Source: an uncultured virus (IMG/VR IMGVR_UViG_3300032334_001399) (taxonomy: Duplodnaviria; Heunggongvirae; Uroviricota; Caudoviricetes). From it: a stretch of 64,000 bases of DNA. Below, in pieces: positions 1 to 64,000 of this stretch. The notes under the pieces were generated by a model. That model was not told where the DNA came from and ran no database searches. It saw nothing but the letters and a program-made list of their open reading frames with translations. Position 1 is the first letter of the stretch; the number at the start of each line of letters is the position of its first letter. Both the position numbers and the translations under genes were made by a program. The stretch lies in IMG/VR virus record IMGVR_UViG_3300032334_001399; one strand, written 5' to 3'.

Positions 1-98
1 ATGCAAGCGCCCAGGGTGCGACACGATGTCGCAGGGTTTCCCCTAGTGTGGTATTTTTGCACACCCCCTTGACACGCGCCCAAATTATATGCTATAAT
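1..98. promoter_or_regulatory. Divergent promoter module, copy 1 (leftward -35 at window edge, TGCGAC-N5-GTCGCA palindrome, rightward sigma70-like promoter)
   Basis: ATGCAA at 1-6 (TTGCAT on minus strand); palindrome TGCGACA-CGA-TGTCGCA at 17-33; TTGACA 69-74, 18 bp, TG-C-TATAAT 93-98; same layout recurs at 1118-1215. Confidence 0.6.
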
Positions 99-139
99 TT
101 GGCGCCAGCGGTGTTGTTTTTTTGCAACACCTGGTCATT

Positions 140-346
140 TTAAATTACATAATTAACAATGCCTATGCAATTGGCAATTAAAAACGCCCCATTAAGTGTG
201 CCCAATGCTTTATCTCGCCGCATTAGTGCAATTATTAGCCAAGATATTGATCCAGTCGCAAAGCAGATATAACCCCAATTCATTACGCCCATTGCAACCA
301 GAAAAGATCCTAATATGCTGGTGATAGTACCAATCCATGCTAACAT
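140..346 (-). CDS. Small hypothetical membrane protein (about 3 TM segments)
   Basis: 68 aa, almost entirely hydrophobic; start overlaps the stop of the SprT-like ORF. Confidence 0.7.
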   Translation of the reverse strand: MLAWIGTITSILGSFLVAMGVMNWGYICFATGSISWLIIALMRRDKALGTLNGAFLIANCIGIVNYVI

Positions 347-708
347 TATAATTCCATGTCGTGATAGGTGTTAGGTGTTGCGCCATAGTTTAGCATAATA
401 TCCTGCCAGGTTTTACCATGCCAACGATTACCTGCTGGTGTGCCATTAAGGTTATAGTCAACCTGATGCGCTATTTCATGTACCATAATTTCGGAGAGCA
501 TACGGTCATGGTGTTTATTAAAGAATTTAGTACCAAGATCTATTACATTAGCTTCCATAAAGCAACGGCCCGCAGTCTTAGTTAATCTGTTATTAAGTTT
601 AATAACGGGCATTGGGAATAGTGCAAGCCTTGTGTAAATGTTAGTATAACGAACCCATATTTTAGTCGCCTGAGCCTGAATTGTGGCATTTAGTGTTGCG
701 ACGGTCAT
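346..708 (-). CDS. SprT-like zinc metalloprotease
   Basis: RLTKTAG, HEIAH (HExxH) and HGKTWQ motifs typical of the SprT family. Confidence 0.85.
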   Translation of the reverse strand: MTVATLNATIQAQATKIWVRYTNIYTRLALFPMPVIKLNNRLTKTAGRCFMEANVIDLGTKFFNKHHDRMLSEIMVHEIAHQVDYNLNGTPAGNRWHGKTWQDIMLNYGATPNTYHDMEL

Positions 709-730
709 GGGTTCGTTATCCTAGTTTAGA

Positions 731-1057
731 TTAGATTGGCTTGGAATTAGCCAATGCTTCAAAGATCGCTTTTAATGCGCTCTTATTAGCTTTGGTCAAC
801 GATTCGATGTCATTCTCAGGCAAGCGCAAGATTGCGCCGATTGCATCAGCATGAGCATCTTTTTTCACAACGGGTTCACCCGTTTTGGTTTTGTATGCTT
901 TTTTCTGATACACACCTTCGCGTGACAGTTTAGCAACGATTGAGCGAACGGATTTACCCATTGCCAATGCAATGCTCTCCACGCTAACACCAGCGGTATA
1001 ATCCGCGATTACCCGAGCGGTTTGCTCAGGGCTATAGTTTACGGCTTTTTCTGCCAT
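731..1057 (-). CDS. A2: T5 A2-like pre-early DNA-binding protein (108 aa, start corrected to 1057)
   Basis: SD AAGGAGAG precedes ATG at 1057; segments SVRSIVAKLSREGVYQK and IESLTKANKSALKAI resemble T5 A2 as recalled; own promoter upstream. Confidence 0.65.
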   Translation of the reverse strand: MAEKAVNYSPEQTARVIADYTAGVSVESIALAMGKSVRSIVAKLSREGVYQKKAYKTKTGEPVVKKDAHADAIGAILRLPENDIESLTKANKSALKAIFEALANSKPI

Positions 1058-1094
1058 TTTGCGCTCTCCTTGTGAGTGCTGTTTCGATGTAGTA

Positions 1095-1123
1095 ATTATA
1101 GGCCAGTCAACCATACAATGCAA
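1095..1123 (-). promoter_or_regulatory. sigma70-like promoter for the A2-like gene
   Basis: Minus strand TTGCAT (1123-1118), 17 bp, TATAAT (1100-1095). Confidence 0.8.
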
Positions 1124-1133
1124 GCGCAAATTC

Positions 1134-1222
1134 TGCGACGTGTTGTCGCAGGGTAAATACCTATGTTGTTTTTTCGCCCAGGGGGTTGACGCGGGGTGAC
1201 CGCCCATGCTAGTAGGGCGGTT
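1134..1222. repeat. Promoter module, copy 2 (palindrome, TTGAC box, inverted repeat)
   Basis: TGCGAC-GTGTT-GTCGCA 1134-1150 followed by GGGT; TTGACG at 1186; ACCGCCC-N9-GGGCGGT inverted repeat; offsets match copy 1. Confidence 0.6.
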
Positions 1223-1305
1223 AGTAGACTTTATAATTATTATAACTATATGGGCCCTCCCACACGGCCAACTTTAGAAAAATCTCCACAAAACTTTCGG
1301 TGCCG

Positions 1306-1455
1306 TTACCAATGATGAATTACACCCAACACAATTACCAAATTTGTCAATAAGTAGCACAAGACTATAAACGTTCTAATCCAACAAACTACGTCAGCCT
1401 CACTGTCAGTCAAACCATACTTATCACCTAGTGCTTTTGCCCACAGTCGCCACAC
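1306..1455 (-). CDS. Small hypothetical membrane protein (49 aa, GTG start)
   Basis: SD GGAGA then GTG at 1455; MWRLWAKALG... with a C-terminal hydrophobic helix; promoter just upstream. Confidence 0.65.
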   Translation of the reverse strand: MWRLWAKALGDKYGLTDSEADVVCWIRTFIVLCYLLTNLVIVLGVIHHW

Positions 1456-1477
1456 AGATTTCTCCCAGAAAAATACT

Positions 1478-1506
1478 ATTATAGCATTAAAAGTATAAAA
1501 ATTCAA
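1478..1506 (-). promoter_or_regulatory. sigma70-like promoter (leftward, divergent pair)
   Basis: Minus strand TTGAAT, 17 bp, TG-C-TATAAT. Confidence 0.75.
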
Positions 1507-1537
1507 GTAAATTTTAACCCACACTAAAAACCACATG

Positions 1538-1566
1538 TTGACTTTGTGTTGCCTGAGTGATATAAT
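1538..1566 (+). promoter_or_regulatory. sigma70-like promoter heading the plcP-agt-terS-terL operon
   Basis: TTGACT 1538-1543, 17 bp, TG-A-TATAAT 1561-1566. Confidence 0.85.
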
Positions 1567-1591
1567 GTTAGGAAATCTCGGAGGCACTTTT

Positions 1592-2365
1592 ATGCACTAC
1601 CGCGCAATTTTTATTAGTGATGTACACTTGGGTACCAAAGCCTGCAAAGCTGAATACCTAAGCCATTTTTTAAAGCAACATACCTGCGAGGAACTTTACC
1701 TAGTCGGTGATATTATCGATGGTTGGAAAGTCAAGCAAAACAAGCTGCGCTGGGCCAATTCACATACCAATGTAATTCGTCATGTTTTAGCCAAAGCCAA
1801 TCGTGAAAAGACCCGAGTGGTGTATGTAGCCGGCAATCACGACGAGTTTCTTCGTCCACTAATCTCATATGGCTTACAATTTGGCAGAATCGAGGTAGTA
1901 AATCAGTGTGAGTATATAGACTTTAACAACCAACGCTGGCTAGTTACCCACGGCGATATGTTTGATGGTATTACCAGATTAGCACCATGGCTAGCTTGGC
2001 TAGGCGACAGTGCCTATGATTTTGTCTTAGGACTAAACACCCATTTTAACCAGTGGCGTCACAGACTAGGCTTTGGCTACTGGAGTTTATCACAGTGGTT
2101 AAAGCATAAAGTAAAACGTGCCACCAACTTTATATTTCAGTTTGAGGAAACTATTACCAAGTACGCAAGTAAACGTAACTTTGACGGCGTAATCTGTGGT
2201 CATATTCACAAAGCTGAGATTAAGCTGGTTCAGGGCGTAGGTTACATGAATTCGGGCGACTGGGTAGAATCGTGTACTGCACTAGTGGAGACCATGGATG
2301 GTGAATGGCAGATTATTACTTGGAGACCCAAAGGTGAGCAAAACAGTACTAGTAGTAACGGATAA
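1592..2365 (+). CDS. plcP: PlcP-like metallophosphoesterase (intracellular phospholipase C; LpxH-like annotation family)
   Basis: SD GGAGG before ATG 1592; calcineurin-like motifs SDVHLG, GDIIDGW, GNHD, HGD, GHIH, NSGDWVES; GNHD rather than LpxH-type GNRD; adjacent GT4 gene. Confidence 0.75.
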   Translation: MHYRAIFISDVHLGTKACKAEYLSHFLKQHTCEELYLVGDIIDGWKVKQNKLRWANSHTNVIRHVLAKANREKTRVVYVAGNHDEFLRPLISYGLQFGRIEVVNQCEYIDFNNQRWLVTHGDMFDGITRLAPWLAWLGDSAYDFVLGLNTHFNQWRHRLGFGYWSLSQWLKHKVKRATNFIFQFEETITKYASKRNFDGVICGHIHKAEIKLVQGVGYMNSGDWVESCTALVETMDGEWQIITWRPKGEQNSTSSNG

Positions 2366-3335
2366 TGTTCCACAACAAGTTAATGGAGTGGTTACAACGT
2401 TCCACAACTTGGAACGCGAGGCAAATCGCCACGGCTATGATTTTATATACTGTGATCCCCGGCAGTTCCCTAATTGTGGTGCTCCTGGTTATGGGGATAT
2501 TAGGCTATCGTGGCCTCGTGGCGTTGGTCGGGTACTTGAAACCGTAAACCCTGATTATGTGCACATTGCCACTGAAGGCCCACTAGGGCTGGCAGCACGC
2601 TGCTGGATGGACCGGCATGGCTGGCGGTATAACACTAGTTATCACACCAAGATTCCAGAAGCACTTAAACGCTATTACAAAATTCCAGAATCGTGGACTT
2701 ACCGCTACTTGCGCTGGTTTCACAAGCATTCGGGTAAGGTTTTAGCTACCACAGTCAGCATGGTTGATGAACTTAAGCAGCATGGCTTTTGTGGTAATAT
2801 TGTGCCCTGGACCCGCGGCGTAGATAGAACGCAGTTTTATCCACTAGAAACCGCACGCACCAGCACCTATCCTACACTACTCTGGGTTGGTCGTGTATCG
2901 GTGGAAAAGTCATGTGAAGATTTTTGCCAACTGGACTATTTAGGTGCCAAAAAAATTGTAGTAGGCGATGGGCCGCAACTCAATTACTTGCAGCAAAAAT
3001 ATCCCGAAGTCCGATTTGTGGGTATGAAAACCGGAGCAGAATTAGCCCACTACTACCAACAAGCAGATTGTTTAGTGTTTACTAGCCGTTGGGATACTTT
3101 TGGTATTGTAATGCTGGAATCCATGGCTTGTGGTACACCAGTGGCAGCCTATCCAGTTTGTGGTCCCAAGGACGTTATTGAGCTAGACAGAACCGGCTAT
3201 ACCAGCCACGATCTTAAGTTGGCAGTGGTTCGTGCACTGGCAATTCCACGTCACGTAGTTTTAGTGGCTAGTTATCGTTGGTCGTGGGAAAAGTGCTGGC
3301 ATATATTTGAGTATAACCTGATAAGGAGACTATAA
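2334..3335 (+). CDS. agt: GT4 family glycosyltransferase, Agt-like (glycolipid synthase)
   Basis: GTG at 2334 after GGAG; QVNGVV, HIATEGPLG, SYHT, GRVSVEKS and DTFGIVMLESMACGTPVAAYPV motifs; overlaps the plcP-like gene. Confidence 0.75.
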   Translation: MSKTVLVVTDNVPQQVNGVVTTFHNLEREANRHGYDFIYCDPRQFPNCGAPGYGDIRLSWPRGVGRVLETVNPDYVHIATEGPLGLAARCWMDRHGWRYNTSYHTKIPEALKRYYKIPESWTYRYLRWFHKHSGKVLATTVSMVDELKQHGFCGNIVPWTRGVDRTQFYPLETARTSTYPTLLWVGRVSVEKSCEDFCQLDYLGAKKIVVGDGPQLNYLQQKYPEVRFVGMKTGAELAHYYQQADCLVFTSRWDTFGIVMLESMACGTPVAAYPVCGPKDVIELDRTGYTSHDLKLAVVRALAIPRHVVLVASYRWSWEKCWHIFEYNLIRRL

Positions 3336-3655
3336 TGTCACAAGAAAAACTAGACGAAGCACACGCCAAAGGTCAGCTAATTGAAAAACTTACCTTTGCA
3401 CTGCTACCACTGTTATTTACCTGCGTAGTCTACTTAATGACTGCACTACAAAACCTACAACACGACGTTACCATCTTAAACGGCAAAATTTCACTAGTGG
3501 TGACCAGCGATAACAAGCAGGCTACTAATACTGGTGCTGAGTTGGCACGTGAAAAACTGCGTCAGGACCTAGAGCGTGAAATTCAAGCTAATCGCGAACT
3601 AATACACCTTAATCGTGAACGTATTGTTATCCTAGAAGAAAAGTCAAGAAAATGA
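3335..3655 (+). CDS. Hypothetical protein, one TM helix plus coiled coil
   Basis: 106 aa, SD AAGGAG, TAATG overlap with the upstream gene. Confidence 0.7.
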   Translation: MSQEKLDEAHAKGQLIEKLTFALLPLLFTCVVYLMTALQNLQHDVTILNGKISLVVTSDNKQATNTGAELAREKLRQDLEREIQANRELIHLNRERIVILEEKSRK

Positions 3656-4134
3656 ACCTAACCCCAACCAGTGCACCCGCTGAGGTACTGGAAATATCAC
3701 CAGAAGCACTGGAAGTTGCCAACTGCTACTTGCAGTGCCAAGATGCTAGAGCTGTAGCAGACAACTTGTCTATGCCAGTAGAGTCAGTTTCAACCATTTT
3801 AGCACGCCGCGAAGTCAAAGCATATATCAACCAAGTTTTCTTTGACTTGGGGTTTAATAACCGTTTTAAAATGCGCGCTGCTATGGATGCCGTCTTAAAA
3901 CGCAAGTTTAAAGAAATGGAGGAGGCTGACGTTGGCTCGAACAAGGACATTGCTGAACTCTTAGCACTATCACACAAAATGTCAATGGAAATGTTGGACA
4001 GAGAAATTCAGCTGGAAAAGCTGCGTAGTGAACGCGCCGGACCTAAATCGCAAGTAAATGTGCAAATCAATGAAGGTGGAGACGGAACCAAGTACGGAGC
4101 ACTTATTTCTAGGCTCCTAGGAGATAAACTATAA
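3652..4134 (+). CDS. terS: Terminase small subunit, T5-like
   Basis: ISPEALEVANCYLQC, EVKAYINQVFFDLGFNNR, HKMSME resemble T5 TerS; upstream of terL. Confidence 0.85.
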   Translation: MNLTPTSAPAEVLEISPEALEVANCYLQCQDARAVADNLSMPVESVSTILARREVKAYINQVFFDLGFNNRFKMRAAMDAVLKRKFKEMEEADVGSNKDIAELLALSHKMSMEMLDREIQLEKLRSERAGPKSQVNVQINEGGDGTKYGALISRLLGDKL

Positions 4135-4144
4135 GGAGTTTAAG

Positions 4145-4420
4145 GTGGACGTAGTAAAATTAATAGGTGAAGTAGGATTCCCAATTGCTGCGGCCGTTAG
4201 CGCAGGTTATTTTGTATTTTTAACCCTAAAGTTTATTTTAGCTGGAGTAACCAGCGGAGTGCACAATCTTGCACAAATTACAGAAAGACTAGACGCCAGA
4301 ATAGACACCATGACAGCTCAGCTAGAGCGTATTGATACCCGTGTAAGCTATGCACTAGGCCTAAGCCCAGACTATAGCAGAATGGCTCGCAGTGAGTTAA
4401 AAGATTTAAGGAAAGACTGA
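4145..4420 (+). CDS. Small membrane protein (GFPI N-terminal TM plus coiled coil; YvrJ/holin-like)
   Basis: SD AAGGAG, GTG start; VGFPIAAA TM helix. Confidence 0.65.
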   Translation: MDVVKLIGEVGFPIAAAVSAGYFVFLTLKFILAGVTSGVHNLAQITERLDARIDTMTAQLERIDTRVSYALGLSPDYSRMARSELKDLRKD

Positions 4421-4707
4421 TGGATATGGTAGAAATTGTAAACCGCTATGGTTTTCCTATTTTAGCAGCTATGGGCATGGGGTATTTTATTTACCATGTA
4501 TGGAACTGGGTAGTCACAGACATAAAACCTACTATAGGCAAAGCTACCAATACTTTAATTAACTTAATCGACCGTGTACGTGTCTTAGACAACGATTTGA
4601 TCAGACTAAACGAAAAAGTAAATACTGTGCTACAACTACGGGGTAAATTAATTGAAGTAGAGCGTATAGAAGCTAATAAAAAAATAAATGAGGGTCATGG
4701 TGCTTAA
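4420..4707 (+). CDS. Small membrane protein, similar in layout to the preceding gene
   Basis: YGFPILAA TM helix plus coiled coil; TGATG overlap with the preceding gene. Confidence 0.65.
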   Translation: MDMVEIVNRYGFPILAAMGMGYFIYHVWNWVVTDIKPTIGKATNTLINLIDRVRVLDNDLIRLNEKVNTVLQLRGKLIEVERIEANKKINEGHGA

Positions 4708-5989
4708 AGTTAGTCGAGACGATGTAGACTGCGACGAAATCACAGAGTTTCCTGTAGAAACCAGATTTATTAAACTGCCAATTGAAAACTACTTAAAATT
4801 GTTGGGTGCTTGGGACACCATGAATCGTCCACAGATTGCCTTAATCAACGCAATCAATAATCCCAAGTATAGATTTGTATGCGCTGCACTTGCTAGACGA
4901 CTAGGCAAAACCTACATCAGTAATATTATTGCACAGCTAGTCTCACTAGTGCCCGGTTGCAATGTGCTTATTATTTCACCTAACTATAATCTCTCCAGTA
5001 TTTCATTTGAACTACAGCGCAGGTTTATCAGACACTTTGACCTAGAAGTAGAGCGCGATAACTTAAAAGACAAAGTTGTAGAACTATCAAATGGCAGCAC
5101 TATCCGCATGGGCTCACTATCAACTGTAGACAGCACAGTTGGACGCAGTTATCAAATTATCTTATTTGACGAGGCTGCACTAGGCGATGATGGCGAGTCA
5201 GCATTTAACGTGCAGCTGCGCCCCACACTAGACCGACCTAACAGCAAAGCTATTTTTATTTCAACACCCCGCGGTCAGCAAAACTGGTTTAGTCGTTTTT
5301 ATCAACGTGGTTTTGGTAGTGAGTATCCTGAGTGGTGCAGCCTACAAGCAGACTACACTGAAAATTCTAGAATGGCAGAGTCTGATGTGGCAGAAGCTCG
5401 CCGATCGATGTCAAAAGCTGAATTTGAGCAAGAATACTTAGCCAGCTTTAATGTGTTTGAGGGTCAAATTTATAATTTTGATCGTGAAGCGGGAGTTGTA
5501 GAATATGCGCATCAAGACGGTTGTGAGTACATTGCTGGGTGTGATCCCGGCTATCGCGATGCTACTGCTTTCGTGGTTATTAGTTATAATCCTGTTAGTG
5601 ACCAGTTTCATATCGTAGATGAATACCTAAAAAGTGAAGCTACCACAGACAAGCATGCTGTAGCATTTCGTGAGTATATTGACAAGTGGCAGGTAGAAGT
5701 ATTATTTATTGATTCGGCAGCAGCACAATTTGCTGGTGACCTTGCATATACTTATAACATTTCTACTACTAAAGCTAAAAAAGACGTTTTACCCGGTATT
5801 GCCTATGTACAAACACTAGTAGAAACTGGCAGGCTAAAAATTGCTCCGCACTGTACAAACGTCTTAGACGTTATGGACCAATATCGTTGGGACAAACGTG
5901 AAACATTGACTCGGGAAAAGCCAGTGCACGATAAGTACTCACACATGGCTGACGCCATTCGTTATGCACTGTATACATACACTGTCTAG
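4688..5989 (+). CDS. terL: Terminase large subunit, T5-like (start may be 4697)
   Basis: Walker A ARRLGKT, Walker B ILFDEAA, ISTPRG, RNase H-like nuclease (GCDPG, DAIRY). Confidence 0.95.
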   Translation: MRVMVLKVSRDDVDCDEITEFPVETRFIKLPIENYLKLLGAWDTMNRPQIALINAINNPKYRFVCAALARRLGKTYISNIIAQLVSLVPGCNVLIISPNYNLSSISFELQRRFIRHFDLEVERDNLKDKVVELSNGSTIRMGSLSTVDSTVGRSYQIILFDEAALGDDGESAFNVQLRPTLDRPNSKAIFISTPRGQQNWFSRFYQRGFGSEYPEWCSLQADYTENSRMAESDVAEARRSMSKAEFEQEYLASFNVFEGQIYNFDREAGVVEYAHQDGCEYIAGCDPGYRDATAFVVISYNPVSDQFHIVDEYLKSEATTDKHAVAFREYIDKWQVEVLFIDSAAAQFAGDLAYTYNISTTKAKKDVLPGIAYVQTLVETGRLKIAPHCTNVLDVMDQYRWDKRETLTREKPVHDKYSHMADAIRYALYTYTV

Positions 5990-6006
5990 GTCATAAAAAT
6001 TTTATG

Positions 6007-6035
6007 TTGACTTCGTCATGCTTTGGGTGTACAAT
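6007..6035 (+). promoter_or_regulatory. sigma70-like late promoter (dps to head genes)
   Basis: TTGACT, 17 bp, TACAAT; AT-rich upstream. Confidence 0.75.
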
Positions 6036-6070
6036 ACCAGTATTATAAAAAAATTATTGGGTAAAAAATA

Positions 6071-6511
6071 ATGGACCGAACTGAATACTACCTAGAACTT
6101 AAACGCGTTTTTGCCAGTGAGTTTAGCTTTTACCTAAAAGCTGCTAATTTTCATTGGAATGTAGAAGGCGAACCTTTTTACCAACTACACTTAATGTTAG
6201 AGCGCATCTATAACGAAGTTTTAGAGTCCATTGATACCTATGCTGAAGAATTGCGTGCCCTACAAATTGTTACACCTGCTAGTCTATCACAGTTTTCACA
6301 GTTAACATATATTAGTGATGAAAATGCTCCAGGCGACTGGAAAGGCCTACTGCAAGAACTGCTAATGGATTCAGATATGATGGCACTAAAATTTCAGCAG
6401 CTATTTATGGTGGCTGAAGAATTTGGTGATCATGGACTGTCAAACTTCTTGGCAGATCGTCAAGATGCACACAAAAAACATAGTTGGATGTTACGCGCAA
6501 GTTTAAAATAA
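6071..6511 (+). CDS. dps: Dps family DNA-binding mini-ferritin
   Basis: FHWNVEG, QLH and IDTYAE ferroxidase-centre residues; C-terminal HKKHSWML. Confidence 0.9.
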   Translation: MDRTEYYLELKRVFASEFSFYLKAANFHWNVEGEPFYQLHLMLERIYNEVLESIDTYAEELRALQIVTPASLSQFSQLTYISDENAPGDWKGLLQELLMDSDMMALKFQQLFMVAEEFGDHGLSNFLADRQDAHKKHSWMLRASLK

Positions 6512-6943
6512 ATGGCAAAAAATACAAACAAACGGATTCCCGTCAAACACGTTAGAGATAAAGCCAAGTCGGCTTATGAAAAGCAAGACACTTGCTATAT
6601 TTGTGCAACTAGTCAGGACTTGGAATTGCATCACCTGCACAGTGTTACCCTGTTGTTAGAAAACTGGGCACGACGTAAAGGTTATGATATTTCAACTGAT
6701 GAGGGAATTTTAGCTGTTAGGGACGAGTTTATTAGTGAACATCATAGTGAGTTATACGAGCAGGTTTACACCCTATGTAATCCTCATCATATAGCGCTCC
6801 ATGGTGTGTACGGTAAAACTCCTCAGCCTGGCAGCGAACCCAAACAAGCACGCTGGATTGAAATTCAACGTGAAAAAGTTGCTAATGGCGGTCGTGCTGT
6901 TCCTAAGCAAAGCTATGGAAGTTTCTTTAGCGAATTTACTTAG
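6512..6943 (+). CDS. T5-like HNH nicking endonuclease
   Basis: CYIC...LELHHLH...TLCNPHHIALH; position between terL and portal as in T5. Confidence 0.85.
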   Translation: MAKNTNKRIPVKHVRDKAKSAYEKQDTCYICATSQDLELHHLHSVTLLLENWARRKGYDISTDEGILAVRDEFISEHHSELYEQVYTLCNPHHIALHGVYGKTPQPGSEPKQARWIEIQREKVANGGRAVPKQSYGSFFSEFT

Positions 6944-6951
6944 GATAAATC

Positions 6952-8139
6952 ATGGGTTGGATTAATAGTAGTGTAGAATGGATTCGCGAAAAGCTGAATC
7001 CTGCACAAGTTAGAATTGCACAAGGTGAGGGAACGCACATTCCCACAACTTCAAAGATTAGCTATCAACAAGCATTTAGAAATCTAGAAGTTGTTAATCG
7101 TGGTGTAAATATGGTTGTTAGCGCAGCCGCGTCACTAGACTATGACGTAAAAGACAAGTTAAACGAAGGCATTGTTAGTGGTATGAGGCAAAAGCAGTTA
7201 GTAAACTTGCTTAACTTTAGACCTAATCCCTATCAAAGCGTACAAGAATTTCGTCAGGCCATTTTTAGTGACCTGATCTTAGAAGGCAACGTATTTATAC
7301 ACTTTGATGGTACTTTTATGTATCATCTACCTGCACAATATGTAGAAATACTTACTGATACTAAAACATTTATTCGTGGTTATCGTTACAGCGGTTACAT
7401 TGAGTTTGAAGAAAGAGATGTGTTTCACTTTCGCGACTTAAGTTCACAAAGTATCTACCGCGGTGCTAGTCGCCTAGAAGCTGCACAACACAGTATTGAC
7501 CTACTTAATTCAATGCATCAGTTTCAAACACAGTTTTTTGATAACGGTGCCACCTTTGGTTTTGTACTTACCAGCGATAACACACTATCACAAGTAGCCA
7601 AAGAAAAAACTATTCAGTACTGGCTGCAACGTTATAGTAATAAAACTGGTGGCAAACGCCCTGTTATCCTAGACAGCGGTTTAAAACCACATTCAATTAG
7701 TAATAACAGCTACAAAGATCTAGACTTTGACTTGGCAGTTAAAACACACAACGATTTGCTATTACAAGTAATTGGTGTACCGCCCATTTTACTAGACGGT
7801 GGTAACAATGCTAATATTTCGCCTAACTTGCGCCTGTTCTATCTAGAAACAGTAATGCCTATAATTAGAAAATTTATTAGTGCACTAGAACGTTATTATG
7901 GATACGATGTAGATGCAATTACTAGTAATGTAAGTGCACTACAACCAGAATTAAAAGACATTGCAACTTATCATCAAACACTAGTAAATGGTGGTATTAT
8001 CACACCCAACGAGGCTCGTGTAGAATTGCGATATGAAAAAATGCCGGGTCACGATGAACTGCGTGTTCCTGCTAATATTGCTGGTAGTGCTGTAAACCCA
8101 GCACAGGGCGGTCGTCCCACCGCAACCCCTAAAGAATAA
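6952..8139 (+). CDS. Portal protein (HK97/T5 type)
   Basis: 395 aa; PNPYQS, EGNVFI, FFDNGA, GVPPILL, ITPNEAR motifs. Confidence 0.95.
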   Translation: MGWINSSVEWIREKLNPAQVRIAQGEGTHIPTTSKISYQQAFRNLEVVNRGVNMVVSAAASLDYDVKDKLNEGIVSGMRQKQLVNLLNFRPNPYQSVQEFRQAIFSDLILEGNVFIHFDGTFMYHLPAQYVEILTDTKTFIRGYRYSGYIEFEERDVFHFRDLSSQSIYRGASRLEAAQHSIDLLNSMHQFQTQFFDNGATFGFVLTSDNTLSQVAKEKTIQYWLQRYSNKTGGKRPVILDSGLKPHSISNNSYKDLDFDLAVKTHNDLLLQVIGVPPILLDGGNNANISPNLRLFYLETVMPIIRKFISALERYYGYDVDAITSNVSALQPELKDIATYHQTLVNGGIITPNEARVELRYEKMPGHDELRVPANIAGSAVNPAQGGRPTATPKE

Positions 8140-8151
8140 CAGGGAGAATAT

Positions 8152-10119
8152 ATGGTAGATAAAAATAAAGTACTTACAATAACGAGTACTTTTACTAAGA
8201 GTAATCTGCCTACCAAAGATATGAGCATTGATAGTATCATGATCGAAGGTTACGCAAGTACAGTCGATACTGATCGTCAAGGTGATATTGTACCAGCCAC
8301 GGTGTGGAAAAATGGTATGCAAAATTACTTGAAAAATCCAGTAATTTTAGCCTATCACGATCACAGCGAACCTGTTGGTAGAATGGTAGATCATAGAATT
8401 GACAGTAAGGGTTTGTGGATTAAAGCCAGAATTTCTGCAGCAGCAGGAGAAGTCTTTAATCTCATCAAAGACGGAGTACTTACTGCTTTTAGTATTGGTT
8501 TTCGTATCGCTGATGCGGAATATAATGCAGCTGAAGAGCTGTTTGTTGTTAAAGACTTGGAACTACATGAGATTTCAGTAGTGTCCGTACCTGCAAATCA
8601 AAACACACTGTTTAGTTTATCTAAGTCGTTTAAAACCGACGAAGAGCTTAAATCTTTTAAACTGCAATTTGCGCCTAAGCCGGAATCAGCTAAAGGGCTC
8701 GAGTCCACTATGGAAGCAAATAGCGACACTACAAAGGAATGGAACATGGATTCTAAAGAATTGGAAAAATTGCTTGCTGACACAGCTAAGCAAGCTGCTG
8801 CTGAAACAGCAAAAGCTATTGCTGAAACACAAGCCAAAGCTGCTGCTGAAAAAGCTGCTGCTGAGCGTGCACAAGCTGAGCTTGATGCTAAAGTCAAAGC
8901 TGCTGTTGCACAAGTGCAAACAGTGGACACAGGTGCTGAGCGCCTACTTGCAGAACTTGAAAAGCGCGTTGCTGATCAAGAGCAAACACACAAAGCTGCA
9001 CTAGAGGGCCTAGAGGCTTCACTACGTGAAAAAGCTAGCGAACTCGAGGCTATTAACAAGTCACGTATGCAGTTCCAGGACATCAAAGCAGGTGAAATGT
9101 CTTATGCAGACAAAGAAAAGGCTGTTTTCTTGTCAAAGATGGCTGGTAAATCAGTTGACGGCACAAAGTTTGGCCGTGATATGGTTCAAAAATACGGTCA
9201 GCACCTACCCTCAGCTACATGGGAACTAGAAGTTTCACTAAACATGGAACAAGAAGTTCGCCGTCGTTTAGTGATTGCGCCACTATTCCGTAACATTGCT
9301 ATGCAAACTAACGTAATGACCATTCCGGTCAACCCAGAAGCTGGTGTTGCTAGCTGGGTTACTAACGCACAGTTTGGTAGTTCAAATAGTGCTGGTGGTA
9401 CAACTGCTACTACTACATCAAACGTTGGTACACCTGGTTCAGGCAGCCCACACCTTATCAAAGAAATCACACTCAACGCATATAAAGTTGCTACCAACGA
9501 GTACACAGCTTATGAAGAAGAGGAAGATAGCCTTATCGCTATTATGCCTGTAATTCGTGATGCTATGGTTCGTCGCGTTAGTCGTGCTGTTGATCGCGCT
9601 TTCTTGCGTGGTGCTGGTAGCGGTAGCGATCCAGTTGCTGGTCTTACAACATATGACGCATCTGGTACTGTTACTACAGTTTCAGCTAGCAGCGGTACTG
9701 CTACAGTTGCTAACCTACGTGCACTTCGTAAAGGTCTTGGCGTTTGGGGTCTTGATCCAGCTGATGTTGTTTTTATCGTTAACAGCGATGTTTACTACAA
9801 CTTGCTTGAGGATTCAACCTTCCAAACAATGAACCAAGTTGGTCCACAAGCTACATTGCTAACTGGTCAAATCGGTCAAATCGGTAATAGCCCAGTTCTC
9901 GTCTCTGGCGAGTTTGCTGATCGTGCTAACACAGCGTTTGGCGCACTAGCTGTTGCTCCTAGTAACTTTATTGTTGGTAATCAGCGTGGCCTACGTATCG
10001 ACACACAAGAACTAGTCGAAACACAACGTCGTGTTATGGTTGCCAGCCTACGTACTGGTATGACTCGTGTTACTAGCAATCTTGGTAACGCCGTTGCTAC
10101 ACTCAAGTATACAACCTAA
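8152..10119 (+). CDS. Prohead protease fused in frame to the major capsid protein (internal start likely at 8746)
   Basis: N-terminal HK97-type protease (IEGYAS, DRQGD, YHDH, FSIGF, EISVVSVPAN), Ala/Glu/Lys-rich scaffold segment, then HK97-fold capsid domain. Confidence 0.92.
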   Translation: MVDKNKVLTITSTFTKSNLPTKDMSIDSIMIEGYASTVDTDRQGDIVPATVWKNGMQNYLKNPVILAYHDHSEPVGRMVDHRIDSKGLWIKARISAAAGEVFNLIKDGVLTAFSIGFRIADAEYNAAEELFVVKDLELHEISVVSVPANQNTLFSLSKSFKTDEELKSFKLQFAPKPESAKGLESTMEANSDTTKEWNMDSKELEKLLADTAKQAAAETAKAIAETQAKAAAEKAAAERAQAELDAKVKAAVAQVQTVDTGAERLLAELEKRVADQEQTHKAALEGLEASLREKASELEAINKSRMQFQDIKAGEMSYADKEKAVFLSKMAGKSVDGTKFGRDMVQKYGQHLPSATWELEVSLNMEQEVRRRLVIAPLFRNIAMQTNVMTIPVNPEAGVASWVTNAQFGSSNSAGGTTATTTSNVGTPGSGSPHLIKEITLNAYKVATNEYTAYEEEEDSLIAIMPVIRDAMVRRVSRAVDRAFLRGAGSGSDPVAGLTTYDASGTVTTVSASSGTATVANLRALRKGLGVWGLDPADVVFIVNSDVYYNLLEDSTFQTMNQVGPQATLLTGQIGQIGNSPVLVSGEFADRANTAFGALAVAPSNFIVGNQRGLRIDTQELVETQRRVMVASLRTGMTRVTSNLGNAVATLKYTT

Positions 10120-10131
10120 TCTGTTGTTTAC

Positions 10132-10161
10132 AAAAGACAGGGCTGAAAGGCCCTGTCTTTT
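10132..10161 (+). terminator. Rho-independent terminator after the capsid gene
   Basis: AAAAGACAGGGC-TGAAAG-GCCCTGTCTTTT. Confidence 0.8.
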
Positions 10162-10205
10162 AAATAGGCTTTAAGGAGCTTATTTAAAAGACAAACGAGG
10201 TAAAT

Positions 10206-10772
10206 ATGGGACTAAATTTAACAACACGGGCAGACTATAAAACTTATGCCGGAATTAAAAGTACCAATTACGATGCTGAGATTGATGCCCTTATTCCTCG
10301 CGTAAGTGATTTTGTAAAGCGTTATTGCGGCAGAACTTTTGTAGACTACTTTGTAGCCGCAAAAACTGAAATTTTTGACGGTGGTACCAGCCAGTTTATC
10401 TTAACGGAACCGCCAGTTAATAGTATTACTAGTGTATCTTATAGCCAAGACTATGGTCAAACTTGGACTTTGATGACACAATACGTAGACTGGATCAAAC
10501 GGGATGATACTGTAGTAAACTTAATCGGTTCAAAATTTCCAGTGTATTTACAAGGTTATAAGGTAATTTATACTGCTGGCTATGACGATACACCACAAGA
10601 TCTAGAGATGGGTATCATGGATTTAATTACCTACTATCGTAAAAACGATATGAGCGTACACAGTACAAAAGCACCAGGCACTAATAACGTACAAGTAGAA
10701 TATATTACTACTAGCCAACTACCAGCTCATATTCGTCGCGTCCTAGACCAATATAGGGCGGACTACACATGA
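10206..10772 (+). CDS. Head completion/head-tail adaptor (T5 p144-like)
   Basis: Directly after the capsid gene; RYCGRTF, VIYTAGY, LPAHIRRVLDQYR. Confidence 0.8.
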   Translation: MGLNLTTRADYKTYAGIKSTNYDAEIDALIPRVSDFVKRYCGRTFVDYFVAAKTEIFDGGTSQFILTEPPVNSITSVSYSQDYGQTWTLMTQYVDWIKRDDTVVNLIGSKFPVYLQGYKVIYTAGYDDTPQDLEMGIMDLITYYRKNDMSVHSTKAPGTNNVQVEYITTSQLPAHIRRVLDQYRADYT

Positions 10773-12118
10773 GTGTAGAAGATTTTAAGAATACTATTAA
10801 ATCACAGGCTTATCGTACTTGGTTTTCAAGAATTGAAGATTCTATTTTAAAACAGTCTGCCGGAGATTTACGTAGTAGCCAAGAGGTAGCAGGAAAAACT
10901 AGTTTTTATATTACAGAAAAAACTATTAGAGATATTGCGGAAAAGCTAAGTCAAAGCAGCATTAGTGATCAGCAAGTACAACAAATTAAAGGAAAAATTA
11001 AAGATTACTTTAACGGAAAACGAGTTAAAGAAATTAGCGAGCCTTATATAGATGGAAAAGGTTTGTATTTTCCTAGAGTTAGTTTTGATACTATTGGTAG
11101 AATATTAGAAACAGGTTTTGCAGACGTTAGTAATCCACAGAATAAAAGAGTTAGTGACTTTTTTCAACGTGGTCATGTATACGGTATTGCCACTAAAACC
11201 CTAGAACAAAGTATTGAAAAACTTACTAGTAATAAGACGATAGAACCTAAAGCTAAACAGCTGTTGCTAGGTGTACTAAATGATATGTTTGTTAGACTAG
11301 AAAAAGAAGATCTAGCTACTAGTAATTTAGGCGAAACAACTGCTAGTCTTTACGCTAAATATAAAAAGCGCAAATATAGTTATTTAGTGGAAATGCAGCT
11401 TAAAGTAGACAACCAAAAAGCTGGTAGAGAAGCTGCACCATTAATAAATGCTATTAGAAGGTACTTTGATCCTGATAAAATTCCTGCAAGTGAAAAACTG
11501 GGAATTAAGTTTCGTGAACAAGATAAGTTTTTTAAAGCCTTAATTGAAAGTCGAGGATCTCCTAGTTTACTGGACATGATTCAGGCTAGTATTGTAACGG
11601 CTTTTGAAGGTAAACCTCAAAAAACTAATGAAAGTTATAGTACTAATATGGTACTGGCTAATCAAAAAGCCATTAAGGTTAATAATAAGCAAGTTTCTGA
11701 TAAGATTAAAAAAGATAAACAAGCATTAAACAAATTACAAAAAGAAATTGAAGCTATTCCTACTAGACAACCTCAACAATTAGAGGAATCTTTTAACTTA
11801 ACTAGCTTACAAAATTTGTTAAATGCTCAGCTGGTTGAACGCATAAAAGAAAATATGGGCACTGGTGATCGTAAAGATATTTTAAACTTGCGTACTGGTA
11901 GATTTGCTGAAAGTGTTAAATTAGAGCGACTAAGTGAAAGTAGAGCAGGAATGATTACTGCATTTTATACTTATATGCGTAATCCTTATGGTACATTTAG
12001 CGAGGGCGGTCAACAACAGTCTCCTAGATCTAGAGATCCTAAGTTATTAATAAGCAAATCAATTAGGGAAATTGCTCAGACTAGAGTAGATAATAGATTA
12101 AGGGCAGTATTAGTATGA
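10769..12118 (+). CDS. Neck/tail completion protein (T5 p143-like, N-terminally extended)
   Basis: Synteny; C-terminal LNLRTGRFAESV...YMRNPY...RDPKLLISKSIREIA. Confidence 0.65.
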   Translation: MSVEDFKNTIKSQAYRTWFSRIEDSILKQSAGDLRSSQEVAGKTSFYITEKTIRDIAEKLSQSSISDQQVQQIKGKIKDYFNGKRVKEISEPYIDGKGLYFPRVSFDTIGRILETGFADVSNPQNKRVSDFFQRGHVYGIATKTLEQSIEKLTSNKTIEPKAKQLLLGVLNDMFVRLEKEDLATSNLGETTASLYAKYKKRKYSYLVEMQLKVDNQKAGREAAPLINAIRRYFDPDKIPASEKLGIKFREQDKFFKALIESRGSPSLLDMIQASIVTAFEGKPQKTNESYSTNMVLANQKAIKVNNKQVSDKIKKDKQALNKLQKEIEAIPTRQPQQLEESFNLTSLQNLLNAQLVERIKENMGTGDRKDILNLRTGRFAESVKLERLSESRAGMITAFYTYMRNPYGTFSEGGQQQSPRSRDPKLLISKSIREIAQTRVDNRLRAVLV

Positions 12119-12552
12119 GTAAGAGAACATCTATTATAAAAGCCCTTACTGAAAAACTTAACCTGATTAATGGCACAACTCCTTATCAGGTTAACCTATT
12201 TCAAAATGCCTATGCCAAGTTAAAATTCTGGGATGAAGTAGAGGATTTTCCTGCAGTTTACTTAACTCCAGGCACTGAAATGCGCGAGTATCATCCAGGA
12301 GGATTTGCTTGGGGATATTTAAATATTTGTGTAAAAGTTTATTGTCATGGCGAGTCTAGTAGTGAACAACTAGAAAAACTTTTAGAAGATGTAGAAACTT
12401 GTGTAGATGCAAATCGTCAAGTAGTCTATGATTCCGTAAAGGGTTATTCCACAACTGAAATATTAGTTCAGTCAATTACCACTGACGAGGGTCTCCTTGC
12501 TCCTTATGCAGTAGGTGAGATTAACTTGCAAGTCCGATACCAGGTCATGTAA
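12115..12552 (+). CDS. Tail terminator protein (T5 p142-like)
   Basis: 145 aa; KFWDEVEDFP, SITTDEGLLAPYAVGEI; precedes the tail tube gene. Confidence 0.8.
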   Translation: MSKRTSIIKALTEKLNLINGTTPYQVNLFQNAYAKLKFWDEVEDFPAVYLTPGTEMREYHPGGFAWGYLNICVKVYCHGESSSEQLEKLLEDVETCVDANRQVVYDSVKGYSTTEILVQSITTDEGLLAPYAVGEINLQVRYQVM

Positions 12553-12627
12553 GCAACCATGCTGGCGTACTAAAAACAGATAAATGTCTAGTTTATGTAC
12601 TAAAGCATTAACAAAAAGGAAATAAAA

Positions 12628-13836
12628 ATGGCATTTAATCTAATTCGTAACGCCAGGGTATTCTTTACTAGAAAGGTAGATACTTATGGCGTTGTAACAA
12701 CCGGCGTAGGTACTGGAATTGACTTTAGTACTGCTGAGACCTTTGAAATTCAAGTTCTAGATGGACTAGCTTTTAGTCAAAATACTACTACAGAAACAGT
12801 TACACTTAATGAAGCTGGTACTACACCTAATCGTGGTCAGCGTAACTTTAATACAGCACTAGAGCCAGTAGACTTTAGCTTTAGTACTTATATTCGCCCA
12901 GCTGATAGTCAAACTGCAGTTGGTACTACTATTGCAGACGCTGAAGAAAAAATTCTGTGGAATGCAATGTTTGGTTATGGAGATATTGGTGCTACAGGAG
13001 CGGCTTGGACTGCTGCTAGTAGTGGTACTACTACTTCTGGACCAGCAACTGTTTCACTTGCTAATTCTGGCCGAAATCAGTTATTGCCTTTTGGTATGAT
13101 TATCTGTATGGATGATGCAACCTTTGTGATTGATAACTGTGTTATGGATTCCGCCACAATGGATTTTGGCCTAGATACAATTGCCACAATTCAGTGGGCA
13201 GGTAAAGCCAGCGCAATTCGTCAATTTGATAAAACTACATTAACAGACTCAGCAACTAAAGTAACAGCTAGTGCTAGTGGTACTAGTAACACCCTATTTA
13301 TTGGTGAATCAAGCGTAAAGAATACAAAAGCTGCTTATTTAGCTAATAAACTAAGTAGTTTAACACTATTTGAAGATATTAGTGGTAGTACTACTAGCTA
13401 CAGTATTGCATTAACTGGTGGTTCGCTTACACTAGCAAACAATGTAACCTATTTAACACCTAGTAACTTGGGTGTTGTTAATAAGCCTATTACATACTTT
13501 ACTGGAACACGTGCTATTACTGGTTCAATTAATGCTTATTTGCGTACTGGTACTGGTAGTGCTACTGCACTTTTAAATAGTATTCTAACAAAGAGTATTA
13601 CTGATGTTAACCCATCATTTAATGTTAAGTTAAGTATTGGTGGCAGCGCTACAACATCTACGCGTGTTGATCTAGTAATGCCAGCTTGTGTGTTACAAGT
13701 TCCAACAGTAGCAACTGAACAAGTTATTAGTACAACTATTGGCTTTACAGCTCAAGGTTATACAAGTGGTGCGTTTGATATTGGTTCTAATAACGAAATT
13801 GAAATCAGATATTACGTTGCTGATTCAGTAGTTTAA
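12628..13836 (+). CDS. Major tail tube protein (T5 pb6-like)
   Basis: LIRNARVF, VTLNEAGTTPNRGQRNFNTALEPVDFSFSTYIRP resemble pb6; SD AAGGA. Confidence 0.9.
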   Translation: MAFNLIRNARVFFTRKVDTYGVVTTGVGTGIDFSTAETFEIQVLDGLAFSQNTTTETVTLNEAGTTPNRGQRNFNTALEPVDFSFSTYIRPADSQTAVGTTIADAEEKILWNAMFGYGDIGATGAAWTAASSGTTTSGPATVSLANSGRNQLLPFGMIICMDDATFVIDNCVMDSATMDFGLDTIATIQWAGKASAIRQFDKTTLTDSATKVTASASGTSNTLFIGESSVKNTKAAYLANKLSSLTLFEDISGSTTSYSIALTGGSLTLANNVTYLTPSNLGVVNKPITYFTGTRAITGSINAYLRTGTGSATALLNSILTKSITDVNPSFNVKLSIGGSATTSTRVDLVMPACVLQVPTVATEQVISTTIGFTAQGYTSGAFDIGSNNEIEIRYYVADSVV

Positions 13837-13854
13837 TTAAACACTAAAATAAAC

Positions 13855-13880
13855 GCCGGGCACTAGTGCCCGGCACTTTT
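13855..13880 (+). terminator. Terminator-like hairpin (perfect 20-bp palindrome)
   Basis: GCCGGGCACTAGTGCCCGGC followed by ACTTTT. Confidence 0.65.
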
Positions 13881-13897
13881 AAAAATAACAGGTACTT

Positions 13898-14308
13898 ATG
13901 TCAACATTTTCTTTAAAAACCCTACTAGTTCCTTCAAAGCCGCTTGAAGTCGAGTATCCCGGAATGCCTGATTTTAAAATTCAGATTGCATTTTTATCTC
14001 GTGAAACTCTGCAAACAATTCGCAAAAAATCAACAAAAACCGTATTTAAAAATCGTCAACCTGTTGAAGAAATGAATGACGATCTTTTCCTAGAATTATA
14101 TGTCAAGGCCAGCGTAAAAGGTTGGACTGGACTTAAACTCAAGTATCTAGAGCAACTAGCACCTGTAGATCTTAGTGGTCAAGATGCAGATGCAGAACTT
14201 GAGTACAACGAAGAAAATGCACTGCAACTAATGAAAAGTTCCAGTAACTTTGACGCATTTATTAGCGAACAGGTAACAGACTTGGGAAACTTTTCTACGA
14301 GCAAGTAA
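13898..14308 (+). CDS. Tail assembly chaperone (gpG-like)
   Basis: Between tail tube and tape measure; VKGWTGL motif; ends over a slippery heptamer. Confidence 0.85.
   Translation: MSTFSLKTLLVPSKPLEVEYPGMPDFKIQIAFLSRETLQTIRKKSTKTVFKNRQPVEEMNDDLFLELYVKASVKGWTGLKLKYLEQLAPVDLSGQDADAELEYNEENALQLMKSSSNFDAFISEQVTDLGNFSTSK
14284..14290 (+). other. Programmed -1 ribosomal frameshift site G GGA AAC (tail chaperone G/GT)
   Basis: X XXY YYZ heptamer in the correct frame; the -1 frame is stop-free from 14284 into ORF 14359..14679. Confidence 0.85.
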
Positions 14309-14358
14309 ATAGTATAAATAGTAGTCTTAATATCTACTATCAAAATGCTGAACTTAGT

Positions 14359-14679
14359 ATGACTAAGGATAAGTATTTTGAAATGTGTGAAATGATGGGT
14401 TCTGAACCCGTTGATTCAGAAATACCTATTGAAATAGAAGATTTTCCAGAGTTAGTAATACAGTGTTTTTTAATTTATAGAATACTGCCCGATATATGGG
14501 ATACTATGAATGGTAGCTATCTAGGTAAAGACTACAGTTTAGTATTTAATTTATTTAAGTTATACGGCCTAGATGAATCTGAGCACTTGCTTTCAATCAA
14601 TTTTTTACAAGAAATGGACACTTGTAGAGGTAAAGTTATTGCTGAAAAAATAAAAGCAAAAATGGACAAAAAGCCCTAG
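14359..14679 (+). CDS. Tail assembly chaperone C-terminal part (gpT-like; probably made as a roughly 260-aa fusion)
   Basis: In the -1 frame of the upstream chaperone; no clear SD. Confidence 0.8.
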   Translation: MTKDKYFEMCEMMGSEPVDSEIPIEIEDFPELVIQCFLIYRILPDIWDTMNGSYLGKDYSLVFNLFKLYGLDESEHLLSINFLQEMDTCRGKVIAEKIKAKMDKKP

Positions 14680-14703
14680 CAGATTTTCTGCCGGGGCTTT
14701 TTT
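14668..14703 (+). terminator. Rho-independent terminator
   Basis: AAAAAGCCC-TAGCAG-ATTTT-CTGCCG-GGGCTTTTTT. Confidence 0.8.
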
Positions 14704-14722
14704 ATTGCTGTAAATTTTATAG

Positions 14723-14751
14723 TTGACAAGTTGTTGCCCCTGTGTTATAAT
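14723..14751 (+). promoter_or_regulatory. Consensus sigma70-like promoter for the tape measure operon
   Basis: TTGACA, 17 bp, TG-T-TATAAT. Confidence 0.85.
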
Positions 14752-14816
14752 CGTGTTTAAAGTAAAACTGCCTTAAAAATTTTTAAAAGCAGTAAAGGTC
14801 GCTATTAGGAGATATA

Positions 14817-17800
14817 ATGGCTACAGAGAATACTACAAACCATATTGTTAATGTTACTGATGAAGGTACTACCGACAAAGTAATTAAAAAAATTGGTACA
14901 TTACTTAGCAAAGTAGAAGCTGTTCAAGCAGCTGCTAGTAAAATTAATATGGGCTCTACTGCTCAGGCTACAACACAAACATCTACACCTAAAGGATACT
15001 CTGCAGCTTCTGCATCTATTCCTAGTAGTGGAACTGCAGGTTCTAGAGCCGCTGCACAATCAGCAAAACCTAGTGGTATGGAAACACAGCAGTATAATGC
15101 TCTTCGTGGAACTGCTGGAGTAACTGGCGCCAGTGCTAGAGATTTTGCTAAACAATCAGAAGGTATGGGCGGATTAGTTCGTTTGTATGCTACTTTTGCT
15201 GCTAATTTATACGCTGTAACTGCTGCTTTTAATGGCTTAAAAACGGCAATGGACACTACTAATATGATCCGTGGCTTAGATCAGCTTGGAGCAAGTAGTG
15301 GTGTTGCTTTAGGTAGTTTAAGTAAACAACTATTAGAAGTAACGCAAGGTGCGCTTAGCATGCGTGAAAGCATGAAAGTAACTGCACAAGTTACTAGTGC
15401 TGGCTTAGGTTCACAAGCTGTTCTTAAACTTGGTGAAGCAGGCACAAAAATTGCACAAGCACTAGGCTTAGATGCAGCAGACTCAATTACCAGACTAACC
15501 AGAGCAGTTACTAAGCTAGAGCCAGAACTCTTAGACGAATTAGGTATATTTGTAAAAATTGATGATGTTGTACAAAAATACGCACTTAGCGTAGGCAAAA
15601 CTTCAGCACAAGTAACTGAGTTTGAACGTCGTCAAGCATTTTTAAATGCTGTAATAGATCAAAGTAAAAGTAAATTTGGCGATATTGCTGTTGACGTAAA
15701 TCCTTATAATCAGCTAGCAGCATCCTTAGCTAATGTGGGGCAAAAAATTGCTGAAGTTATAAATACTGCCATTGGCCCCCTTGTATCACTACTAGCAAGT
15801 AGTCCTACAGCACTATATACAACTGTAGCAGCTATTAGTGCACTTTTAGTTAAACAAGCAGTTCCTGCTATAGGTGATTTTAGAAATAGCTTAAGAGCAA
15901 GTGTTGCAGAAGCCGCTGACTTTGCTAAAAGAAAGGCTGAAGATGCTGTTGCGGCTGAAGCTGCTCGTGCTAAACAAATTGAAGATAAGGTTAGAAGCAG
16001 TGCAGATAAACAAGTTAAAATAGTTGAAGATGCAGAAGCAAAAATAGATGCATTAAAAGATCCTGCTAAAAAGAAAGGTGGTTTACTTGCAAAAGTTGCA
16101 AAAGCAGATGCCGGAGAAATTGAGGATAAAGGTTATATTCAAAAATTGCGAGATAAGGCTGCCGCAGAAGAAAAGAAAGGTAGAACTGAGTCTGCACAAT
16201 CTCACAGAGAGTATGCTACTGCTTTAGAAGGTCACGTTGCTGCCGAAAAAGAATTATTTCGTGTACAAGCAGAGGCAAGAGCAGCCGCAGAAAAAGATCC
16301 TAGTTTACTGAGTACTCGTGGACAGGCAATAAAATCTTCGTTAGATTCTCAACTTCAGCTAACTAAAGCTAATATTATTGCTAATGCAGGATATGCTGGT
16401 AGTATTGATTCTTTAAGTGGAGCTTGGTCTGGTTTAAAGAAAGAAATCAAAGATGCAAATCTTACAGGATTTACAAAAGCTACTACAACTTTGCAGGGTG
16501 GTTTTGCCATTTTAACAGGAAAAATTAGTACTGCAGTTAGTGCTTTTGGAACCTGGGGTGCAGCATTAGCTGCAGGCATAGAAATTGCTGCACTATTAAG
16601 TAGTTGGATTAGTAAAAATTATCAAGAAATGGTTAAGTTTGATCAGTCAATGGATCAGCTAAAAGCTACTACTAAAAATACTGCTGCTGTACTAGAAAAA
16701 TTTAGTCAAATAGATCCATTAGGAAAACTTGCCGTTACTTCTACTCTAGCAAGAGCAACTGCTCTTAATGAATTAACACAGGGAGTTGAAAAAACTATTG
16801 ATGCATTACTAACGGTAGATAAAGCTAGTAATGCTTGGGATAGATTCTGGGATGGTGCATTTAGTGTTGTTGGTAAAGATTTAAAGAGTACTAATTCTAG
16901 AGAAATAGGTGTTGCAATTGCAGAAAGCATTGCACTTGCAGATACTGGTCCAGCAAAAGACGCCTATATTGCAAAAATTAAAGAAATTACTGGTGGCAAG
17001 GGTACTACCGCCGCTGGTTTTGTTGAATTTGCAGATACTAGTAATGCTGATAAATACAAAGATGCAGTTAAAAAAATCACAGAAGCCCAAAAAGATTTTA
17101 ATAAATCACAACAAGAAAGTGCTTCCAGACTGCAAGCAGTACAAGATAGTTTTAAAAACACTAATAAAGCTTATAGTGAATTAGCGCAATCTCTTAGTGG
17201 TAGTACACCTCTATCAAAATTTGCTGAACAAATTCAAACTAGCGCATTTACCTTAACTGACTCTTTAAAAAGTCCTGAACAATCAATTAAAACAATTATT
17301 GGCTTATTAAATAATCCAACTGAAGCCGGATTTTTATCCAAGGAGTCTTATGACAGGCTAATGGCTTCTAGTGAGGAAATAAGGAATGTTTATAAAGAAA
17401 TTCAATTTCAAGAAGCTACTATTCGTGAAAAACAAGCAAAGCTAGCAGATCCAAGCATTGGTGGAGTAGAAAGAGCAGACATTCAAGATGTTATTAAGCG
17501 CGCTGAAGAGCAAATAAGAAAATTACAGGCCAGTGCAGTAACAATAGCTAGTCCTATAGTCAAAGCATTAAGTGAGGATAATTTTAGAATAGCTGGGCAG
17601 GCACTTGCTCAAGAAACAGCAGCATCACTTAACAAAGCCTCAGAAACTATTAGAAAGTCTTATGGTAGCTTATTTACTGGTGAGCGAGCTGTTAGTTTTG
17701 AACAAGATATAGCTAAAAAAGATTTAGCTGTAAAAGTGCAGGGTATAGAAACAACGCTAGAATTAATTAAATCAAATATTGAATTAAAACTAGCAATTGA

Positions 17801-20800
17801 AAAAGATACTGCACAACAAGTTATTGACAGTTCTAAGTCTACTCCTGCACAAATAGCTGCTGCTAAAGCAACTGTTGAAAAGGCAGGATTTAAACAGGAA
17901 ATTATTGGCTCTGCTACTCCTCAAGCTACATCTAATAAATTTGCTACAAGCGGAAACGAACTTCAAAGAGATGCCGCTAAAGAGGCTCAAAGTTCTGTAA
18001 AAGTATTAGTTGCTGGTCAAAATACCCTTAATGAACTTAAAGCTAGTGGAGCAGCTATTGATATACGTGCAGCTATTGAAACTGCACGAGCTCGCGGAAA
18101 AGCTGCAGCCGATCAAAAACGTCAAATAAATGCTTCATTACAAGAACAAGTAAAACAACTAGACGTAACTGAAAAATTAAACGGAACTTTAACAGCTGCG
18201 CAGTTTGCACAAAAACAAACTCTACAAACTCAAATTAGGCAAAATGAAAGTGCAGCAATATTGCTGGGCTTACAAACTGAGATTAAAGCGTTAGAATCTA
18301 CTAAAGTACAAGACAGTGATCAAGCACGTAAAAAAGACGAACTTGCTGCTAAACGAGCTGAACTAGGCAGACTACAAAGTGCTGAAAGTGGTAAAGCCAG
18401 CGTTCAAACTGAAGAGCAAAAGCTACAGTTAATGGAACAGCAGCTTAAAAATATTGAGTTACAATATCGTATAAAAACAGCAGATCGTGACGAGGAGTTT
18501 AAGTCTGCAGAAAGTATCTTGCAACTAGAGGCTCGTAGAACAAGCCTACAAGAAGAAATTTTAAATGCTTCACAAAGTATGGGTTTTATTCTACAAAAAG
18601 AATTTTTAACTCAAAAAGAACTAATTGATCTTAGAAAACTTGATAATAGCTATGCTCAAGATAAATTAAACACAATAAACAAGGCTAATCAAGAATTAGA
18701 TTTACAGCAAAAAATTATTGCTAGTGCTAATGAAAAACTTAAAGTTGCACCAGCTAATGCAGAGGCATCGGCTGATAAAGCGCGTGCTGAAAAAGCTCAA
18801 ACAAGAATTAACCAAACACTTCAAGGCACTTTAGCTATAATTGAACAGGAAAGAGTTGCTAGAGAAAAGAATATTAAACTAGCTGCTGATTTAGCTAAAT
18901 TTGAAGCTGGAACAGCAGAAATAGCAAAAGAAAAATTAACTATTCTTGATATGCAGATTGAAAAAGAAACCCTTTTACGCGACATTGCTAAATCTAAAAT
19001 AGACTTAGACTCAGCTACTCTAGAACGTAAAAAAGATACGCTGTTAATTACTCAGTCACAGTATTTATTAGAAAAAGGTATTATTGAGCAAAAACAATTA
19101 CAATCTAATGCTGATGATAAAATTGCTAATGCAGAGTCTGCGGCCGCTAAAAAGAGAGTTGAATTAGAGAAAAATCTAGCTGATGCTAGAAAACGCGCCG
19201 AATTAGTTAGACAAAATCAACCTTTAGAAACACAAATAGATGAATTTACTGGCACACAAACATTTGGTCCACCAAGTGCTGCGCTACAAGCAGCAGAATT
19301 AGCAGTAAAGTCACTTGAAGCACAAACTGAAAATTTGGAGGCTAATCTTAAAAATCAAGTAGACACTATTCGCGGCATTGTAAAGCAAGAAAAAGAACGA
19401 GCACTAGTTAATTCTCAACTAGCTGTATTTATTGAAAGACAAAATGAAGAGTATAAGCGACAAAAAGATCTTAGAGACGTAGAAGCACTACAACTACAAC
19501 TAATAAGCAATACAGAACAAAGTAAGTTAACTTTACAATCAACTTACCTAGAAGGCAGAAAATCAATAGGATTTATACTTGACGCAGAATATCAAAAACA
19601 AAAAGGCTTACTAGACTTAGAAAAATCTAAGGCAGATAAGATTATTCAACAAAATAACTTAAAAAAGACCGCTGCAGAGCAAGCTGACACAGATAAGAAA
19701 AATCTTGAATTAGCACAAGAGCGTTTAAGAATTGCTAATGCTAGTGCTCAACGTGAACTTGATGAAAAAAATAAGCTATTATTTGGCCAAGGACTACAGT
19801 TTGAATCAACACAACCTACTAGTAATAAAACTCAGGCACAGATAACAGCAGAACAAGATTTAGCTACTGCAACAGCAACTCAAGCTGCTAATAAAGCAAT
19901 TTCAGACGAAAAACAAGCTGCACTTGATAGGGAAGCTGCAGCTCGTGAAAAAATAATAAGTTTACAAGCTAGACAAAATGTATTGCAGGCTGAGCAAACT
20001 GAGTTAATGAAAAAAGTTGGTGCTGCAACTGAAACACTTAATGCGCTATTTGCTGGTATGGGTGGAAATACCCCTCAAATTGCTAAATCAATTGGTGATA
20101 TAGGTACAGCTATTATATCTAATAGAAAAGAACAAGAGATTTTAAATAACAAACGCGAATCAGAAGTTGAAATCGCAAAATCTTCTAGCGATACTCAAGG
20201 CGAGTACTTAGAAAAATTAGGCGGTATTAACAAAAAGTTTGCCAAAGAACAGCAAAAATTAGATGTAGATACTGCAATGAAAAGTGCTGGTGCTGCTAAA
20301 ATGATGTTTAAAGAAAAAACAGCTGCTTATAAAGTATTTGCTGCTTTTGAAAAAGCAATGATGGTAGTTAAGCTAGCTACTTTAGCTGCAGAAATTTCAG
20401 GAGAACTTGGTCTTACTGCAGTAAGCGTAGCTGCAAGTGGAGCACGTGCTGGTGCTAAAGGTACTGAATCTATTGTTAATGCAATGAAAGATTTACCCTT
20501 TCCTATTAGTTTAGCGGCTGGTGCTGCTGTAGCTGCAATAGTAGCTTCACTATTAGGCAGTGCATTTGCCAAAAAACCAACTGGTTTTGGAGGTGTTACT
20601 GCAGCTCAGCGTCAAGAAACCCAAGGCACTGCTATGGGGTATAATGCTGAAACTGGTGAAAAAATACAAGTTCGTCGTGGTGTATTTGGTGATGAAAATG
20701 CAAAAAGTGAATCTATTAACAATTCATTAAAACTAATTGCTGCAAATAGCGTAGACGGTTTAGATTATGATAATAAGATGCTTAATGCATTAAATAACTT

Positions 20801-22841
20801 AAAAGATGCATTAACACAATCTTCACAAGCACTTTTTGGTATTAAAGGTTTGCGTGCTGGTAGTATGTTTGGTACTCAAGAAGGTACTAATACTAGTGGT
20901 GGTTTTTTAGGAATTGGTGGATTATTTAGCAGTTCAACAACTCGTAGTATTGTGGACAGCGGATTACAATTAAAAGGTACTTTTTTAGAGCTTGCTAGAA
21001 CTGGTGGTGGTTTGATTAATACTTTTGAAGTAGTAAGTACGACTACTAAAAATAGTGGATTTTTAGGTCTAGGCGGTAGTACTAAAACTAGTCAGTCAAC
21101 AAACTTTAGAGATTTAGGTATTACAGACCCTAAAGCTGAAGCATCTTTACGAGCTGCTTTTGGTTATGCTGCTGATTTAATATCTAGTGTTGGTGAACAG
21201 GCCGGCAAACTTCCACAAGAAATTGAAACCGCTATGAGTAACGCCAAAATAGACGAATTAGTCTCTTTACGTGGTTTAACTGGTGAAGACTTTATTAAAC
21301 AACTAGAAGCCGTAGTAGGTTCAGTACTAGACGATACTGCCCTAGTACTATTTAGCGAGTTTGAAAAATTTGCTAAATTTGGTGAGGGTATGCTAGAAAC
21401 TGTGGTTCGTGTAGTAGATACCAATACCAAGGTTAATCAAGCTATTAAAAATATTGGTACTAGTGTTGCTGGTCAACTTACAGAAACTTTTACTAAATCA
21501 TTTTTTGGATGGACATATAGCACCGGAGTTATTACTACCACTTACGATAAACTAACTAATGATATAACTGAAGCACTAGTAAAAGCTGCCGGTGGTTTAG
21601 ATAAGTTTTTAGATAAAGTAGAGGGTTTTAGATCAAACTTTTTAACTGAACAGGAGCGTTTAGCGCCAATTGCTCAAGCGTATCGCAAAGGTTTAACTGA
21701 CTTAGGTTATAGCGCAGATATTAGTCGTGATCAACTTAAACAGTTAATACAAAACTTTAACCTATTTGATCCTGCTGCTGGGCGTGCTGGTAAAAGTGCA
21801 GAACAAACTTATGTAGCACTACTTGATATTGCAGATGGTTTTGATAAAGTAGCAGATGCTGCTGAAGCTGCTGCTAAAAAAGTCAGCGATGAGCGTGAAG
21901 GGCTACAACGTAAACTAGATGAATTATTAATGTCTAATACACAGTTACGTGAATTAGATATTCAAAAAATAGATATTACAAATCGTGCACTTCAACGTCA
22001 AATCTGGGCACAGCAAGATGTACAAACCGCAGCTAAAGCACTACAAACTAGATTAAGTGATGTTACTAAAACTATTAATGGTCAAATTACTAGTTTAACA
22101 GATTACCGTCAATCATTAATGGTTGGTGATAAATCTACACTTACACAAATTGAGCAGTATCAACAAGCTAAACAAAACCTAACAGAATTATTTAGAACAG
22201 CTAATGATTCTACAGCAACTGATGAAGTACGTAATGTTGCACTAGGTAAAATACAAGGTGCTAGTGATCAGGTACTTGGACTATCTCGTCAACTATACGC
22301 CAGTGGTGCACAGTACAGCGCAGATCAAGCAACAGTTATTGGTATCTTAGATGCTACTAAAGCTGACCTAGAAAAACGCAAAACTGATGCACAACTACAA
22401 TTAACACAACTACAAAATAGCAATAGTTTCTTGGAGAATATTCAAGCCAATACAAAATCTACCATGGATTTGTTGGCAGAGTTCTTAGCAGCTCAATCAG
22501 TGTATACTGCAGCAAGTAATCAACCAGGTGCTAGTCGTGCAAGTTTTGCTGTGGGTACAAACTACGTGCCACACGACATGACTGCTGACATTCACCGCGG
22601 TGAACGCATTATACCTGCTGCTGATAATGTTACACTAATTGCTAATAACAAAGAAATGTTACAAGAAATTCGTCAATTAAATCAGCGAATTGTTAATCTA
22701 GAACAAGCAATTGTTGAAGGAAATATGATTAATGCAGCTGCAACTGATCGTAACACTGATGCAATTGTTGTAGCAATTGAGTCTGGTACAGACACTACAC
22801 TACAATTTAATAGACTACAAAAGAAGGGTACAATTAAATGA
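14817..22841 (+). CDS. Tape measure protein (2674 aa)
   Basis: Follows the chaperones; N-terminal SARDFA...LYATFAANLYAV resembles T5 pb2; long Ala/Gln/Lys/Glu-rich helical body; C-terminal FAVGTNYVPHDM...IHRGERIIP. Confidence 0.92.
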   Translation: MATENTTNHIVNVTDEGTTDKVIKKIGTLLSKVEAVQAAASKINMGSTAQATTQTSTPKGYSAASASIPSSGTAGSRAAAQSAKPSGMETQQYNALRGTAGVTGASARDFAKQSEGMGGLVRLYATFAANLYAVTAAFNGLKTAMDTTNMIRGLDQLGASSGVALGSLSKQLLEVTQGALSMRESMKVTAQVTSAGLGSQAVLKLGEAGTKIAQALGLDAADSITRLTRAVTKLEPELLDELGIFVKIDDVVQKYALSVGKTSAQVTEFERRQAFLNAVIDQSKSKFGDIAVDVNPYNQLAASLANVGQKIAEVINTAIGPLVSLLASSPTALYTTVAAISALLVKQAVPAIGDFRNSLRASVAEAADFAKRKAEDAVAAEAARAKQIEDKVRSSADKQVKIVEDAEAKIDALKDPAKKKGGLLAKVAKADAGEIEDKGYIQKLRDKAAAEEKKGRTESAQSHREYATALEGHVAAEKELFRVQAEARAAAEKDPSLLSTRGQAIKSSLDSQLQLTKANIIANAGYAGSIDSLSGAWSGLKKEIKDANLTGFTKATTTLQGGFAILTGKISTAVSAFGTWGAALAAGIEIAALLSSWISKNYQEMVKFDQSMDQLKATTKNTAAVLEKFSQIDPLGKLAVTSTLARATALNELTQGVEKTIDALLTVDKASNAWDRFWDGAFSVVGKDLKSTNSREIGVAIAESIALADTGPAKDAYIAKIKEITGGKGTTAAGFVEFADTSNADKYKDAVKKITEAQKDFNKSQQESASRLQAVQDSFKNTNKAYSELAQSLSGSTPLSKFAEQIQTSAFTLTDSLKSPEQSIKTIIGLLNNPTEAGFLSKESYDRLMASSEEIRNVYKEIQFQEATIREKQAKLADPSIGGVERADIQDVIKRAEEQIRKLQASAVTIASPIVKALSEDNFRIAGQALAQETAASLNKASETIRKSYGSLFTGERAVSFEQDIAKKDLAVKVQGIETTLELIKSNIELKLAIEKDTAQQVIDSSKSTPAQIAAAKATVEKAGFKQEIIGSATPQATSNKFATSGNELQRDAAKEAQSSVKVLVAGQNTLNELKASGAAIDIRAAIETARARGKAAADQKRQINASLQEQVKQLDVTEKLNGTLTAAQFAQKQTLQTQIRQNESAAILLGLQTEIKALESTKVQDSDQARKKDELAAKRAELGRLQSAESGKASVQTEEQKLQLMEQQLKNIELQYRIKTADRDEEFKSAESILQLEARRTSLQEEILNASQSMGFILQKEFLTQKELIDLRKLDNSYAQDKLNTINKANQELDLQQKIIASANEKLKVAPANAEASADKARAEKAQTRINQTLQGTLAIIEQERVAREKNIKLAADLAKFEAGTAEIAKEKLTILDMQIEKETLLRDIAKSKIDLDSATLERKKDTLLITQSQYLLEKGIIEQKQLQSNADDKIANAESAAAKKRVELEKNLADARKRAELVRQNQPLETQIDEFTGTQTFGPPSAALQAAELAVKSLEAQTENLEANLKNQVDTIRGIVKQEKERALVNSQLAVFIERQNEEYKRQKDLRDVEALQLQLISNTEQSKLTLQSTYLEGRKSIGFILDAEYQKQKGLLDLEKSKADKIIQQNNLKKTAAEQADTDKKNLELAQERLRIANASAQRELDEKNKLLFGQGLQFESTQPTSNKTQAQITAEQDLATATATQAANKAISDEKQAALDREAAAREKIISLQARQNVLQAEQTELMKKVGAATETLNALFAGMGGNTPQIAKSIGDIGTAIISNRKEQEILNNKRESEVEIAKSSSDTQGEYLEKLGGINKKFAKEQQKLDVDTAMKSAGAAKMMFKEKTAAYKVFAAFEKAMMVVKLATLAAEISGELGLTAVSVAASGARAGAKGTESIVNAMKDLPFPISLAAGAAVAAIVASLLGSAFAKKPTGFGGVTAAQRQETQGTAMGYNAETGEKIQVRRGVFGDENAKSESINNSLKLIAANSVDGLDYDNKMLNALNNLKDALTQSSQALFGIKGLRAGSMFGTQEGTNTSGGFLGIGGLFSSSTTRSIVDSGLQLKGTFLELARTGGGLINTFEVVSTTTKNSGFLGLGGSTKTSQSTNFRDLGITDPKAEASLRAAFGYAADLISSVGEQAGKLPQEIETAMSNAKIDELVSLRGLTGEDFIKQLEAVVGSVLDDTALVLFSEFEKFAKFGEGMLETVVRVVDTNTKVNQAIKNIGTSVAGQLTETFTKSFFGWTYSTGVITTTYDKLTNDITEALVKAAGGLDKFLDKVEGFRSNFLTEQERLAPIAQAYRKGLTDLGYSADISRDQLKQLIQNFNLFDPAAGRAGKSAEQTYVALLDIADGFDKVADAAEAAAKKVSDEREGLQRKLDELLMSNTQLRELDIQKIDITNRALQRQIWAQQDVQTAAKALQTRLSDVTKTINGQITSLTDYRQSLMVGDKSTLTQIEQYQQAKQNLTELFRTANDSTATDEVRNVALGKIQGASDQVLGLSRQLYASGAQYSADQATVIGILDATKADLEKRKTDAQLQLTQLQNSNSFLENIQANTKSTMDLLAEFLAAQSVYTAASNQPGASRASFAVGTNYVPHDMTADIHRGERIIPAADNVTLIANNKEMLQEIRQLNQRIVNLEQAIVEGNMINAAATDRNTDAIVVAIESGTDTTLQFNRLQKKGTIK

Positions 22842-24373
22842 AAACACTAACACAGATAAAGGCTTGGCTTAATACGCCAAGTCATATTAAGTGCACACTA
22901 GCAGATATTACTGAACTGGGTTCCCAATTTAGTAATCTTAGTAGTGGTGTCCTAAACTTATCTAGTGTAGCGTATACTGATAGCGGCACCGCCTATGATG
23001 CTTGCATTATAGGCGGACTAAATTTTAGTGAACAGCTAAACTTAGATGGTGCCGCTAGCCTAAGTTTTGGCGCCATTAACTTAGTAAATACCTACGGTGT
23101 TAATGACCAATTTTTAACCTATATCTGGAATCGTAGGCCAATTAAGATTTACTTAGGTGATCCTAGTTGGCCTAAAAGTGACTTTGTGTTAATATTTGAC
23201 GGTTTAGTACAAGACTTGACTACAAATGGTGAGGGCGAGTTAACTTTAAGTCTTTTTGATAAGCTACAGTGGTTAAATGATTCATTAACAGAAAGTACAC
23301 TAAAGTCCCTGACTGGATATAGCGAGGCTCAAAAAACAGTTAATGGTGTTGTTACACCAAATGAAACTATTTTACCCATTGTATTTGGCGAATGTTTTAA
23401 TGTTCAGCCATTATTTGTAGACAACGGCACTTTTGGTAATACTGGTAATGTGTACATGGTGCATAAAGGCTTAGTGGATAATATAGTAGAAGTCAGAGAC
23501 AATGGTGTACCTGTTGAAGTAGTAAAAAATTTAAACTCAGGAACTTTTGCACTAACTACTACGCCTTTTGGAACCATTACTTGTGACATCCTAGGTGACG
23601 CTACCGGTAGTTATACTAATACTATTCCCGGTATTATTAGTAAAATTTGTACTAGTAGTAGTTATGGTACACTAAGTACTAATAGGTTTACTAGCAGTGA
23701 TTTAAATCTAGGTACTGATACTCGTGCTGTTGGCGTTTACATTAACAGCAAAACAAATATGTTACAAGTTTGTAATGAACTTGCACAAAGCATTAATGCC
23801 AGTTTAATAAGTCCTAGTGTAACTGTTAATTATCAAACTGGCGAAATATCTGCAAGTAAACTTAGATTAGTAGAACTCAAAGTGCCTAGTGGAGATGCTG
23901 TTGTTGAATTAAATGATGATTATATGGTAGTGGGTACTTTGGCAATTACTGAAATTTTTCCTGTAAAGCCCTATGTTAAACTAGGATACTGTAAAAATTT
24001 TACTACTCAACAAACTGTAGCTGCTGGTATAAATCCTGCTAGTAAGTTTGATGAAGAATATTGGTATATTTTGGATCAAAATACTACTAATAAAACCTTG
24101 TATAGAGATGCGGGTACAGTGCAAGAAACTCCCACGTTATTAATTACTACAACAGATGCTACCGACGAGGCAACTAAAAGATTAACACTATGGGAAAAGC
24201 CTAGAAAATTAATTACTGCTACTTATTTACCTCACCACTTATTTACTCAGTTAGGTGATATTGTTACTATTAAATCTAGTAGATTTGGTTTAAGCAATGG
24301 TGAATTGGGTATAGTATATAGCATTAATAGAGACTGGATTACCGGAATGGTACAAATTGGAGTTTTAGTATAA
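22838..24373 (+). CDS. Tail tip/baseplate hub-like protein
   Basis: Overlaps the tape measure stop; PIVFGECFNVQP, VRDNGVPV, LGDIVTIKSSRFGL. Confidence 0.65.
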   Translation: MKTLTQIKAWLNTPSHIKCTLADITELGSQFSNLSSGVLNLSSVAYTDSGTAYDACIIGGLNFSEQLNLDGAASLSFGAINLVNTYGVNDQFLTYIWNRRPIKIYLGDPSWPKSDFVLIFDGLVQDLTTNGEGELTLSLFDKLQWLNDSLTESTLKSLTGYSEAQKTVNGVVTPNETILPIVFGECFNVQPLFVDNGTFGNTGNVYMVHKGLVDNIVEVRDNGVPVEVVKNLNSGTFALTTTPFGTITCDILGDATGSYTNTIPGIISKICTSSSYGTLSTNRFTSSDLNLGTDTRAVGVYINSKTNMLQVCNELAQSINASLISPSVTVNYQTGEISASKLRLVELKVPSGDAVVELNDDYMVVGTLAITEIFPVKPYVKLGYCKNFTTQQTVAAGINPASKFDEEYWYILDQNTTNKTLYRDAGTVQETPTLLITTTDATDEATKRLTLWEKPRKLITATYLPHHLFTQLGDIVTIKSSRFGLSNGELGIVYSINRDWITGMVQIGVLV

Positions 24374-27300
24374 ATGACAACACCTGTTAATTCTAGACGT
24401 GCAGCTTTAGAAGCTACATCTCCTCGCATACTGCAAGTTGGGGATAATTATATTAATTTAACTGTAACTAGTCAACAGTTTAAAATTGGTACAGATAATC
24501 AGCCAAATCCTGCATCTGTAACTATTACTGCTAATTTAGTAGGTGTTTTAGCAGGTACTGTTACATTTAATACTAATGTAGTTCCTAATCAATTTGTAGC
24601 TGGTACTACATTTACGGGCACAATTGCTTTAAATAGCAATATTTTAACAACAATTAATACTCCTGGTGTACCAGCAGTAGGTATGGAATTAACCGGTGGT
24701 AATATTCAGCCTGGCACTTATATTGTTTCAGGTTCAGGTACTAACTGGATAGTAAGTAAAACTCAAACACTTGCAACATCTGCGGCTACACTAACGGGTA
24801 GTCCGCATACACGGTCGGGTAATACACTTACTATAACACCAGCAATTATGGCTAGTGATTATGTAACTGTTACTGCTAGTATTACCTATCAAAACGTTAC
24901 ATATACTTCTGCTCCTGTTAGTATTACTAAAATTTACAATAGTATACAAGCCAGGCTATCACAAACATTTAAAATCTATGCTAGTTATGATGATGGCACT
25001 GGTTATAATATACCACTACCAATATCTCAACTAAATAGCACTGACAGAATATATTTAGATTTATATAACGGAGACTATGCTTTTAACCGCGGAACTGCTG
25101 GTAATATTACATACTCACCACTAGCTAATACTGTAGTTGCTAAAAATGGATTAAAAGTTTATTTAAGTTCTGGCGATCCTAGTATTGATCCTACTATTAC
25201 TGGTACTTCTATTACTACTGGTAATGTTTATAAAATAGCAACAACAGGAAATCAAACTGCATTTGGTGCAGCTAATAATACTGTAGGAACAATTTTTACT
25301 GCTACACAAAACGGAACATTAACTAGTGGTACAGTTTCTATAATTTTTTCTGCTGGACAAGTAATAATTGAAGAAGATACCCCAGGATCTTGGACTACTC
25401 TTGACCCTACTAATTTTACATTAACTGCAACCAGAAGTGGCGTAAATTACAGCGCTATTTTTAATGTAAGTAAACAAAGACAGGGTATGGGTGGTATACA
25501 GTATGGTACAATTAGTCTATATCGTTGGTCCGCAATAGACCCTAGCGCAAATCAGGGAGCTCTTTTACCCAAAGGCACTAGTACCTATACTTGGTATTCA
25601 CAGTCGCATGTATACAACCCTACAGCAGTACAGGGTAATCTTGATAGTTGGACTGTTGCAATACCCACTAAACCCACAGATAACTACACTTATTTATTGT
25701 GGAAAATTACTAAATCCGTTCAACAACAATCGGCTAGAGATGTAACTATACAAACATTAACAGGTATTACATGGACTAGTGATTATAAACTTACTGAAGT
25801 AACTACTACTAGTAATGAATTTGTTAAAACTAAAACAGCTACATTATATCAAAATGGTATTGGTGCCGCACCTGATGCTCCTACAGGTAGCGCAGTCTAT
25901 AATTGGACAACTGAAACATTAGATGTTTCTGGTACTTCTCTAAATTTTTGGACAGTAACTATTCCAGCCGAACAAGAAGGCGTTGCACTTTACACGTTTA
26001 ATGTAGACCTAATAGAATCTAAAACTACTACTTCAACTACTGTTTATTGGGATAAAGGATATTCAAAATTAGTTACTATTTACGGTAAAAATTCAATTGT
26101 AGCTAGATTTGACAATGGTACGCATGCCATTCCTTGTGACTATCTAGATAGTGAAGCTAGTAGAAATTTTAGTAACAGCGGTACAAAACTAGTTGCCTAT
26201 GACGGTACTACTGTTTTAACAGCTATTAGTGATGATACTGTGTTTAGTAAAGGTACATATAAAGTTAGTACTGCTGCTGATGGCGTAACTGTTGGCACAA
26301 AAACTGTGGGTGGTACTGCTGGTTTTACATTTGGCAATATTACAGCTGCAACTTTTGCTAGTACTACAACTGGTAGCATAACTTTTACACTTACTGGACA
26401 AACCCTAACTGGCACAGCATTTACATATAAACTAGTACAAACATTTACTAAAACACCTAGAGGTGATCCAGGTATTAACTACTGGATAGTAACAGATGCA
26501 TCAGTTATTAGTAAATCACTTGGTGGAGCATTTACACCTAGTACTATTACAGTAACTGCTAAAAAATCTGTGGCAGGGGTGGCCTCAGATTACGCTGGTT
26601 GGTTTAAAATTTATAAAAATTCAGATCCAGCTGCAGTATATACAAGCAATGCTGCTGAATCAAGTAAAACTTATACAATACCAGCAGACACTACACAGTT
26701 AAAATTTAGAGTATATGACAGTAATCCAGACGCACAAACTGGTAGTAAGATTATACTAGACGAAGAAATTGTGCCAGTTGTTAACGACGGACCTACTGGT
26801 AATATTGGCAATAGTGCTCGTCGTGCCTATGTAAAAACAACTACTACTCCTGCTAGTAGTGGTGACAATGGTCCTAGCACATATACAGCAACTGGTGATG
26901 CTTTACCAAGAGATAATGTTTGGTTTACTAAAGATGTGGCAACTGGACGTGGTGTATGGGCATCTACTCCTCAACAAATTGCTGAAGGCGAAACACTATA
27001 TCAAAGTGATGGTATTTTTGTTTATGGTGGTAATACCACTTGGGGATTCCCTTACATTAGCGCCTTAAAAGTAGGTAACCTAAGTGCAATTACAGTAAAT
27101 ACTGGTGATTTATATGTAAGTGGCAGTATTCGTGGCGGAGCAAATTCCACAAAAGATTCAACTATTGATTTGACCACAGGTTCCGGCTACTATATTAGCA
27201 GTACTGGAAGTTTTAGGATTGGTAATCCTACAACTAATTACCTAAAGTGGGATGGTACTGATTTAACTATTAATACTACTGGTGCTGTAAAAATTGGTAA

Positions 27301-29482
27301 CACTACTAATTATTTTGATTGGACTGGTACTGCTTTAAATATTAAAACTGCTGGTGCTGTAACTATTGGCAATCCTACAGGTGCTAGACTGGTATGGGAT
27401 GGTAGCGCTCTTAGTATTTACAATAGTAGTAATACAGCTATTCTTACTGCTGGTAAACTAACTTGGACCGCAGTAGGTGATATACCTTATTCAGTAGTTG
27501 GTAATTTACTAGACACTAGTACTTGGGTAACTGGGGCTGATTATAGTGCTACTGGACCCGCAGGCTTTAATTTAAACCAAAATGCTACTAGTGAAAATTC
27601 TATTATAGTTGATATAGGACCAGACGGTACACCAAAACAAATTTGGAAGGCTTATAGTACAGAAAATTTTACTGGGTCAGAGGATCCTGATGGCGGCTGG
27701 AATACTAGCAATTTTACTATTGATCATCTTAAACCCTATAGATTTAGTTGCTGGATAAAACGGGCCAGTAGTCAAGCTACTGGTAGTGCATGGTTAGGTC
27801 TTGGTGGAAATACAGTAACTAATTTAGCTGGCGTTCTTAATAGCAATCCATATTTTATTGCTGGTTATGGACGTGTTTCTTTAATTCAAGATAGATGGTA
27901 TTTATTTGTAGGATATGTATGGCCTAGTACATATACTGGTAATACTAATCTTGGTGGTATTTATGATGGTATTACTGGTGAATTAGTATATGCTGGAACT
28001 TCTTGGAAGTGGGTAAGTGGTCAAACTACCTCCATTCATAGATGTTATCAATACTACTCAAACATTGGTGATATACAGTACTTTTACGGACCTAGAGTAG
28101 ACATTGCTGATGGCTCTGAACCTACTATTGAAATGTTATTGGCATTAGGTAAAGCTACTACCGCTGCTAGTACTGCTAATACTGCTGCTAATACTGCTAA
28201 TACTGCTAGTACTACTGCCGGTACTGCTGCTAATACTGCTAATACTGCTGCTGGTACTGCTAATACTGCTGCTAATACTGCTAATACTGCTAGTACTACT
28301 GCCGGTACTGCTGCTAATACTGCTAATACTGCCGCTGGTACTGCTAATACTGCTGCTGGTACTGCTAATACTGCTGCTAATACTGCTAATACTGCTAGTA
28401 CTACTGCCGGTACTGCTGCTAATACTGCTAATACTGCTTCTAATCGTGCTAATACTGCTGCTAATACTGCTAATACTGCTGCTAATACTGCTAATATTGC
28501 TGCTAATACTGCTAATACCGCTGCTAATACTGTTACTGCTGCTGTACAATTAGTAGGTTCAGTAACTTGGCTTGGCGATACTACTGTTTCAATTATTACT
28601 GGTGTAGAACTAAGAAAAGATGGTGCTGGTGCAACTGCAGGCAATAATGCACAAAGATATAGTTCAGAAAGTTTTGTTGGTGGAGCATATCTTAGTTTTC
28701 AACCATATGCTCTTAACACACAATTTGCAATGGGATTAAATACTGATCCTACAACAGATAAACTTCCTGATAGTATTGATTATTGTTGGACTTGTGCTTC
28801 TAATAATACTTTATTTATAACTTTAAATAATGCTACACCTACATATACTAATAGTCCCGGCAGTTGGACTACTGATACTATTTTAAGCATTATCTATGAT
28901 AATCAATATGTAAGATTTTACAAAGATACAACATTAATATGTGAAGTTGACACTACTTATGGTAGTGCAAAAAGACTTTATGTAGATAGTAGCTTTAGTA
29001 CTGTAGGCTCAGGTGCTAAAAATATCAGATTTGGACCTAATGCTACTCGTGGTGCTCCTGGAGTTGGGGTTAATGGTGCTCGCGGCAGTGTAACAATTTA
29101 CAAAGCATCAACTTTAACTGGTTGGACAGATGCTGCAGCTGTTTTAGCCGTTACTGAATTTTATTCAACCGTATCAATAAACGATACTGTAACATTGTAC
29201 AATAGTACAGCTGCTACTCCTTGGGCAACAACTAAATTTTGGAATAACAGCGCTTGGGTAGAAGTAACAACAGTTATTAATGGCAATCTACTAGTAAAAG
29301 GCACTGTAGGTGCGGATGTATTAAGTGCTAATAGTATAATAGGAAATAATATTTCATTTACTGGTTTGCTAAGTACAAAAAGCGCCACTACTGGTGCTCG
29401 CATGGAAATCACAAACAGTACAATTTTAGTATACGATGGTACTATTACTACTCCTAGAATTAAAATTGGGAATTTAAGTTAA
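24374..29482 (+). CDS. Central tail fibre/host-specificity protein (gpJ-like C-terminus)
   Basis: 1702 aa, Thr/Gly-rich multi-domain; LKVGNLSAIT, C-terminal GARMEITNSTILVYD...RIKIGNL; internal Ala/Asn/Thr repeat. Confidence 0.7.
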   Translation: MTTPVNSRRAALEATSPRILQVGDNYINLTVTSQQFKIGTDNQPNPASVTITANLVGVLAGTVTFNTNVVPNQFVAGTTFTGTIALNSNILTTINTPGVPAVGMELTGGNIQPGTYIVSGSGTNWIVSKTQTLATSAATLTGSPHTRSGNTLTITPAIMASDYVTVTASITYQNVTYTSAPVSITKIYNSIQARLSQTFKIYASYDDGTGYNIPLPISQLNSTDRIYLDLYNGDYAFNRGTAGNITYSPLANTVVAKNGLKVYLSSGDPSIDPTITGTSITTGNVYKIATTGNQTAFGAANNTVGTIFTATQNGTLTSGTVSIIFSAGQVIIEEDTPGSWTTLDPTNFTLTATRSGVNYSAIFNVSKQRQGMGGIQYGTISLYRWSAIDPSANQGALLPKGTSTYTWYSQSHVYNPTAVQGNLDSWTVAIPTKPTDNYTYLLWKITKSVQQQSARDVTIQTLTGITWTSDYKLTEVTTTSNEFVKTKTATLYQNGIGAAPDAPTGSAVYNWTTETLDVSGTSLNFWTVTIPAEQEGVALYTFNVDLIESKTTTSTTVYWDKGYSKLVTIYGKNSIVARFDNGTHAIPCDYLDSEASRNFSNSGTKLVAYDGTTVLTAISDDTVFSKGTYKVSTAADGVTVGTKTVGGTAGFTFGNITAATFASTTTGSITFTLTGQTLTGTAFTYKLVQTFTKTPRGDPGINYWIVTDASVISKSLGGAFTPSTITVTAKKSVAGVASDYAGWFKIYKNSDPAAVYTSNAAESSKTYTIPADTTQLKFRVYDSNPDAQTGSKIILDEEIVPVVNDGPTGNIGNSARRAYVKTTTTPASSGDNGPSTYTATGDALPRDNVWFTKDVATGRGVWASTPQQIAEGETLYQSDGIFVYGGNTTWGFPYISALKVGNLSAITVNTGDLYVSGSIRGGANSTKDSTIDLTTGSGYYISSTGSFRIGNPTTNYLKWDGTDLTINTTGAVKIGNTTNYFDWTGTALNIKTAGAVTIGNPTGARLVWDGSALSIYNSSNTAILTAGKLTWTAVGDIPYSVVGNLLDTSTWVTGADYSATGPAGFNLNQNATSENSIIVDIGPDGTPKQIWKAYSTENFTGSEDPDGGWNTSNFTIDHLKPYRFSCWIKRASSQATGSAWLGLGGNTVTNLAGVLNSNPYFIAGYGRVSLIQDRWYLFVGYVWPSTYTGNTNLGGIYDGITGELVYAGTSWKWVSGQTTSIHRCYQYYSNIGDIQYFYGPRVDIADGSEPTIEMLLALGKATTAASTANTAANTANTASTTAGTAANTANTAAGTANTAANTANTASTTAGTAANTANTAAGTANTAAGTANTAANTANTASTTAGTAANTANTASNRANTAANTANTAANTANIAANTANTAANTVTAAVQLVGSVTWLGDTTVSIITGVELRKDGAGATAGNNAQRYSSESFVGGAYLSFQPYALNTQFAMGLNTDPTTDKLPDSIDYCWTCASNNTLFITLNNATPTYTNSPGSWTTDTILSIIYDNQYVRFYKDTTLICEVDTTYGSAKRLYVDSSFSTVGSGAKNIRFGPNATRGAPGVGVNGARGSVTIYKASTLTGWTDAAAVLAVTEFYSTVSINDTVTLYNSTAATPWATTKFWNNSAWVEVTTVINGNLLVKGTVGADVLSANSIIGNNISFTGLLSTKSATTGARMEITNSTILVYDGTITTPRIKIGNLS
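28160..28543 (+). repeat. Coding tandem repeat (GCTAATACT/GCTGCTAATACT units) encoding TAANTAN-like heptads
   Basis: About 380 bp of near-perfect 9/12-bp units with a higher-order ASTTAGT unit present three times. Confidence 0.95.
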
Positions 29483-29784
29483 TGGCTTATGGTATAGAAC
29501 TAGCAAACACTGAAGGCACCGTATTTTTTTCTTCAGCACTACAAACTTGGAATTATATAGGAAGTTTTATTGCTCCAGTTTACGATGGTAGTAATTTTTA
29601 TACTTCTTATCTTATTCCAGGATCAAACCTATTAACTGAATATGCTGTTCAATTAACACCAATTAATAGTCCTCCAGATACACTGGAGGCCTATTTACCT
29701 ACTATACAAGTTTATTTAACTGATCAAGTAGCATTTTCATACAACAGCAATACTCAATGTTTAGTAGTTATTTTAGGAAGATAG
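29482..29784 (+). CDS. Small tail tip accessory protein
   Basis: MAYG N-terminus; directly follows the J-like gene. Confidence 0.6.
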   Translation: MAYGIELANTEGTVFFSSALQTWNYIGSFIAPVYDGSNFYTSYLIPGSNLLTEYAVQLTPINSPPDTLEAYLPTIQVYLTDQVAFSYNSNTQCLVVILGR

Positions 29785-29785
29785 C

Positions 29786-31930
29786 ATGGCCTACGGAATA
29801 TTAGCGTATAATAACACTGGAAAAATACTTATTTCTACAGATATACAAGGTTTACATTTTGCGGGTATTGCAATACTTTCAAGTACCGTACAATCACTTA
29901 CTAGAAATTTTCCAAACTATAATAGAGATGGCTACTATCTTAGTGGTTCTTGGATACATACTTACACTATTACATTACCCGCAGCCTCAGCGCCTGTATT
30001 TTTTATTAGACCTGTAAGTACCAATGTACAGTATGGTATTATAAACCAATATGCTCAAAATTCTAATAGTTGGAGGGTGGACATAATACAAAGTGGATAT
30101 GATACTAGTTATCCCCCAGAAATTTATGCATTTACTACTGCACAATATGCTCGTCTTGATTCTGCTGCAGGCCTTGCTATGGATACTACAGGTCCAGGCA
30201 TTGCAACTTATTTAAGTAACGGAACCACTCTTGCTTTTGACAGTCGTAAAGATCCTCTTGGAATTTTATATGCAAATCAAAATGTAAGGCCCCCACAACT
30301 TCCTAGTGATGGTGGAGCACCTGTATCGGATACTAGTTATCCTTGGTATTGGCAAGACCAAAATTTAGATTTTAATTTTAAATCTGATACTACTTATACA
30401 TCATATTCACATGGTTTAACTGATTCTGCTACAGATTTAATGTTTAGTGCTCCATCAACTGCACACAGTGTACGTACTAGAGTTAAAGGAGGCTATAAAC
30501 TTTCTTGTAGTTCAGGTGTTCTTGGTGTTGGCGGCAGTAGTCAGCCGCATTACTCTACAGCACAATGGTGGGTATTTTATATTCAAACTTATGGTTTAAC
30601 ATCAAGTAATACATTAATAGCAGGCTGGACACCTTATAAAGCTGGATATTTTTATCATGAAGAATATAGTAGTGGTGGTTGGTTTGGTAGCGATTCTGGG
30701 CAAATGAGTCAGGGAAATAGACCTTATCCTGATAAAACTATTAATTGGCAGTATAATACTGCAATGATAACAAAAGCTACTAACTATATATTAACTCCTT
30801 CATGGACTGTACAACCACTTTATGGATCAACTTATAATGTTGAAACAACCGCTATTCTTATGTATGCTGGAGGACCACGAGTTTCTTCAGGTACGTATTA
30901 TTGGACTATTAAGCATGGAACTACAGTTGCTGCAGATTTTATTGCAGCTAGCGGAACTGTAACTGTTGGCGAATATAGTTATGGAACTTTTTATATATAT
31001 CTTGCTGAAGACAACGTATTTGAAGGACCCCAAACATTTCAAGTTGAACTTCGTAAAACTAGTATAACTGGTCAAATACTTAAAACAAGTGATACATTTA
31101 CCATTGTAGATAAACCTAGCTATAGTTGGAATACTTATCCATCCGGTCCTGTTAATGAAAACTCTAGTCTTATATTTAAAGTTAATACACAAAATGTACC
31201 TGCTAATACCACTCTGTATTGGTATATAAGTTCATATACTGCAACAAACCCGGATTTTATTCTTAATTCTGGATCTTTTGTAATTAATGACCAAGGCATA
31301 GGTGAATTTATGGTATCAATAAAAGCTGATAGTCTAACTGAACCAATAGAAGAATTTTTTGGAGTTAATATTACAACAACTGATCCAAACATTCTTCTTA
31401 ATTATTATACTATAGTTCTTTTTGCTTTAAATAATATTTATATTACGGATACTAGTCAAAATCCTGCCGGCAGCGACCCAACATTAGGATTTAATACTCT
31501 TAATAATATTAATGTAGCGGGCAATACTGATACTCTTGAAATTTCCATAATAAACTTAAACACAAATGGAACTATTGATTATTATGACGACAATAGTACT
31601 GCAGGTTATCCAGCTCCAACAACATGGTTTTCACCAACTAGTGTTAATGGTAGTTCAATTTTTGAATTTAAAATTATAGTTAATAGTGTGCCTACTAATT
31701 GTGTTTTAAGTTATGGGCGAGTAAGTGGCCAGACTGGAAGTCGTGCGTCTATAAGTTCTCAATGGGATAGTGGCTGGTGGGATTTAAGCGGTTATACAGG
31801 ATTTATACAGCTTTATAATTCTGGCACTGTTAATAGAACTATGACTGGTACATTATATATTAGAAATAAAACTACTCTTACAGAAATTAGTAGATCGATT
31901 ACAATGACAGCCTATGGTAGTATTTATTAA
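29786..31930 (+). CDS. Putative receptor-binding tail tip protein with two Calx-beta/Ig-like repeats
   Basis: MAYG N-terminus; aromatic-rich; two repeats YYWTI...ADF...SG...EDNVFEG and LYWYI...DF...SG...ADSLTEP. Confidence 0.55.
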   Translation: MAYGILAYNNTGKILISTDIQGLHFAGIAILSSTVQSLTRNFPNYNRDGYYLSGSWIHTYTITLPAASAPVFFIRPVSTNVQYGIINQYAQNSNSWRVDIIQSGYDTSYPPEIYAFTTAQYARLDSAAGLAMDTTGPGIATYLSNGTTLAFDSRKDPLGILYANQNVRPPQLPSDGGAPVSDTSYPWYWQDQNLDFNFKSDTTYTSYSHGLTDSATDLMFSAPSTAHSVRTRVKGGYKLSCSSGVLGVGGSSQPHYSTAQWWVFYIQTYGLTSSNTLIAGWTPYKAGYFYHEEYSSGGWFGSDSGQMSQGNRPYPDKTINWQYNTAMITKATNYILTPSWTVQPLYGSTYNVETTAILMYAGGPRVSSGTYYWTIKHGTTVAADFIAASGTVTVGEYSYGTFYIYLAEDNVFEGPQTFQVELRKTSITGQILKTSDTFTIVDKPSYSWNTYPSGPVNENSSLIFKVNTQNVPANTTLYWYISSYTATNPDFILNSGSFVINDQGIGEFMVSIKADSLTEPIEEFFGVNITTTDPNILLNYYTIVLFALNNIYITDTSQNPAGSDPTLGFNTLNNINVAGNTDTLEISIINLNTNGTIDYYDDNSTAGYPAPTTWFSPTSVNGSSIFEFKIIVNSVPTNCVLSYGRVSGQTGSRASISSQWDSGWWDLSGYTGFIQLYNSGTVNRTMTGTLYIRNKTTLTEISRSITMTAYGSIY

Positions 31931-31949
31931 CTATATTGGTACTATATAA

Positions 31950-33137
31950 ATGAATAATAATTTTGCAGAAATTGTTTACTATAATGGTGGACAAATATAT
32001 AGTAGTTTAACACATAAACAATTCGTTCAAACGTATATTCTTAGCTCTAATTACTATAGTCCTTTTCGTCATAAATTAAACACAGGACAAGAATATTTTA
32101 CTACTAGTACTTTTAATAATTACTTTTCTGGCAGTGAATCAGGTATTGAATTAGATAATATAAACTTATCTCCAGCAGTAACATTGTGGGCTGCTTTAAT
32201 TGCATTAGATAAACAAGATCGTGCAAATTATGAAATACTGTTTGCAATTGATTCTATTGAACAATTACAAAAAGTAGCAGAGTACTATAATTTGCCTTAT
32301 CCTATTAATCAAGAAATTGAAACACAAATAGTTAATAACCCAGAACAACTAATGCAGTTTAATTTAGTTGATCGTGGCCCTACTGTTATTGCTGGTATTA
32401 AGTTTGTTAATACTGTTCCTAGTGTGTTTAAAGTTTATACTTATCCTAAACTGTCTGATGGCTGGCAAGTATATATGTACGGTAGATCTTATTGCAGTCA
32501 AGGAACACTTTGGGAAGCTGGAATATTAAAAACGAAACGCACAGGTGGTAAAACAATACCCGGTTTATACCTATATGGCAGTGGTAGTACTAGTCTTGTA
32601 AAACTCAGTGAATCTACACGTTTTGCACAGAAATTAAAAGTTAAGTATATTAACACACCACAAGACCCTAATTGTGATACTGTTTTAAACTGGTACGGAG
32701 AAGAATCAGATAAAAATGGTAATATTCTAAGAATTAAAAAATATCAATTAACTAAACAAGCTGCTGCTGTTTTAACAAGTATGACTAATCGTGGATATGA
32801 TCTTTTGGGCTACGATCTTTGCCCTAGTGTTAATTATTGGGTTGCTAGAGCTTATTACGATACTGGTACTGAGGAAGAAATATTTTTTGCTGCTGAAAGC
32901 GTTGCAATGATTGATAGTGTAGCTGAATATTACAAACTACCCATTCCGTATAGTTTAGCACAAAAAGAAATTTTAGAAACTAATCCGGCTTTGTACAGAA
33001 TTAAATATTATAACTTACTTGGATTAGGTCTTGGAAATTATATACCAGTAGTAGCTTGTAGTATTACTTTTACAAATAGAATACCTAAAAGATTATTATT
33101 ATATACAGTTATACGTCCTTGGGAATGGGGCGAATAA
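31950..33137 (+). CDS. Hypothetical protein with internal duplication
   Basis: EILFAIDSIEQLQKVAEYYNLPYP and EIFFAAESVAMIDSVAEYYKLPIP in the two halves. Confidence 0.7.
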   Translation: MNNNFAEIVYYNGGQIYSSLTHKQFVQTYILSSNYYSPFRHKLNTGQEYFTTSTFNNYFSGSESGIELDNINLSPAVTLWAALIALDKQDRANYEILFAIDSIEQLQKVAEYYNLPYPINQEIETQIVNNPEQLMQFNLVDRGPTVIAGIKFVNTVPSVFKVYTYPKLSDGWQVYMYGRSYCSQGTLWEAGILKTKRTGGKTIPGLYLYGSGSTSLVKLSESTRFAQKLKVKYINTPQDPNCDTVLNWYGEESDKNGNILRIKKYQLTKQAAAVLTSMTNRGYDLLGYDLCPSVNYWVARAYYDTGTEEEIFFAAESVAMIDSVAEYYKLPIPYSLAQKEILETNPALYRIKYYNLLGLGLGNYIPVVACSITFTNRIPKRLLLYTVIRPWEWGE

Positions 33138-33167
33138 ATTGTCCTAAATTTTTAAATAGGAATTGCA

Positions 33168-34001
33168 ATGGCAAATCTACGAATAATCTATAATAATGTT
33201 GCTGATTTAGCAACAATTAGTGCTAGTACTACTGCAAGTGGATCAGCCAGTAACATGCAGAATACGCAAAAAACTAGTGCACATCGCAGTAGTAGTACTA
33301 GCACAGTTACCTATACACTAACATGGTCAACTGCACAAAATATTAACTGCATTGCACTACCTGCTACTAATTTAATAGCAGGTGATTTAATTACTGTAAA
33401 ATTGTATACTACTGCCACAAGTGACGCGGCTGGTGCTGTTGCTCAAGCTATTGATCAGTCAGCTTGTACTGGTAGAATAATGTTACTTCAAAATGGCAGT
33501 ACTACTAGTACTTTAGCAGATTTTGGTTATGGTGGTGCTACAAAAACCAGCATATGGTTTTCTAATAGTTATAGTGTTCAGGCAATGGAAATTACCTTAA
33601 CACGTGGCAGCGGTTTAGTACAACAAATTGACTGTGCTAGAATTGTTTGTGGTCAATACTGGGAAACTAGCCGACAAGTTACTAAAGGCATAGATGTTGG
33701 CACCGAAGATCAAAGTGAAATAATTACTACACGCAGTGGCAATACTTATGTAGACAAAAAAACTATTAGCGATACATTAAGTTTTAATTTAGACTATATT
33801 AATGATGTGGACAGAAAAACATTTTTACAATTGCTACGTAGTTGGGGTAAAACTGGTTTAATATATGTATGTGTATTTCCTGATAATGCTAATACAGAGT
33901 ATACACAAGCATACAGTATTTATGGTAGGTTACAAAATACTAGTCTTAGATACGAATATTTAGGTTATTATAATACTAGTATACAATTAATAAGTTGGTA
34001 A
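33168..34001 (+). CDS. Minor tail protein (distal tail-like)
   Basis: MANLRIIYNN N-terminus, RIVCGQYWE, TRSGNTYVD; last gene before the terminator. Confidence 0.55.
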   Translation: MANLRIIYNNVADLATISASTTASGSASNMQNTQKTSAHRSSSTSTVTYTLTWSTAQNINCIALPATNLIAGDLITVKLYTTATSDAAGAVAQAIDQSACTGRIMLLQNGSTTSTLADFGYGGATKTSIWFSNSYSVQAMEITLTRGSGLVQQIDCARIVCGQYWETSRQVTKGIDVGTEDQSEIITTRSGNTYVDKKTISDTLSFNLDYINDVDRKTFLQLLRSWGKTGLIYVCVFPDNANTEYTQAYSIYGRLQNTSLRYEYLGYYNTSIQLISW

Positions 34002-34005
34002 AAAT

Positions 34006-34039
34006 AAAATACTCACTCTAAAAGGGTGAGTATTTTTTT
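34006..34039 (+). terminator. Rho-independent terminator
   Basis: AAAATACTCAC-N9-GTGAGTATTTTTTT. Confidence 0.8.
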
Positions 34040-34042
34040 ATG

Positions 34043-34071
34043 TTGACATAAAGTACCTACTATGGTATAAT
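34043..34071 (+). promoter_or_regulatory. Consensus sigma70-like promoter for the fibre/lysis operon
   Basis: TTGACA, 17 bp, TG-G-TATAAT. Confidence 0.85.
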
Positions 34072-34145
34072 AAACAAAATTATTTAAGTAAACTTAATTT
34101 TGGTTATAACAATCAGTAGGTGTACTTTACCGATAGGAAGCAATT

Positions 34146-34508
34146 ATGAGTGTATCAGAATCCTATTCAGTAGTAGAAATATTAGCTACTGGTTTTGCAG
34201 GCTTATTAGCACTAGCCTTTTTATTACAAAAATTTCTTAATTCTTTTAAAAGTGAGAAAACAGAGAACTCTATTATTACACTAATGCATAGTGAACTAGA
34301 GCGCATGAGTGAGCAGAATACTAAACTAAGTTTAGAGCTTGGTAAATTGCAAGAAGAAGTAATTGAACTTAACAAGCAATTAAGAACCTTAGTTATAGAA
34401 AATCAAAAACTACAGGAAGAAGTAGTTGAGCTAACTTTACAAATTTCCAAATTAAAAGAACTTAATATAATAAAACACAAGGAGCTATCATGGCACGATC
34501 CAGATTAA
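34146..34508 (+). CDS. Hypothetical protein, N-terminal TM plus coiled coil
   Basis: 120 aa; hydrophobic residues about 9-30, then Leu/Glu heptads. Confidence 0.7.
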   Translation: MSVSESYSVVEILATGFAGLLALAFLLQKFLNSFKSEKTENSIITLMHSELERMSEQNTKLSLELGKLQEEVIELNKQLRTLVIENQKLQEEVVELTLQISKLKELNIIKHKELSWHDPD

Positions 34509-35131
34509 TAGACCCTCAACTGGACATAGTCTCTGATCCTGGTGCAATTTTATTTTCAATGGTAATTGGTGAACAGCTAGAATTTCCCGTTACACTAAGT
34601 TTTATTAGTGATGCTAGTAACAAATCTCCTGCTACTAATAACTACAAATACGAAGCAGTAGTAATTGAAGCTAACAATGTTGTAGGACAAACTACTCAGC
34701 CTACTGCAATTAAAGTCAGCGGAGTTCAAACCGCACTTTTTGTTAGAATACCTTATTATTGGGGCACGTGGACAGGAACAACTGCTACCTATAACAAAGA
34801 AGATGTAGTATTATACAACGGTTTATACTATAAAAAATTAACCGGATCTTCTCAAGCACTGATTGCACCAGATTTAGATACCGCAGTCTGGGAACCAACC
34901 ACGCTTAATAAAATTTATATTAGATTTCCTAAAGAATTAGGCAGCACTTGGAGTGTACAACCAACAATAGCTGCTAATACGTATGGATTTTTTGAATTGC
35001 GTGTAACTGAACCAGGCAGTAGTTTTCCCCGCACTTTTAAACCAGTACGTGGCTTAATTGAATTATTATATAGTCCTACTACTGCAGTAACAGATGCAAC
35101 TGATTATCTTAATCAGGGGATTTATACTTAA
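34490..35131 (+). CDS. Putative fibre-anchoring structural protein (BppU/T5 p132-like) with a small carbohydrate-binding-like insert
   Basis: SD AAGGAG; YGFFELRVTEP...VRGLIELLYSPT; insert WTGTTATYNKEDVVLYNGLYYK. Confidence 0.45.
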   Translation: MARSRLIDPQLDIVSDPGAILFSMVIGEQLEFPVTLSFISDASNKSPATNNYKYEAVVIEANNVVGQTTQPTAIKVSGVQTALFVRIPYYWGTWTGTTATYNKEDVVLYNGLYYKKLTGSSQALIAPDLDTAVWEPTTLNKIYIRFPKELGSTWSVQPTIAANTYGFFELRVTEPGSSFPRTFKPVRGLIELLYSPTTAVTDATDYLNQGIYT

Positions 35132-35142
35132 GGATATAAGTT

Positions 35143-37659
35143 ATGGCTACTACTATTAATATACAAGCAACACAGGTTACAGGAACTGTTAGCCAGCAAC
35201 AAGTAGTAGCAAAACCTACCATAACAAATTATGCTACTAGTAATACACCTACTCCTGGAATTACAACTGCAAATGTATCAGATTCAAGTTTAACTATTAG
35301 TGAAAGTGGACTAGATCAAAATTCTGTTCCTACTACAATTAGATCTAGATCTGAAGGCGATCAAGTTAACCTTACTGATTTAACAATACGTGTAGCTACT
35401 TATAGGCGAACAATTACTGATCCACTAACAGCTACTGATAATTTTAGCAAAGTTGTTAACTTTAAAAGAACATTTACACACAGTGCTACTGCACAAGAAA
35501 GTAATTCAATAAAAGTCAACATTTTAAAAACAGATAGAATAAATGCGGGTGATAATGTATTAAAGTCTATACGATCATTACGCACAGATGTTGTAAATGT
35601 TAGTAATCCAATTTATTTAGCGCCTAAACCATTACAAACAGATCGGGCCAATGTTTTAGAAAGTATTAAACTAACTCCTAAACCTGTAAAAACTGATAAT
35701 TTTACCGCCACAGAAAATTTTGCTAGAGTAGTTAACTATTTACGAACTTTAACAGATCGAGTAAATGCTACTGATGATTATTTGGGTAATGCTAATATTG
35801 ATGATGATCAATATGTTACCTTTATAAAAGGTCTAGTTATATCTGTTCAAGCTTCGGAGTTTACAGCTAAACAAATTAAAACTACAACAACTGACAAGAT
35901 TGATAATATAAGTGACGTTAAGTTTATAACTATTAAGGTACCAAAAACTGATAATTTTACTGCTACAGAGACATTTAGCAGAATAGTATCATATAATCGT
36001 ACACAATCTGATCAAATTAATTTTTCAGAAAATATCTTAAAAAATACTGGCAAGTTGTTATCAGATAGTGTTAATGTTAGTGAAACAAAATTTGCTAGTA
36101 TACGAATATTAAAAACTGATTTTATTAATTGCCCGGCTGAAACAATTCAAAAATCTATTAGTGCTAAATATTCCGATACTAGTAATGTTTTAGAATTTAT
36201 AGCTAAAAACATTGCTTTAAACGGATTTAGTGATTTGTTTCAAGTATCGGAAACTCCATTTAAATCACCTAGATTATTAAAAACAGACGCTGCATCTGCT
36301 GAAGATCGATTTAGTAGAACAATTGCATATAAACCAATATTAACTGATCAAGTAACCGCCACAGATGACTATCAAGGTTTAGCTAATATTGATGATGATC
36401 AATATGTTACATTTGGTAAAAATAATACTGATACAGTTAATTTTTCAGAATTGTTGCCTAAAAATGTTAATAAAATATTAACGCCTGATAGTTTTAACAT
36501 ATTAGAAACTAAATATGCTAGTTTAAATATATTAAAAACTGATAGTGGTACTACTAGTGATCAAGCCAGTAAATCTATACAATTAGTTCGTAATATAGCA
36601 TCTAATGTATCAGAAAGTCTGTTAAAAAATATTGGTAAATTTGCCAGCGATTTAAATAATGTTTCAGAAACTTCGTATAGTAATGTTGGTATAGTTAAAA
36701 CAGACTATGTTAATTTAACAGATCCTCAATTAAAAAATATTGGATTATTTAATTTAGATAGAGTAAATATTGCAGAAACTACCTATAAAACTGCTAGTAA
36801 AATTTTAAAAGACGTTATAAATACTATTGATCAGTTAGCATTAACACCTAAGCCAGTACTAATAGATCAGATTAATATTGCAGAGTCACTTTTAACATAT
36901 AAATATACTTTAACAACTCTGCAAGATTCCTCTAATGTTGCTGATAAATTGTTAAAAAATATTGGATTATTTAATTTAGACGCAATAAATTTTTCAGAAA
37001 ATTTTACTAGAACAGCAAATTATCAGCGAACTTTTGAAGAACTTGTTTATCCTGACTTTTTAGTTCTTGAAAACTTATTAGACTTTTTATTACTAGAAAA
37101 CGGTGATTTTTTAACTACAGAATCTGGCCCGTCACTTAGACTAATTGATTCTAATATTAACTTTAAAGTTAATATGTTTAAAACTGACATAGTTAATGTT
37201 CAAGAAACGCCACTAAAAAATGTTAATAAATTGTTTGCGAATGGTGTTAATGCCGCAGAAAGTTTTGCTAGAGTAGTTAACTATTTACGAACTTTAACAG
37301 ATCAAGTAAATGCTACAGATGATTATTTAGGCAATGCTAATATTGATGATGATCAATACGTTACCTTTAATAAACGCGTTACAGATATAGTAAATATTGC
37401 AGAAACTACCTATAAAACTGCTAGTAAAATTTTAAAAGACGTTATAAATACTATTGATCAGTTAGCGTTAACACCTAAGCCGGTACGAATAGATCAAGCT
37501 AATTTTACAGAAACAGTTACAACATTTAAATTTATTTGGCAAAAACCAGCAGATACAATAAACGTATCTAATCTTGGAAAAGCATACGCGCAAAGTTATT
37601 TTGCAGATCCCAATTATACAACACCTGGATACACAGGAACAATAACAACATTTACATAA
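35143..37659 (+). CDS. Repeat-rich putative virion fibre protein (838 aa)
   Basis: Roughly 19-aa K..D..N.SE periodicity; three ATDDY.G.ANIDDDQYVTF units; DNA-level direct repeats. Confidence 0.65.
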   Translation: MATTINIQATQVTGTVSQQQVVAKPTITNYATSNTPTPGITTANVSDSSLTISESGLDQNSVPTTIRSRSEGDQVNLTDLTIRVATYRRTITDPLTATDNFSKVVNFKRTFTHSATAQESNSIKVNILKTDRINAGDNVLKSIRSLRTDVVNVSNPIYLAPKPLQTDRANVLESIKLTPKPVKTDNFTATENFARVVNYLRTLTDRVNATDDYLGNANIDDDQYVTFIKGLVISVQASEFTAKQIKTTTTDKIDNISDVKFITIKVPKTDNFTATETFSRIVSYNRTQSDQINFSENILKNTGKLLSDSVNVSETKFASIRILKTDFINCPAETIQKSISAKYSDTSNVLEFIAKNIALNGFSDLFQVSETPFKSPRLLKTDAASAEDRFSRTIAYKPILTDQVTATDDYQGLANIDDDQYVTFGKNNTDTVNFSELLPKNVNKILTPDSFNILETKYASLNILKTDSGTTSDQASKSIQLVRNIASNVSESLLKNIGKFASDLNNVSETSYSNVGIVKTDYVNLTDPQLKNIGLFNLDRVNIAETTYKTASKILKDVINTIDQLALTPKPVLIDQINIAESLLTYKYTLTTLQDSSNVADKLLKNIGLFNLDAINFSENFTRTANYQRTFEELVYPDFLVLENLLDFLLLENGDFLTTESGPSLRLIDSNINFKVNMFKTDIVNVQETPLKNVNKLFANGVNAAESFARVVNYLRTLTDQVNATDDYLGNANIDDDQYVTFNKRVTDIVNIAETTYKTASKILKDVINTIDQLALTPKPVRIDQANFTETVTTFKFIWQKPADTINVSNLGKAYAQSYFADPNYTTPGYTGTITTFT

Positions 37660-37715
37660 ATGTTTTACTTCGCCAATAGCTAAAAGCTTTGGTATTTAAC
37701 TTTAAAGGAAAAATC

Positions 37716-38207
37716 ATGGTGAATAATTCTTCACTGTTACAAGCCAAAGGTACACTAGAGCTAAAGTTACTGGATCAATTTGGCAATGTAATTGAAAATC
37801 GCAACCACAATAACTTAGTAGTTACTGGCGGTTTAGGATTTATTACTAGTCGTATGTCAGGTACAGCTAGTTCTGTAATGGCTAGTATGGCAGTTGGAAC
37901 AAGTAGTACTGCAGTTGCTGCATCTCAACAAAACTTAGTTACTGAATCTGCACGTACCGCTTCGCTAGATAGCACTACTATTACAACAACCACAGTTACT
38001 AATGATACTATTCAGTATGTTGCAACTTTTGCTGCTGGTGTTGCTACTGCGGCTCTTACTGAAGCGGCTATTTTTAATTATACAACATATACAGCCAGCC
38101 CATCGGCCAGCCAAATTATGTTGTGCCGTACAGTATTTAATGTGATCAATAAAGGTGCTAATGATACACTAGTGATTACTTGGAAAATTCAGTTAGCAGC
38201 AGTTTAA
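37716..38207 (+). CDS. Virion structural protein (fibre-associated), start corrected to 37716
   Basis: SD AAAGGA; NLVVTGG, MAVGT, LTEAAIFN, DTLVITWKI motifs. Confidence 0.65.
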   Translation: MVNNSSLLQAKGTLELKLLDQFGNVIENRNHNNLVVTGGLGFITSRMSGTASSVMASMAVGTSSTAVAASQQNLVTESARTASLDSTTITTTTVTNDTIQYVATFAAGVATAALTEAAIFNYTTYTASPSASQIMLCRTVFNVINKGANDTLVITWKIQLAAV

Positions 38208-38232
38208 TTTTAACACAGGGGACTAGATTAAC

Positions 38233-39489
38233 ATGGCAACAATTGTTACAAACATTACTGGGGCTACTGCCGTTAATCGTCCCCTTACTAATACTGAACT
38301 TGATAATAATTTTATCAATTTAAATACTGCAATAACTAGTTTTGCAGAAACTGATACACTAGCTACAGTCACTGGTCGCGGAGCAACCACATCTACAGAT
38401 ATTACTCTTGGAAATAGCGTAGCTACTAGCATTACAAATTTTGGTGGTACAACCGCTAATTACTTGCAAACGTCTGCAAATGGTAGTCTCTATGTAAGAA
38501 CTAAAGATCAAACTACTGTTTCATCTAAAGTTTTATATTTACAAACTGGTAATAATACGCTTAGTGGATCAAATACTGGTAATATTAGTATTAAAACAGG
38601 TAATGCTACTGGCGGTGGCGGAGCATTTGCAGGTGATATTAGTATATCACCTGGATCTGGTGATACTGACGGGGCAATAATTACAATAACTGGTGGTCAA
38701 TCTACTGCTGGCACTACATCAACTGGTGGTAGTGTTACAATTAAAGGTGGTGCTAGTGGTACTACAAGTAGTACCACTGCTATTGGTGGAACCCTTTATA
38801 TTTATGGAGGTGAAGTTACCAGTGCTAATAATTTTTCTAAAACTACTGGATCTGTATACATTGACGGTGGCGGTGCTCAAGGTTTAGGTACTATTACATA
38901 TGGTAGTGTTAATATTGGCACTAGTAGTTCCGGCAGTACTAGTGCAACTTCTACAGTTAATATTGGTAATTCAGCAAATACTACTGTTATTAATGGTACG
39001 GTTAAATTACCTAATGTAGGAACTTCTGGTTTTGTTAAACTTGGTACAGGAGGACAACTTTCTGCTGATACTACCAGTTATCTTACTACTAATAGTGCAT
39101 TAGGTACGCCAGCCTCAGGTACACTCTCTAGTTGTACAGTTGATGGCACTAATCCAGTAGGTTATTTAAATATTCCTCAAAATAGTCAATCAGCTGCATA
39201 CACAACAGTATTAAGCGATGCCGGTAAACATATTTATCATCCAGCTGCAGATACTAATGCTAGAACTTATACTATTGCTGCTAATGCTTCAGTAGCTTAT
39301 CCAATTGGAACTGTAATTGCTTTTGTTAATATGACTTCTCAAACAGTTACTATTGCTATTAATAGTGATACTTTGTATTTAGGTAATACAGGTCTAACCG
39401 GTAGTCGTAGTTTAGCGCAGTATGGTGTTGCAAATGCTTTAAAAATTACTAGTACTAGTTGGATTATTACTGGGACGGGACTTACATGA
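38233..39489 (+). CDS. Tail fibre-like protein, Gly/Thr-rich
   Basis: PLTNTELDNNF N-terminus, repeated I.I.GG strands, C-terminal GYLNIPQN...LKITSTSWIITG. Confidence 0.65.
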   Translation: MATIVTNITGATAVNRPLTNTELDNNFINLNTAITSFAETDTLATVTGRGATTSTDITLGNSVATSITNFGGTTANYLQTSANGSLYVRTKDQTTVSSKVLYLQTGNNTLSGSNTGNISIKTGNATGGGGAFAGDISISPGSGDTDGAIITITGGQSTAGTTSTGGSVTIKGGASGTTSSTTAIGGTLYIYGGEVTSANNFSKTTGSVYIDGGGAQGLGTITYGSVNIGTSSSGSTSATSTVNIGNSANTTVINGTVKLPNVGTSGFVKLGTGGQLSADTTSYLTTNSALGTPASGTLSSCTVDGTNPVGYLNIPQNSQSAAYTTVLSDAGKHIYHPAADTNARTYTIAANASVAYPIGTVIAFVNMTSQTVTIAINSDTLYLGNTGLTGSRSLAQYGVANALKITSTSWIITGTGLT

Positions 39490-42400
39490 GCGGGTTTCTT
39501 AGCGCATTTGTTGGTGGAAGTTATGGTGCTAAACCTGATGCACCTACTATTGGTACTGCAACTGCAACTGGTACAACTACTGCTACTGTTTCATATAGTG
39601 CCCCTGCTAGTAATGGTGGGGTAGCAATTACTAGTTATACTGCAACATCTAATCCTGGCGGAATTACAGGTACACTAAGTCAAGCTGGAAATGGTACAAT
39701 TACTATTAGTGGCCTAACTGCTGGCACTGCATATACATTTACAGTTACAGCAACTAATTCAGTAGGCACTAGTTCAGCAAGTTCAGCAAGTAATAGTATT
39801 ACTACTTATAGTGTTCCTGTAAATACAGTTGCGCCAGCAGTTACAGGTACAGCATGGGTAGGACAAACACTTAGTTGCACTACTGGTACTTGGACAGGTA
39901 TACCAGCACCTTCATATACTTATCAATGGTTTCGTGGTGCAAGCAGTATTAGTGGAGCAGCTAGTAGTACATATACCATTGTTTCTGCTGACATTGGTAA
40001 TACTTTATATTGTAGAGTAACAGCTACTAATGCTGCTGCAAGTACTAATGCTAATTCTAATACTACTGCTACAGTTATAGGTGTATCTGATGCTCCTACT
40101 ATTGGTACTGCTACAGTAACAGGAACTGGTAGCGCTACCGTATCTTATACTGCACCTGCAAGCAATAATGGCTCAGCTATTACTAGCTATACAGCAGTAA
40201 GTAGTCCTGGTGGTATTACTGGTACATTAAGTACTGCTGCATCAGGTACTATTACAGTTAGTGGATTAAGTTCAAATACTGCTTATACGTTTACTGTGTA
40301 TGCTACTAATACTGCTGGCAATAGTCTAAGTAGTGCAGCTAGTAATAACATTACTACTTATAGTGTACCTAGTAATACAGTAGCACCAGCGGTTAGTGGT
40401 ACAACTTATTACGGATACACGCTTAGTTGTACTACTGGTACATGGACTGGTAATCCCGCAAGTTTTAGTTATAGCTATCAATGGATACGTGGTGGATCAA
40501 CTAATATTGGAAGTAATTCTAATACATATACTCTTGTAGCCGCCGATGTAGGCAATACTATTAGTTGTACGGTAACAGCTACTAATACTGGTGGTAGTAC
40601 TTCAGCAAGTTCTAATAGTAGTGGAACAGTTGTAGCAGTTGCACCAAATGCACCTACTATTGGTACTGCTACTGCTTCAGGTTTAACAACCGCTACACTT
40701 ACATTCACTGAATCTACTGATAATGGTGGATCGGCTATTACTAGCCACTTTGTGTTTAGTAATCCTGCTGTTAATGCTGGCCAAATAGTTGGAAATTCTC
40801 CAGTTACGGTTACGGGATTATCACCAGGAACTAGTTATACTTTTACTGTTGCTACAAACAATGGTGTTGGAACCAGCTCAACAAGTACTGCAAGTAATAG
40901 TATTACTACTTATAGTGTACCTAGTAATACAGCAGCACCAGCAATTGGTGGAGCAACATATGTTGGTCAAGCATTAAGTTGTAGTACAGGTACTTGGACA
41001 GGTAATCCAGCTAGTTTTAGTTATAGTTATCAATGGAAACGCGCTGGATCTACCAATATTGGCACTAATTCTTCTTCATATACGCTTGTGTCCGCTGATT
41101 TAGGTAATGCAATTAGTTGTACAGTAACAGCTACTAATAGTGGTGGTAGTACTTCGGCTAATTCTAACTCTACAGCTTCAGTTACTACTACGGCAGGTGC
41201 TCCTACTATTGGTACTGCTACAGTAACAGGAACTGATAGCGCTACCGTATCTTATACTGCACCTGCAAGTAATGGTGGTAATACTATTACTAGTTATGTT
41301 GCTGTATCTAGTCCAGGTAATATTACTGGCACATTAAGTACTGCTGGAAATGGTACTATTACAGTTAGTGGGTTAAGTTCAAATACTGCATACACATTTA
41401 CTGTTTATGCAGTTAATGCTGCTGGTAATAGTTCAAGTAGTTCAGCAAGTAATAGTATTACTACTTATAGTATACCTGCTAATACAGCAGCACCAGTAGT
41501 TAGTGGTACAACTAGTTTTGGTAGTACACTTAGCTGTACTACTGGTACTTGGACAGGTAATCCAGCAAGTTTTAGTTATGCTTATCAATGGCGACGTAGC
41601 GGAAGTAATATTAGTGGAGCTAATAGTAGTTCATATACCTTAGTATCTGCAGACGTAGGAACTACGCTTAATTGTGTAGTAGCAGCTACTAATAGTGGTG
41701 GAACAAGTGAAAGTGCGTCTAATACTACTGCTGCAATTACAGCAACTATACCTGGTACTCCTACTATTGGTACTGCTACCTCAACGGGTCAAACAACTGC
41801 AACAGTAGCATTTACCGCACCAGCTAGTAATGGTGGTTCAACTATTATTAGTTATACTGCCACCAGTAGTCCTGGTGGTCGTACTGGCACATTAAGTCAA
41901 GCTGGAAGCGGTACTATTACAATTACTGGACTAACTTCTGGAACAGCTTATACATTTACTGTATACGCGACTAATGCTATTGGTAATAGTTCTTCAAGTG
42001 CTGCAAGTAATAGCATTACAACTACTGTTGCAGCGCCTACGTATTCTTCTGGGCTTAGTATTAGTGGTAATGCATGGGTTGGACAAACTCTTAGTGCAAT
42101 TGGTGGTAGTTGGACAAACTCACCTACGGGATATACCTATCAATGGATACGTGGTGTTTCAGATATTAGTGGTGCAACAGGAAGTCAATATGTTGTTACT
42201 GCTACTGACTTAGGCAATACCCTTGCTGTTAGAGTAACTGCTAGTAATGCTGGTGGTAGTAATTCAGCTACTTCTAGTAACACAGCTACTGTTATTACTG
42301 TTCCGGGCGCTCCTACTATTGGTACTGCTAGTTCAACACAAACAACTGGTGCTGCAGTTACTTTTACAGCTCCTGGAAGTAATGGTGGTTCAGCTATTAC

Positions 42401-44660
42401 TAGTTATACAGCAATAGCTAGCCCCGGTGGAGCATCGCAATCTGCTGTAGCTAGCCCAATTACTGTTAGTGGGCTTAGTCCCGGAACAGCTTATACATTT
42501 ACTGTGTATGCAACTAATGCTGCTGGTAATAGTACAAGTAGTTCAGCAAGTAATAGCGTTACAACTTATCGATTACCATATTATACTACTGCTCCAACAA
42601 TTAGTGGTACACAGTATGTTGGTCAATCAATTAGTTTGAATATTGGTAGTTGGAGCGGTAATCCAGCAAGTTTTACATATGGTTATCAATGGCAACGTAA
42701 CGGAACTAATATTAGTGGAGCTACTAGTATTTCATATATTATTACTAGTACAGATAATGGAAATACTTTAAGTTGTTATTTAACTGTTCTAAATTCAGCA
42801 GGAACTACTAATTATACGGCTACAGCTGGAAGTGCTGTTGCGTATCCACCACCAGTTAACCTTAGCCTTCCAACTATTAGTAATACACCTGCTTATGTTG
42901 GTGTTACACTTGGTATTGGTACTGGTTCTTGGCAAGATGCATCAACTTATGCTTATCAATGGTTACGTGCTGGAATTAACATTACTGGAGCAACTACCAA
43001 TTCATATACTGTTACTAGTACAGACATAGGATATGCTCTTTCTTGTAGAGTAACAGCAACGGGAAGCGGCGGTAGTACTTCAGCTACTAGTGCTTCTACA
43101 AATACGGTTACTGTTGCACCTCCAACTAATACTGCAGCTCCAACAATTTCTGGTACTGCACAAGTTGGTCAAGTTTTAACAGCTTCTGTAGGTACTTGGA
43201 CAGGCTCACCCTCATATGGTTATCAATGGTTACGTGCTGGAACTAGTATTAGTGGAGCAACAGGTTTTCAATACACTCTTACTTCTACAGATGTAGGTAA
43301 TGGTATTGCTTGTACAATAACAGCTACTAATGCTGGTGGTAGTACCTCAGCTACTAGTGCCTATACAACCACAGTTACGTACCCAGCTCCAGTTAATCTT
43401 TCTGCTCCTGTTGTTTCTATTTCGCAACCCTATGTTGGAGATAATATTTCCGCTAGTAGTGGATCATGGCAAGATGCGTCATCATACGCATATCAATGGT
43501 TACGTGCTGGAACTAGTATTAGTGGAGCAACAAGCCAAGGCTATACAGTTACTAGTGCAGATGTAGGCAACGGTCTTGCTTGCAGCGTAACAGCTACAGG
43601 AACTGGAGGAAGTACATCTGTTACTACCAGCTATACAAGTGCAGTAATTCAACAAGCTATAGCATTAACAGGCTCAGCCGCTCCTTATATTAGTGCGTAC
43701 CCTTGGTCTGGTGGATTTGGAACTAAATATAATGACCCAACTACAACAGCTGGTGGAGTAACTTATGCAATAGATTTTAATCCTCAAGGAACAGTTATTG
43801 CAACTGCAAATAGTACTAGCCCTGCTATTAATGCATGGCTTTGGTCTAACAGCGGGTTTGGTACAAAATTTGGTAATCCTAGTGTTTCATCAGGTACAAT
43901 TAATTATGGTGTAGATTTTGATCCAACAGGAACCACCGTTGTATCTAGTAGCAGTTCTACTCCATACGTTCATGCATATCCTTGGTCTAGCAGTGGATTT
44001 GGTACAAGATTCAGTAGCCCAGCATCAACACCAGGAAATTTTTCAGTTGGAGGAGTAGCTTTTAATCCTAGTTCAACAGCAATCGCGGTGGGTTTTCAAA
44101 CTACTGTTCCATATATTGCTGCATATCCATGGACTAATGGTGTAGGATGGGGTACTAGATATGCAGACCCAACTACTGGACCAGCTACTACTACGTATAA
44201 AGTAACATTTAATCCTCAAGGAACAGCTATTGCAAGTGCAAACAGCACCAGTAGTCCATTTATCAATGTATGGGCTTGGTCTAGTGGTTTTGGTACAAAA
44301 TTTGCTGATCCAGCAACGCTTATGTCAGGCCAAACATTTGGTGTAGCATTTAGCCCTTCTGGTTTAACAATAGCAGGCGTAAGTACCAGTACTGCAAATA
44401 TTCATACATGGCCTTGGTCTAGCGGTGGGTTTGGCACTAAATATGCTAATCCTAGTACTTTGCCTACGGGATCTGGAGCCAGAGCAGTAACATTTAATGT
44501 AACATCAACTGTTATTGCAAGTACTTGTACAACAAGTCCTTATATCAATGCATATCAATGGATTGACGGGTTTGGTTTTGGTGTTAAATATGCCGATCCT
44601 ACTACATTACCAACGGCTGTTGGTACTTCATACGGTAGTAGTTTAAAATTCTTCCCCTAA
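39486..44660 (+). CDS. Large adhesin-like virion protein: 6 FN3 plus 9 Ig-like repeats and a 7-bladed beta-propeller-like C-terminus
   Basis: ATG 39486 overlaps the upstream stop; six P.APTIGTA units; nine P.N..AP.(V/I)SG...Y.YQW.R units; seven PY..AYPW..GFGTK(Y/F)..P units. Confidence 0.8.
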   Translation: MSGFLSAFVGGSYGAKPDAPTIGTATATGTTTATVSYSAPASNGGVAITSYTATSNPGGITGTLSQAGNGTITISGLTAGTAYTFTVTATNSVGTSSASSASNSITTYSVPVNTVAPAVTGTAWVGQTLSCTTGTWTGIPAPSYTYQWFRGASSISGAASSTYTIVSADIGNTLYCRVTATNAAASTNANSNTTATVIGVSDAPTIGTATVTGTGSATVSYTAPASNNGSAITSYTAVSSPGGITGTLSTAASGTITVSGLSSNTAYTFTVYATNTAGNSLSSAASNNITTYSVPSNTVAPAVSGTTYYGYTLSCTTGTWTGNPASFSYSYQWIRGGSTNIGSNSNTYTLVAADVGNTISCTVTATNTGGSTSASSNSSGTVVAVAPNAPTIGTATASGLTTATLTFTESTDNGGSAITSHFVFSNPAVNAGQIVGNSPVTVTGLSPGTSYTFTVATNNGVGTSSTSTASNSITTYSVPSNTAAPAIGGATYVGQALSCSTGTWTGNPASFSYSYQWKRAGSTNIGTNSSSYTLVSADLGNAISCTVTATNSGGSTSANSNSTASVTTTAGAPTIGTATVTGTDSATVSYTAPASNGGNTITSYVAVSSPGNITGTLSTAGNGTITVSGLSSNTAYTFTVYAVNAAGNSSSSSASNSITTYSIPANTAAPVVSGTTSFGSTLSCTTGTWTGNPASFSYAYQWRRSGSNISGANSSSYTLVSADVGTTLNCVVAATNSGGTSESASNTTAAITATIPGTPTIGTATSTGQTTATVAFTAPASNGGSTIISYTATSSPGGRTGTLSQAGSGTITITGLTSGTAYTFTVYATNAIGNSSSSAASNSITTTVAAPTYSSGLSISGNAWVGQTLSAIGGSWTNSPTGYTYQWIRGVSDISGATGSQYVVTATDLGNTLAVRVTASNAGGSNSATSSNTATVITVPGAPTIGTASSTQTTGAAVTFTAPGSNGGSAITSYTAIASPGGASQSAVASPITVSGLSPGTAYTFTVYATNAAGNSTSSSASNSVTTYRLPYYTTAPTISGTQYVGQSISLNIGSWSGNPASFTYGYQWQRNGTNISGATSISYIITSTDNGNTLSCYLTVLNSAGTTNYTATAGSAVAYPPPVNLSLPTISNTPAYVGVTLGIGTGSWQDASTYAYQWLRAGINITGATTNSYTVTSTDIGYALSCRVTATGSGGSTSATSASTNTVTVAPPTNTAAPTISGTAQVGQVLTASVGTWTGSPSYGYQWLRAGTSISGATGFQYTLTSTDVGNGIACTITATNAGGSTSATSAYTTTVTYPAPVNLSAPVVSISQPYVGDNISASSGSWQDASSYAYQWLRAGTSISGATSQGYTVTSADVGNGLACSVTATGTGGSTSVTTSYTSAVIQQAIALTGSAAPYISAYPWSGGFGTKYNDPTTTAGGVTYAIDFNPQGTVIATANSTSPAINAWLWSNSGFGTKFGNPSVSSGTINYGVDFDPTGTTVVSSSSSTPYVHAYPWSSSGFGTRFSSPASTPGNFSVGGVAFNPSSTAIAVGFQTTVPYIAAYPWTNGVGWGTRYADPTTGPATTTYKVTFNPQGTAIASANSTSSPFINVWAWSSGFGTKFADPATLMSGQTFGVAFSPSGLTIAGVSTSTANIHTWPWSSGGFGTKYANPSTLPTGSGARAVTFNVTSTVIASTCTTSPYINAYQWIDGFGFGVKYADPTTLPTAVGTSYGSSLKFFP

Positions 44661-44672
44661 TTTTTTTTTATT

Positions 44673-45044
44673 ATGATTACTAATCAAGAACACTTAAATA
44701 ACCTTATTGTTGCTGCATTTCATCGCGAAATGGAGTTTTATCAATATCAAATGAATATTAATAACTATACTATGATGTTAAGTACACTACCTCAGGATGA
44801 TTGGCCTGAAACATTGCAAGAATACAAAACTGTATCAATTGATACACTTCCAGAAACATTAAGTGACGAAATGGTAAACACAATTTCTGATTATCAATAC
44901 CGTGACAGAATTCGTGGACTTTTGCGTACTGAAAAGGTTGAACAGGGTAAATCTGGTAAAATACGAGATGTAATTAAAATTCAAATTGGCCCGGATTATG
45001 ATAGTCTTGTAGCAGCATACAAAAATTCACAAACTGCTAGTTAA
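44673..45044 (+). CDS. Hypothetical protein (possible chaperone of the preceding adhesin)
   Basis: 123-aa ORF directly downstream. Confidence 0.6.
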   Translation: MITNQEHLNNLIVAAFHREMEFYQYQMNINNYTMMLSTLPQDDWPETLQEYKTVSIDTLPETLSDEMVNTISDYQYRDRIRGLLRTEKVEQGKSGKIRDVIKIQIGPDYDSLVAAYKNSQTAS

Positions 45045-45067
45045 AATTCTATAAACAAAAAGCTACT

Positions 45068-45430
45068 ATGATTACAGATACTAAGCTATTTATTCTTGCT
45101 GTTTTTGCTGCTATTTTATTAATGGGTGGCATATATTTTCATCGTACAACCCTAGAGGCTGGCAAACAGCAAGCTACGCTTGAATGCATGCAACAACGTA
45201 GCAAAGAAGCTGAACTTGCCAGCAATAAAATTGCACAACTAGAACAAGATCTACAACAGATTAATTTGGCTAGTCAACAACGGCAAAAAGATTTAAACAA
45301 ACATATAAAACAAATTACAGATAAACTTAAAAATCAACCTGTTGCTGTTATAGAAGGTGGTAAATGCGTTCCTGCCACAATTTTAATTGACAGTGTTAAC
45401 GAGGCTATTAATAAGGCTAATCCACAATGA
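45068..45430 (+). CDS. Rz: Inner-membrane spanin (Rz-like)
   Basis: N-terminal TM, coiled coil, two Cys; overlaps a lipoprotein gene. Confidence 0.75.
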   Translation: MITDTKLFILAVFAAILLMGGIYFHRTTLEAGKQQATLECMQQRSKEAELASNKIAQLEQDLQQINLASQQRQKDLNKHIKQITDKLKNQPVAVIEGGKCVPATILIDSVNEAINKANPQ

Positions 45431-45705
45431 AAAACGTATTAATTGTTTTAAGTGCATTAGCCATAAGTGGTTGCGGTAGTTTTAATAAATTACCGCAATC
45501 ACCACCCACTGCAGCTAAACAAACCAAGGTAGTAGTAGAACCACAACTACTACTACCTTGCGAACGCTTGCCTAATTTAGTGGCAAACACATACGAACAA
45601 GTAGCTGAACACTACTTAACTGTCATTAACCTATACGGTCAATGCGCTCTTAAACAACTAGAAAGTATCGAAGCTATTCGCAAACTTTCAAATCTGGACA
45701 AATAA
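45427..45705 (+). CDS. Rz1: Outer-membrane spanin lipoprotein (Rz1-like)
   Basis: Signal peptide with lipobox LAISG-C; Pro-rich segment, LLLPCE and YGQC. Confidence 0.78.
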   Translation: MKNVLIVLSALAISGCGSFNKLPQSPPTAAKQTKVVVEPQLLLPCERLPNLVANTYEQVAEHYLTVINLYGQCALKQLESIEAIRKLSNLDK

Positions 45706-45706
45706 A

Positions 45707-46126
45707 ATGAAAGATCACTTACGTTTTCGTAACGTTTTTATGATTGGTGGTACACTCATTGTTATGGTATACTTATACCTTAGTGACCCTAACGGCGGCA
45801 ACATGACTATTCCGTTTTTAGCTAAACTGGCTACTCCAGTAGTAGCAGTGTGGTTTGCGCATCTTGCGCGACGTGCACTATTTGACTACGCAGATATGGA
45901 ACAATTGATGAAAAAAGCTCGCGAAACCGCCACTGGCGCAGGCTTGACTTTTTTAGGTCTTTGTTTAATTATCTACGGGTTGCTTAGTCTTTTCGGTTCG
46001 CAAGTATATGCACAACCAGTAGCCACCTATATTCCTGAACAAGCACACCAACATTTACCTACACTACAACTGGAAAAAAACAAGGTTTGGGCTACACACC
46101 CAAAGCCCAATACCTTGCTAGTCTAA
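45707..46126 (+). CDS. Three-TM holin-like protein; probable N-terminal part of a membrane-anchored endolysin
   Basis: Three hydrophobic segments; soluble tail ...VWATHPK runs into the overlap with the transglycosylase ORF. Confidence 0.65.
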   Translation: MKDHLRFRNVFMIGGTLIVMVYLYLSDPNGGNMTIPFLAKLATPVVAVWFAHLARRALFDYADMEQLMKKARETATGAGLTFLGLCLIIYGLLSLFGSQVYAQPVATYIPEQAHQHLPTLQLEKNKVWATHPKPNTLLV

Positions 46127-46662
46127 TAGAGCACGAGTCTTGTATCTCGTTAAAACACTCACGTTGTTGGAATCCTAAGTCTAGGTTAAAAACTCCGCGT
46201 GAGGAAGGTGCAGGACTTGGACAGATTACCAGGGCTTTTAAACCAGATGGTGCTATTAGATTTGATGCTCTTTCAGACCTAAAGCATAAATATCCTCGAG
46301 AACTTTACGATCTTAACTGGCAAACGGTTTATGATAGGCCAGATCTACAAATTCGTGCACTAGCATTAATGATGCGTGATAACTATCAACAATTTGATAA
46401 ATATGTACCAGACAAACGTGAAGCATATGCATTTGCAGATGCTGCCTATAATGGCGGTTTAGGTGGAGTAGATCATGAACGTAGGGCTTGTAAATTAGCA
46501 AGCTGGTGTGATCCTAACAGGTGGTTTGATAATGTAGAAAAGCTGTGCTTAAAGTCTAAGGCGGCATTATACGGTAATCGTAGTGCTTGTGATATTAATC
46601 GTCACCATGTTCAAGATGTAATTAATAATCGTAGTGCTAAATATGCACCGTATTTAAATTAG
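46087..46662 (+). CDS. Lytic transglycosylase (SLT-like) endolysin domain, -1 frame relative to the upstream ORF
   Basis: IEHES catalytic Glu motif, GLGQIT, AAYNGG; six Cys; weak TTG start with no usable SD. Confidence 0.8.
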   Translation: MGYTPKAQYLASLIEHESCISLKHSRCWNPKSRLKTPREEGAGLGQITRAFKPDGAIRFDALSDLKHKYPRELYDLNWQTVYDRPDLQIRALALMMRDNYQQFDKYVPDKREAYAFADAAYNGGLGGVDHERRACKLASWCDPNRWFDNVEKLCLKSKAALYGNRSACDINRHHVQDVINNRSAKYAPYLN

Positions 46663-46670
46663 GAGTTAGT

Positions 46671-48896
46671 ATGGCAAATACTGCGATATCAGCACTACCC
46701 ACAGTTACTACACCACTTGCTGGTACTGAAGTTTTGCCCATTGTACAAAGCAGTAGTACTAAACGCGTAACTATTTCGCAAATTGCTAGTTATATTGGTA
46801 GTTATACACTACCCACAGCTAGTGCTAGTGTACTAGGTGGTATTAAAGTAGGCACTGGACTTAGTATTGACGGCAGTAGTATATTAAGTGTAACTGGTTT
46901 AACTTCTACTAGCTATACAGGCCAGTCAATTAATTTAACAATTAAACCAGCTCAACAAACTGGTGCACAAAGCGGCGGAACCTTATATCTACAGGGAGCC
47001 GATGTTACAAATGCTAGTGCTAATACGTATTCTGGTAGAGTTTATATATCAGGCGGTGCTACTTCAGCAGGTATAGCAACTGGCGGTCCAATTACAATTA
47101 TTGGTGGTAGCTCTACAAATACTGTAGGTGGTTCAATTAATATTACTGGTGGTCAAGGCGGTGATGTTGCCAATGGCGGATCAGTTATTATAACTTCTGG
47201 TGCTGATGGTGGTAATGGTGGTTCAACTGGAGACATAACATTAACAGTTAATGGTGGAACTATTGGTAGTGGTAATTTGTATTTAACAAATGTAAATACA
47301 AACGGCACATCCTATGTTCGTTTAACTAGCGGTGGTCTTATTAATATAGCTTCAGCAGTTGCTGGTAGTATTAATAATATGACCGTTGGTATTACTACGC
47401 CACTAGCTGCAAAATTTACTACTATTACTGCTACTGGTAATGTTACATTAAGCAGTACTCTAACAGCCGGTGGTGGAGTAGGCACTAATGGTCAAGTATT
47501 AACTTCAACTGCTAGTGGTGTGCAATGGTCTACGGTTAGCAGTGGTGCTAGTGCTACCACTACTATTCAAAATAAAAGTGCGGCATATACAGTAGTTGCT
47601 GGTGATTTAGGCACAATTATTAATTGTACTAGTGGTACATTTACTGTGTCATTAACTGCTGCTGCTACCCTAGGTGCTGGATTTACGGTTACTATTTGGA
47701 ATACTTCTACTACATCAACCGATGCAATTACAATAGATCCAAATGGATCCGAAACAATTGACGGAAAAACTACACGAATTCTTCGTCGCGGCGAAGGTAT
47801 GCAAATTGTATGTGATGGCACAAACTGGCAATCTGGCAGTAAAAAGGCAATGCTGCTTTATGCAGAAAATATGGATCCTGTTAATAGTACACTTCCTCAA
47901 GCTATTGGAGATCGTGCTTTTGCTATTGGTCCAAATAATACTGCAAATGGTATATATTCTTCTGTTATAGGATATAATAATACTGCTAATGGTACTGCTG
48001 ATTTTGTAGCAGGAACTTCTTCTTCTACAGGCTCAGGTGGTTATGCTATTGCTATTAATGGTAATGCAAATTCAGGAAATTCTACAGCAATAGGTCATAA
48101 TTCTGGAGTAAATAGAGCCATTGCTGCAGGTTCCGGAGCAGTAGCTCTTGGTGGTTCTTATGCTAGTGGAAATGATAGTTTTGCTGCTGGTATTGGCAAT
48201 AATTCAAGTAGTTATGGTGCAAAAAATACTAATGCAGTTGCTTTAGGTAATAGTGCAGTTGTTACAGGGTTGTGGGCAGTAGCAATAGGGTATCTTGCTT
48301 CAGCAAGTGGAAATGTATCTATTGCACTTGGACGAGAGACAGAAGCTTCAGCTTTATCTTCTATAGCATTAAATGGAGGCAAAGCTTCTGCTGAACGATC
48401 AATGGCAGCAGGTAGAAATGCTAAAGCAGAACTAGTAGGCAAATATGCTTATTCCGGAGAAGCAGATTTTGGAGCAACTAGTATATATAGCCAACAAGGC
48501 ACATATGTTTTAATATGCCCAACTACTAATGCAACTCCAGTTGTTTTAACAACTAATAATACTACTGCAAGCGCTATCAACCAAATAATTTTGCAAAATA
48601 ATAGTGCATATGCTTTTACAGGAATTATTATTGCTCGTCAACAAGCTGCTGCTGGCAATGATTTTGCTGCTTGGGAAATTAAGGGTGGCATTGTTCGTGG
48701 TGCAGGGGCAGGCACAACTGCTTTAGGCACATATAATATTAACGTATTAAGTAAATCTGCTGGTGCAGTAACTTGGACTATAGCACTATCAGCCGATACC
48801 GCAAACGGTGGATTAGCCATTACTGTAACTGGAGCAGCTGCCGTAAATATTCGTTGGGTTGCAACTGTACAAACCAGTGAGGTTACTTATGCATAA
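46671..48896 (+). CDS. Tail fibre with YadA-head-like repeats
   Basis: ISALPTVTTP N-terminus, LPTASASVLGGIKVG, Gly-rich strands, repeated AFAIG/STAIG/AVALG/SIALG. Confidence 0.7.
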   Translation: MANTAISALPTVTTPLAGTEVLPIVQSSSTKRVTISQIASYIGSYTLPTASASVLGGIKVGTGLSIDGSSILSVTGLTSTSYTGQSINLTIKPAQQTGAQSGGTLYLQGADVTNASANTYSGRVYISGGATSAGIATGGPITIIGGSSTNTVGGSINITGGQGGDVANGGSVIITSGADGGNGGSTGDITLTVNGGTIGSGNLYLTNVNTNGTSYVRLTSGGLINIASAVAGSINNMTVGITTPLAAKFTTITATGNVTLSSTLTAGGGVGTNGQVLTSTASGVQWSTVSSGASATTTIQNKSAAYTVVAGDLGTIINCTSGTFTVSLTAAATLGAGFTVTIWNTSTTSTDAITIDPNGSETIDGKTTRILRRGEGMQIVCDGTNWQSGSKKAMLLYAENMDPVNSTLPQAIGDRAFAIGPNNTANGIYSSVIGYNNTANGTADFVAGTSSSTGSGGYAIAINGNANSGNSTAIGHNSGVNRAIAAGSGAVALGGSYASGNDSFAAGIGNNSSSYGAKNTNAVALGNSAVVTGLWAVAIGYLASASGNVSIALGRETEASALSSIALNGGKASAERSMAAGRNAKAELVGKYAYSGEADFGATSIYSQQGTYVLICPTTNATPVVLTTNNTTASAINQIILQNNSAYAFTGIIIARQQAAAGNDFAAWEIKGGIVRGAGAGTTALGTYNINVLSKSAGAVTWTIALSADTANGGLAITVTGAAAVNIRWVATVQTSEVTYA

Positions 48897-48905
48897 GGAT
48901 AACAC

Positions 48906-49355
48906 ATGGGTGCTATAAATTTTGATAATACTGGCTCTGGCAGTTCAGTAACCTTATCTTCTAATGGAACCTCACTATTATTAAATGGTGGTCCAGTAGG
49001 TGCTAATAGTCCTGTTATATTAGATGATGTCAGTGGTTTAGCAGACAGCTATAACTCAGTGTTTACACTAAGAATTGCCGGCACAGCAGTTTCTACAACA
49101 TATATTGTAGATTCTAAAGATCTTCAAGTAACTGTAGACGGTAGAAGATTACAACCTTATACCACTACTCAAGATTTCGTTTTTATGCCGTCCTATGACG
49201 CATACAAGGGATTTAGGGTGCGAGAAAATAAGTTGATTATATACAACGCACCAGAAGTAGGAAGTCAGATTAGTGTAATAGCACAACCAACTTCCACAAC
49301 AAAACAAATTCGCAGATATCCATTTTCTGCAACTAATATAGGGCTTGGAGATTAA
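48906..49355 (+). CDS. Virion-associated hypothetical protein
   Basis: 149 aa, SD AAGGA; ILDDVSG...LQVTVDG...IIYNAPEVG. Confidence 0.6.
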   Translation: MGAINFDNTGSGSSVTLSSNGTSLLLNGGPVGANSPVILDDVSGLADSYNSVFTLRIAGTAVSTTYIVDSKDLQVTVDGRRLQPYTTTQDFVFMPSYDAYKGFRVRENKLIIYNAPEVGSQISVIAQPTSTTKQIRRYPFSATNIGLGD

Positions 49356-49356
49356 T

Positions 49357-52300
49357 ATGGCCAAACACGTAATTTTAGAATCTTATACATTTACACCATC
49401 AACTCGCACAGTTGTTCTTACTGGCAAAAATGTACGACGTGAACAATTACTGCTTATTACAAATACTACTACAAATACAGTAGTATATAATTTTAGTGAT
49501 CCAGACCTAAAGGCAACTAGCTATACTAATGCTGTTGACTCAAATACAGGTCAGGAAACTACTACAATTGTTCTTAACTATAATACTACCTCAATGAGCG
49601 CAAGTGATAAGCTGAGTATTATGGTTGAAGAAACTTATTTTGAAATTTTACCTGCTGAGGTTATGCGTGACCCAGTAGATAAATTGCGCGTAAGTACACC
49701 ACAAAGTTTGATTGATACTGACTTTGAGTATGGTCAACAACCAACTAAGTGGGAAAGTATTACACTACTCAATAACCGCCCTAGTGCTAACTATGATAGT
49801 ACGCAACCAGCTATTATTAGTAATATTACTGCTAGTGGTAATACAGTTACTGTTACTTTAAACGCATTTAATGCTAGTACTGGTATTGTAACTGCTGGTA
49901 TTGTTTCTACAATTACTGGTATTGGTAGTACTGCTGGTTTATATCCTGGTGCCGTACTAGTTAAACAAAGTGGTACAGGTGCTTTTGGTAGTGGTACTAC
50001 AGTAGTGTTATCAGTAGACAGTACAACACAGATTACTGTACAAAGTGGTAGTGCAATGACTGCTGGTGCTATTGTATTTACTACTCAACTACCCACAACA
50101 TATCAGCCAATATTTGTACAAGGTACACTAGATGGTGCAAATGCTGATGGTTGGTGGGTATGTATAACTAGTAGTACAGCTACTGGTATATTTACTTATA
50201 CTACTATTAGTACCCCTGCTACTTCATTATTTGATAGCAGTAGAAGCTATATTTGGTTTGCAAATTTTTATACTGGTGCAGCACTTCTTGCCTCAGGAAG
50301 TGCTATTACATTGGATGGTACTAGGGCTACTGTAACTACTACTAATGGTCATGGTTTGCGCATTGGTGATTCAGTATTTATTGCAAATGTTAGTCTTACC
50401 GCATTAAATGGTAGTTACGTTGTTGAACGCACTCCTACTACAAATACATTTACTTTTTTAACTACACAAAGTGCTGCAGTTACTGCAACAACAAATGGCA
50501 GTATTTATCCACGTGCACAAGGTTATGTACAACACAGGCCTTTTGATGGCGGAGTGCAATTTAGTAATGTTAGTGCCTATCACGGCTATCAAGTTATTCG
50601 TCAAACACGCCGTCAATTCCGTTATCAAAGTGGCAAGGGAATTCAGTTCTCAACAGGCAGTATTTTAAAACCTTCGCTATTTGTTGAAAATTTAACTAGC
50701 AGCGGCACCACAATTACAGTAACTTGTAAATATCCACATGGATTGTTGGCAGGATCTGTAATTAAAGTTATTGGCAGTACTGATACTGCATATAATGGTA
50801 ATTTTACAGTAACTGGAGTTAGTGGACTAACATTTACTTATACCAGTGCTACTACTCCAGCATTGTCTCCAGCACCAGGATTTCCAATTACTGTAAGCCC
50901 ATGGACTTGGTATGGCAGCTATAATCGTGTTGGTATGTTTGATCAACAAAATGGATTTTTCTTTGAGTATGATGGCCAAACACTATATTGTGTAAAACGC
51001 AGTAGTACTACACAAATTTCTGGTTCAATTGCAGTTAATGCTGGATCTAATGCAGTAACTGGAACTAGTACTAAGTTTAGTCAACAACTTAAGCCAGGTG
51101 ACTATATAGTTATTCGTGGTATGAGTTACATTGTGCAGGCACTTACCAGCGATACTGCCTTAACTATTTATCCTGAATATCGTGGTGCAGCTAATATTAG
51201 TGGAGCTGTAGTTAGTAAAACTATTGATACCCGATACCCTCAAAGTTCTTGGAACATTGATAAAATGGACGGCACAGGCGCAAGTCTAATGAACGTAGAC
51301 TTGACTAAAATGCAGATGTTTTATTGCGATTTTACTTGGTATGGTGCTGGTGCAATTCGTTTTGGATTTAAAAATAATCGTGGTGAAGTAGTTTATTGTC
51401 ATAGAATTCCTAACAACAATATTAATACTGAAGCGTATATGCGTAGTGGTAATATGGTTGCACGCTATGAAACCAATACTCTAACGCCTTATACTTATCT
51501 TACCGCAACTTTAGCTAGTGGTGCTACTTCAATGACAGTGGCTGATGCTAGTGGATTTCCACCTGCAGGTACTGTAGTTGTATCGCAAGCTGCTGATACT
51601 GGTGGTGTAATTGAGTATGTTAGTTATACTAGTAAAACTGGTAATACACTAAACGGTCTTACCAGAAACATTCAAAATATTACTATTGTTGGTGCAGGCA
51701 CCACAGCCGGTGGTAGTACCACTGCAACAACATTTACCGTTAGTGGAGTAACTACAGGTAGTTTAGGTGGTACTGCTCCTATTAAAGTAGAATTATACGG
51801 CCCAAGTCAAGCAAGTACAGTTAGCCACTGGGGTAGTGCAGTTATCATGGATGGCCGTTATGACGACGACAAATCCTTAGTTTTCGTAGGCGGTATGAAT
51901 CGTACGCAAGCTATTAATAATGTTGGACAAGATATTACTGTTCCACTAATTAGTATTCGCATTGCACCTAGTGTTGATAATGGATTAACTGGCATATTAG
52001 GATCGCGAGAAATTATCAATCGTATGCAATTAGTTATGCGTAGTTTGTCAGCATTTACTAGTGGTACAACATTCCTAATTACATTGCGATTAAATGGCAG
52101 AGTTAGTGCCGGTCAATTTGCACAGGTGGGTGGTTCTAGTCTTGCACAAGTAGCTGTACATGCTAGTGGTACTACAATTACTGGCGGCGAAACTGTGTTT
52201 GGTTTTTATACTGCACCTGGTGTTAATACTGAGGACTTGAATCAAGTTCGTGATTTAGGTACTAGTATTTTAGGTGGTGGTACAAGTAATGTTTGCCCAA

Positions 52301-52422
52301 CAGGATTTCAAAACTTGTATCCAGATGGTCCTGATATTGTTACAATTTGTGCTACAAACGTTACCTCAACTACTACAAACAGTATTTTAGCACGTATTAG
52401 CTGGACAGAAGCGCAAGCTTAA
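49357..52422 (+). CDS. Large virion structural protein (fibre/baseplate-associated)
   Basis: SD GGAG; DPVDKLRVSTPQSLIDTDFEYG; repeated HGL..G..V...NG...V...TFT modules; DFTWYGAG. Confidence 0.65.
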   Translation: MAKHVILESYTFTPSTRTVVLTGKNVRREQLLLITNTTTNTVVYNFSDPDLKATSYTNAVDSNTGQETTTIVLNYNTTSMSASDKLSIMVEETYFEILPAEVMRDPVDKLRVSTPQSLIDTDFEYGQQPTKWESITLLNNRPSANYDSTQPAIISNITASGNTVTVTLNAFNASTGIVTAGIVSTITGIGSTAGLYPGAVLVKQSGTGAFGSGTTVVLSVDSTTQITVQSGSAMTAGAIVFTTQLPTTYQPIFVQGTLDGANADGWWVCITSSTATGIFTYTTISTPATSLFDSSRSYIWFANFYTGAALLASGSAITLDGTRATVTTTNGHGLRIGDSVFIANVSLTALNGSYVVERTPTTNTFTFLTTQSAAVTATTNGSIYPRAQGYVQHRPFDGGVQFSNVSAYHGYQVIRQTRRQFRYQSGKGIQFSTGSILKPSLFVENLTSSGTTITVTCKYPHGLLAGSVIKVIGSTDTAYNGNFTVTGVSGLTFTYTSATTPALSPAPGFPITVSPWTWYGSYNRVGMFDQQNGFFFEYDGQTLYCVKRSSTTQISGSIAVNAGSNAVTGTSTKFSQQLKPGDYIVIRGMSYIVQALTSDTALTIYPEYRGAANISGAVVSKTIDTRYPQSSWNIDKMDGTGASLMNVDLTKMQMFYCDFTWYGAGAIRFGFKNNRGEVVYCHRIPNNNINTEAYMRSGNMVARYETNTLTPYTYLTATLASGATSMTVADASGFPPAGTVVVSQAADTGGVIEYVSYTSKTGNTLNGLTRNIQNITIVGAGTTAGGSTTATTFTVSGVTTGSLGGTAPIKVELYGPSQASTVSHWGSAVIMDGRYDDDKSLVFVGGMNRTQAINNVGQDITVPLISIRIAPSVDNGLTGILGSREIINRMQLVMRSLSAFTSGTTFLITLRLNGRVSAGQFAQVGGSSLAQVAVHASGTTITGGETVFGFYTAPGVNTEDLNQVRDLGTSILGGGTSNVCPTGFQNLYPDGPDIVTICATNVTSTTTNSILARISWTEAQA

Positions 52423-52437
52423 ACTTAGGAGAACTAA

Positions 52438-52971
52438 ATGGCTAGTAGGGATTTTCTTAAACATCTAGTCTCCATAAGTGAACCTACTGCAAGTACCGTA
52501 GGCGATGAGTGGTTTGACCCAACCACTAATCGCCTATATAAAAGAGTAGTTGTTGGTGGAACTAATGTAGCATGGAGAGAAGTACAAACTATTACTGCTA
52601 CTGATTCAAATGTAATTACTATAAGTAATAAACGAATTATTCCAAGAATTAGTTCTGCTGCAACTATTACTTCACCGCTTGTTTGGAACAGTGATAACTT
52701 TGATCAGTATTGTGCTACAGCACAAAATACTGGATTAACAATTAATGCAGACAGCGGCAATCCAGTAGACGGTCAAAAAATTATTTTTAGATTTTTAGAC
52801 AACGCAGTAGCCCAAGCACTAACTTGGACTACTGGCGCTGCTAAGGCTTTTCGTGCAGTTGGTGTCTCACTTCCCACAACCACTGTGGCAGGCAAAACCC
52901 TATATGTTGGATGCAGCTATAATGCCAGTGTATTGCGCTGGGATGTGATTGCAGTTGCACAAGAAGCATAA
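52438..52971 (+). CDS. Tail fibre-associated protein
   Basis: EPT...GDEWFD; GNPVDGQKIIFR; WDVIAVAQEA C-terminus. Confidence 0.6.
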   Translation: MASRDFLKHLVSISEPTASTVGDEWFDPTTNRLYKRVVVGGTNVAWREVQTITATDSNVITISNKRIIPRISSAATITSPLVWNSDNFDQYCATAQNTGLTINADSGNPVDGQKIIFRFLDNAVAQALTWTTGAAKAFRAVGVSLPTTTVAGKTLYVGCSYNASVLRWDVIAVAQEA

Positions 52972-52989
52972 TTTTTTAAGGCAAATAAT

Positions 52990-53166
52990 ATGAAAATTGA
53001 TTTTGAATTTCAAACACCACACGGTGTTTTTAGAGATGCACTGCACTTTTATGGCGATGTGATTCCTAGTGACGAAGAAATTGAGTTGATGAAACAGCAA
53101 CGACTAAATAACTGGCTTGCTATAGTCAATCCACCTGCTATTGAAGAAACACCTGTTCAGGAGTAA
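52990..53166 (+). CDS. Small hypothetical protein (58 aa, absent from the ORF track)
   Basis: ATG 52990 to TAA 53166, MKIDFEFQTPHGVFRDALHF...; fills the operon gap. Confidence 0.7.
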   Translation: MKIDFEFQTPHGVFRDALHFYGDVIPSDEEIELMKQQRLNNWLAIVNPPAIEETPVQE

Positions 53167-53169
53167 ATT

Positions 53170-56100
53170 ATGGCCCAACTTTACTGGGTTGGTGGTACCG
53201 CCAACTGGGATGGAATCGCTGGCACTAAGTGGGCTTCAAGTTCTGGCGGTACCGGCGGTCAACCTGCGCCTGGAGCATTTGATAATGTATTTTTCGATGC
53301 TAATTCTGGACCAGTAACAGTAACACTTACTGCAATTGTAGGTTGTTTAAATTTAAATTTTACAGGATTTACAGGTACATTTGCTGGTTCAACTAATTTT
53401 TCCCTTTATGCAGGGCTAACCCTTAGTTCTAGTATGACTTGGACAAATACAAGTACAATTAGTTTTTCTGGAACTGGTATTATTCCAATTACAACTGAAG
53501 GTAAAACTATTGGTCCAATTGTACTTAATGATCCAGGAGGAAGGTGGCAACTAGGCAGTGCATTTGCAAATTCAGGGGCAATTACACTAACTAACGGTCA
53601 ATTTAAAACTAATAATTATGCTTTAACTACTTCTGGTATATCTAGTAGTAATAGTAATACCAGAACAATAGATTTAGGTTCCAGCACTGTTGCAATAAAT
53701 GGTGGAGTGGGTATAGATTTTACAACTTCCACTAACTTAACTTTTAATGCTGGCACATCGTCAATATCGTTGTCATCAGCAGGGGTTACGCTAGCCGGTG
53801 GAAATAGAACTTTTTATAATGTATCTTTTACTAATACCACAGCAAGTAACGTAGAATTTATACAAGGTGCAAATACATTTAATAATTTAACATTTACAGG
53901 CACTGCGGCAGCCGGATTTAGTACCATTTATTTTTATGCTGGACAAACAATCAACGGTACACTTTCTACCACAGGCACGGCAGGTAATCGCAGAATATTA
54001 CTGAGATCCGATACAGTTGGGATTGCTTATACTCTTACCATTAACGGCACTCCAAGCCTGACGGATGCAGACTTCCGTGACCTCTACGTCATTGGTACTG
54101 CCGCTCCTATTGACGGGACCCGGATTGGTAACTTGCGCGGGTGTTCTGGTATTAACTTTAGTACACCTAAAACAGTGTATTGGAATGCAGCAGCAAGCGC
54201 AAACTGGTCTGATGACGTTTGGGCTGCAACTTCTGGTGGATCTACTAGCACCAGTAATTTTCCGTTGGCACAAGATACGGCCATATTTAATAACGCCAGC
54301 GCAGGAAATCAACTGATTCTTAACAGCGCAATTGGTTATGTCCCGTCTGTTGATTTTTCAGCAAGAACAGTTACTTTTACCGTCAACTTTTTCCAAGCAA
54401 ACACTTGCTATGGAAACTGGACATTTGGCTCTGGCGTAACAACTACTTCGGGCTCCACTTTAACATTCTCAGGACGCAACACACAGACCATTACTAGTGC
54501 TGGCATAGCATTTAGCGGTAGCATTTTCATCGATTCCTACGGTGGTACAGTACAACTGGCTGATGCATTAAATAACGGCTCAAACAATGTTTTTTCAGTA
54601 ACCAATGGTACATTTGACACCAAAAACTATAGTCTTACAACAGGCGGATTTAGTTCAAACAATAGTAATGTAAGAACCATTTTGTTTGGTAGCAGTACGA
54701 TTTCTATTGCCAGCACGGTGTTTAGTTTATCGAGTACTAACTTAACATTTAATTGTGGTACATCTCAAATTACGATGAGCAATTCAGCGCAGTTTGCTTT
54801 TACGGGTGGCAGTCAAACTTTTTATAATGTATCATTTACAGGTATTTCTTTTAATTCTATCGAGCTACAAGGCACTAACACCTTTAACAATCTATTATTT
54901 ACTCCTTATTTTACTGACGTCATAAAGCCGATTATTTTTTCAGCAAATCAAACCATCAACGGAACCCTTACCACTGCAGCAGCCACAGCAGTACGACGCA
55001 TATGGTTTCAATCTAACACTTCTGGCACTACTCGTACTCTAACGGTTAATTCGCTTGCTGCAACTGATTGCGACTTTAGTGACATTAAAATTGCCGGAAC
55101 CGCTGCCGGTTCTTCGCCAATTCGCGCAGGAGATTGTGGTAACAATACAGGAATTACGTTTTCCTCAAAAACTGTATACTGGAATCTTGCTGGCACTCAA
55201 AATTGGAGTGCCGCAGCTTGGGCTACTACTTCTGGTGGTACACCAAACATAAACAATTTTCCACTTGCTCAAGATACTGCGGTGTTTGATAACGCAGGCT
55301 CGGCAGGGACTGTAAACATAAATACCGCTTGGAACTTACCAAACTTAAATTTTAGTGCTAGAACATCAGCAATGACGTTTAATCATGGCGGATATGGTCC
55401 TACGGCTTACGGCGGCTGGGCTTGGGGTTCTGGAGTTACTTCTACTGCAACCCCTACTGGATCAATTTCTTTTGCTTCAAGGGGAATTAAAACATTTACT
55501 AGCAATGGAGTTACAACAGGTTTTAATGTAACGGTAAATGCTGTAACAGGAACGCTACAGCTTGGTGATTCGCTAACGCTTGGCAGCACCAACACTTTAA
55601 CTTTAATCAGCGGCACATTTGACGCTGTGACGTACAACGTAACTGTAGGTAATTTTCTAGCAAACGGGTCTGCTTTCCCTTCTGTTTTAAGAATGGGGTC
55701 AGGTTCGTGGACTTTAACCGCTTCTGGTTTGACTCCTTGGAATATTTCTGCATCAAACTTTACCTTTTACAAAGGAACGGCAAATATATTTATGCCGATA
55801 ACCAATCAGTTTAGTGGCTTCGGTCTTTCCTATAATAAACTAACACTAACTGGTTCGGCGGCTTCATCAACTTCATTTATCACTGGTAACAATCAATTTA
55901 CTGAACTTGCATCAACGGTAACAATTGCGCATACCATTTCTCTTGGTTCAACTACTCAAACACTTGGAGCATGGACTGTCACGGGAACAGCAGGCAACGT
56001 AGTTACTATTTCTGGCACGGCAACCATCACCATTGCTGGCGCACGGGTATCGGGCGTTGATTACCTTGCCCTTGGGACTACCACAATTAGCGCCACAAGC

Positions 56101-58266
56101 CTTGGTGAGTTTTATGCTGGGGCCAACTCCACTGGTGGTACTAACGCCATCCTGACCGCTGCTCCCACCGCTGTAACGCGGTACTGGCGTGGTGGAACTG
56201 GAACTTGGGACGCAACCACTACAACTAACTGGTCTGCCACTTCTGGGGGTTCTGGCGGGGCTTCTGTGCCTACGTCTGCTGATGCCGTAGTGTTTGACTC
56301 TGCATCTAACGCAACGGCTTATACGGTAACTTGTACTGCTACTCAACTGCGTTGCGCTGCTTTGACCATGGCTGGCCCAGCAACGGGTAACGTCACTTGG
56401 GCTGGATTGGCTCCATTAGCAGTACATGGGAACATTAATTTAGACGTTGGCACAATTACTAGAACCTATACAGGTGCAATCACGTTGAGCGGCAGCTCAC
56501 TAGGTAAAACAATTACAACTAACGGCTTGGTATTAGCATCAGCCATAATAGTAAACGGTGTCGGTTGCGGGTGGACGCTTGGCAGCGCATTAGACATTGG
56601 AGGAGCAACTTTTACAATAACAAACGGATCTTTTAATGTTTTAGCGTCTAATCTTACTGCTTCTCAAATAAGTTCAGACAATGCAAATGCCAGAACTATA
56701 AATTTTGGATCAGGCACAATCACTCTTTCTGGTTCTAACGGTATTTTATTTGGCACCACTGAAACAACCCGTGCAAATCTAACGGTTACAGCAGGGACGT
56801 CTCAAATAAATTTATCAGGATCTTTGTCTAATATTTCTGGAAACAACCAAACATTTTATAATGTTTCATTTACTACAAACGGCACTGGAAGCATAACAAT
56901 CAATGGTTCAAACACGTTTAATAATTTGTCATTTACCGGAATCGGCGCTACTGGATTTAAAAATACTATTACAAGCGGAAATCAAACTATTACCGGTACG
57001 TTGACTTTTTCAGCAGGTAATAACGCAACTTGTCGAATGTCTTTTTTCTCTGACACTCTTGGCACAACCAGAACGTTAACCTGCGCGGCGTTTTCTGGAA
57101 CAGACGTAGACTTCAGGGACATTACGATTGCTGGTGCTGCTGCTCCTGTGTCTGGCACCCGTCTAGGTGATTGCAAGGGTAACAGCGGGATTACATTTCC
57201 TGCTGCTAAAACGGTTTATTGGCGCCCTAATGCAGGCAACAACTGGAGTTCAATTTCTTGGGGTTTGACTCCTACAGGAGCACAAACTGATGCGGCGTTC
57301 CCCCTTGCACAAGACACAGCGGTTATGCAAACTGCTAGCCCATCAAGCGGTAACACCGTAACCATTGATGCTAATTGGCACATTGGCACCATAGACATGA
57401 GTGCCCGTACCAGCAACACAATGACGCTGGCAACTGGATCAACTTCACCTACAATCTACGGCAACTGGATCAACGGAACAGGCACCACGCTATCTGGTAC
57501 GGGAACATTGACGTTTGCGGGGCGTGGTAGTCAAACAATTACAAGTGCGGGTAAAACTTGGACCCAGTCCTTTACAATAAGTAATCCTGGTGGAACTATT
57601 ACTCAACAAGATTCGCTAATTAACTCATTTACCGGGACGGCGTTTATATTTTATGCTGGCACATACGATCTTGGGGGGTACAACGCTACGTTTGCCGGTC
57701 CATTTTCTGCGTCTGGCGCAATATCTAAGACTTTTGCAGTCAATACTGGAACTTTTAGTTCAAGTGCGGCGTCTTTTATCGACGGTTCAACAAGCAGTTC
57801 TTTTCAAATAACTGGGTCTGGAACAATTTCTTTTACTTCCGCATCGGCCAAATCTTTTTTTGTGGGTCTTTTGTGCCCAAATATTACTCTCAATCAAGGC
57901 GGTTCCGGAATATTGTCTATTAGCGGAAACAACACGTTTTACGACATTACCAACACCTACAGCGCAACCGGGGCTACAACTATAGCACTTTCTAATACCA
58001 CGCAAAGGCTTACTCAATTCACAGCTAGTGGCACAGCAGGTAAAATTCTTTCTATTACTGGGTCTAGCTCATCCTCGCCAGGGACTTTAATTATTACTGG
58101 TGCAACTAAACCAAATGTTGATTATGTAAGTATTTTAAATGTTCGCGCATATCCATTAACTGATACTTGGTTTGCAGGATCAAATTCTGTTAATAACGGT
58201 TCATTAGGTTGGACTTTTGCATCTGGTACAGTAGGAAAAAGTAATTTTTTACTATTATTTAGTTAA
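53170..58266 (+). CDS. Very large Gly/Thr/Ser-rich beta-helix-like virion protein with five internal repeats
   Basis: Five units starting YW...W...(SGG)...P...D.(A/V).F; repeated FYNVSFT..NTFNNL.F. Confidence 0.7.
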   Translation: MAQLYWVGGTANWDGIAGTKWASSSGGTGGQPAPGAFDNVFFDANSGPVTVTLTAIVGCLNLNFTGFTGTFAGSTNFSLYAGLTLSSSMTWTNTSTISFSGTGIIPITTEGKTIGPIVLNDPGGRWQLGSAFANSGAITLTNGQFKTNNYALTTSGISSSNSNTRTIDLGSSTVAINGGVGIDFTTSTNLTFNAGTSSISLSSAGVTLAGGNRTFYNVSFTNTTASNVEFIQGANTFNNLTFTGTAAAGFSTIYFYAGQTINGTLSTTGTAGNRRILLRSDTVGIAYTLTINGTPSLTDADFRDLYVIGTAAPIDGTRIGNLRGCSGINFSTPKTVYWNAAASANWSDDVWAATSGGSTSTSNFPLAQDTAIFNNASAGNQLILNSAIGYVPSVDFSARTVTFTVNFFQANTCYGNWTFGSGVTTTSGSTLTFSGRNTQTITSAGIAFSGSIFIDSYGGTVQLADALNNGSNNVFSVTNGTFDTKNYSLTTGGFSSNNSNVRTILFGSSTISIASTVFSLSSTNLTFNCGTSQITMSNSAQFAFTGGSQTFYNVSFTGISFNSIELQGTNTFNNLLFTPYFTDVIKPIIFSANQTINGTLTTAAATAVRRIWFQSNTSGTTRTLTVNSLAATDCDFSDIKIAGTAAGSSPIRAGDCGNNTGITFSSKTVYWNLAGTQNWSAAAWATTSGGTPNINNFPLAQDTAVFDNAGSAGTVNINTAWNLPNLNFSARTSAMTFNHGGYGPTAYGGWAWGSGVTSTATPTGSISFASRGIKTFTSNGVTTGFNVTVNAVTGTLQLGDSLTLGSTNTLTLISGTFDAVTYNVTVGNFLANGSAFPSVLRMGSGSWTLTASGLTPWNISASNFTFYKGTANIFMPITNQFSGFGLSYNKLTLTGSAASSTSFITGNNQFTELASTVTIAHTISLGSTTQTLGAWTVTGTAGNVVTISGTATITIAGARVSGVDYLALGTTTISATSLGEFYAGANSTGGTNAILTAAPTAVTRYWRGGTGTWDATTTTNWSATSGGSGGASVPTSADAVVFDSASNATAYTVTCTATQLRCAALTMAGPATGNVTWAGLAPLAVHGNINLDVGTITRTYTGAITLSGSSLGKTITTNGLVLASAIIVNGVGCGWTLGSALDIGGATFTITNGSFNVLASNLTASQISSDNANARTINFGSGTITLSGSNGILFGTTETTRANLTVTAGTSQINLSGSLSNISGNNQTFYNVSFTTNGTGSITINGSNTFNNLSFTGIGATGFKNTITSGNQTITGTLTFSAGNNATCRMSFFSDTLGTTRTLTCAAFSGTDVDFRDITIAGAAAPVSGTRLGDCKGNSGITFPAAKTVYWRPNAGNNWSSISWGLTPTGAQTDAAFPLAQDTAVMQTASPSSGNTVTIDANWHIGTIDMSARTSNTMTLATGSTSPTIYGNWINGTGTTLSGTGTLTFAGRGSQTITSAGKTWTQSFTISNPGGTITQQDSLINSFTGTAFIFYAGTYDLGGYNATFAGPFSASGAISKTFAVNTGTFSSSAASFIDGSTSSSFQITGSGTISFTSASAKSFFVGLLCPNITLNQGGSGILSISGNNTFYDITNTYSATGATTIALSNTTQRLTQFTASGTAGKILSITGSSSSSPGTLIITGATKPNVDYVSILNVRAYPLTDTWFAGSNSVNNGSLGWTFASGTVGKSNFLLLFS

Positions 58267-58353
58267 TTTATGTTAGTCTTATAACCAATATAGGAGCGCG
58301 CAATAACTATTTATATTGTAAATAAATTTTGTACTTTTTTTAAAAAGGTTTTT

Positions 58354-59043
58354 ATGGCTAATAATTCCGGTAAACAGGTTCGTAAAGCACTACTTCTTGA
58401 ACATAAAAATCCAATTGAAAATGGATTTAAAGAAGTAAAACCACTAAATGAAATTCAAAGTGTATATTTAGACGCTATTAAAAACAATGATATTGTATTT
58501 GGCATTGGCAGCGCAGGCACAGGTAAAACTTATGTAGCTGCTAGTTATGCTGCTGGACTGCTATTTCACCGCAAAATCACAAAAATTATCTTAACTAGAC
58601 CAAATGTAGAAACTGGTCGCGGATTAGGATTTTTACCAGGAAAATTAGACGATAAATACGCTCCTTATTTGCAACCATTTGATCAAGTATTTACTAGAAC
58701 TCTAGGTGCTGGATTTTATCAATATGCCCTAAAAAACCATGATATAGACCCTAAACCTATAGGATTTATGCGAGGTATGAGTTTTGACTATGCCGTAATC
58801 CTAGTAGATGAAGCACAAAACTTAACTAAAACTGAACTTAAAATGTTGTTGTCACGAGTAGGTAAAAACTGCAAAGTCATCTTAAGTGGTGATCCTAAGC
58901 AGGTAGATATTCCAGACAGTGGATTACAAGATGCCGTTGCTAGACTACAAAATATACCAGGTGTTCAAGTAATTAGATTTGAAGACGATGATATTGTACG
59001 TAGTCGTATGTGCAAACAAATTATTTTAGCCTATAACGACTAA
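58354..59043 (+). CDS. phoH: PhoH family ATPase
   Basis: GSAGTGKT, LTRPNVE, LGFLPG, FMRG, VDEAQN, GDPKQVD, DIVRS. Confidence 0.95.
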   Translation: MANNSGKQVRKALLLEHKNPIENGFKEVKPLNEIQSVYLDAIKNNDIVFGIGSAGTGKTYVAASYAAGLLFHRKITKIILTRPNVETGRGLGFLPGKLDDKYAPYLQPFDQVFTRTLGAGFYQYALKNHDIDPKPIGFMRGMSFDYAVILVDEAQNLTKTELKMLLSRVGKNCKVILSGDPKQVDIPDSGLQDAVARLQNIPGVQVIRFEDDDIVRSRMCKQIILAYND

Positions 59044-59045
59044 AC

Positions 59046-59083
59046 AAAAAGCCCCTAAGCATTGCTGCTTAAGGGCTTTTTTT
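59046..59083. terminator. Bidirectional terminator between convergent late and replication transcripts
   Basis: AAAAAGCCC-CTAAGCA-TTGC-TGCTTAA-GGGCTTTTTTT. Confidence 0.85.
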
Positions 59084-59084
59084 A

Positions 59085-59285
59085 TTAACCTAGTTGTTCG
59101 TGAGCGCCTAAATTGTCTTCAATGGTATGTTCAATTACTTTACCACCTTCTTCAGTCATTTGCGCTTGAGCTTGTTCTACAATCTTTTTACTAAGTGGAT
59201 TGCAAATTTTAGCTGGCAATTCCTGTAAACCTTGTAGCACTAGGTTTGCTTCGTCTTCTGTTAATTCAAAATTAAAAGTTTTCAT
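59085..59285 (-). CDS. Small acidic hypothetical protein
   Basis: 66 aa downstream of the RNR gene. Confidence 0.65.
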   Translation of the reverse strand: MKTFNFELTEDEANLVLQGLQELPAKICNPLSKKIVEQAQAQMTEEGGKVIEHTIEDNLGAHEQLG

Positions 59286-59293
59286 ATGTAATA

Positions 59294-61255
59294 TTATCTA
59301 ATTGGGCAAGCACCCGTTGAACAATCTTCGCCAATAATTTCATCAAAACTATTAGCGTCGTCTAAAACGACTGGTTTAAGTTGAGCAATATAGTCTCGGT
59401 AGGTACGTTCGTCTACAACTTCTTGTGGCAGGTATAGGTACCCTAAGTCTTTAGCTGTTTTTGTAGGATCTGTACGATAAATAAAACTTACGCCTACATA
59501 ACAATCCCAGTTATCCATTAGCCAATCAATAATGCTAGTAATCTCACCGGGATCATAACTAATAGTTACTGACGTATTTTGCTGATTCCAGCTGGTTTGT
59601 AGCAATTTATAGCGCTCTAGTTGTGTAACTGCACTTTCTAGGTTGACTTCTTTGCCATCAACTTTATCAAATACTACACCATCCCAGCATACTGGAAAGG
59701 TCACTAACACACCACTATCATCAACTGGATGATTAATTACTAAATAGTTTGCATCACGTAATTTTTCTACAACCGGATCGTGCTTGGAAAACTGCACATT
59801 GTTGAAAATGTATTTACCTAGTGGTTTGTGTACACCTTCAGTAGTATCCATAATCTTGCTAACTGTACCACTAGGTTTAATACAAGTTACATTTTTAGGA
59901 CTTGGTAACCCTAATTCTTGAGCCATTCCTACTGCAGCACTAGTAGCTGTACGTTTTAGGTATTCATAGTCATAACTACCCATATCTGGACGCATTGCAA
60001 TACCAGTTAAACCTACGCCACATAAACGCATAAAGTAGTTGTTTAGGTGCCAAGATTCTTGTAGGATACCGTCTTGTAAGTCAACACAAGTTTGACGATA
60101 ATTAGCACGAGCAGCTAGTCTGATAGCAGCGTGTAAACCGGCATTATCACCCTTAAACTTAGCTAAGTCAGTTTCTGTTAAGTTACAAAAACTCTTGTTA
60201 CCTAGCAAAATTTCTACACAAGGATTTGCGCCTTTAAACCAAGGTGCGCGACGCAGTGCCTCAACTTCATTAATAAAACCTGGCTCCGAACCGCCAGCTT
60301 CCTGCATTAGCTGAAAGATTTTTTCTAGATCTTCGCGCAGTGGTTTTTCTTTAAATACTAGTGAATTATTACTTTGCGTACGATGCTGATTGTTATGCAA
60401 CCACCAATCTTTTTTAGCTACTGCAAATTCTTCCCACTCAGGCTGACCATAGTCAAAAAGAGCGATTTCAGCACTTCTGCGACTACTAAGAATAGTCCCC
60501 AAATGATTAATGATGTCCAGAATATCCATCCTAGTAAGTAGACTATCAGCACGACCATTAAGGATATTGGCAATAGCAGTATATGCAACGCTAATTGCAG
60601 TATCACCTGAAGAAATCCAACCATAACCTTTTAACCTCTCACCTGCGGGACGTAATTGGCTAAAATCGAGAACCAAAGTATCAGCGGGATACTTACCAGC
60701 CATAAGTTTGCCAATACTTTTAGCCCAAGCTTCTGCACTGTCGCCAATTTGTAGTGTCCAAGTTTTAGTTTCACTATCCCAAATTTCCGTATTGTATTCT
60801 AAGCCACCCTTATCTTTACGCTGACTACGAATTGTTTTGATATTTTTAATAGGTTTTGAAAATCCATTAAGTGTACCAACAATAGGTTTAAATCCTACTC
60901 CACAACCTTGTAGCAACAGCCATAGCACATCAACTACATCGTACACAGTTTCTACATGAGTAAAACTACAGTTAAATTGACTAGCTTCACGAGTCTTAGC
61001 TACCTGAGTACCGCCTAACCATAGTGTTCTACCACTCATTAAAACTTTACGGTCAAGCATTAGCTGCTCTAAGTCATAAAGTTCTGCATATTCTTGATCG
61101 TTTAACTCACGACCAAGAGCACGCTCCCATAGCCATGCTTGATGGTCGATTACACGAGCAACTGTTTCTTGCCAAGTTTCAAATTGTTTTCCGTCGTCTG
61201 AAGTTGGCCTGTTATAAGTTCGACGTGTAATTACTTGTGCTCTTGTACTAACCAT
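59294..61255 (-). CDS. nrdJ: Class II (adenosylcobalamin-dependent) ribonucleotide reductase, monomeric RTPR type
   Basis: RRTYNRP, GRTLWLGG, FNCSF, RRSAEI, NPCVEI, FCNLTE, TCIKPSGT, C-terminal CSTGACPIR. Confidence 0.92.
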   Translation of the reverse strand: MVSTRAQVITRRTYNRPTSDDGKQFETWQETVARVIDHQAWLWERALGRELNDQEYAELYDLEQLMLDRKVLMSGRTLWLGGTQVAKTREASQFNCSFTHVETVYDVVDVLWLLLQGCGVGFKPIVGTLNGFSKPIKNIKTIRSQRKDKGGLEYNTEIWDSETKTWTLQIGDSAEAWAKSIGKLMAGKYPADTLVLDFSQLRPAGERLKGYGWISSGDTAISVAYTAIANILNGRADSLLTRMDILDIINHLGTILSSRRSAEIALFDYGQPEWEEFAVAKKDWWLHNNQHRTQSNNSLVFKEKPLREDLEKIFQLMQEAGGSEPGFINEVEALRRAPWFKGANPCVEILLGNKSFCNLTETDLAKFKGDNAGLHAAIRLAARANYRQTCVDLQDGILQESWHLNNYFMRLCGVGLTGIAMRPDMGSYDYEYLKRTATSAAVGMAQELGLPSPKNVTCIKPSGTVSKIMDTTEGVHKPLGKYIFNNVQFSKHDPVVEKLRDANYLVINHPVDDSGVLVTFPVCWDGVVFDKVDGKEVNLESAVTQLERYKLLQTSWNQQNTSVTISYDPGEITSIIDWLMDNWDCYVGVSFIYRTDPTKTAKDLGYLYLPQEVVDERTYRDYIAQLKPVVLDDANSFDEIIGEDCSTGACPIR

Positions 61256-61256
61256 A

Positions 61257-62105
61257 TCAATCCTTACAATAATCTTTTAAAATTTCATCTATTTGTTTGG
61301 TGTTTTCACCTAGTGCATCTTTGCAAAAGGTGACTAGGTCCATAAGTTGATAGTTGAGTAAAATTCTATCACCACTTTGGTTTAGGGTTTTAATGTACTT
61401 TAGTTTACTTTCAATAGGTAGTTCAGCCACTATATCTATTGCAGTGCCATATTCTTGAACTAATTGTTGTGCACGTTTAGGGCCAATACCCTCTACGCCT
61501 AGTACATTATCACCAGTATCGCCCATTAAACACTTTATTGAAATATAGTGTTCATGCGGAAAATCATAGTGTGTATGCCAGTTATTAGCAGTAACTTCCT
61601 TGCGAGTTACATAACTAAATCTACTAATATTATCGTCAATAAGCAAATCCCAGTCTTTGTCGCTAGAAATCAACCAAATGTGACTAACAGCAGGTAAAAG
61701 GTTGTGAATACTAGTGATGTAAGCAGCAATATCGTCAGCCTCAGTTTGTTTAAATTGAATTACAGGATAATCAGTAGTTGTGCGAATATAGTCTAGGCTT
61801 GCTTGATAATCTTCAAAGAACATTTCAAACGCTGCCTTTTCAGCATCAGTTTGTTCAGCAAATTTATCTTTACGATTTTGCTTGTATTCAGGATAAATTT
61901 GTTTTCTGTAGCTGCTACTACCTTGATCCGCTGCTACAACAACCCATTTGGCTTTATAACTTTTCTTTAGGCTTTCAATAGTGCGTAAGTAATCTTCAGC
62001 AAAATTTGTAGCGCCGCTGTGCTTCCAACGAAAAGCTAAGTTAAGTGCATCTACAATTATTAAAGAGTTTTCGTGTTCTGTGACTTGTTTAAATGTTTTA
62101 CTCAT
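61257..62105 (-). CDS. D15: 5'-3' exonuclease/flap endonuclease (T5 D15-like)
   Basis: IVDALNLAFR, YKQNR, EADD, SSDKDW, GDTGDNVLGVEGIGPKRA. Confidence 0.92.
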   Translation of the reverse strand: MSKTFKQVTEHENSLIIVDALNLAFRWKHSGATNFAEDYLRTIESLKKSYKAKWVVVAADQGSSSYRKQIYPEYKQNRKDKFAEQTDAEKAAFEMFFEDYQASLDYIRTTTDYPVIQFKQTEADDIAAYITSIHNLLPAVSHIWLISSDKDWDLLIDDNISRFSYVTRKEVTANNWHTHYDFPHEHYISIKCLMGDTGDNVLGVEGIGPKRAQQLVQEYGTAIDIVAELPIESKLKYIKTLNQSGDRILLNYQLMDLVTFCKDALGENTKQIDEILKDYCKD

Positions 62106-62106
62106 A

Positions 62107-62403
62107 TTATCCTGCAGTTAGTAATCTTATAAAGCCAAATGCGTCAATGGAGACAAGCAGGAAGTAGTTAGCAAGCATACCCAATGAACGACGAGACCAA
62201 GCACACCAGGCATAAATAATACAACTAACAATCCAAGCGGGATAAAGAGCCATAAGTGGAGGGTTTGGTACTGTTCCAGCCATCGTAATAGCACACCCAA
62301 TACTAAGAGTCCAAGCAACCAGTTCAATAACAAAGCGATAACGATTGGATTTGTAATCATTATATATCCAGTCTAAGGTTGGCTTTATTAAAATATTTTT
62401 CAT
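62107..62403 (-). CDS. Small 3-TM membrane protein
   Basis: 98 aa hydrophobic; promoter immediately upstream. Confidence 0.75.
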   Translation of the reverse strand: MKNILIKPTLDWIYNDYKSNRYRFVIELVAWTLSIGCAITMAGTVPNPPLMALYPAWIVSCIIYAWCAWSRRSLGMLANYFLLVSIDAFGFIRLLTAG

Positions 62404-62408
62404 TTAAT

Positions 62409-62437
62409 ATTATACTAAAATTTAAGGTACAAGTCAA
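62409..62437 (-). promoter_or_regulatory. sigma70-like promoter overlapping the D14-like stop
   Basis: Minus strand TTGACT, 17 bp, TATAAT; ATG only 5 nt after the -10. Confidence 0.75.
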
Positions 62438-62892
62438 GTTACAAATTCTGGTCGCTCATAAGTTAACCAGTCCTCAAGTAGCGAAACATAAAAACTATAT
62501 GGTTCTCTAGATATGTAAAAGTGATTGTAAGTTTCTGGTATACAATAATCACTACTAAATGCTACAAATACTTTACTACGATCGTGTTTAAAGATTAGTA
62601 GTGGTAGTTTATTTACTTGTTTTGCTTGACGTAAAGTTTGTTGCCAAAATTCTAGTAATTGTGGTGATTTAGATGTTAATACAGCGCTAGTTAAATGATC
62701 ATCTGCGTATCCTTTAGCTTCAACACAAAATATGTTGTTGCAATTAGGAATATAAAGATCACCTTTTAATCCATGTTTTTCATCTAATGCACCTGAACCA
62801 GGAACCCTCTCCCATGCCAATCTGGTATGTTTACGAAGAAGATCCCTGATAACTAACTCAGTTCTAGCGCCTTTAGCCCTAGAATCAACCAT
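62434..62892 (-). CDS. D14: T5 D14-like PD-(D/E)xK nuclease/Holliday junction resolvase
   Basis: SRAKGARTE, RVPGSGA, LKGDL, VEAK, FWQQT; synteny with D13/D15. Confidence 0.85.
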   Translation of the reverse strand: MVDSRAKGARTELVIRDLLRKHTRLAWERVPGSGALDEKHGLKGDLYIPNCNNIFCVEAKGYADDHLTSAVLTSKSPQLLEFWQQTLRQAKQVNKLPLLIFKHDRSKVFVAFSSDYCIPETYNHFYISREPYSFYVSLLEDWLTYERPEFVT

Positions 62893-63128
62893 TATTCAGT
62901 AACTGGCGATTCTACTGCTGGTGCTGGTCCTTGTACTGTTAAACAGCTAGGATCACCTAAAGTGACCATAGAACCACTATCATCAAGATAAGTTACTGCG
63001 CCGCAAGTAACTGTTAGTGTACTTAATTCTTCTGGATAAATATCATCAAAGTGAAACACTTGACGAGTAAATCCATTAGTATTACTAACTGTTGCAATAC
63101 ATTCTTTACTAGTATAAATTTTAATCAT
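62892..63128 (-). CDS. Hypothetical protein (78 aa, start corrected to 63128)
   Basis: ATG just after the D13-like stop, preceded by GAGGG. Confidence 0.55.
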   Translation of the reverse strand: MIKIYTSKECIATVSNTNGFTRQVFHFDDIYPEELSTLTVTCGAVTYLDDSGSMVTLGDPSCLTVQGPAPAVESPVTE

Positions 63129-63129
63129 T

Positions 63130-64000
63130 TTAACCCTCGATTGTAGAAATGTTGTTTCGTTTAACAACGTGTACCTTTTCCAATAAGGGATGGCTGAATC
63201 CGTGGCTAACGAGTATGGTATTGAGAGATTCTTCTTTAAGTAAGACTTCAATTAGTTTCTCCTTACCATCTACATCTAAAGCTTCTATAGTTTCATCTAA
63301 AATTAATAGATTAATTCTACTCTGACTTAAACTTTGCATTAGTTTACGAATTGCTAATAGTGTTGCCACATTAACTCTGGCTCGTTCACCGCCGCTAAGT
63401 GCTAATATATCAATATCAGTTCCATTATCAGTAATAATTACATTTAATTTATCACTACCACTAATTTGAAAACTGATTTGGAATCTGCCACCACTAAGCT
63501 CACCTAGATATTCATTACTGATTTGTTCTAGGTCTTTAACAAGATTTTCAATTTTATACGCAACTAATCCTGTTGTACTAAAAGTTTTTACTAATGTATT
63601 AATAGTATTTAGTTTTGCAGTTAATTGTTTTGCCGTAGTAGTCCACTCACCAAGTTCTGTTTCCATTTCAACTATTTGAGATTTAACTAACTCTAGTCGA
63701 TTGTTATGTGCAGTTACTTCGTGATTGTATTTTTCTGCTTTAGCAATATCTTGTTTAATACTCTCTATTTGCTTTTGCAAATCTTTTAATTGTTTTTGTA
63801 ATATTGCTTCGTCTAATAGATTTAGGGGTAGCTCTAGATCAATTAATTGATGATATTTTTCCCACTCTTGTTGATTACGTTGTGCTTGATTCCACTTAGC
63901 AAGTTCATTATTATATGTTTTTATTTCCTCTGCCCTTAATGCGCTATTAAGTTTAGATACTATAATAAGTTGATCTTGCTCTGCAATTAAATTTTGAGTT
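63130..64000 (-). CDS. D13: SbcC/Rad50-like recombination ATPase (T5 D13-like), partial; continues beyond the window
   Basis: ABC signature LSGGERARV, Walker B LLILDE, VSH; frame read open from 63999. Confidence 0.9.
   Translation of the reverse strand, partial: TQNLIAEQDQLIIVSKLNSALRAEEIKTYNNELAKWNQAQRNQQEWEKYHQLIDLELPLNLLDEAILQKQLKDLQKQIESIKQDIAKAEKYNHEVTAHNNRLELVKSQIVEMETELGEWTTTAKQLTAKLNTINTLVKTFSTTGLVAYKIENLVKDLEQISNEYLGELSGGRFQISFQISGSDKLNVIITDNGTDIDILALSGGERARVNVATLLAIRKLMQSLSQSRINLLILDETIEALDVDGKEKLIEVLLKEESLNTILVSHGFSHPLLEKVHVVKRNNISTIEG

Follow-up and report, generated by a model that had tools for sequence, protein, structure and literature searches.

A predicted PlcP-Agt lipid-remodelling cassette in front of the terminase genes of a probably T5-like freshwater phage

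Why should a tailed phage carry, directly ahead of its terminase genes, a metallophosphoesterase overlapping a glycosyltransferase, in an arrangement known from bacterial membrane lipid renovation? The question arises from a 64,000-nucleotide stretch of DNA from an uncultured virus (IMG/VR record IMGVR_UViG_3300032334_001399), called the window here. A sequence-only reading had taken the two genes for a PlcP-Agt lipid-remodelling pair; family placement, Agt residues and the mirror image of the pair in bacterial operons support this, and the purposes it offered, phosphorus supply or a changed envelope, stay at the level of suggestion. By its gene content the freshwater phage appears to be T5-like: the product of terL (large terminase; 4688..5989, plus strand) is 50-51% identical to that of Vibrio phages filed under Demerecviridae, and the window contains genes for a D5-like regulator, an SbcC-like protein, RNR and tail proteins. 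It also encodes PhoH. No tRNA genes were found in the window, and none of the phage records searched matched it at the DNA level.

A three-gene unit leading the packaging operon

The rightward packaging and structural operon is headed by a near-consensus, extended -10 sigma-70 promoter (1538..1566, plus strand; TTGACT-17-TATAAT with TG before the -10), already recognised as near-consensus by the sequence-only reading. It agrees with the consensus at 11 of 12 positions and ranks top of 13 sites in 1000-6200, where 10.8 are expected by chance. Its hexamers are shared by three relatives, and a further relative (L008) has an 11/12 site at the head of its operon. On the minus strand, a divergent sigma-70-like promoter (1478..1506; TTGAAT-17-TATAAT plus TG) serves a small phrog_1679 gene, whose conserved C-terminal 49-54 amino acids lie inside an ORF at 1306-1587. 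Another promoter-like site at 3307-3336 (10/12), situated within the end of agt and with its -10 overlapping the start of orf106, was treated as a chance occurrence. When the whole window was searched, allowing three mismatches at most, for the Pho box CTGTCATNNNNCTGTCAT, a consensus that may not be the one used by the host, no match was found near the cassette; the single match to CTGTCATNNNNCTGTCAT in the window lies at 17350, with 4.8 expected by chance, so that the earlier remark on a missing pho box holds.

The first gene, plcP (1592..2365, plus strand), encodes 257 amino acids. Its frame is open from 1535 to 2365, and we place the start at ATG 1592 because the promoter falls inside the longer ORF and because a ribosome-binding site, GGAGG (1579..1583, plus strand), lies 8 nt before this codon. 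The second gene, agt (2334..3335, plus strand), gives 333 amino acids from GTG 2334 or 345 from an alternative ATG at 2298; the GTG is favoured because the homologues measure 332-333 amino acids and because GGAGA lies 8 nt upstream. Depending on this choice, the overlap of the two genes, already noticed from the letters, amounts to 32 nt (GTG) or 68 nt (ATG). Base 3335 belongs both to the TAA stop of agt and to the ATG of orf106 (3335..3655, plus strand), which encodes a protein confined to phages, having a single hydrophobic segment and a tail that resembles a coiled coil, and orf106 in turn overlaps terS by the ATGA at 3652-3655. The gene-to-gene overlaps into terS described earlier are thus real, whereas orf106, standing between the glycosyltransferase gene and terS, had gone unmentioned. 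Downstream, the cassette is bordered by terS (small terminase, phrog_3802; 3652..4134, plus strand), followed in a variable terS-terL gap (4145..4707, plus strand) by two genes for small membrane proteins of phrog_18771 (4145-4420 and 4420-4707), a pair missing from 12 of 16 relatives and from one freshwater population variant.

Synteny of plcP-agt-orf106 extends over 16 related viral contigs. Those contigs were found through plcP, and a GT4 gene and terS follow it in all 16, with orf106 present in 15; a scan anchored on terL recovered the cassette in eight of nine close relatives and an empty site in the ninth. The unit of insertion is the three genes plcP-agt-orf106, and its presence is polymorphic. 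In 12 relatives a 50-amino-acid membrane ORF adjoins the cassette. All three genes are under purifying selection, with dN/dS values of 0.07 (plcP), 0.12 (agt) and 0.08 (orf106) beside 0.064 for terL, rough figures with dS near saturation (about 1). In a lake RNA library, which may contain DNA, two contigs of 151 nt, the read length, fall on plcP; in this run (X20) 2 of 30 bins were covered, and the uncovered bins are uninformative on expression.

Enzyme families of the two products

The product of plcP appears to be PlcP-type, a predicted Mn-dependent phospholipase C, and not LpxH; the sequence evidence (Pfam, family scores, motifs, tree and predicted fold) supports this assignment by way of uncharacterised homologues. 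PlcP is said to depend on Mn, as reportedly described by Wei et al. in 2018. The metal-binding motifs of a PlcP-type enzyme are DxH, GD, GNH[D/E], H, GH and GxH. Pfam Metallophos scores 47.6 bits, the full motif set of calcineurin-like metallophosphoesterases is found, and the ligands D10, H12, D40, N82, H83, H120, H204 and H206 are invariant among 23 aligned sequences. The protein reads GNHDEF where LpxH has GNRD, which confirms the earlier observation of a metallophosphoesterase with GNHD. It scores 47.9 bits with the LpxH model NF003743 (cut-off 134) and 34.6 bits with a second LpxH family model (cut-off 190). Four of five bacterial genomes encode a true LpxH (218-334 bits) elsewhere, separately from the plcP homologues of these bacteria, which score 49-59 bits, and in the tree LpxH sits apart on a branch of length 2.03 (support 100); a phylogeny of PlcP against LpxH had been proposed as a check, and both family scores and tree group the protein with the PlcP paralogues.

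Among the matches listed, which covered 600 stretches, homologues from Pseudomonas, Hyphomonadaceae, Xanthobacteraceae and others reach 49-58% identity to the protein (E 1e-80 to 1e-86), and closer bacterial relatives may exist. The literature gives 46-51% mutual identity for characterised PlcPs (PMC8528852, PMC9239053), and BLASTP E < 1e-40 to the PlcP of Phaeobacter MED193 as the criterion used in the field (PMC4796936, PMC6030836). Searching PDB sequences directly with PlcP gave no match, and a profile search reached LpxH at E 1e-4. LpxH is also the closest solved structure, sharing a metallophosphoesterase fold with a helical insert: the best 24 PDB fold matches listed for the PlcP model are all LpxH, at 15-21% identity, and Foldseek gives E 3e-10 and TM 0.5-0.6, though model confidence is low across the helical insert (residues 122-194). 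The genomic coupling expected of a PlcP is seen in the Agt-type GT4 gene overlapping the 3' end of plcP. The PhoB control of the bacterial plcP regulon is replaced here by a sigma-70 promoter with no Pho box nearby, and such control characterises the regulon in bacteria rather than PlcP as an enzyme.

For the GT4 product, the sequence likewise supports an Agt/GTcp-type enzyme, a predicted diacylglycerol glycosyltransferase placed via uncharacterised homologues. Pfam assigns Glyco_transf_4 (53 bits), Glyco_trans_1_4 (69 bits) and Glycos_transf_1 (66 bits), and the best NCBIfam GT4 models all stay far under their cut-offs, those for LPS transferases scoring 17-25 bits with cut-offs of 385-618. 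The UDP-sugar motifs of Agt/GTcp, given as GRVAXEKN and FPSXTDTFG (PMC8231724), read GRVSVEKS and FTSRWDTFG in the phage protein. The 12 residues essential in the SAR11 enzyme GTcp, mapped at collinear positions with offsets of -3 to +2, are all retained in 17 of 17 phage sequences. The catalytic dyad His104-Asp256 corresponds to H104 and D254; the diacylglycerol-binding residues are Thr162, Arg163 and Trp320 and those of the donor site Gly16, Arg190, Lys195, Thr257, Phe258, Gly259 and Glu264 (GTcp numbering). The catalytic His and Asp also occur in 23 of 23 bacterial GT4 proteins adjoining plcP, whereas three more distant GT4 proteins outside Agt carry Arg and Glu in the dyad positions; an Asp where GT4 enzymes usually have Glu is an Agt/GTcp hallmark. 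The phage protein is 39-46% identical to the GT4 proteins encoded immediately 3' of bacterial plcP genes, the criterion for Agt being 35-58% identity to characterised Agt and less than 25% to other GT4 enzymes. The Agt reading of the GT4 gene has therefore gained residues specific to Agt/GTcp, the exchange of Glu for Asp included.

Bacterial operons and other viral loci

PlcP-Agt operons occur in P. aeruginosa (PA3219-PA3218), SAR11 HTCC7211 (PB7211_983/PB7211_960), Phaeobacter MED193, S. meliloti (SMc00171), A. tumefaciens (Atu2297) and M. trichosporium OB3b, and lipid renovation by the bacterial pair is treated in PMC4796936, PMC8528852, PMC8231724 and PMC9239053. Phage and bacteria share the two enzyme families, their order and strand and often the overlap, as well as the metal ligands, UDP-sugar motifs, His-Asp dyad and diacylglycerol-binding residues. 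The phage version differs in its carrier, in having a sigma-70-type promoter in place of a Pho box, in the additional phage-only orf106 and in belonging to separate clades.

PlcP of this kind is encoded on at least 588 viral stretches, and PlcP and Agt each belong to a large virus-associated clade without any sampled bacterial homologue, whose members are viral contigs and metagenome proteins only. The same holds for the nearest PlcP relatives outside the T5-like phages (63-71% identical), and five large viral records with a PlcP of 63-70% identity showed no match to the terL of the window, a negative of little weight since these records are incomplete fragments. In an even sample of 401 Gammaproteobacteria, 107 genomes match PlcP at E <= 1e-40 (103 of 397 when four unpublished genomes, G045, G302, G314 and G147, are left aside), with identities of at most 56%. 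Neither the closest relatives nor this sample nor a protein atlas, which gave 'Viruses/Bacteria, Uroviricota' only, identified a donor or a host of the cassette.

The sequence-only reading knew of no characterised phage PlcP-Agt pair, but the pair turns out not to be unique, belonging as it does to a very large virus-associated clade; we found no paper in the literature describing a phage PlcP. Databases label phage PlcP as LpxH, and isolated phages, Pelagibacter phage Mosig among them, are no exception. The Mosig PlcP is 46% identical to that of the window and its gene adjoins a phosphate-transporter gene; in both Mosig and Synechococcus phage S-SRM01 plcP is annotated as LpxH with no glycosyltransferase annotated alongside, the GT4 of the window has no match in either record, and both PlcPs fall outside the window PlcP clade in the tree. 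No paper discussing these two genes as PlcP was found.

Elsewhere PlcP stands beside a different transferase. Seven of 54 more distant T5-like loci have plcP and a GT2/GT21-like transferase between terS and terL, and among 74 other viral PlcP loci an Agt-type GT4 is found in 43 and a GT2/GT21-like transferase in 15; for comparison, in bacteria the gene directly 3' of plcP encodes a GT4 at 23 of 80 loci. The modules of this sister T5-like lineage resemble the cassette in that the sugar transferase directly follows PlcP within the packaging module, and differ in the site between terS and terL, in the transferase itself (a GT2/GT21 domain, 236 amino acids, to be compared with the bacterial processive GT21 Pgt) and in a PlcP only 62-67% identical to that of the window. 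PlcP has thus been paired convergently with two unrelated glycosyltransferase families, which argues that diacylglycerol needs re-capping for an infection to succeed.

The possible role of the cassette during infection

From these data we infer the activities and substrates of the enzymes, the timing of their expression and the purpose of the cassette. Probably, the phage exchanges host phospholipids by way of diacylglycerol for glycolipids through PlcP and Agt, independently of PhoB and likely for the phosphorus of its progeny DNA. PlcP, a di-metal phosphoesterase whose helical, lipid-binding insert is that of an LpxH-type fold, is predicted to remove the phosphorylated head from host glycerophospholipids, whereby diacylglycerol would stay in the membrane and the soluble, phosphorylated head group would be released into the cytoplasm. 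Agt, a predicted retaining GT4, would then transfer glucose or glucuronate from a UDP-sugar to diacylglycerol, yielding phosphorus-free glycolipids and leaving the bilayer intact. The cassette has its own strong sigma-70-type promoter and would therefore be independent of the host PhoB regulon. In lake water poor in phosphorus, the likely gain would be a supply of this element for progeny DNA. Because no Pho box precedes the cassette, its possible tie to phosphate stress draws on analogy and on other phages, where auxiliary genes such as pstS and phoH are comparable as host-derived phosphorus-economy genes of aquatic phages.

The same enzymes might serve to change the envelope, by altering receptors, blocking superinfection or preparing lysis or virion assembly, a purpose that we regard as rather unlikely. 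It would fit the constitutive-looking sigma-70 promoter without a Pho box and the small phage membrane proteins adjoining the cassette (orf106, the phrog_18771 pair and the 50-amino-acid ORF of the 12 relatives), all the more as phrog_18771 genes adjoin plcP in other phages too, and published work (PMC9938194, PMC9804370) ties membrane lipid composition to phage attachment. However, plcP of Mosig lies next to a gene for phosphate transport, the module occurs in freshwater and oligotrophic settings (PMC10653327), and remodelling of the inner membrane would not obviously hinder adsorption, which takes place at the outer one; nor are envelope change and phosphorus supply mutually exclusive. That lipid A or LPS is the target, the pair being an LpxH-like pyrophosphatase with an LPS or exopolysaccharide glycosyltransferase, is suggested by the source labels ('UDP-2,3-diacylglucosamine pyrophosphatase LpxH' and 'glycosyltransferase involved in cell wall biosynthesis') and by LpxH being the closest solved fold, but is very improbable given the GNHD motif, LpxH and LPS transferase scores far below their cut-offs, the separate LpxH paralogue in bacteria with plcP, the split in the tree and the Agt-specific Asp, His and diacylglycerol-binding residues of the GT4. 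An artefact, be it host DNA misjoined to the phage contig, as the sequence-only reading had allowed for, or decaying cargo without function, could be suspected from the nearest record (G001), which begins at window base 4018 and leaves the cassette uncovered, and from a GC of 0.451 at 2001-4000, somewhat above most of the window, but is already refuted by phage genes on either flank, identical gene order in 16 independent viral contigs, an empty-site relative, freshwater metagenome contigs from three studies that span all of bases 1-8200, intact frames and the low dN/dS.

Returning to phospholipid exchange for the sake of phosphorus, a broader reading can be put forward tentatively, at somewhat less than even chances: PlcP and a diacylglycerol glycosyltransferase (Agt-type GT4 or GT2) may form a module maintained by viruses, passed from phage to phage and forming a clade of its own apart from cellular enzymes, acquired by T5-like phages on two or more occasions and at two positions in the packaging module, expressed constitutively and using the host membrane as a phosphorus store. 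The model phage T5 destroys the host DNA early; a host in this state would be unable to induce its Pho regulon, and the phage would therefore express the pathway constitutively. By a rough estimate from common cell figures, the phosphorus in the host membrane would equal ten to a hundred phage genome equivalents.

In lakes and oceans alike, bacteria as well as the production of phages are limited by phosphorus, and the known phosphorus genes of phages act on uptake (pstS, phoA-type). If the proposed exchange of lipids is true, a phage that mines the host membrane, yet leaves it intact until lysis, would follow a different phosphorus strategy. Viral 'lpxH' hits in viromes, which are currently filed under LPS synthesis (PMC10653327), would have to be reread, and a lipid signature of infection could be sought in the field, close relatives with and without the cassette offering a natural experiment. 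Should the module indeed be maintained by viruses, membrane lipid would be a major and so far uncounted source of phosphorus for viral production in lakes.

Setting and layout of the cassette

The DNA of the window is that of a phage, in which all genes between about 1.5 and 58 kb form one rightward block (+) in the order small terminase, large terminase, ferritin-like protein, portal, fused protease/capsid protein and tail genes, followed by a lysis block near 45-47 kb, further structural genes and a PhoH gene, beyond which leftward replication genes are found (ribonucleotide reductase, exonuclease, RusA, SbcC-like). The large terminase is 50-51% identical to those of Vibrio phages filed under Demerecviridae, and we therefore label the phage T5-like; the nearest matching record is identical to the window, but begins only at base 4018. 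The cassette occupies the left end of the rightward block, and two back-to-back promoter-like sites separate this block from the leftward one upstream of it, which encodes a SprT-like protein, a D5-like regulator and a small phrog_1679 gene.

The rightward promoter (1538-1566, +; TTGACT-17-TATAAT with TG before the -10 element) matches at 11/12 positions and is the best site within 1000-6200. It is followed by a ribosome-binding site GGAGG (1579-1583, +) and by plcP (ATG 1592 to 2365, +), encoding a metallophosphoesterase of 257 aa, the 3' end of which is overlapped by agt (+), encoding a GT4 glycosyltransferase and ending at 3335. As start of agt, GTG 2334 is favoured over the alternative ATG 2298, because homologues comprise 332-333 aa and GGAGA lies 8 nt upstream. 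Base 3335 ends the agt stop codon and also begins the ATG of orf106 (106 aa, +), a gene absent from the sequence-only reading, which overlaps terS in turn by ATGA (3652-3655). A search of the whole window with up to 3 mismatches found no Pho box near the cassette, the single match lying far off at 17350 (4.8 expected by chance). All elements of the sequence-only observation were thus recovered, namely a metallophosphoesterase overlapping a GT4 gene behind a near-consensus sigma70 promoter, no recognisable pho box and gene-to-gene overlap into terS. Two 151-nt contigs of a lake metatranscriptome fall on plcP, at 1593-1743 (3 mismatches) and 1769-1915 (0 mismatches), a weak hint of expression, since such libraries can contain DNA.

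In either upstream layout this promoter heads the operon, being followed immediately by plcP in the window and three relatives, and by a 50-aa membrane ORF (MEIIELMLKAW...) in 12 relatives (in the viral contig L008 at 5501-5653, and in 11 others). The window is without this ORF and instead has a pair of phrog_18771 membrane proteins downstream of terS; the two layouts look like alternatives. The terS-terL gap (4134-4718) is a variable cargo site; the phrog_18771 pair is missing in 12/16 relatives and in one freshwater population variant (run X2, joint 4134 to 4718), and in a sister lineage (L245, 3278-6007) the gap holds plcP, a GT2 gene and two ORFs without assigned function.

Several other genes of the block deserve mention. 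A ferritin-like (Dps-type) protein (6071-6511, +; Pfam Ferritin, 63.9 bits) between terL and portal is an unusual cargo within a packaging module, conserved in close relatives (77-99% identity) and also in T5-like loci further removed (52-64%). The single ORF of 655 aa at 8152-10119 (+) has an N-terminal head maturation protease match (phrog_80) and a major head protein match over its whole length (phrog_617, 22-620), and looks like a fused protease-capsid gene. The PhoH-like protein (58354-59043, +; Pfam PhoH, 219.9 bits) at the end of the block is another one named for phosphate starvation. Among the large proteins are a tape-measure-like one of 2674 aa (14817-22841, +), one of 1702 aa with a weak tail-fibre match alone (24374-29482, +), one of 1733 aa with six fibronectin type III repeats (39459-44660, +) and one of 1698 aa with zero family matches (53170-58266, +); directly past the lysis genes, a 741-aa protein (46671-48896, +) has a YadA-head repeat match of 32.7 bits, hinting at an adhesin-like fibre.

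Identity of the two enzymes

An assignment of the first protein to LpxH was rejected. It scores 47.9 bits on the LpxH model (cut-off 134), as its bacterial homologues do (49-59 bits), and in four of five genomes bearing such a homologue a true LpxH (218-334 bits) is encoded elsewhere, the fifth having no match above cut-off. A phylogeny, the check proposed by the sequence-only reading, sets four LpxH proteins apart from the other members of a 142-sequence tree by a branch of 2.03 with support 100, and the motif GNHD that this reading had pointed out replaces the GNRD of LpxH. The metal ligands of PlcP are invariant. LpxH is the closest solved fold to the AlphaFold model (pLDDT 76; confidence is low in the helical insert, 122-194), all top 24 PDB matches listed being LpxH, at 15-21% identity. 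Taken together, score, paralogue, tree, motif and fold point to a protein that would act as an LpxH-type lipid phosphoesterase, yet is not LpxH. Named bacterial homologues among the matches listed (Pseudomonas, Alcaligenaceae, Hyphomonadaceae, Xanthobacteraceae, Campylobacterota) are 49-58% identical; characterised PlcPs share 46-51% identity with one another (PMC8528852, PMC9239053).

The second protein is a GT4 enzyme. Around SAR11 GTcp and Agrobacterium Agt, Wei et al. define a glycolipid-synthase clade by the motifs GRVAXEKN and FPSXTDTFG, a His104-Asp256 dyad in which Asp replaces the Glu of other GT4 enzymes, donor-site residues (Gly16, Arg190, Lys195, Thr257, Phe258, Gly259, Glu264) and diacylglycerol-binding residues (Thr162, Arg163, Trp320) (PMC8231724). 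The phage motifs read GRVSVEKS and FTSRWDTFG, and all twelve defining residues, the dyad Asp included, are present at collinear positions in the phage protein as in all 17 sequences of its clade; at the dyad, three more distant GT4 proteins of bacterial loci carry Arg and Glu. Among the matches listed, 23/80 bacterial loci carry a GT4 gene directly downstream of the plcP homologue (gaps -13 to +33 nt; 39-46% identity to the phage GT4), the same two-gene order as in the phage and the arrangement of plcP and agt that Sebastian et al. call 'type 2' (PMC4796936).

The cassette in relatives and other viruses

The cassette is genuine phage DNA. In all 16 IMG/VR contigs retrieved via the phosphoesterase (84-97% identity), the GT4 gene and terS keep their order, and orf106 is present in 15. 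As these contigs were found through plcP itself, a second search was anchored on the large terminase; among nine close relatives (terL at least 89%) whose sequence extends 2.5 kb or more upstream of terS, eight contain the cassette. The ninth, L213 (terL 91%), shows an empty site: at 4189-4865 the flanks are the same, but terS comes immediately after a small membrane ORF, and none of plcP, agt and orf106 is present. It thereby defines the mobile unit as three genes and is a natural control for experiments. Freshwater metagenome contigs from three studies cover 30/30 bins of 1-8200. Mis-assembled host DNA, which the sequence-only reading had named as a possible refutation, is ruled out by synteny, empty site and metagenome coverage. 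The GC content at 2001-4000 (0.451) is slightly above that of most of the window, in agreement with a foreign origin. The clusters that contain orf106 are viral-only and without assigned function. For plcP, agt and orf106, pairwise dN/dS amounts to 0.07, 0.12 and 0.08, compared with 0.064 for terL and 0.083 for portal, ratios which are rough because dS is near saturation.

The pair extends far beyond these relatives, as the proposed survey of viral databases made clear: a PlcP profile scan of IMG/VR matched at least 600 stretches, at least 588 of them coding for a relative. Of these, the 74 best-matching new loci encode proteins 63-70% identical to the window PlcP, followed by an Agt-type GT4 in 43/74 and by a 236-aa GT2/GT21-like transferase in 15/74. 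The closest relatives outside the T5-like clade are, among the matches listed, not named bacteria. In trees calculated with FastTree (SH-like support), the smallest PlcP clade uniting the 17 T5-clade and 74 viral sequences (228 sequences in total) has 130 members and support 100, the rest being 39 unnamed metagenome proteins, with 0/92 of the bacterial sequences sampled among the matches listed; the GT4 clade (17 + 43 + 22 sequences, support 100) likewise includes 0/23 of the bacterial plcP-adjacent GT4 proteins sampled there. Six annotated viral loci contain phage genes in quite different neighbourhoods. No match to the window terminase was found in five large PlcP-bearing records, a weak null, since these records are fragments. 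Within 4 kb of plcP, homologues of phrog_18771 (45-64%; L149, L153, L155, L198) or orf106 (62-69%; L147, L148, L162, L195) occur in unrelated large phages, at four loci each of the 74, which may reflect widespread small phage genes shared by chance or some loose connection in function.

At greater distance within the T5-like phages (terL 69-77%), 7/54 loci carry plcP (62-67% identical) and then the 236-aa GT2/GT21-like gene, between terS and terL; there are some near-duplicates among these loci. T5-like phages have thus acquired PlcP together with a glycosyltransferase at two positions, and the transferases come from two unrelated families. This convergence is the best argument that both activities would be coupled through diacylglycerol and that their target would be membrane lipid, not LPS.

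Among isolated phages, a plcP labelled LpxH occurs in Pelagibacter phage Mosig, with 46% identity, and in Synechococcus phage S-SRM01, with 35%, both outside the window's clade. In Mosig (L001, 3894-5729) the gene, annotated 'UDP-2,3-diacylglucosamine hydrolase', is the divergent neighbour of a phosphate ABC transporter gene; its grouping with Hyphomonadaceae PlcPs suggests a separate acquisition.

Novelty and predicted role

The cassette is real and was correctly read as a phage version of the bacterial PlcP-Agt pathway, apparently unpublished for viruses. Open-access papers and preprints yielded no account of a PlcP or Agt encoded by a phage, and virome papers count 'lpxH' as an LPS auxiliary gene (PMC10653327, PMC13384950). 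New are the empty-site relative defining a three-gene unit, the lack of a Pho box at the phage cassette, a second insertion, of GT2 type, in a sister lineage of T5-like phages, and trees placing plcP and agt in clades without sampled cellular members.

In bacteria, PlcP converts phospholipid to diacylglycerol, which Agt then glycosylates with glucose or glucuronate taken from UDP-sugars (PMC4796936, PMC8528852, PMC8231724). By analogy, the phage would use its own promoter to perform both steps during infection, so that phosphorylated head groups enter the cytoplasm while glycolipid holds the bilayer intact. We regard these predicted activities as very likely. Concerning their benefit, an altered envelope is the less probable alternative to phosphorus. 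As a rough plausibility check for phosphorus, about 2x10^5 atoms of it are contained in a phage genome of about 100 kb, and a Gram-negative cell has 10^6 to 10^7 phospholipids. Phosphorus for DNA is, with somewhat less assurance than the enzymatic reading itself, what the phage would probably gain.

Follow-up and report, generated by a model that had tools for sequence, protein, structure and literature searches.

The question raised by this locus is whether one phage lysis gene, read in two frames, yields both a holin-like membrane protein and an endolysin. The window, which here means the whole stretch of DNA analysed (64,000 nucleotides), covers 64 kb of a phage genome of about 100 kb. The source is an uncultured freshwater tailed phage, and the same split layout is present in dozens of diverged relatives.

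The lysis cassette is on the plus strand and has the order i-spanin, o-spanin, ORF1, and an overlapping endolysin domain. The i-spanin gene (Rz-like, 45068..45430) matches PHROG families phrog_739, phrog_214, and phrog_8821 with E values of 1.4e-4 to 1.6e-3, and its product has a hydrophobic segment at the N terminus. The o-spanin gene (45427..45705) encodes an Rz1/LysC-like lipoprotein with an I-S-G-C lipobox. It matches Pfam PF23793 LysC with 28 bits (cut-off 27, E 2.1e-6) and the Rz-like spanin family phrog_456 with E 3.2e-6.

ORF1 (45707..46126) is the zero-frame product and is 139 aa in length. From the N terminus it has three membrane helices, then a linker and the enzyme domain’s first helix, and it ends in an out-of-frame tail of 6 residues. 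The six tail codons and the TAA stop (46106..46126) are embedded in -1-frame codons for L-I-E, immediately 5’ of the putative catalytic motif of the enzyme (invariant E-x-E-S). The -1 frame has a TGA at 46036-46038, is open from 46039, and ends at 46662. Its continuation past the junction (46105..46662) has 185 codons and a stop and encodes an endolysin domain with a predicted GH23 lytic-transglycosylase fold, based on a match to phrog_669 and a structure model. A shifted product would contain ORF1 through Lys133 and continue with GCC at 46105, for a total length of 133 + 185 = 318 aa. These coordinates and the fusion length were recomputed and agree with the preliminary description, which had reported the 0/-1 overlap and a 318-aa fusion made by slippage at C_CCA_AAG. 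The parts that it had listed are also present: three hydrophobic stretches followed by V-Y-A and Q-P, and six cysteines in the enzyme part.

We consider it very probable that a programmed -1 frameshift yields two proteins in a set ratio, one holin-like (139 aa) and the other a membrane-tethered endolysin (318 aa). Most ribosomes would reach the ORF1 stop and make the 139-aa three-helix protein of the inner membrane. Some would slip back one base with CCA in the P site and AAG in the A site, the tRNAs would re-pair on CCC and AAA, and reading would go on in the -1 frame. The 318-aa product, made less often, would carry the same three-helix module followed by a periplasmic GH23-type lytic transglycosylase. 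With dual decoding at the slip, how much of the membrane (holin-like) module is made relative to the enzyme-bearing form would therefore be set by the frameshift efficiency. We infer that the slippage is ribosomal, and its efficiency likewise. A second -1 layout is present in the same phage, at a canonical G_GGA_AAC tail-chaperone site (14284-14290).

Two framed heptamers had been noted, A_AAA_AAC (46075..46081) and C_CCA_AAG (46099..46105), and both are in register with the ORF1 codons. The latter is formed by the third base of His131, Pro132, and Lys133. By our own estimate, a framed X_XXY_YYZ heptamer is expected by chance at about 1/256 per codon, or about 0.5 per 139-codon ORF. A framed heptamer alone is at chance level; the conservation of C_CCA_AAG at the exact frame junction exceeds chance. 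A_AAA_AAC is not conserved, as its position reads AAAAAAC in 2 of 45 loci and AAAAAAT in 4 of 45, and a slip there would drop the invariant W128 and P132. Judged from the alignment, A_AAA_AAC is not the functional site.

Conservation was determined across a set of 45 distinct loci whose enzyme domain lies in the -1 frame. The junction reads CCCAAAG in 37, CCCAAAA in six, CCCTTTT in one, and ACCTTTT, with only T_TTT, in one. C_CCA_AAR is thus located exactly at the junction in 43 of 45 loci, and a framed heptamer is present in 44 of 45, with L023 being a split locus without a canonical heptamer. One further CCCAAAG locus (L084) was identified beyond the 45. The alignment of relatives therefore shows both the split and the heptamer to be conserved. 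The frame of homology to single-ORF relatives changes between Lys133 and the next codon. Passages of PMC5009743 and PMC4066793 place C_CCA_AAG with the heptamers that shift most readily in E. coli.

The silent positions of the heptamer are fixed. Across the 30 gapless loci, Pro132 is CCA in 30 of 30. Among 32 conserved four-fold-degenerate columns, no other reaches 100% identity at the third base, and the remaining invariant Pro codons vary. The His131 codon is CAC in all 30, compared with a 17/13 distribution at His52 and 14/14 at His116. Lys133 is AAG in all 30, and Lys codons elsewhere vary. Synonymous sites outside the heptamer are near saturation (dS 0.70-2.79).

Both parts of the gene are under selection. 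Homologues of ORF1 with similar length number 228 database proteins or clusters (76-244 aa). Among the matches listed (n = 120), lengths are 128-149 aa with 61-94% identity to ORF1, and 75 are exactly 139 aa. The junction in these 120 is HPK in 114, HPN in five, and NPK in one. The tail that follows has 0, 3, 6, 7, or 15 residues (6 in 107 of the 120) and is variable in sequence. The -1 part has dN/dS values of 0.080-0.174 in 25 computable comparisons, indicating purifying selection. Together with C_CCA_AAR at 43 of 45 junctions and the fixed silent positions, this selection supports the frameshift at C_CCA_AAG that was first put forward from a single sequence.

The enzyme part matches the endolysin family phrog_669 with E 5.9e-16. 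Its structure model has a pLDDT of 89.6 and aligns to MltF with a Z of 14.0 and an rmsd of 2.2-2.8 over 142-146 residues (VIA-align). Scores for Slt, MltC, Slt70, and MltE are 13.2, 12.9, 12.8, and 11.6, respectively, and the best 30 VIA-align rows are all lytic transglycosylases. Foldseek E values are only about 1e-2. The domain models as a GH23 lytic-transglycosylase fold. The Pfam SLT family (PF01464) gives 12.9 bits with the enzyme part, below its cut-off of 21.3, and matches 0 of 48 family members at E ≤ 0.01. In the same number of sequences (48), E11, E13, and C15 of the E-x-E-S-C motif are invariant and S14 is conserved in at least 90%. A sequence search of solved structures with the enzyme part returned only zinc metalloproteases, which were rejected as chance-level matches (E 0.05-0.06). 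In the model of P0002, an in-frame relative (pLDDT 90.1), a loop holds the slip site, with helix 111-127 on one side and the putative catalytic helix 135-145 on the other. Because the slip site falls inside the enzyme domain, the enzyme is not whole without the shift.

The three membrane helices of ORF1 were located with a Kyte-Doolittle scan and the P0002 model. Helix 1 spans about residues 9-26 (45731..45784; hydrophobic stretch 7-26, model helix 7-26) and helix 2 about residues 35-51 (45809..45859; model helix 34-61). The core of helix 3 is formed by residues 80-97 (45944..45997; hydrophobic stretch 74-101, model helix 75-100). Helix 3 is Gly-rich. A putative signal-peptidase-like site, V-Y-A followed by Q (46004..46015), lies 3’ of helix 3, and the sequence LFGSQVYAQ is almost invariant among the matches listed (120 ORF1 homologues). 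By the positive-inside rule, the N terminus of ORF1 would be cytoplasmic and the C terminus periplasmic. The enzyme would either stay tethered or be cut after V-Y-A. An internal start at Met64, which would create a classical signal peptide, was rejected as a general mechanism because several in-frame relatives replace Met64.

The short form may act as a holin, as suggested by its composition and gene position. ORF1 is a small protein with transmembrane helices, and its gene lies in a lysis cassette beside an endolysin. An alternative, judged unlikely but deserving weight, is that the frameshift is real and the three-helix module serves only to export or anchor the enzyme, with the true holin encoded elsewhere in the genome. 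The 139-aa zero-frame product would then be a by-product or a regulator, for example an antiholin-like or dominant partner. ORF1 has no family match in Pfam or PHROG, holin families included, and its hhalign profile match to four annotated YuA-type holins is weak (probability 23.8%), both of which are in line with an anchor. So are the in-frame relatives, where the fusion is the sole product, and the predicted N-in/C-out topology, which is unlike that of lambda S. Against an anchor-only module, L083 and YuA-type phages encode a three-helix protein of about 107-111 aa directly 5’ of the homologous secreted endolysin. This stand-alone gene occupies the holin position, and in L083 its product shows homology to ORF1 (E 5e-10, with 37% over residues 5-84). 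The spanins also adjoin no other small membrane protein gene within the 64-kb window of the genome of about 100 kb, the same window that the scan for further lysins covered, and the length of the short form is nearly fixed across 228 clusters. The three-helix gene of L083 is itself uncharacterised.

A second alternative is that two genes are present, with the enzyme initiated in the -1 frame, whether at TTG 46087, at some other near-cognate start, or by reinitiation after termination of ORF1, and with dual coding as the cause of C_CCA_AAG conservation. By our own reasoning, dual coding (H-P-K in frame 0, P-K in frame -1) would also constrain both silent positions. Separate genes do exist in the distant relatives L083, YuA, Sonora, and Mecenats66, but there the enzyme carries its own ATG and signal peptide. 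The TTG (46087..46089) is an accidental start candidate, made up of the end of the codon before Trp128 and the TG of its TGG. An NTG is present 12 nucleotides 5’ of the heptamer in 25 of 44 loci, which would suit initiation there, but it is a by-product of the Trp codon and its Shine-Dalgarno spacing is unusable. The sole purine-rich run before TTG 46087 is AAGG, which ends 1 nucleotide upstream, so the earlier observation of a TTG-only start without a usable Shine-Dalgarno sequence stands. ATG, GTG, and TTG are absent in 15 of 44 loci over the region from the upstream -1-frame stop to 60 nucleotides past the heptamer. In seven loci the heptamer is kept even with a -1-frame stop two codons 5’ of CCC. 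The ORF1 stop lies just 5’ of the invariant E-x-E-S, with no start codon after it, and a product initiated at any of these points would lack the export signal and the first enzyme helix (pLDDT 98 in the P0002 model). The downstream -1 ORF is under selection and often lacks an initiation site of its own, and two independent genes are very improbable.

The preliminary description had considered a 1-bp loss through assembly error or mutation equally plausible. That alternative, in which 46099-46108 was misread or misassembled or lost one base recently, would make the true gene a 319-aa ORF or the copy in the window a pseudogene. The site is built of short homopolymer runs (C/A/G/C), and the in-frame L021 and P0002 differ from it by one extra A (CCA AAA GCC). 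However, an independently built Logan contig of the source run has 0 differences over 45000-47200 at a depth of 33.8. Six contigs of relatives with about 90% identity (runs X2, X3, and X4, from three studies, one of them the source’s own) bridge the site with no indel over 45497-46144. Across JGI, ENA, Logan, and NCBI data, this layout is shared by 45 distinct loci and by 228 protein clusters, with 52-94% identity. These results, with the conserved heptamers, the fixed silent sites, and the purifying selection on the -1 part, contradict the equal weighting. Neither sequencing error nor recent mutation accounts for the split, and the alternative retains almost no probability.

Hardly any probability is likewise left to a change of frame in the transcript, whether by editing or by transcriptional slippage, since known transcriptional slippage needs long homopolymer runs and the longest here is 3 nucleotides, the exact X_XXY_YYZ form is in zero-frame register in 44 of 45 loci, and C_CCT_TTT suits tRNA re-pairing and not polymerase slippage. 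Transcriptional slippage is reviewed in the available part of PMC5009743.

No stimulator of the proposed frameshift was found in the RNA, in agreement with the preliminary description, which had reported none that was convincing downstream. RNAalifold identified 0 conserved pairs in 41 sequences from -6 to +110, and the window’s own fold is no better than that of shuffled sequences (z = 0.51). No conserved upstream Shine-Dalgarno-like element was seen in the locus alignment. The phage has no tRNA genes, so slippage is not affected by a tRNA-Lys of its own. Motifs placed in stimulator-free E. coli reporters reached only 2.1-10 times the background of 0.055% (PMC4066793, sections available). The efficiency could be very low unless another stimulator acts. 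A stimulator is not obligatory for this class, because one proven IS frameshift cluster is described as having none established in the same sections of PMC4066793.

The nascent protein could be the missing stimulator, with membrane pull on helix 3 during decoding of C_CCA_AAG promoting the -1 slip. This proposal is made by analogy and is regarded as doubtful. Counted from the last residue of helix 3, the slip-site Lys is 36 codons away in ORF1 and 36 residues away in 119 of the 120 short proteins among the matches listed. The 41 distinct split loci show a spacing of 36 in 36 cases, 37 in two, and 31, 32, and 33 in one each. In-frame loci, where measurable, also span 31-37, and so the spacing does not separate the split from the in-frame state. 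To our knowledge, no bacterial or phage case of frameshifting driven by a nascent transmembrane segment has been described. Alphavirus 6K/TF and an engineered LepB reporter similarly have a heptamer a few tens of codons past a transmembrane helix (31-37 here), although both belong to the eukaryotic translocon system. According to the available part of PMC12776465, the LepB reporter has no stable RNA structure and gave up to 46-52% frameshifting in reticulocyte lysate with microsomes when the site was 45 codons past the helix. No detectable product was reported there with the site 35 or 55 codons from the helix.

The family spans three states: besides the frameshifted fusion, more distant relatives have either an in-frame fusion of about 300-320 aa or two separate genes. 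All 10 of the longer homologues are single-ORF fusions, nine of them 302-319 aa in length and one 528 aa with a C-terminal extension. In-frame loci have no heptamer, with the exception of L021 and its one extra A, and include prophage-like loci in Acidovorax and Giesbergeria genomes. One in-frame relative, L087, comes from the isolate Acidovorax sp. GW101-3H11. The tree requires at least three changes between the -1 and in-frame states, and loci with the -1 layout do not form a single clade. The loci were gathered with an alignment query; a single-protein P0002 query of viral contigs gave none.

The proposed frameshift can be compared with several known systems. Many tail-chaperone frameshifts have no strong RNA stimulator. 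The lambda-type tail chaperones G/GT (heptamer for example G_GGA_AAG) resemble this locus in having a conserved -1 shift near the end of the short ORF that gives a short and an extended protein in a fixed ratio. They differ in acting in tail assembly, in having a second chaperone domain and not an enzyme as the extension, and in lacking a membrane protein. Bacterial -1 frameshifts on X_XXA_AAG heptamers occur in E. coli copA and dnaX; copA also encodes a membrane protein, and its slip site is C_CCA_AAG. In both, the shifted ribosome stops early and gives a short product, whereas here the shift would give the long, enzyme-bearing one, and their sites have RNA stimulators where none was found here. 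The copA frameshift is confirmed (PMC9548414).

In its lysis logic, the 318-aa form would resemble SAR endolysins paired with pinholins (P1 Lyz, phage 21 R/S), where export of the muralytic enzyme precedes lysis and an N-terminal hydrophobic segment keeps it at the inner membrane. Phage Sonora encodes a homologue annotated as a SAR endolysin transglycosylase, and its separate holin and its spanins follow the same gene order. The conserved Cys could allow disulfide control. Unlike in SAR endolysins, the anchor here would be a whole three-helix holin-like module that is shared with the short protein and joined by recoding. The natural in-frame holin-endolysin fusion of Clostridium sporogenes (TpeE-family holin) shares its logic with the in-frame relatives described above, but it has an unrelated one-helix holin, is Gram-positive, and yields a single product; the paper on this fusion has 0 occurrences of “frameshift”. 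Lambda S105/S107 is similar in that one lysis gene gives two membrane proteins in a ratio set by translation, which is used for lysis timing. Those proteins differ by two N-terminal residues through alternative initiation, and here the difference would be a 185-residue C-terminal enzyme added by frameshifting.

No description of a frameshift joining a holin and an endolysin was found in the portions of the literature searched. In the recoding review PMC5009743, neither “holin” nor “endolysin” occurs within the opening 300,000 characters. The nearest precedent is a putative slippery sequence between the endolysin and internal virion protein genes of Alteromonas phage H4/4, as given in the available part of PMC5658483.

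At the level of annotation, gene callers split or truncate the endolysin of the ORF1 family in hundreds of metagenomic phages. As the family holds all three states, it is a natural test bed for why recoding evolves. With no visible RNA stimulator and a site located past a membrane helix, it therefore also offers a direct bacterial test of nascent-chain-driven frameshifting. If the nascent-chain reading is true, endolysin synthesis would be linked to the condition of the host’s membrane and Sec machinery. The frameshift would then belong to the lysis clock and be the first case, in bacteria or phages, of recoding driven by membrane insertion. The timing of phage lysis is governed by holin and endolysin levels, and its known controls are dual starts, antiholins, and SAR tethering. 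The programmed frameshift, if true, would be a new way to fix the ratio of a holin-like protein to endolysin and to export the enzyme, and lysis would join the few phage processes that use programmed frameshifting, such as tail chaperones and capsid variants.

The lysis cassette occupies nucleotides 45068-46662 of the window. It begins with an Rz-like i-spanin (45068-45430) and a Rz1/LysC-like lipoprotein o-spanin (45427-45705), which scores 28 bits on Pfam PF23793 (cut-off 27). These are followed by ORF1 (45707-46126), which encodes 139 amino acids, and by an overlapping -1-frame ORF that ends at 46662. ORF1 contains three hydrophobic stretches (residues 7-26, 35-51, and 74-101). Its basic residues are at the N terminus and in the loop at 55-79, which suggests an N-in, C-out orientation by the positive-inside rule. 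ORF1 is labeled holin-like here because its homology to annotated YuA-type holins is only suggestive (hhalign probability 23.8%).

The tailed-phage genome from which the window derives has a G+C content of about 38%. The window has genes for terminase, portal, a protease/capsid protein, a major tail protein, tail chaperones, large fibre-like proteins, and a tape measure protein that is very long (14817-22841, 2674 amino acids). A single 655-amino-acid ORF (8152-10119) is a predicted protease-capsid fusion, since it matches head maturation protease families as well as those of the major head protein. The tail chaperone pair (13898-14679) has the classical -1 layout. Its G_GGA_AAC heptamer (14284-14290) is in register near the end of a 136-amino-acid ORF, the -1 frame is open from the heptamer through a 106-amino-acid ORF, and both ORFs match PHROG tail assembly chaperone families. 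The lysis cassette is located between fibre-like structural genes and not at a genome end. Directly 5’ of it is a 1733-amino-acid protein with many Ig/FN3-like repeats (39459-44660).

The splitting of the lysis gene is confirmed. Two heptamers are present in the overlap, A_AAA_AAC (46075-46081) and C_CCA_AAG (46099-46105), the second comprising the third base of His131, Pro132, and Lys133. A preliminary description had proposed a programmed -1 frameshift at C_CCA_AAG, and a ribosomal -1 frameshift joining ORF1 to the predicted endolysin at this site is well supported by comparative evidence. The preliminary reading of the sequence was accurate for both heptamers and their register with ORF1, the -1 frame opening at 46039, a TTG at 46087 without usable Shine-Dalgarno spacing, a shifted product of 318 amino acids, and the V-Y-A/Q-P site and six cysteines. 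The TTG is made up of the last base of the preceding codon and the TG of a Trp codon.

Related loci (n = 78) were fetched from metagenome and viral collections. With the window included, 45 distinct loci place the enzyme domain one frame back (-1) from the membrane module. The alignment of related phages that had been proposed as a check places CCCAAAG (37 of 45) or CCCAAAA (6 of 45) exactly where homology changes frame in 43 of them. The remaining two have CCCTTTT (L029), likewise a valid X_XXY_YYZ heptamer, and ACCTTTT (L023), with a T_TTT tetramer only; both suggest that the slip site turns over while frameshifting persists. The additional locus L084, taken from a genome collection, has CCCAAAG as well. 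Comparison of these loci establishes that a C_CCA_AAR heptamer in the correct frame is conserved at the junction. The A_AAA_AAC heptamer is not conserved across the split loci, and slippage at that point would drop Trp128 and Pro132, both invariant, from the product.

Codons were compared across 30 loci with a gapless alignment. All 30 encode Pro132 as CCA, and this is the sole column with an invariant third base among 32 conserved four-fold-degenerate columns; every other invariant proline uses two to four codons. Lys133 is always AAG and His131 always CAC (30/30 each), while His52 and His116 are split 17/13 and 14/14. The dS between these loci ranges from 0.7 to saturation, and with synonymous divergence this large, relatedness does not account for the conservation of the heptamer. 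Elsewhere in ORF1, codons 71-78 (45917-45940), just before helix 3, have unusually conserved silent sites (for example GCA 27/29, ACT 24/27, GGC 25/30, and GCC 24/29), and a small CGCC/GGCG hairpin is possible there in the window sequence.

Constraint from dual coding might in principle also hold the two silent heptamer bases fixed, but this explanation fails for loci in which slippage is the only way into the -1 frame. ATG, GTG, and TTG are absent from the -1 frame between the upstream stop and 60 nucleotides past the heptamer in 15 of 44 loci, and seven loci have a -1-frame stop two codons 5’ of the CCC codon. The dN/dS of the -1 part against the window is 0.080-0.174 in 25 gapless, unsaturated comparisons (four others were saturated, and 14 of unequal length were left out). 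Over the stretch that runs from the heptamer to the ORF1 stop, in-frame relatives conserve the -1 reading; the zero-frame tail varies in sequence and length (0, 3, 6, 7, or 15 residues among 120 listed ORF1 matches). Comparative analysis establishes that the -1 ORF is selected, often without a start codon, and that the predicted shifted product has a natural single-ORF version.

All 10 longer ORF1 homologues are single-ORF fusions of the three-helix module and the enzyme domain, nine of 302-319 amino acids and one of 528 with a C-terminal extension, and the predicted products of ORF1 and the -1 ORF together correspond to one protein. Taken alone, these fusions would fit a one-base loss, by sequencing or assembly error or by mutation, that split one gene. 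This explanation, initially rated equally plausible, is rejected because an independent Logan contig from the run that is probably the source shows no difference across 45000-47200 (depth 33.8), six contigs of approximately 90%-identical relatives span the junction with no indel between 45497 and 46144, 228 proteins of 76-244 amino acids match ORF1, and the split recurs in the 45 loci. The six contigs are from three runs, one of the source’s study and two of other freshwater studies, and differ at the junction only at 46108 and 46109. Among 120 listed of the 228 matches, identity to ORF1 is 61-94%, 75 are exactly 139 amino acids long, 107 end six residues past the junction, and the junction residues are HPK (114), HPN (5), or NPK (1).

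The family has three arrangements: separate genes, in-frame fusion, and the frameshifted form. Separate genes, a three-helix protein of about 107-111 amino acids (annotated holin) followed by a signal or SAR endolysin, are found in Pseudomonas phage YuA, Stenotrophomonas phage Sonora, Morganella phage Mecenats66, and locus L083. In L083 (1498-2524), the 110-amino-acid three-helix gene and a 233-amino-acid signal-peptide endolysin overlap by 8 nucleotides. Its membrane module is homologous to ORF1 (E 5e-10), and the locus represents the family in unfused form. More distant relatives (membrane part 30-45% identical) have in-frame fusions that lack the heptamer. Of this kind are loci L085-L088 on Giesbergeria and Acidovorax (Comamonadaceae) genome contigs, one of them from the isolate Acidovorax sp. 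GW101-3H11. Probable prophages, these loci hint that the wider family may have betaproteobacterial hosts. The frameshifted form is found within a clade 52-94% identical to the window, with in-frame loci L021 (one extra A in the heptamer) and L039 nested among the split loci. The tree requires at least three state changes; no direction is assigned because it has long branches and no reliable root.

The -1 part matches PHROG phrog_669 "endolysin" (E 5.9e-16). It does not reach the Pfam SLT threshold (12.9 against 21.3 bits), nor do any of 48 relatives match SLT at E ≤ 0.01. Its structure model (pLDDT 89.6) superposes best on MltF (Z 14.0, rmsd 2.2-2.8 over 142-146 residues), followed by Slt, MltC, Slt70, MltE, and MltD. 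The best 30 superpositions are all lytic transglycosylase catalytic modules; Foldseek E-values are weak, about 1e-2. Residues E11, E13, and C15 are invariant and S14 nearly so (at least 90%). In the model of the in-frame relative P0002 (pLDDT 90.1), a short linker connects three long helices to the enzyme domain. The first helix of that domain spans residues 111-127 (pLDDT about 98) and the helix bearing the invariant E-x-E-S spans 135-145, with the slip site in the loop that joins them. Translation initiated within the -1 ORF would therefore yield an incomplete domain lacking an export signal. Among isolates, the enzyme has its closest homologue (57.7% identity) in Bacillus phage vB_BspM_AgentSmith (L001, 1199-3280). 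There, a second transglycosylase copy is represented by a 111-amino-acid N-terminal fragment; a putative endonuclease gene comes next, and then a full 308-amino-acid transglycosylase with a signal-like N terminus. The arrangement looks like a homing-endonuclease-associated duplication or split.

In the proposed frameshift, tRNA-Pro and tRNA-Lys would re-pair from CCA-AAG to CCC-AAA, and GCC would be read next. The short product would be a holin or its partner. The long product would be a periplasmic, membrane-tethered endolysin, with release possible after V-Y-A. C_CCA_AAG is reported among the most shift-prone heptamers in E. coli, with 54% frameshifting alongside the IS3 pseudoknot (PMC5009743, PMC4066793). 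Stimulator-free heptamers in E. coli reporters reportedly reach only 2.1-10 times a background of 0.055% (PMC4066793). RNAalifold on 41 sequences (-6 to +110) predicted no RNA pairs, and the window’s own RNA fold is no better than that of shuffled sequences (z = 0.51). A candidate stimulator is the insertion of helix 3 during translation; the end of this helix lies 31-37 codons before the slip site. A 2025 preprint describes 46-52% frameshifting from nascent transmembrane-domain translocation alone in a eukaryotic in vitro system, with the slippery site 45 codons past the helix and product undetectable at 35 or 55 codons (PMC12776465). The idea is kept as a hypothesis because the spacing does not distinguish split from in-frame relatives.

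The arrangement is like the G/GT tail-chaperone frameshift in logic, a layout that this phage itself has at 14284-14290, and the lambda S105/S107 pair likewise draws two lysis proteins from one gene. SAR endolysins are similar to the predicted long product, as is the holin-endolysin fusion that Clostridium sporogenes naturally encodes in frame (PMC9527704). No published frameshift joining a holin-like gene and an endolysin was found in literature searches; the nearest case is a single sentence about Alteromonas phage H4/4 (PMC5658483). The frameshift predicted here would be a new use of a known recoding mechanism.
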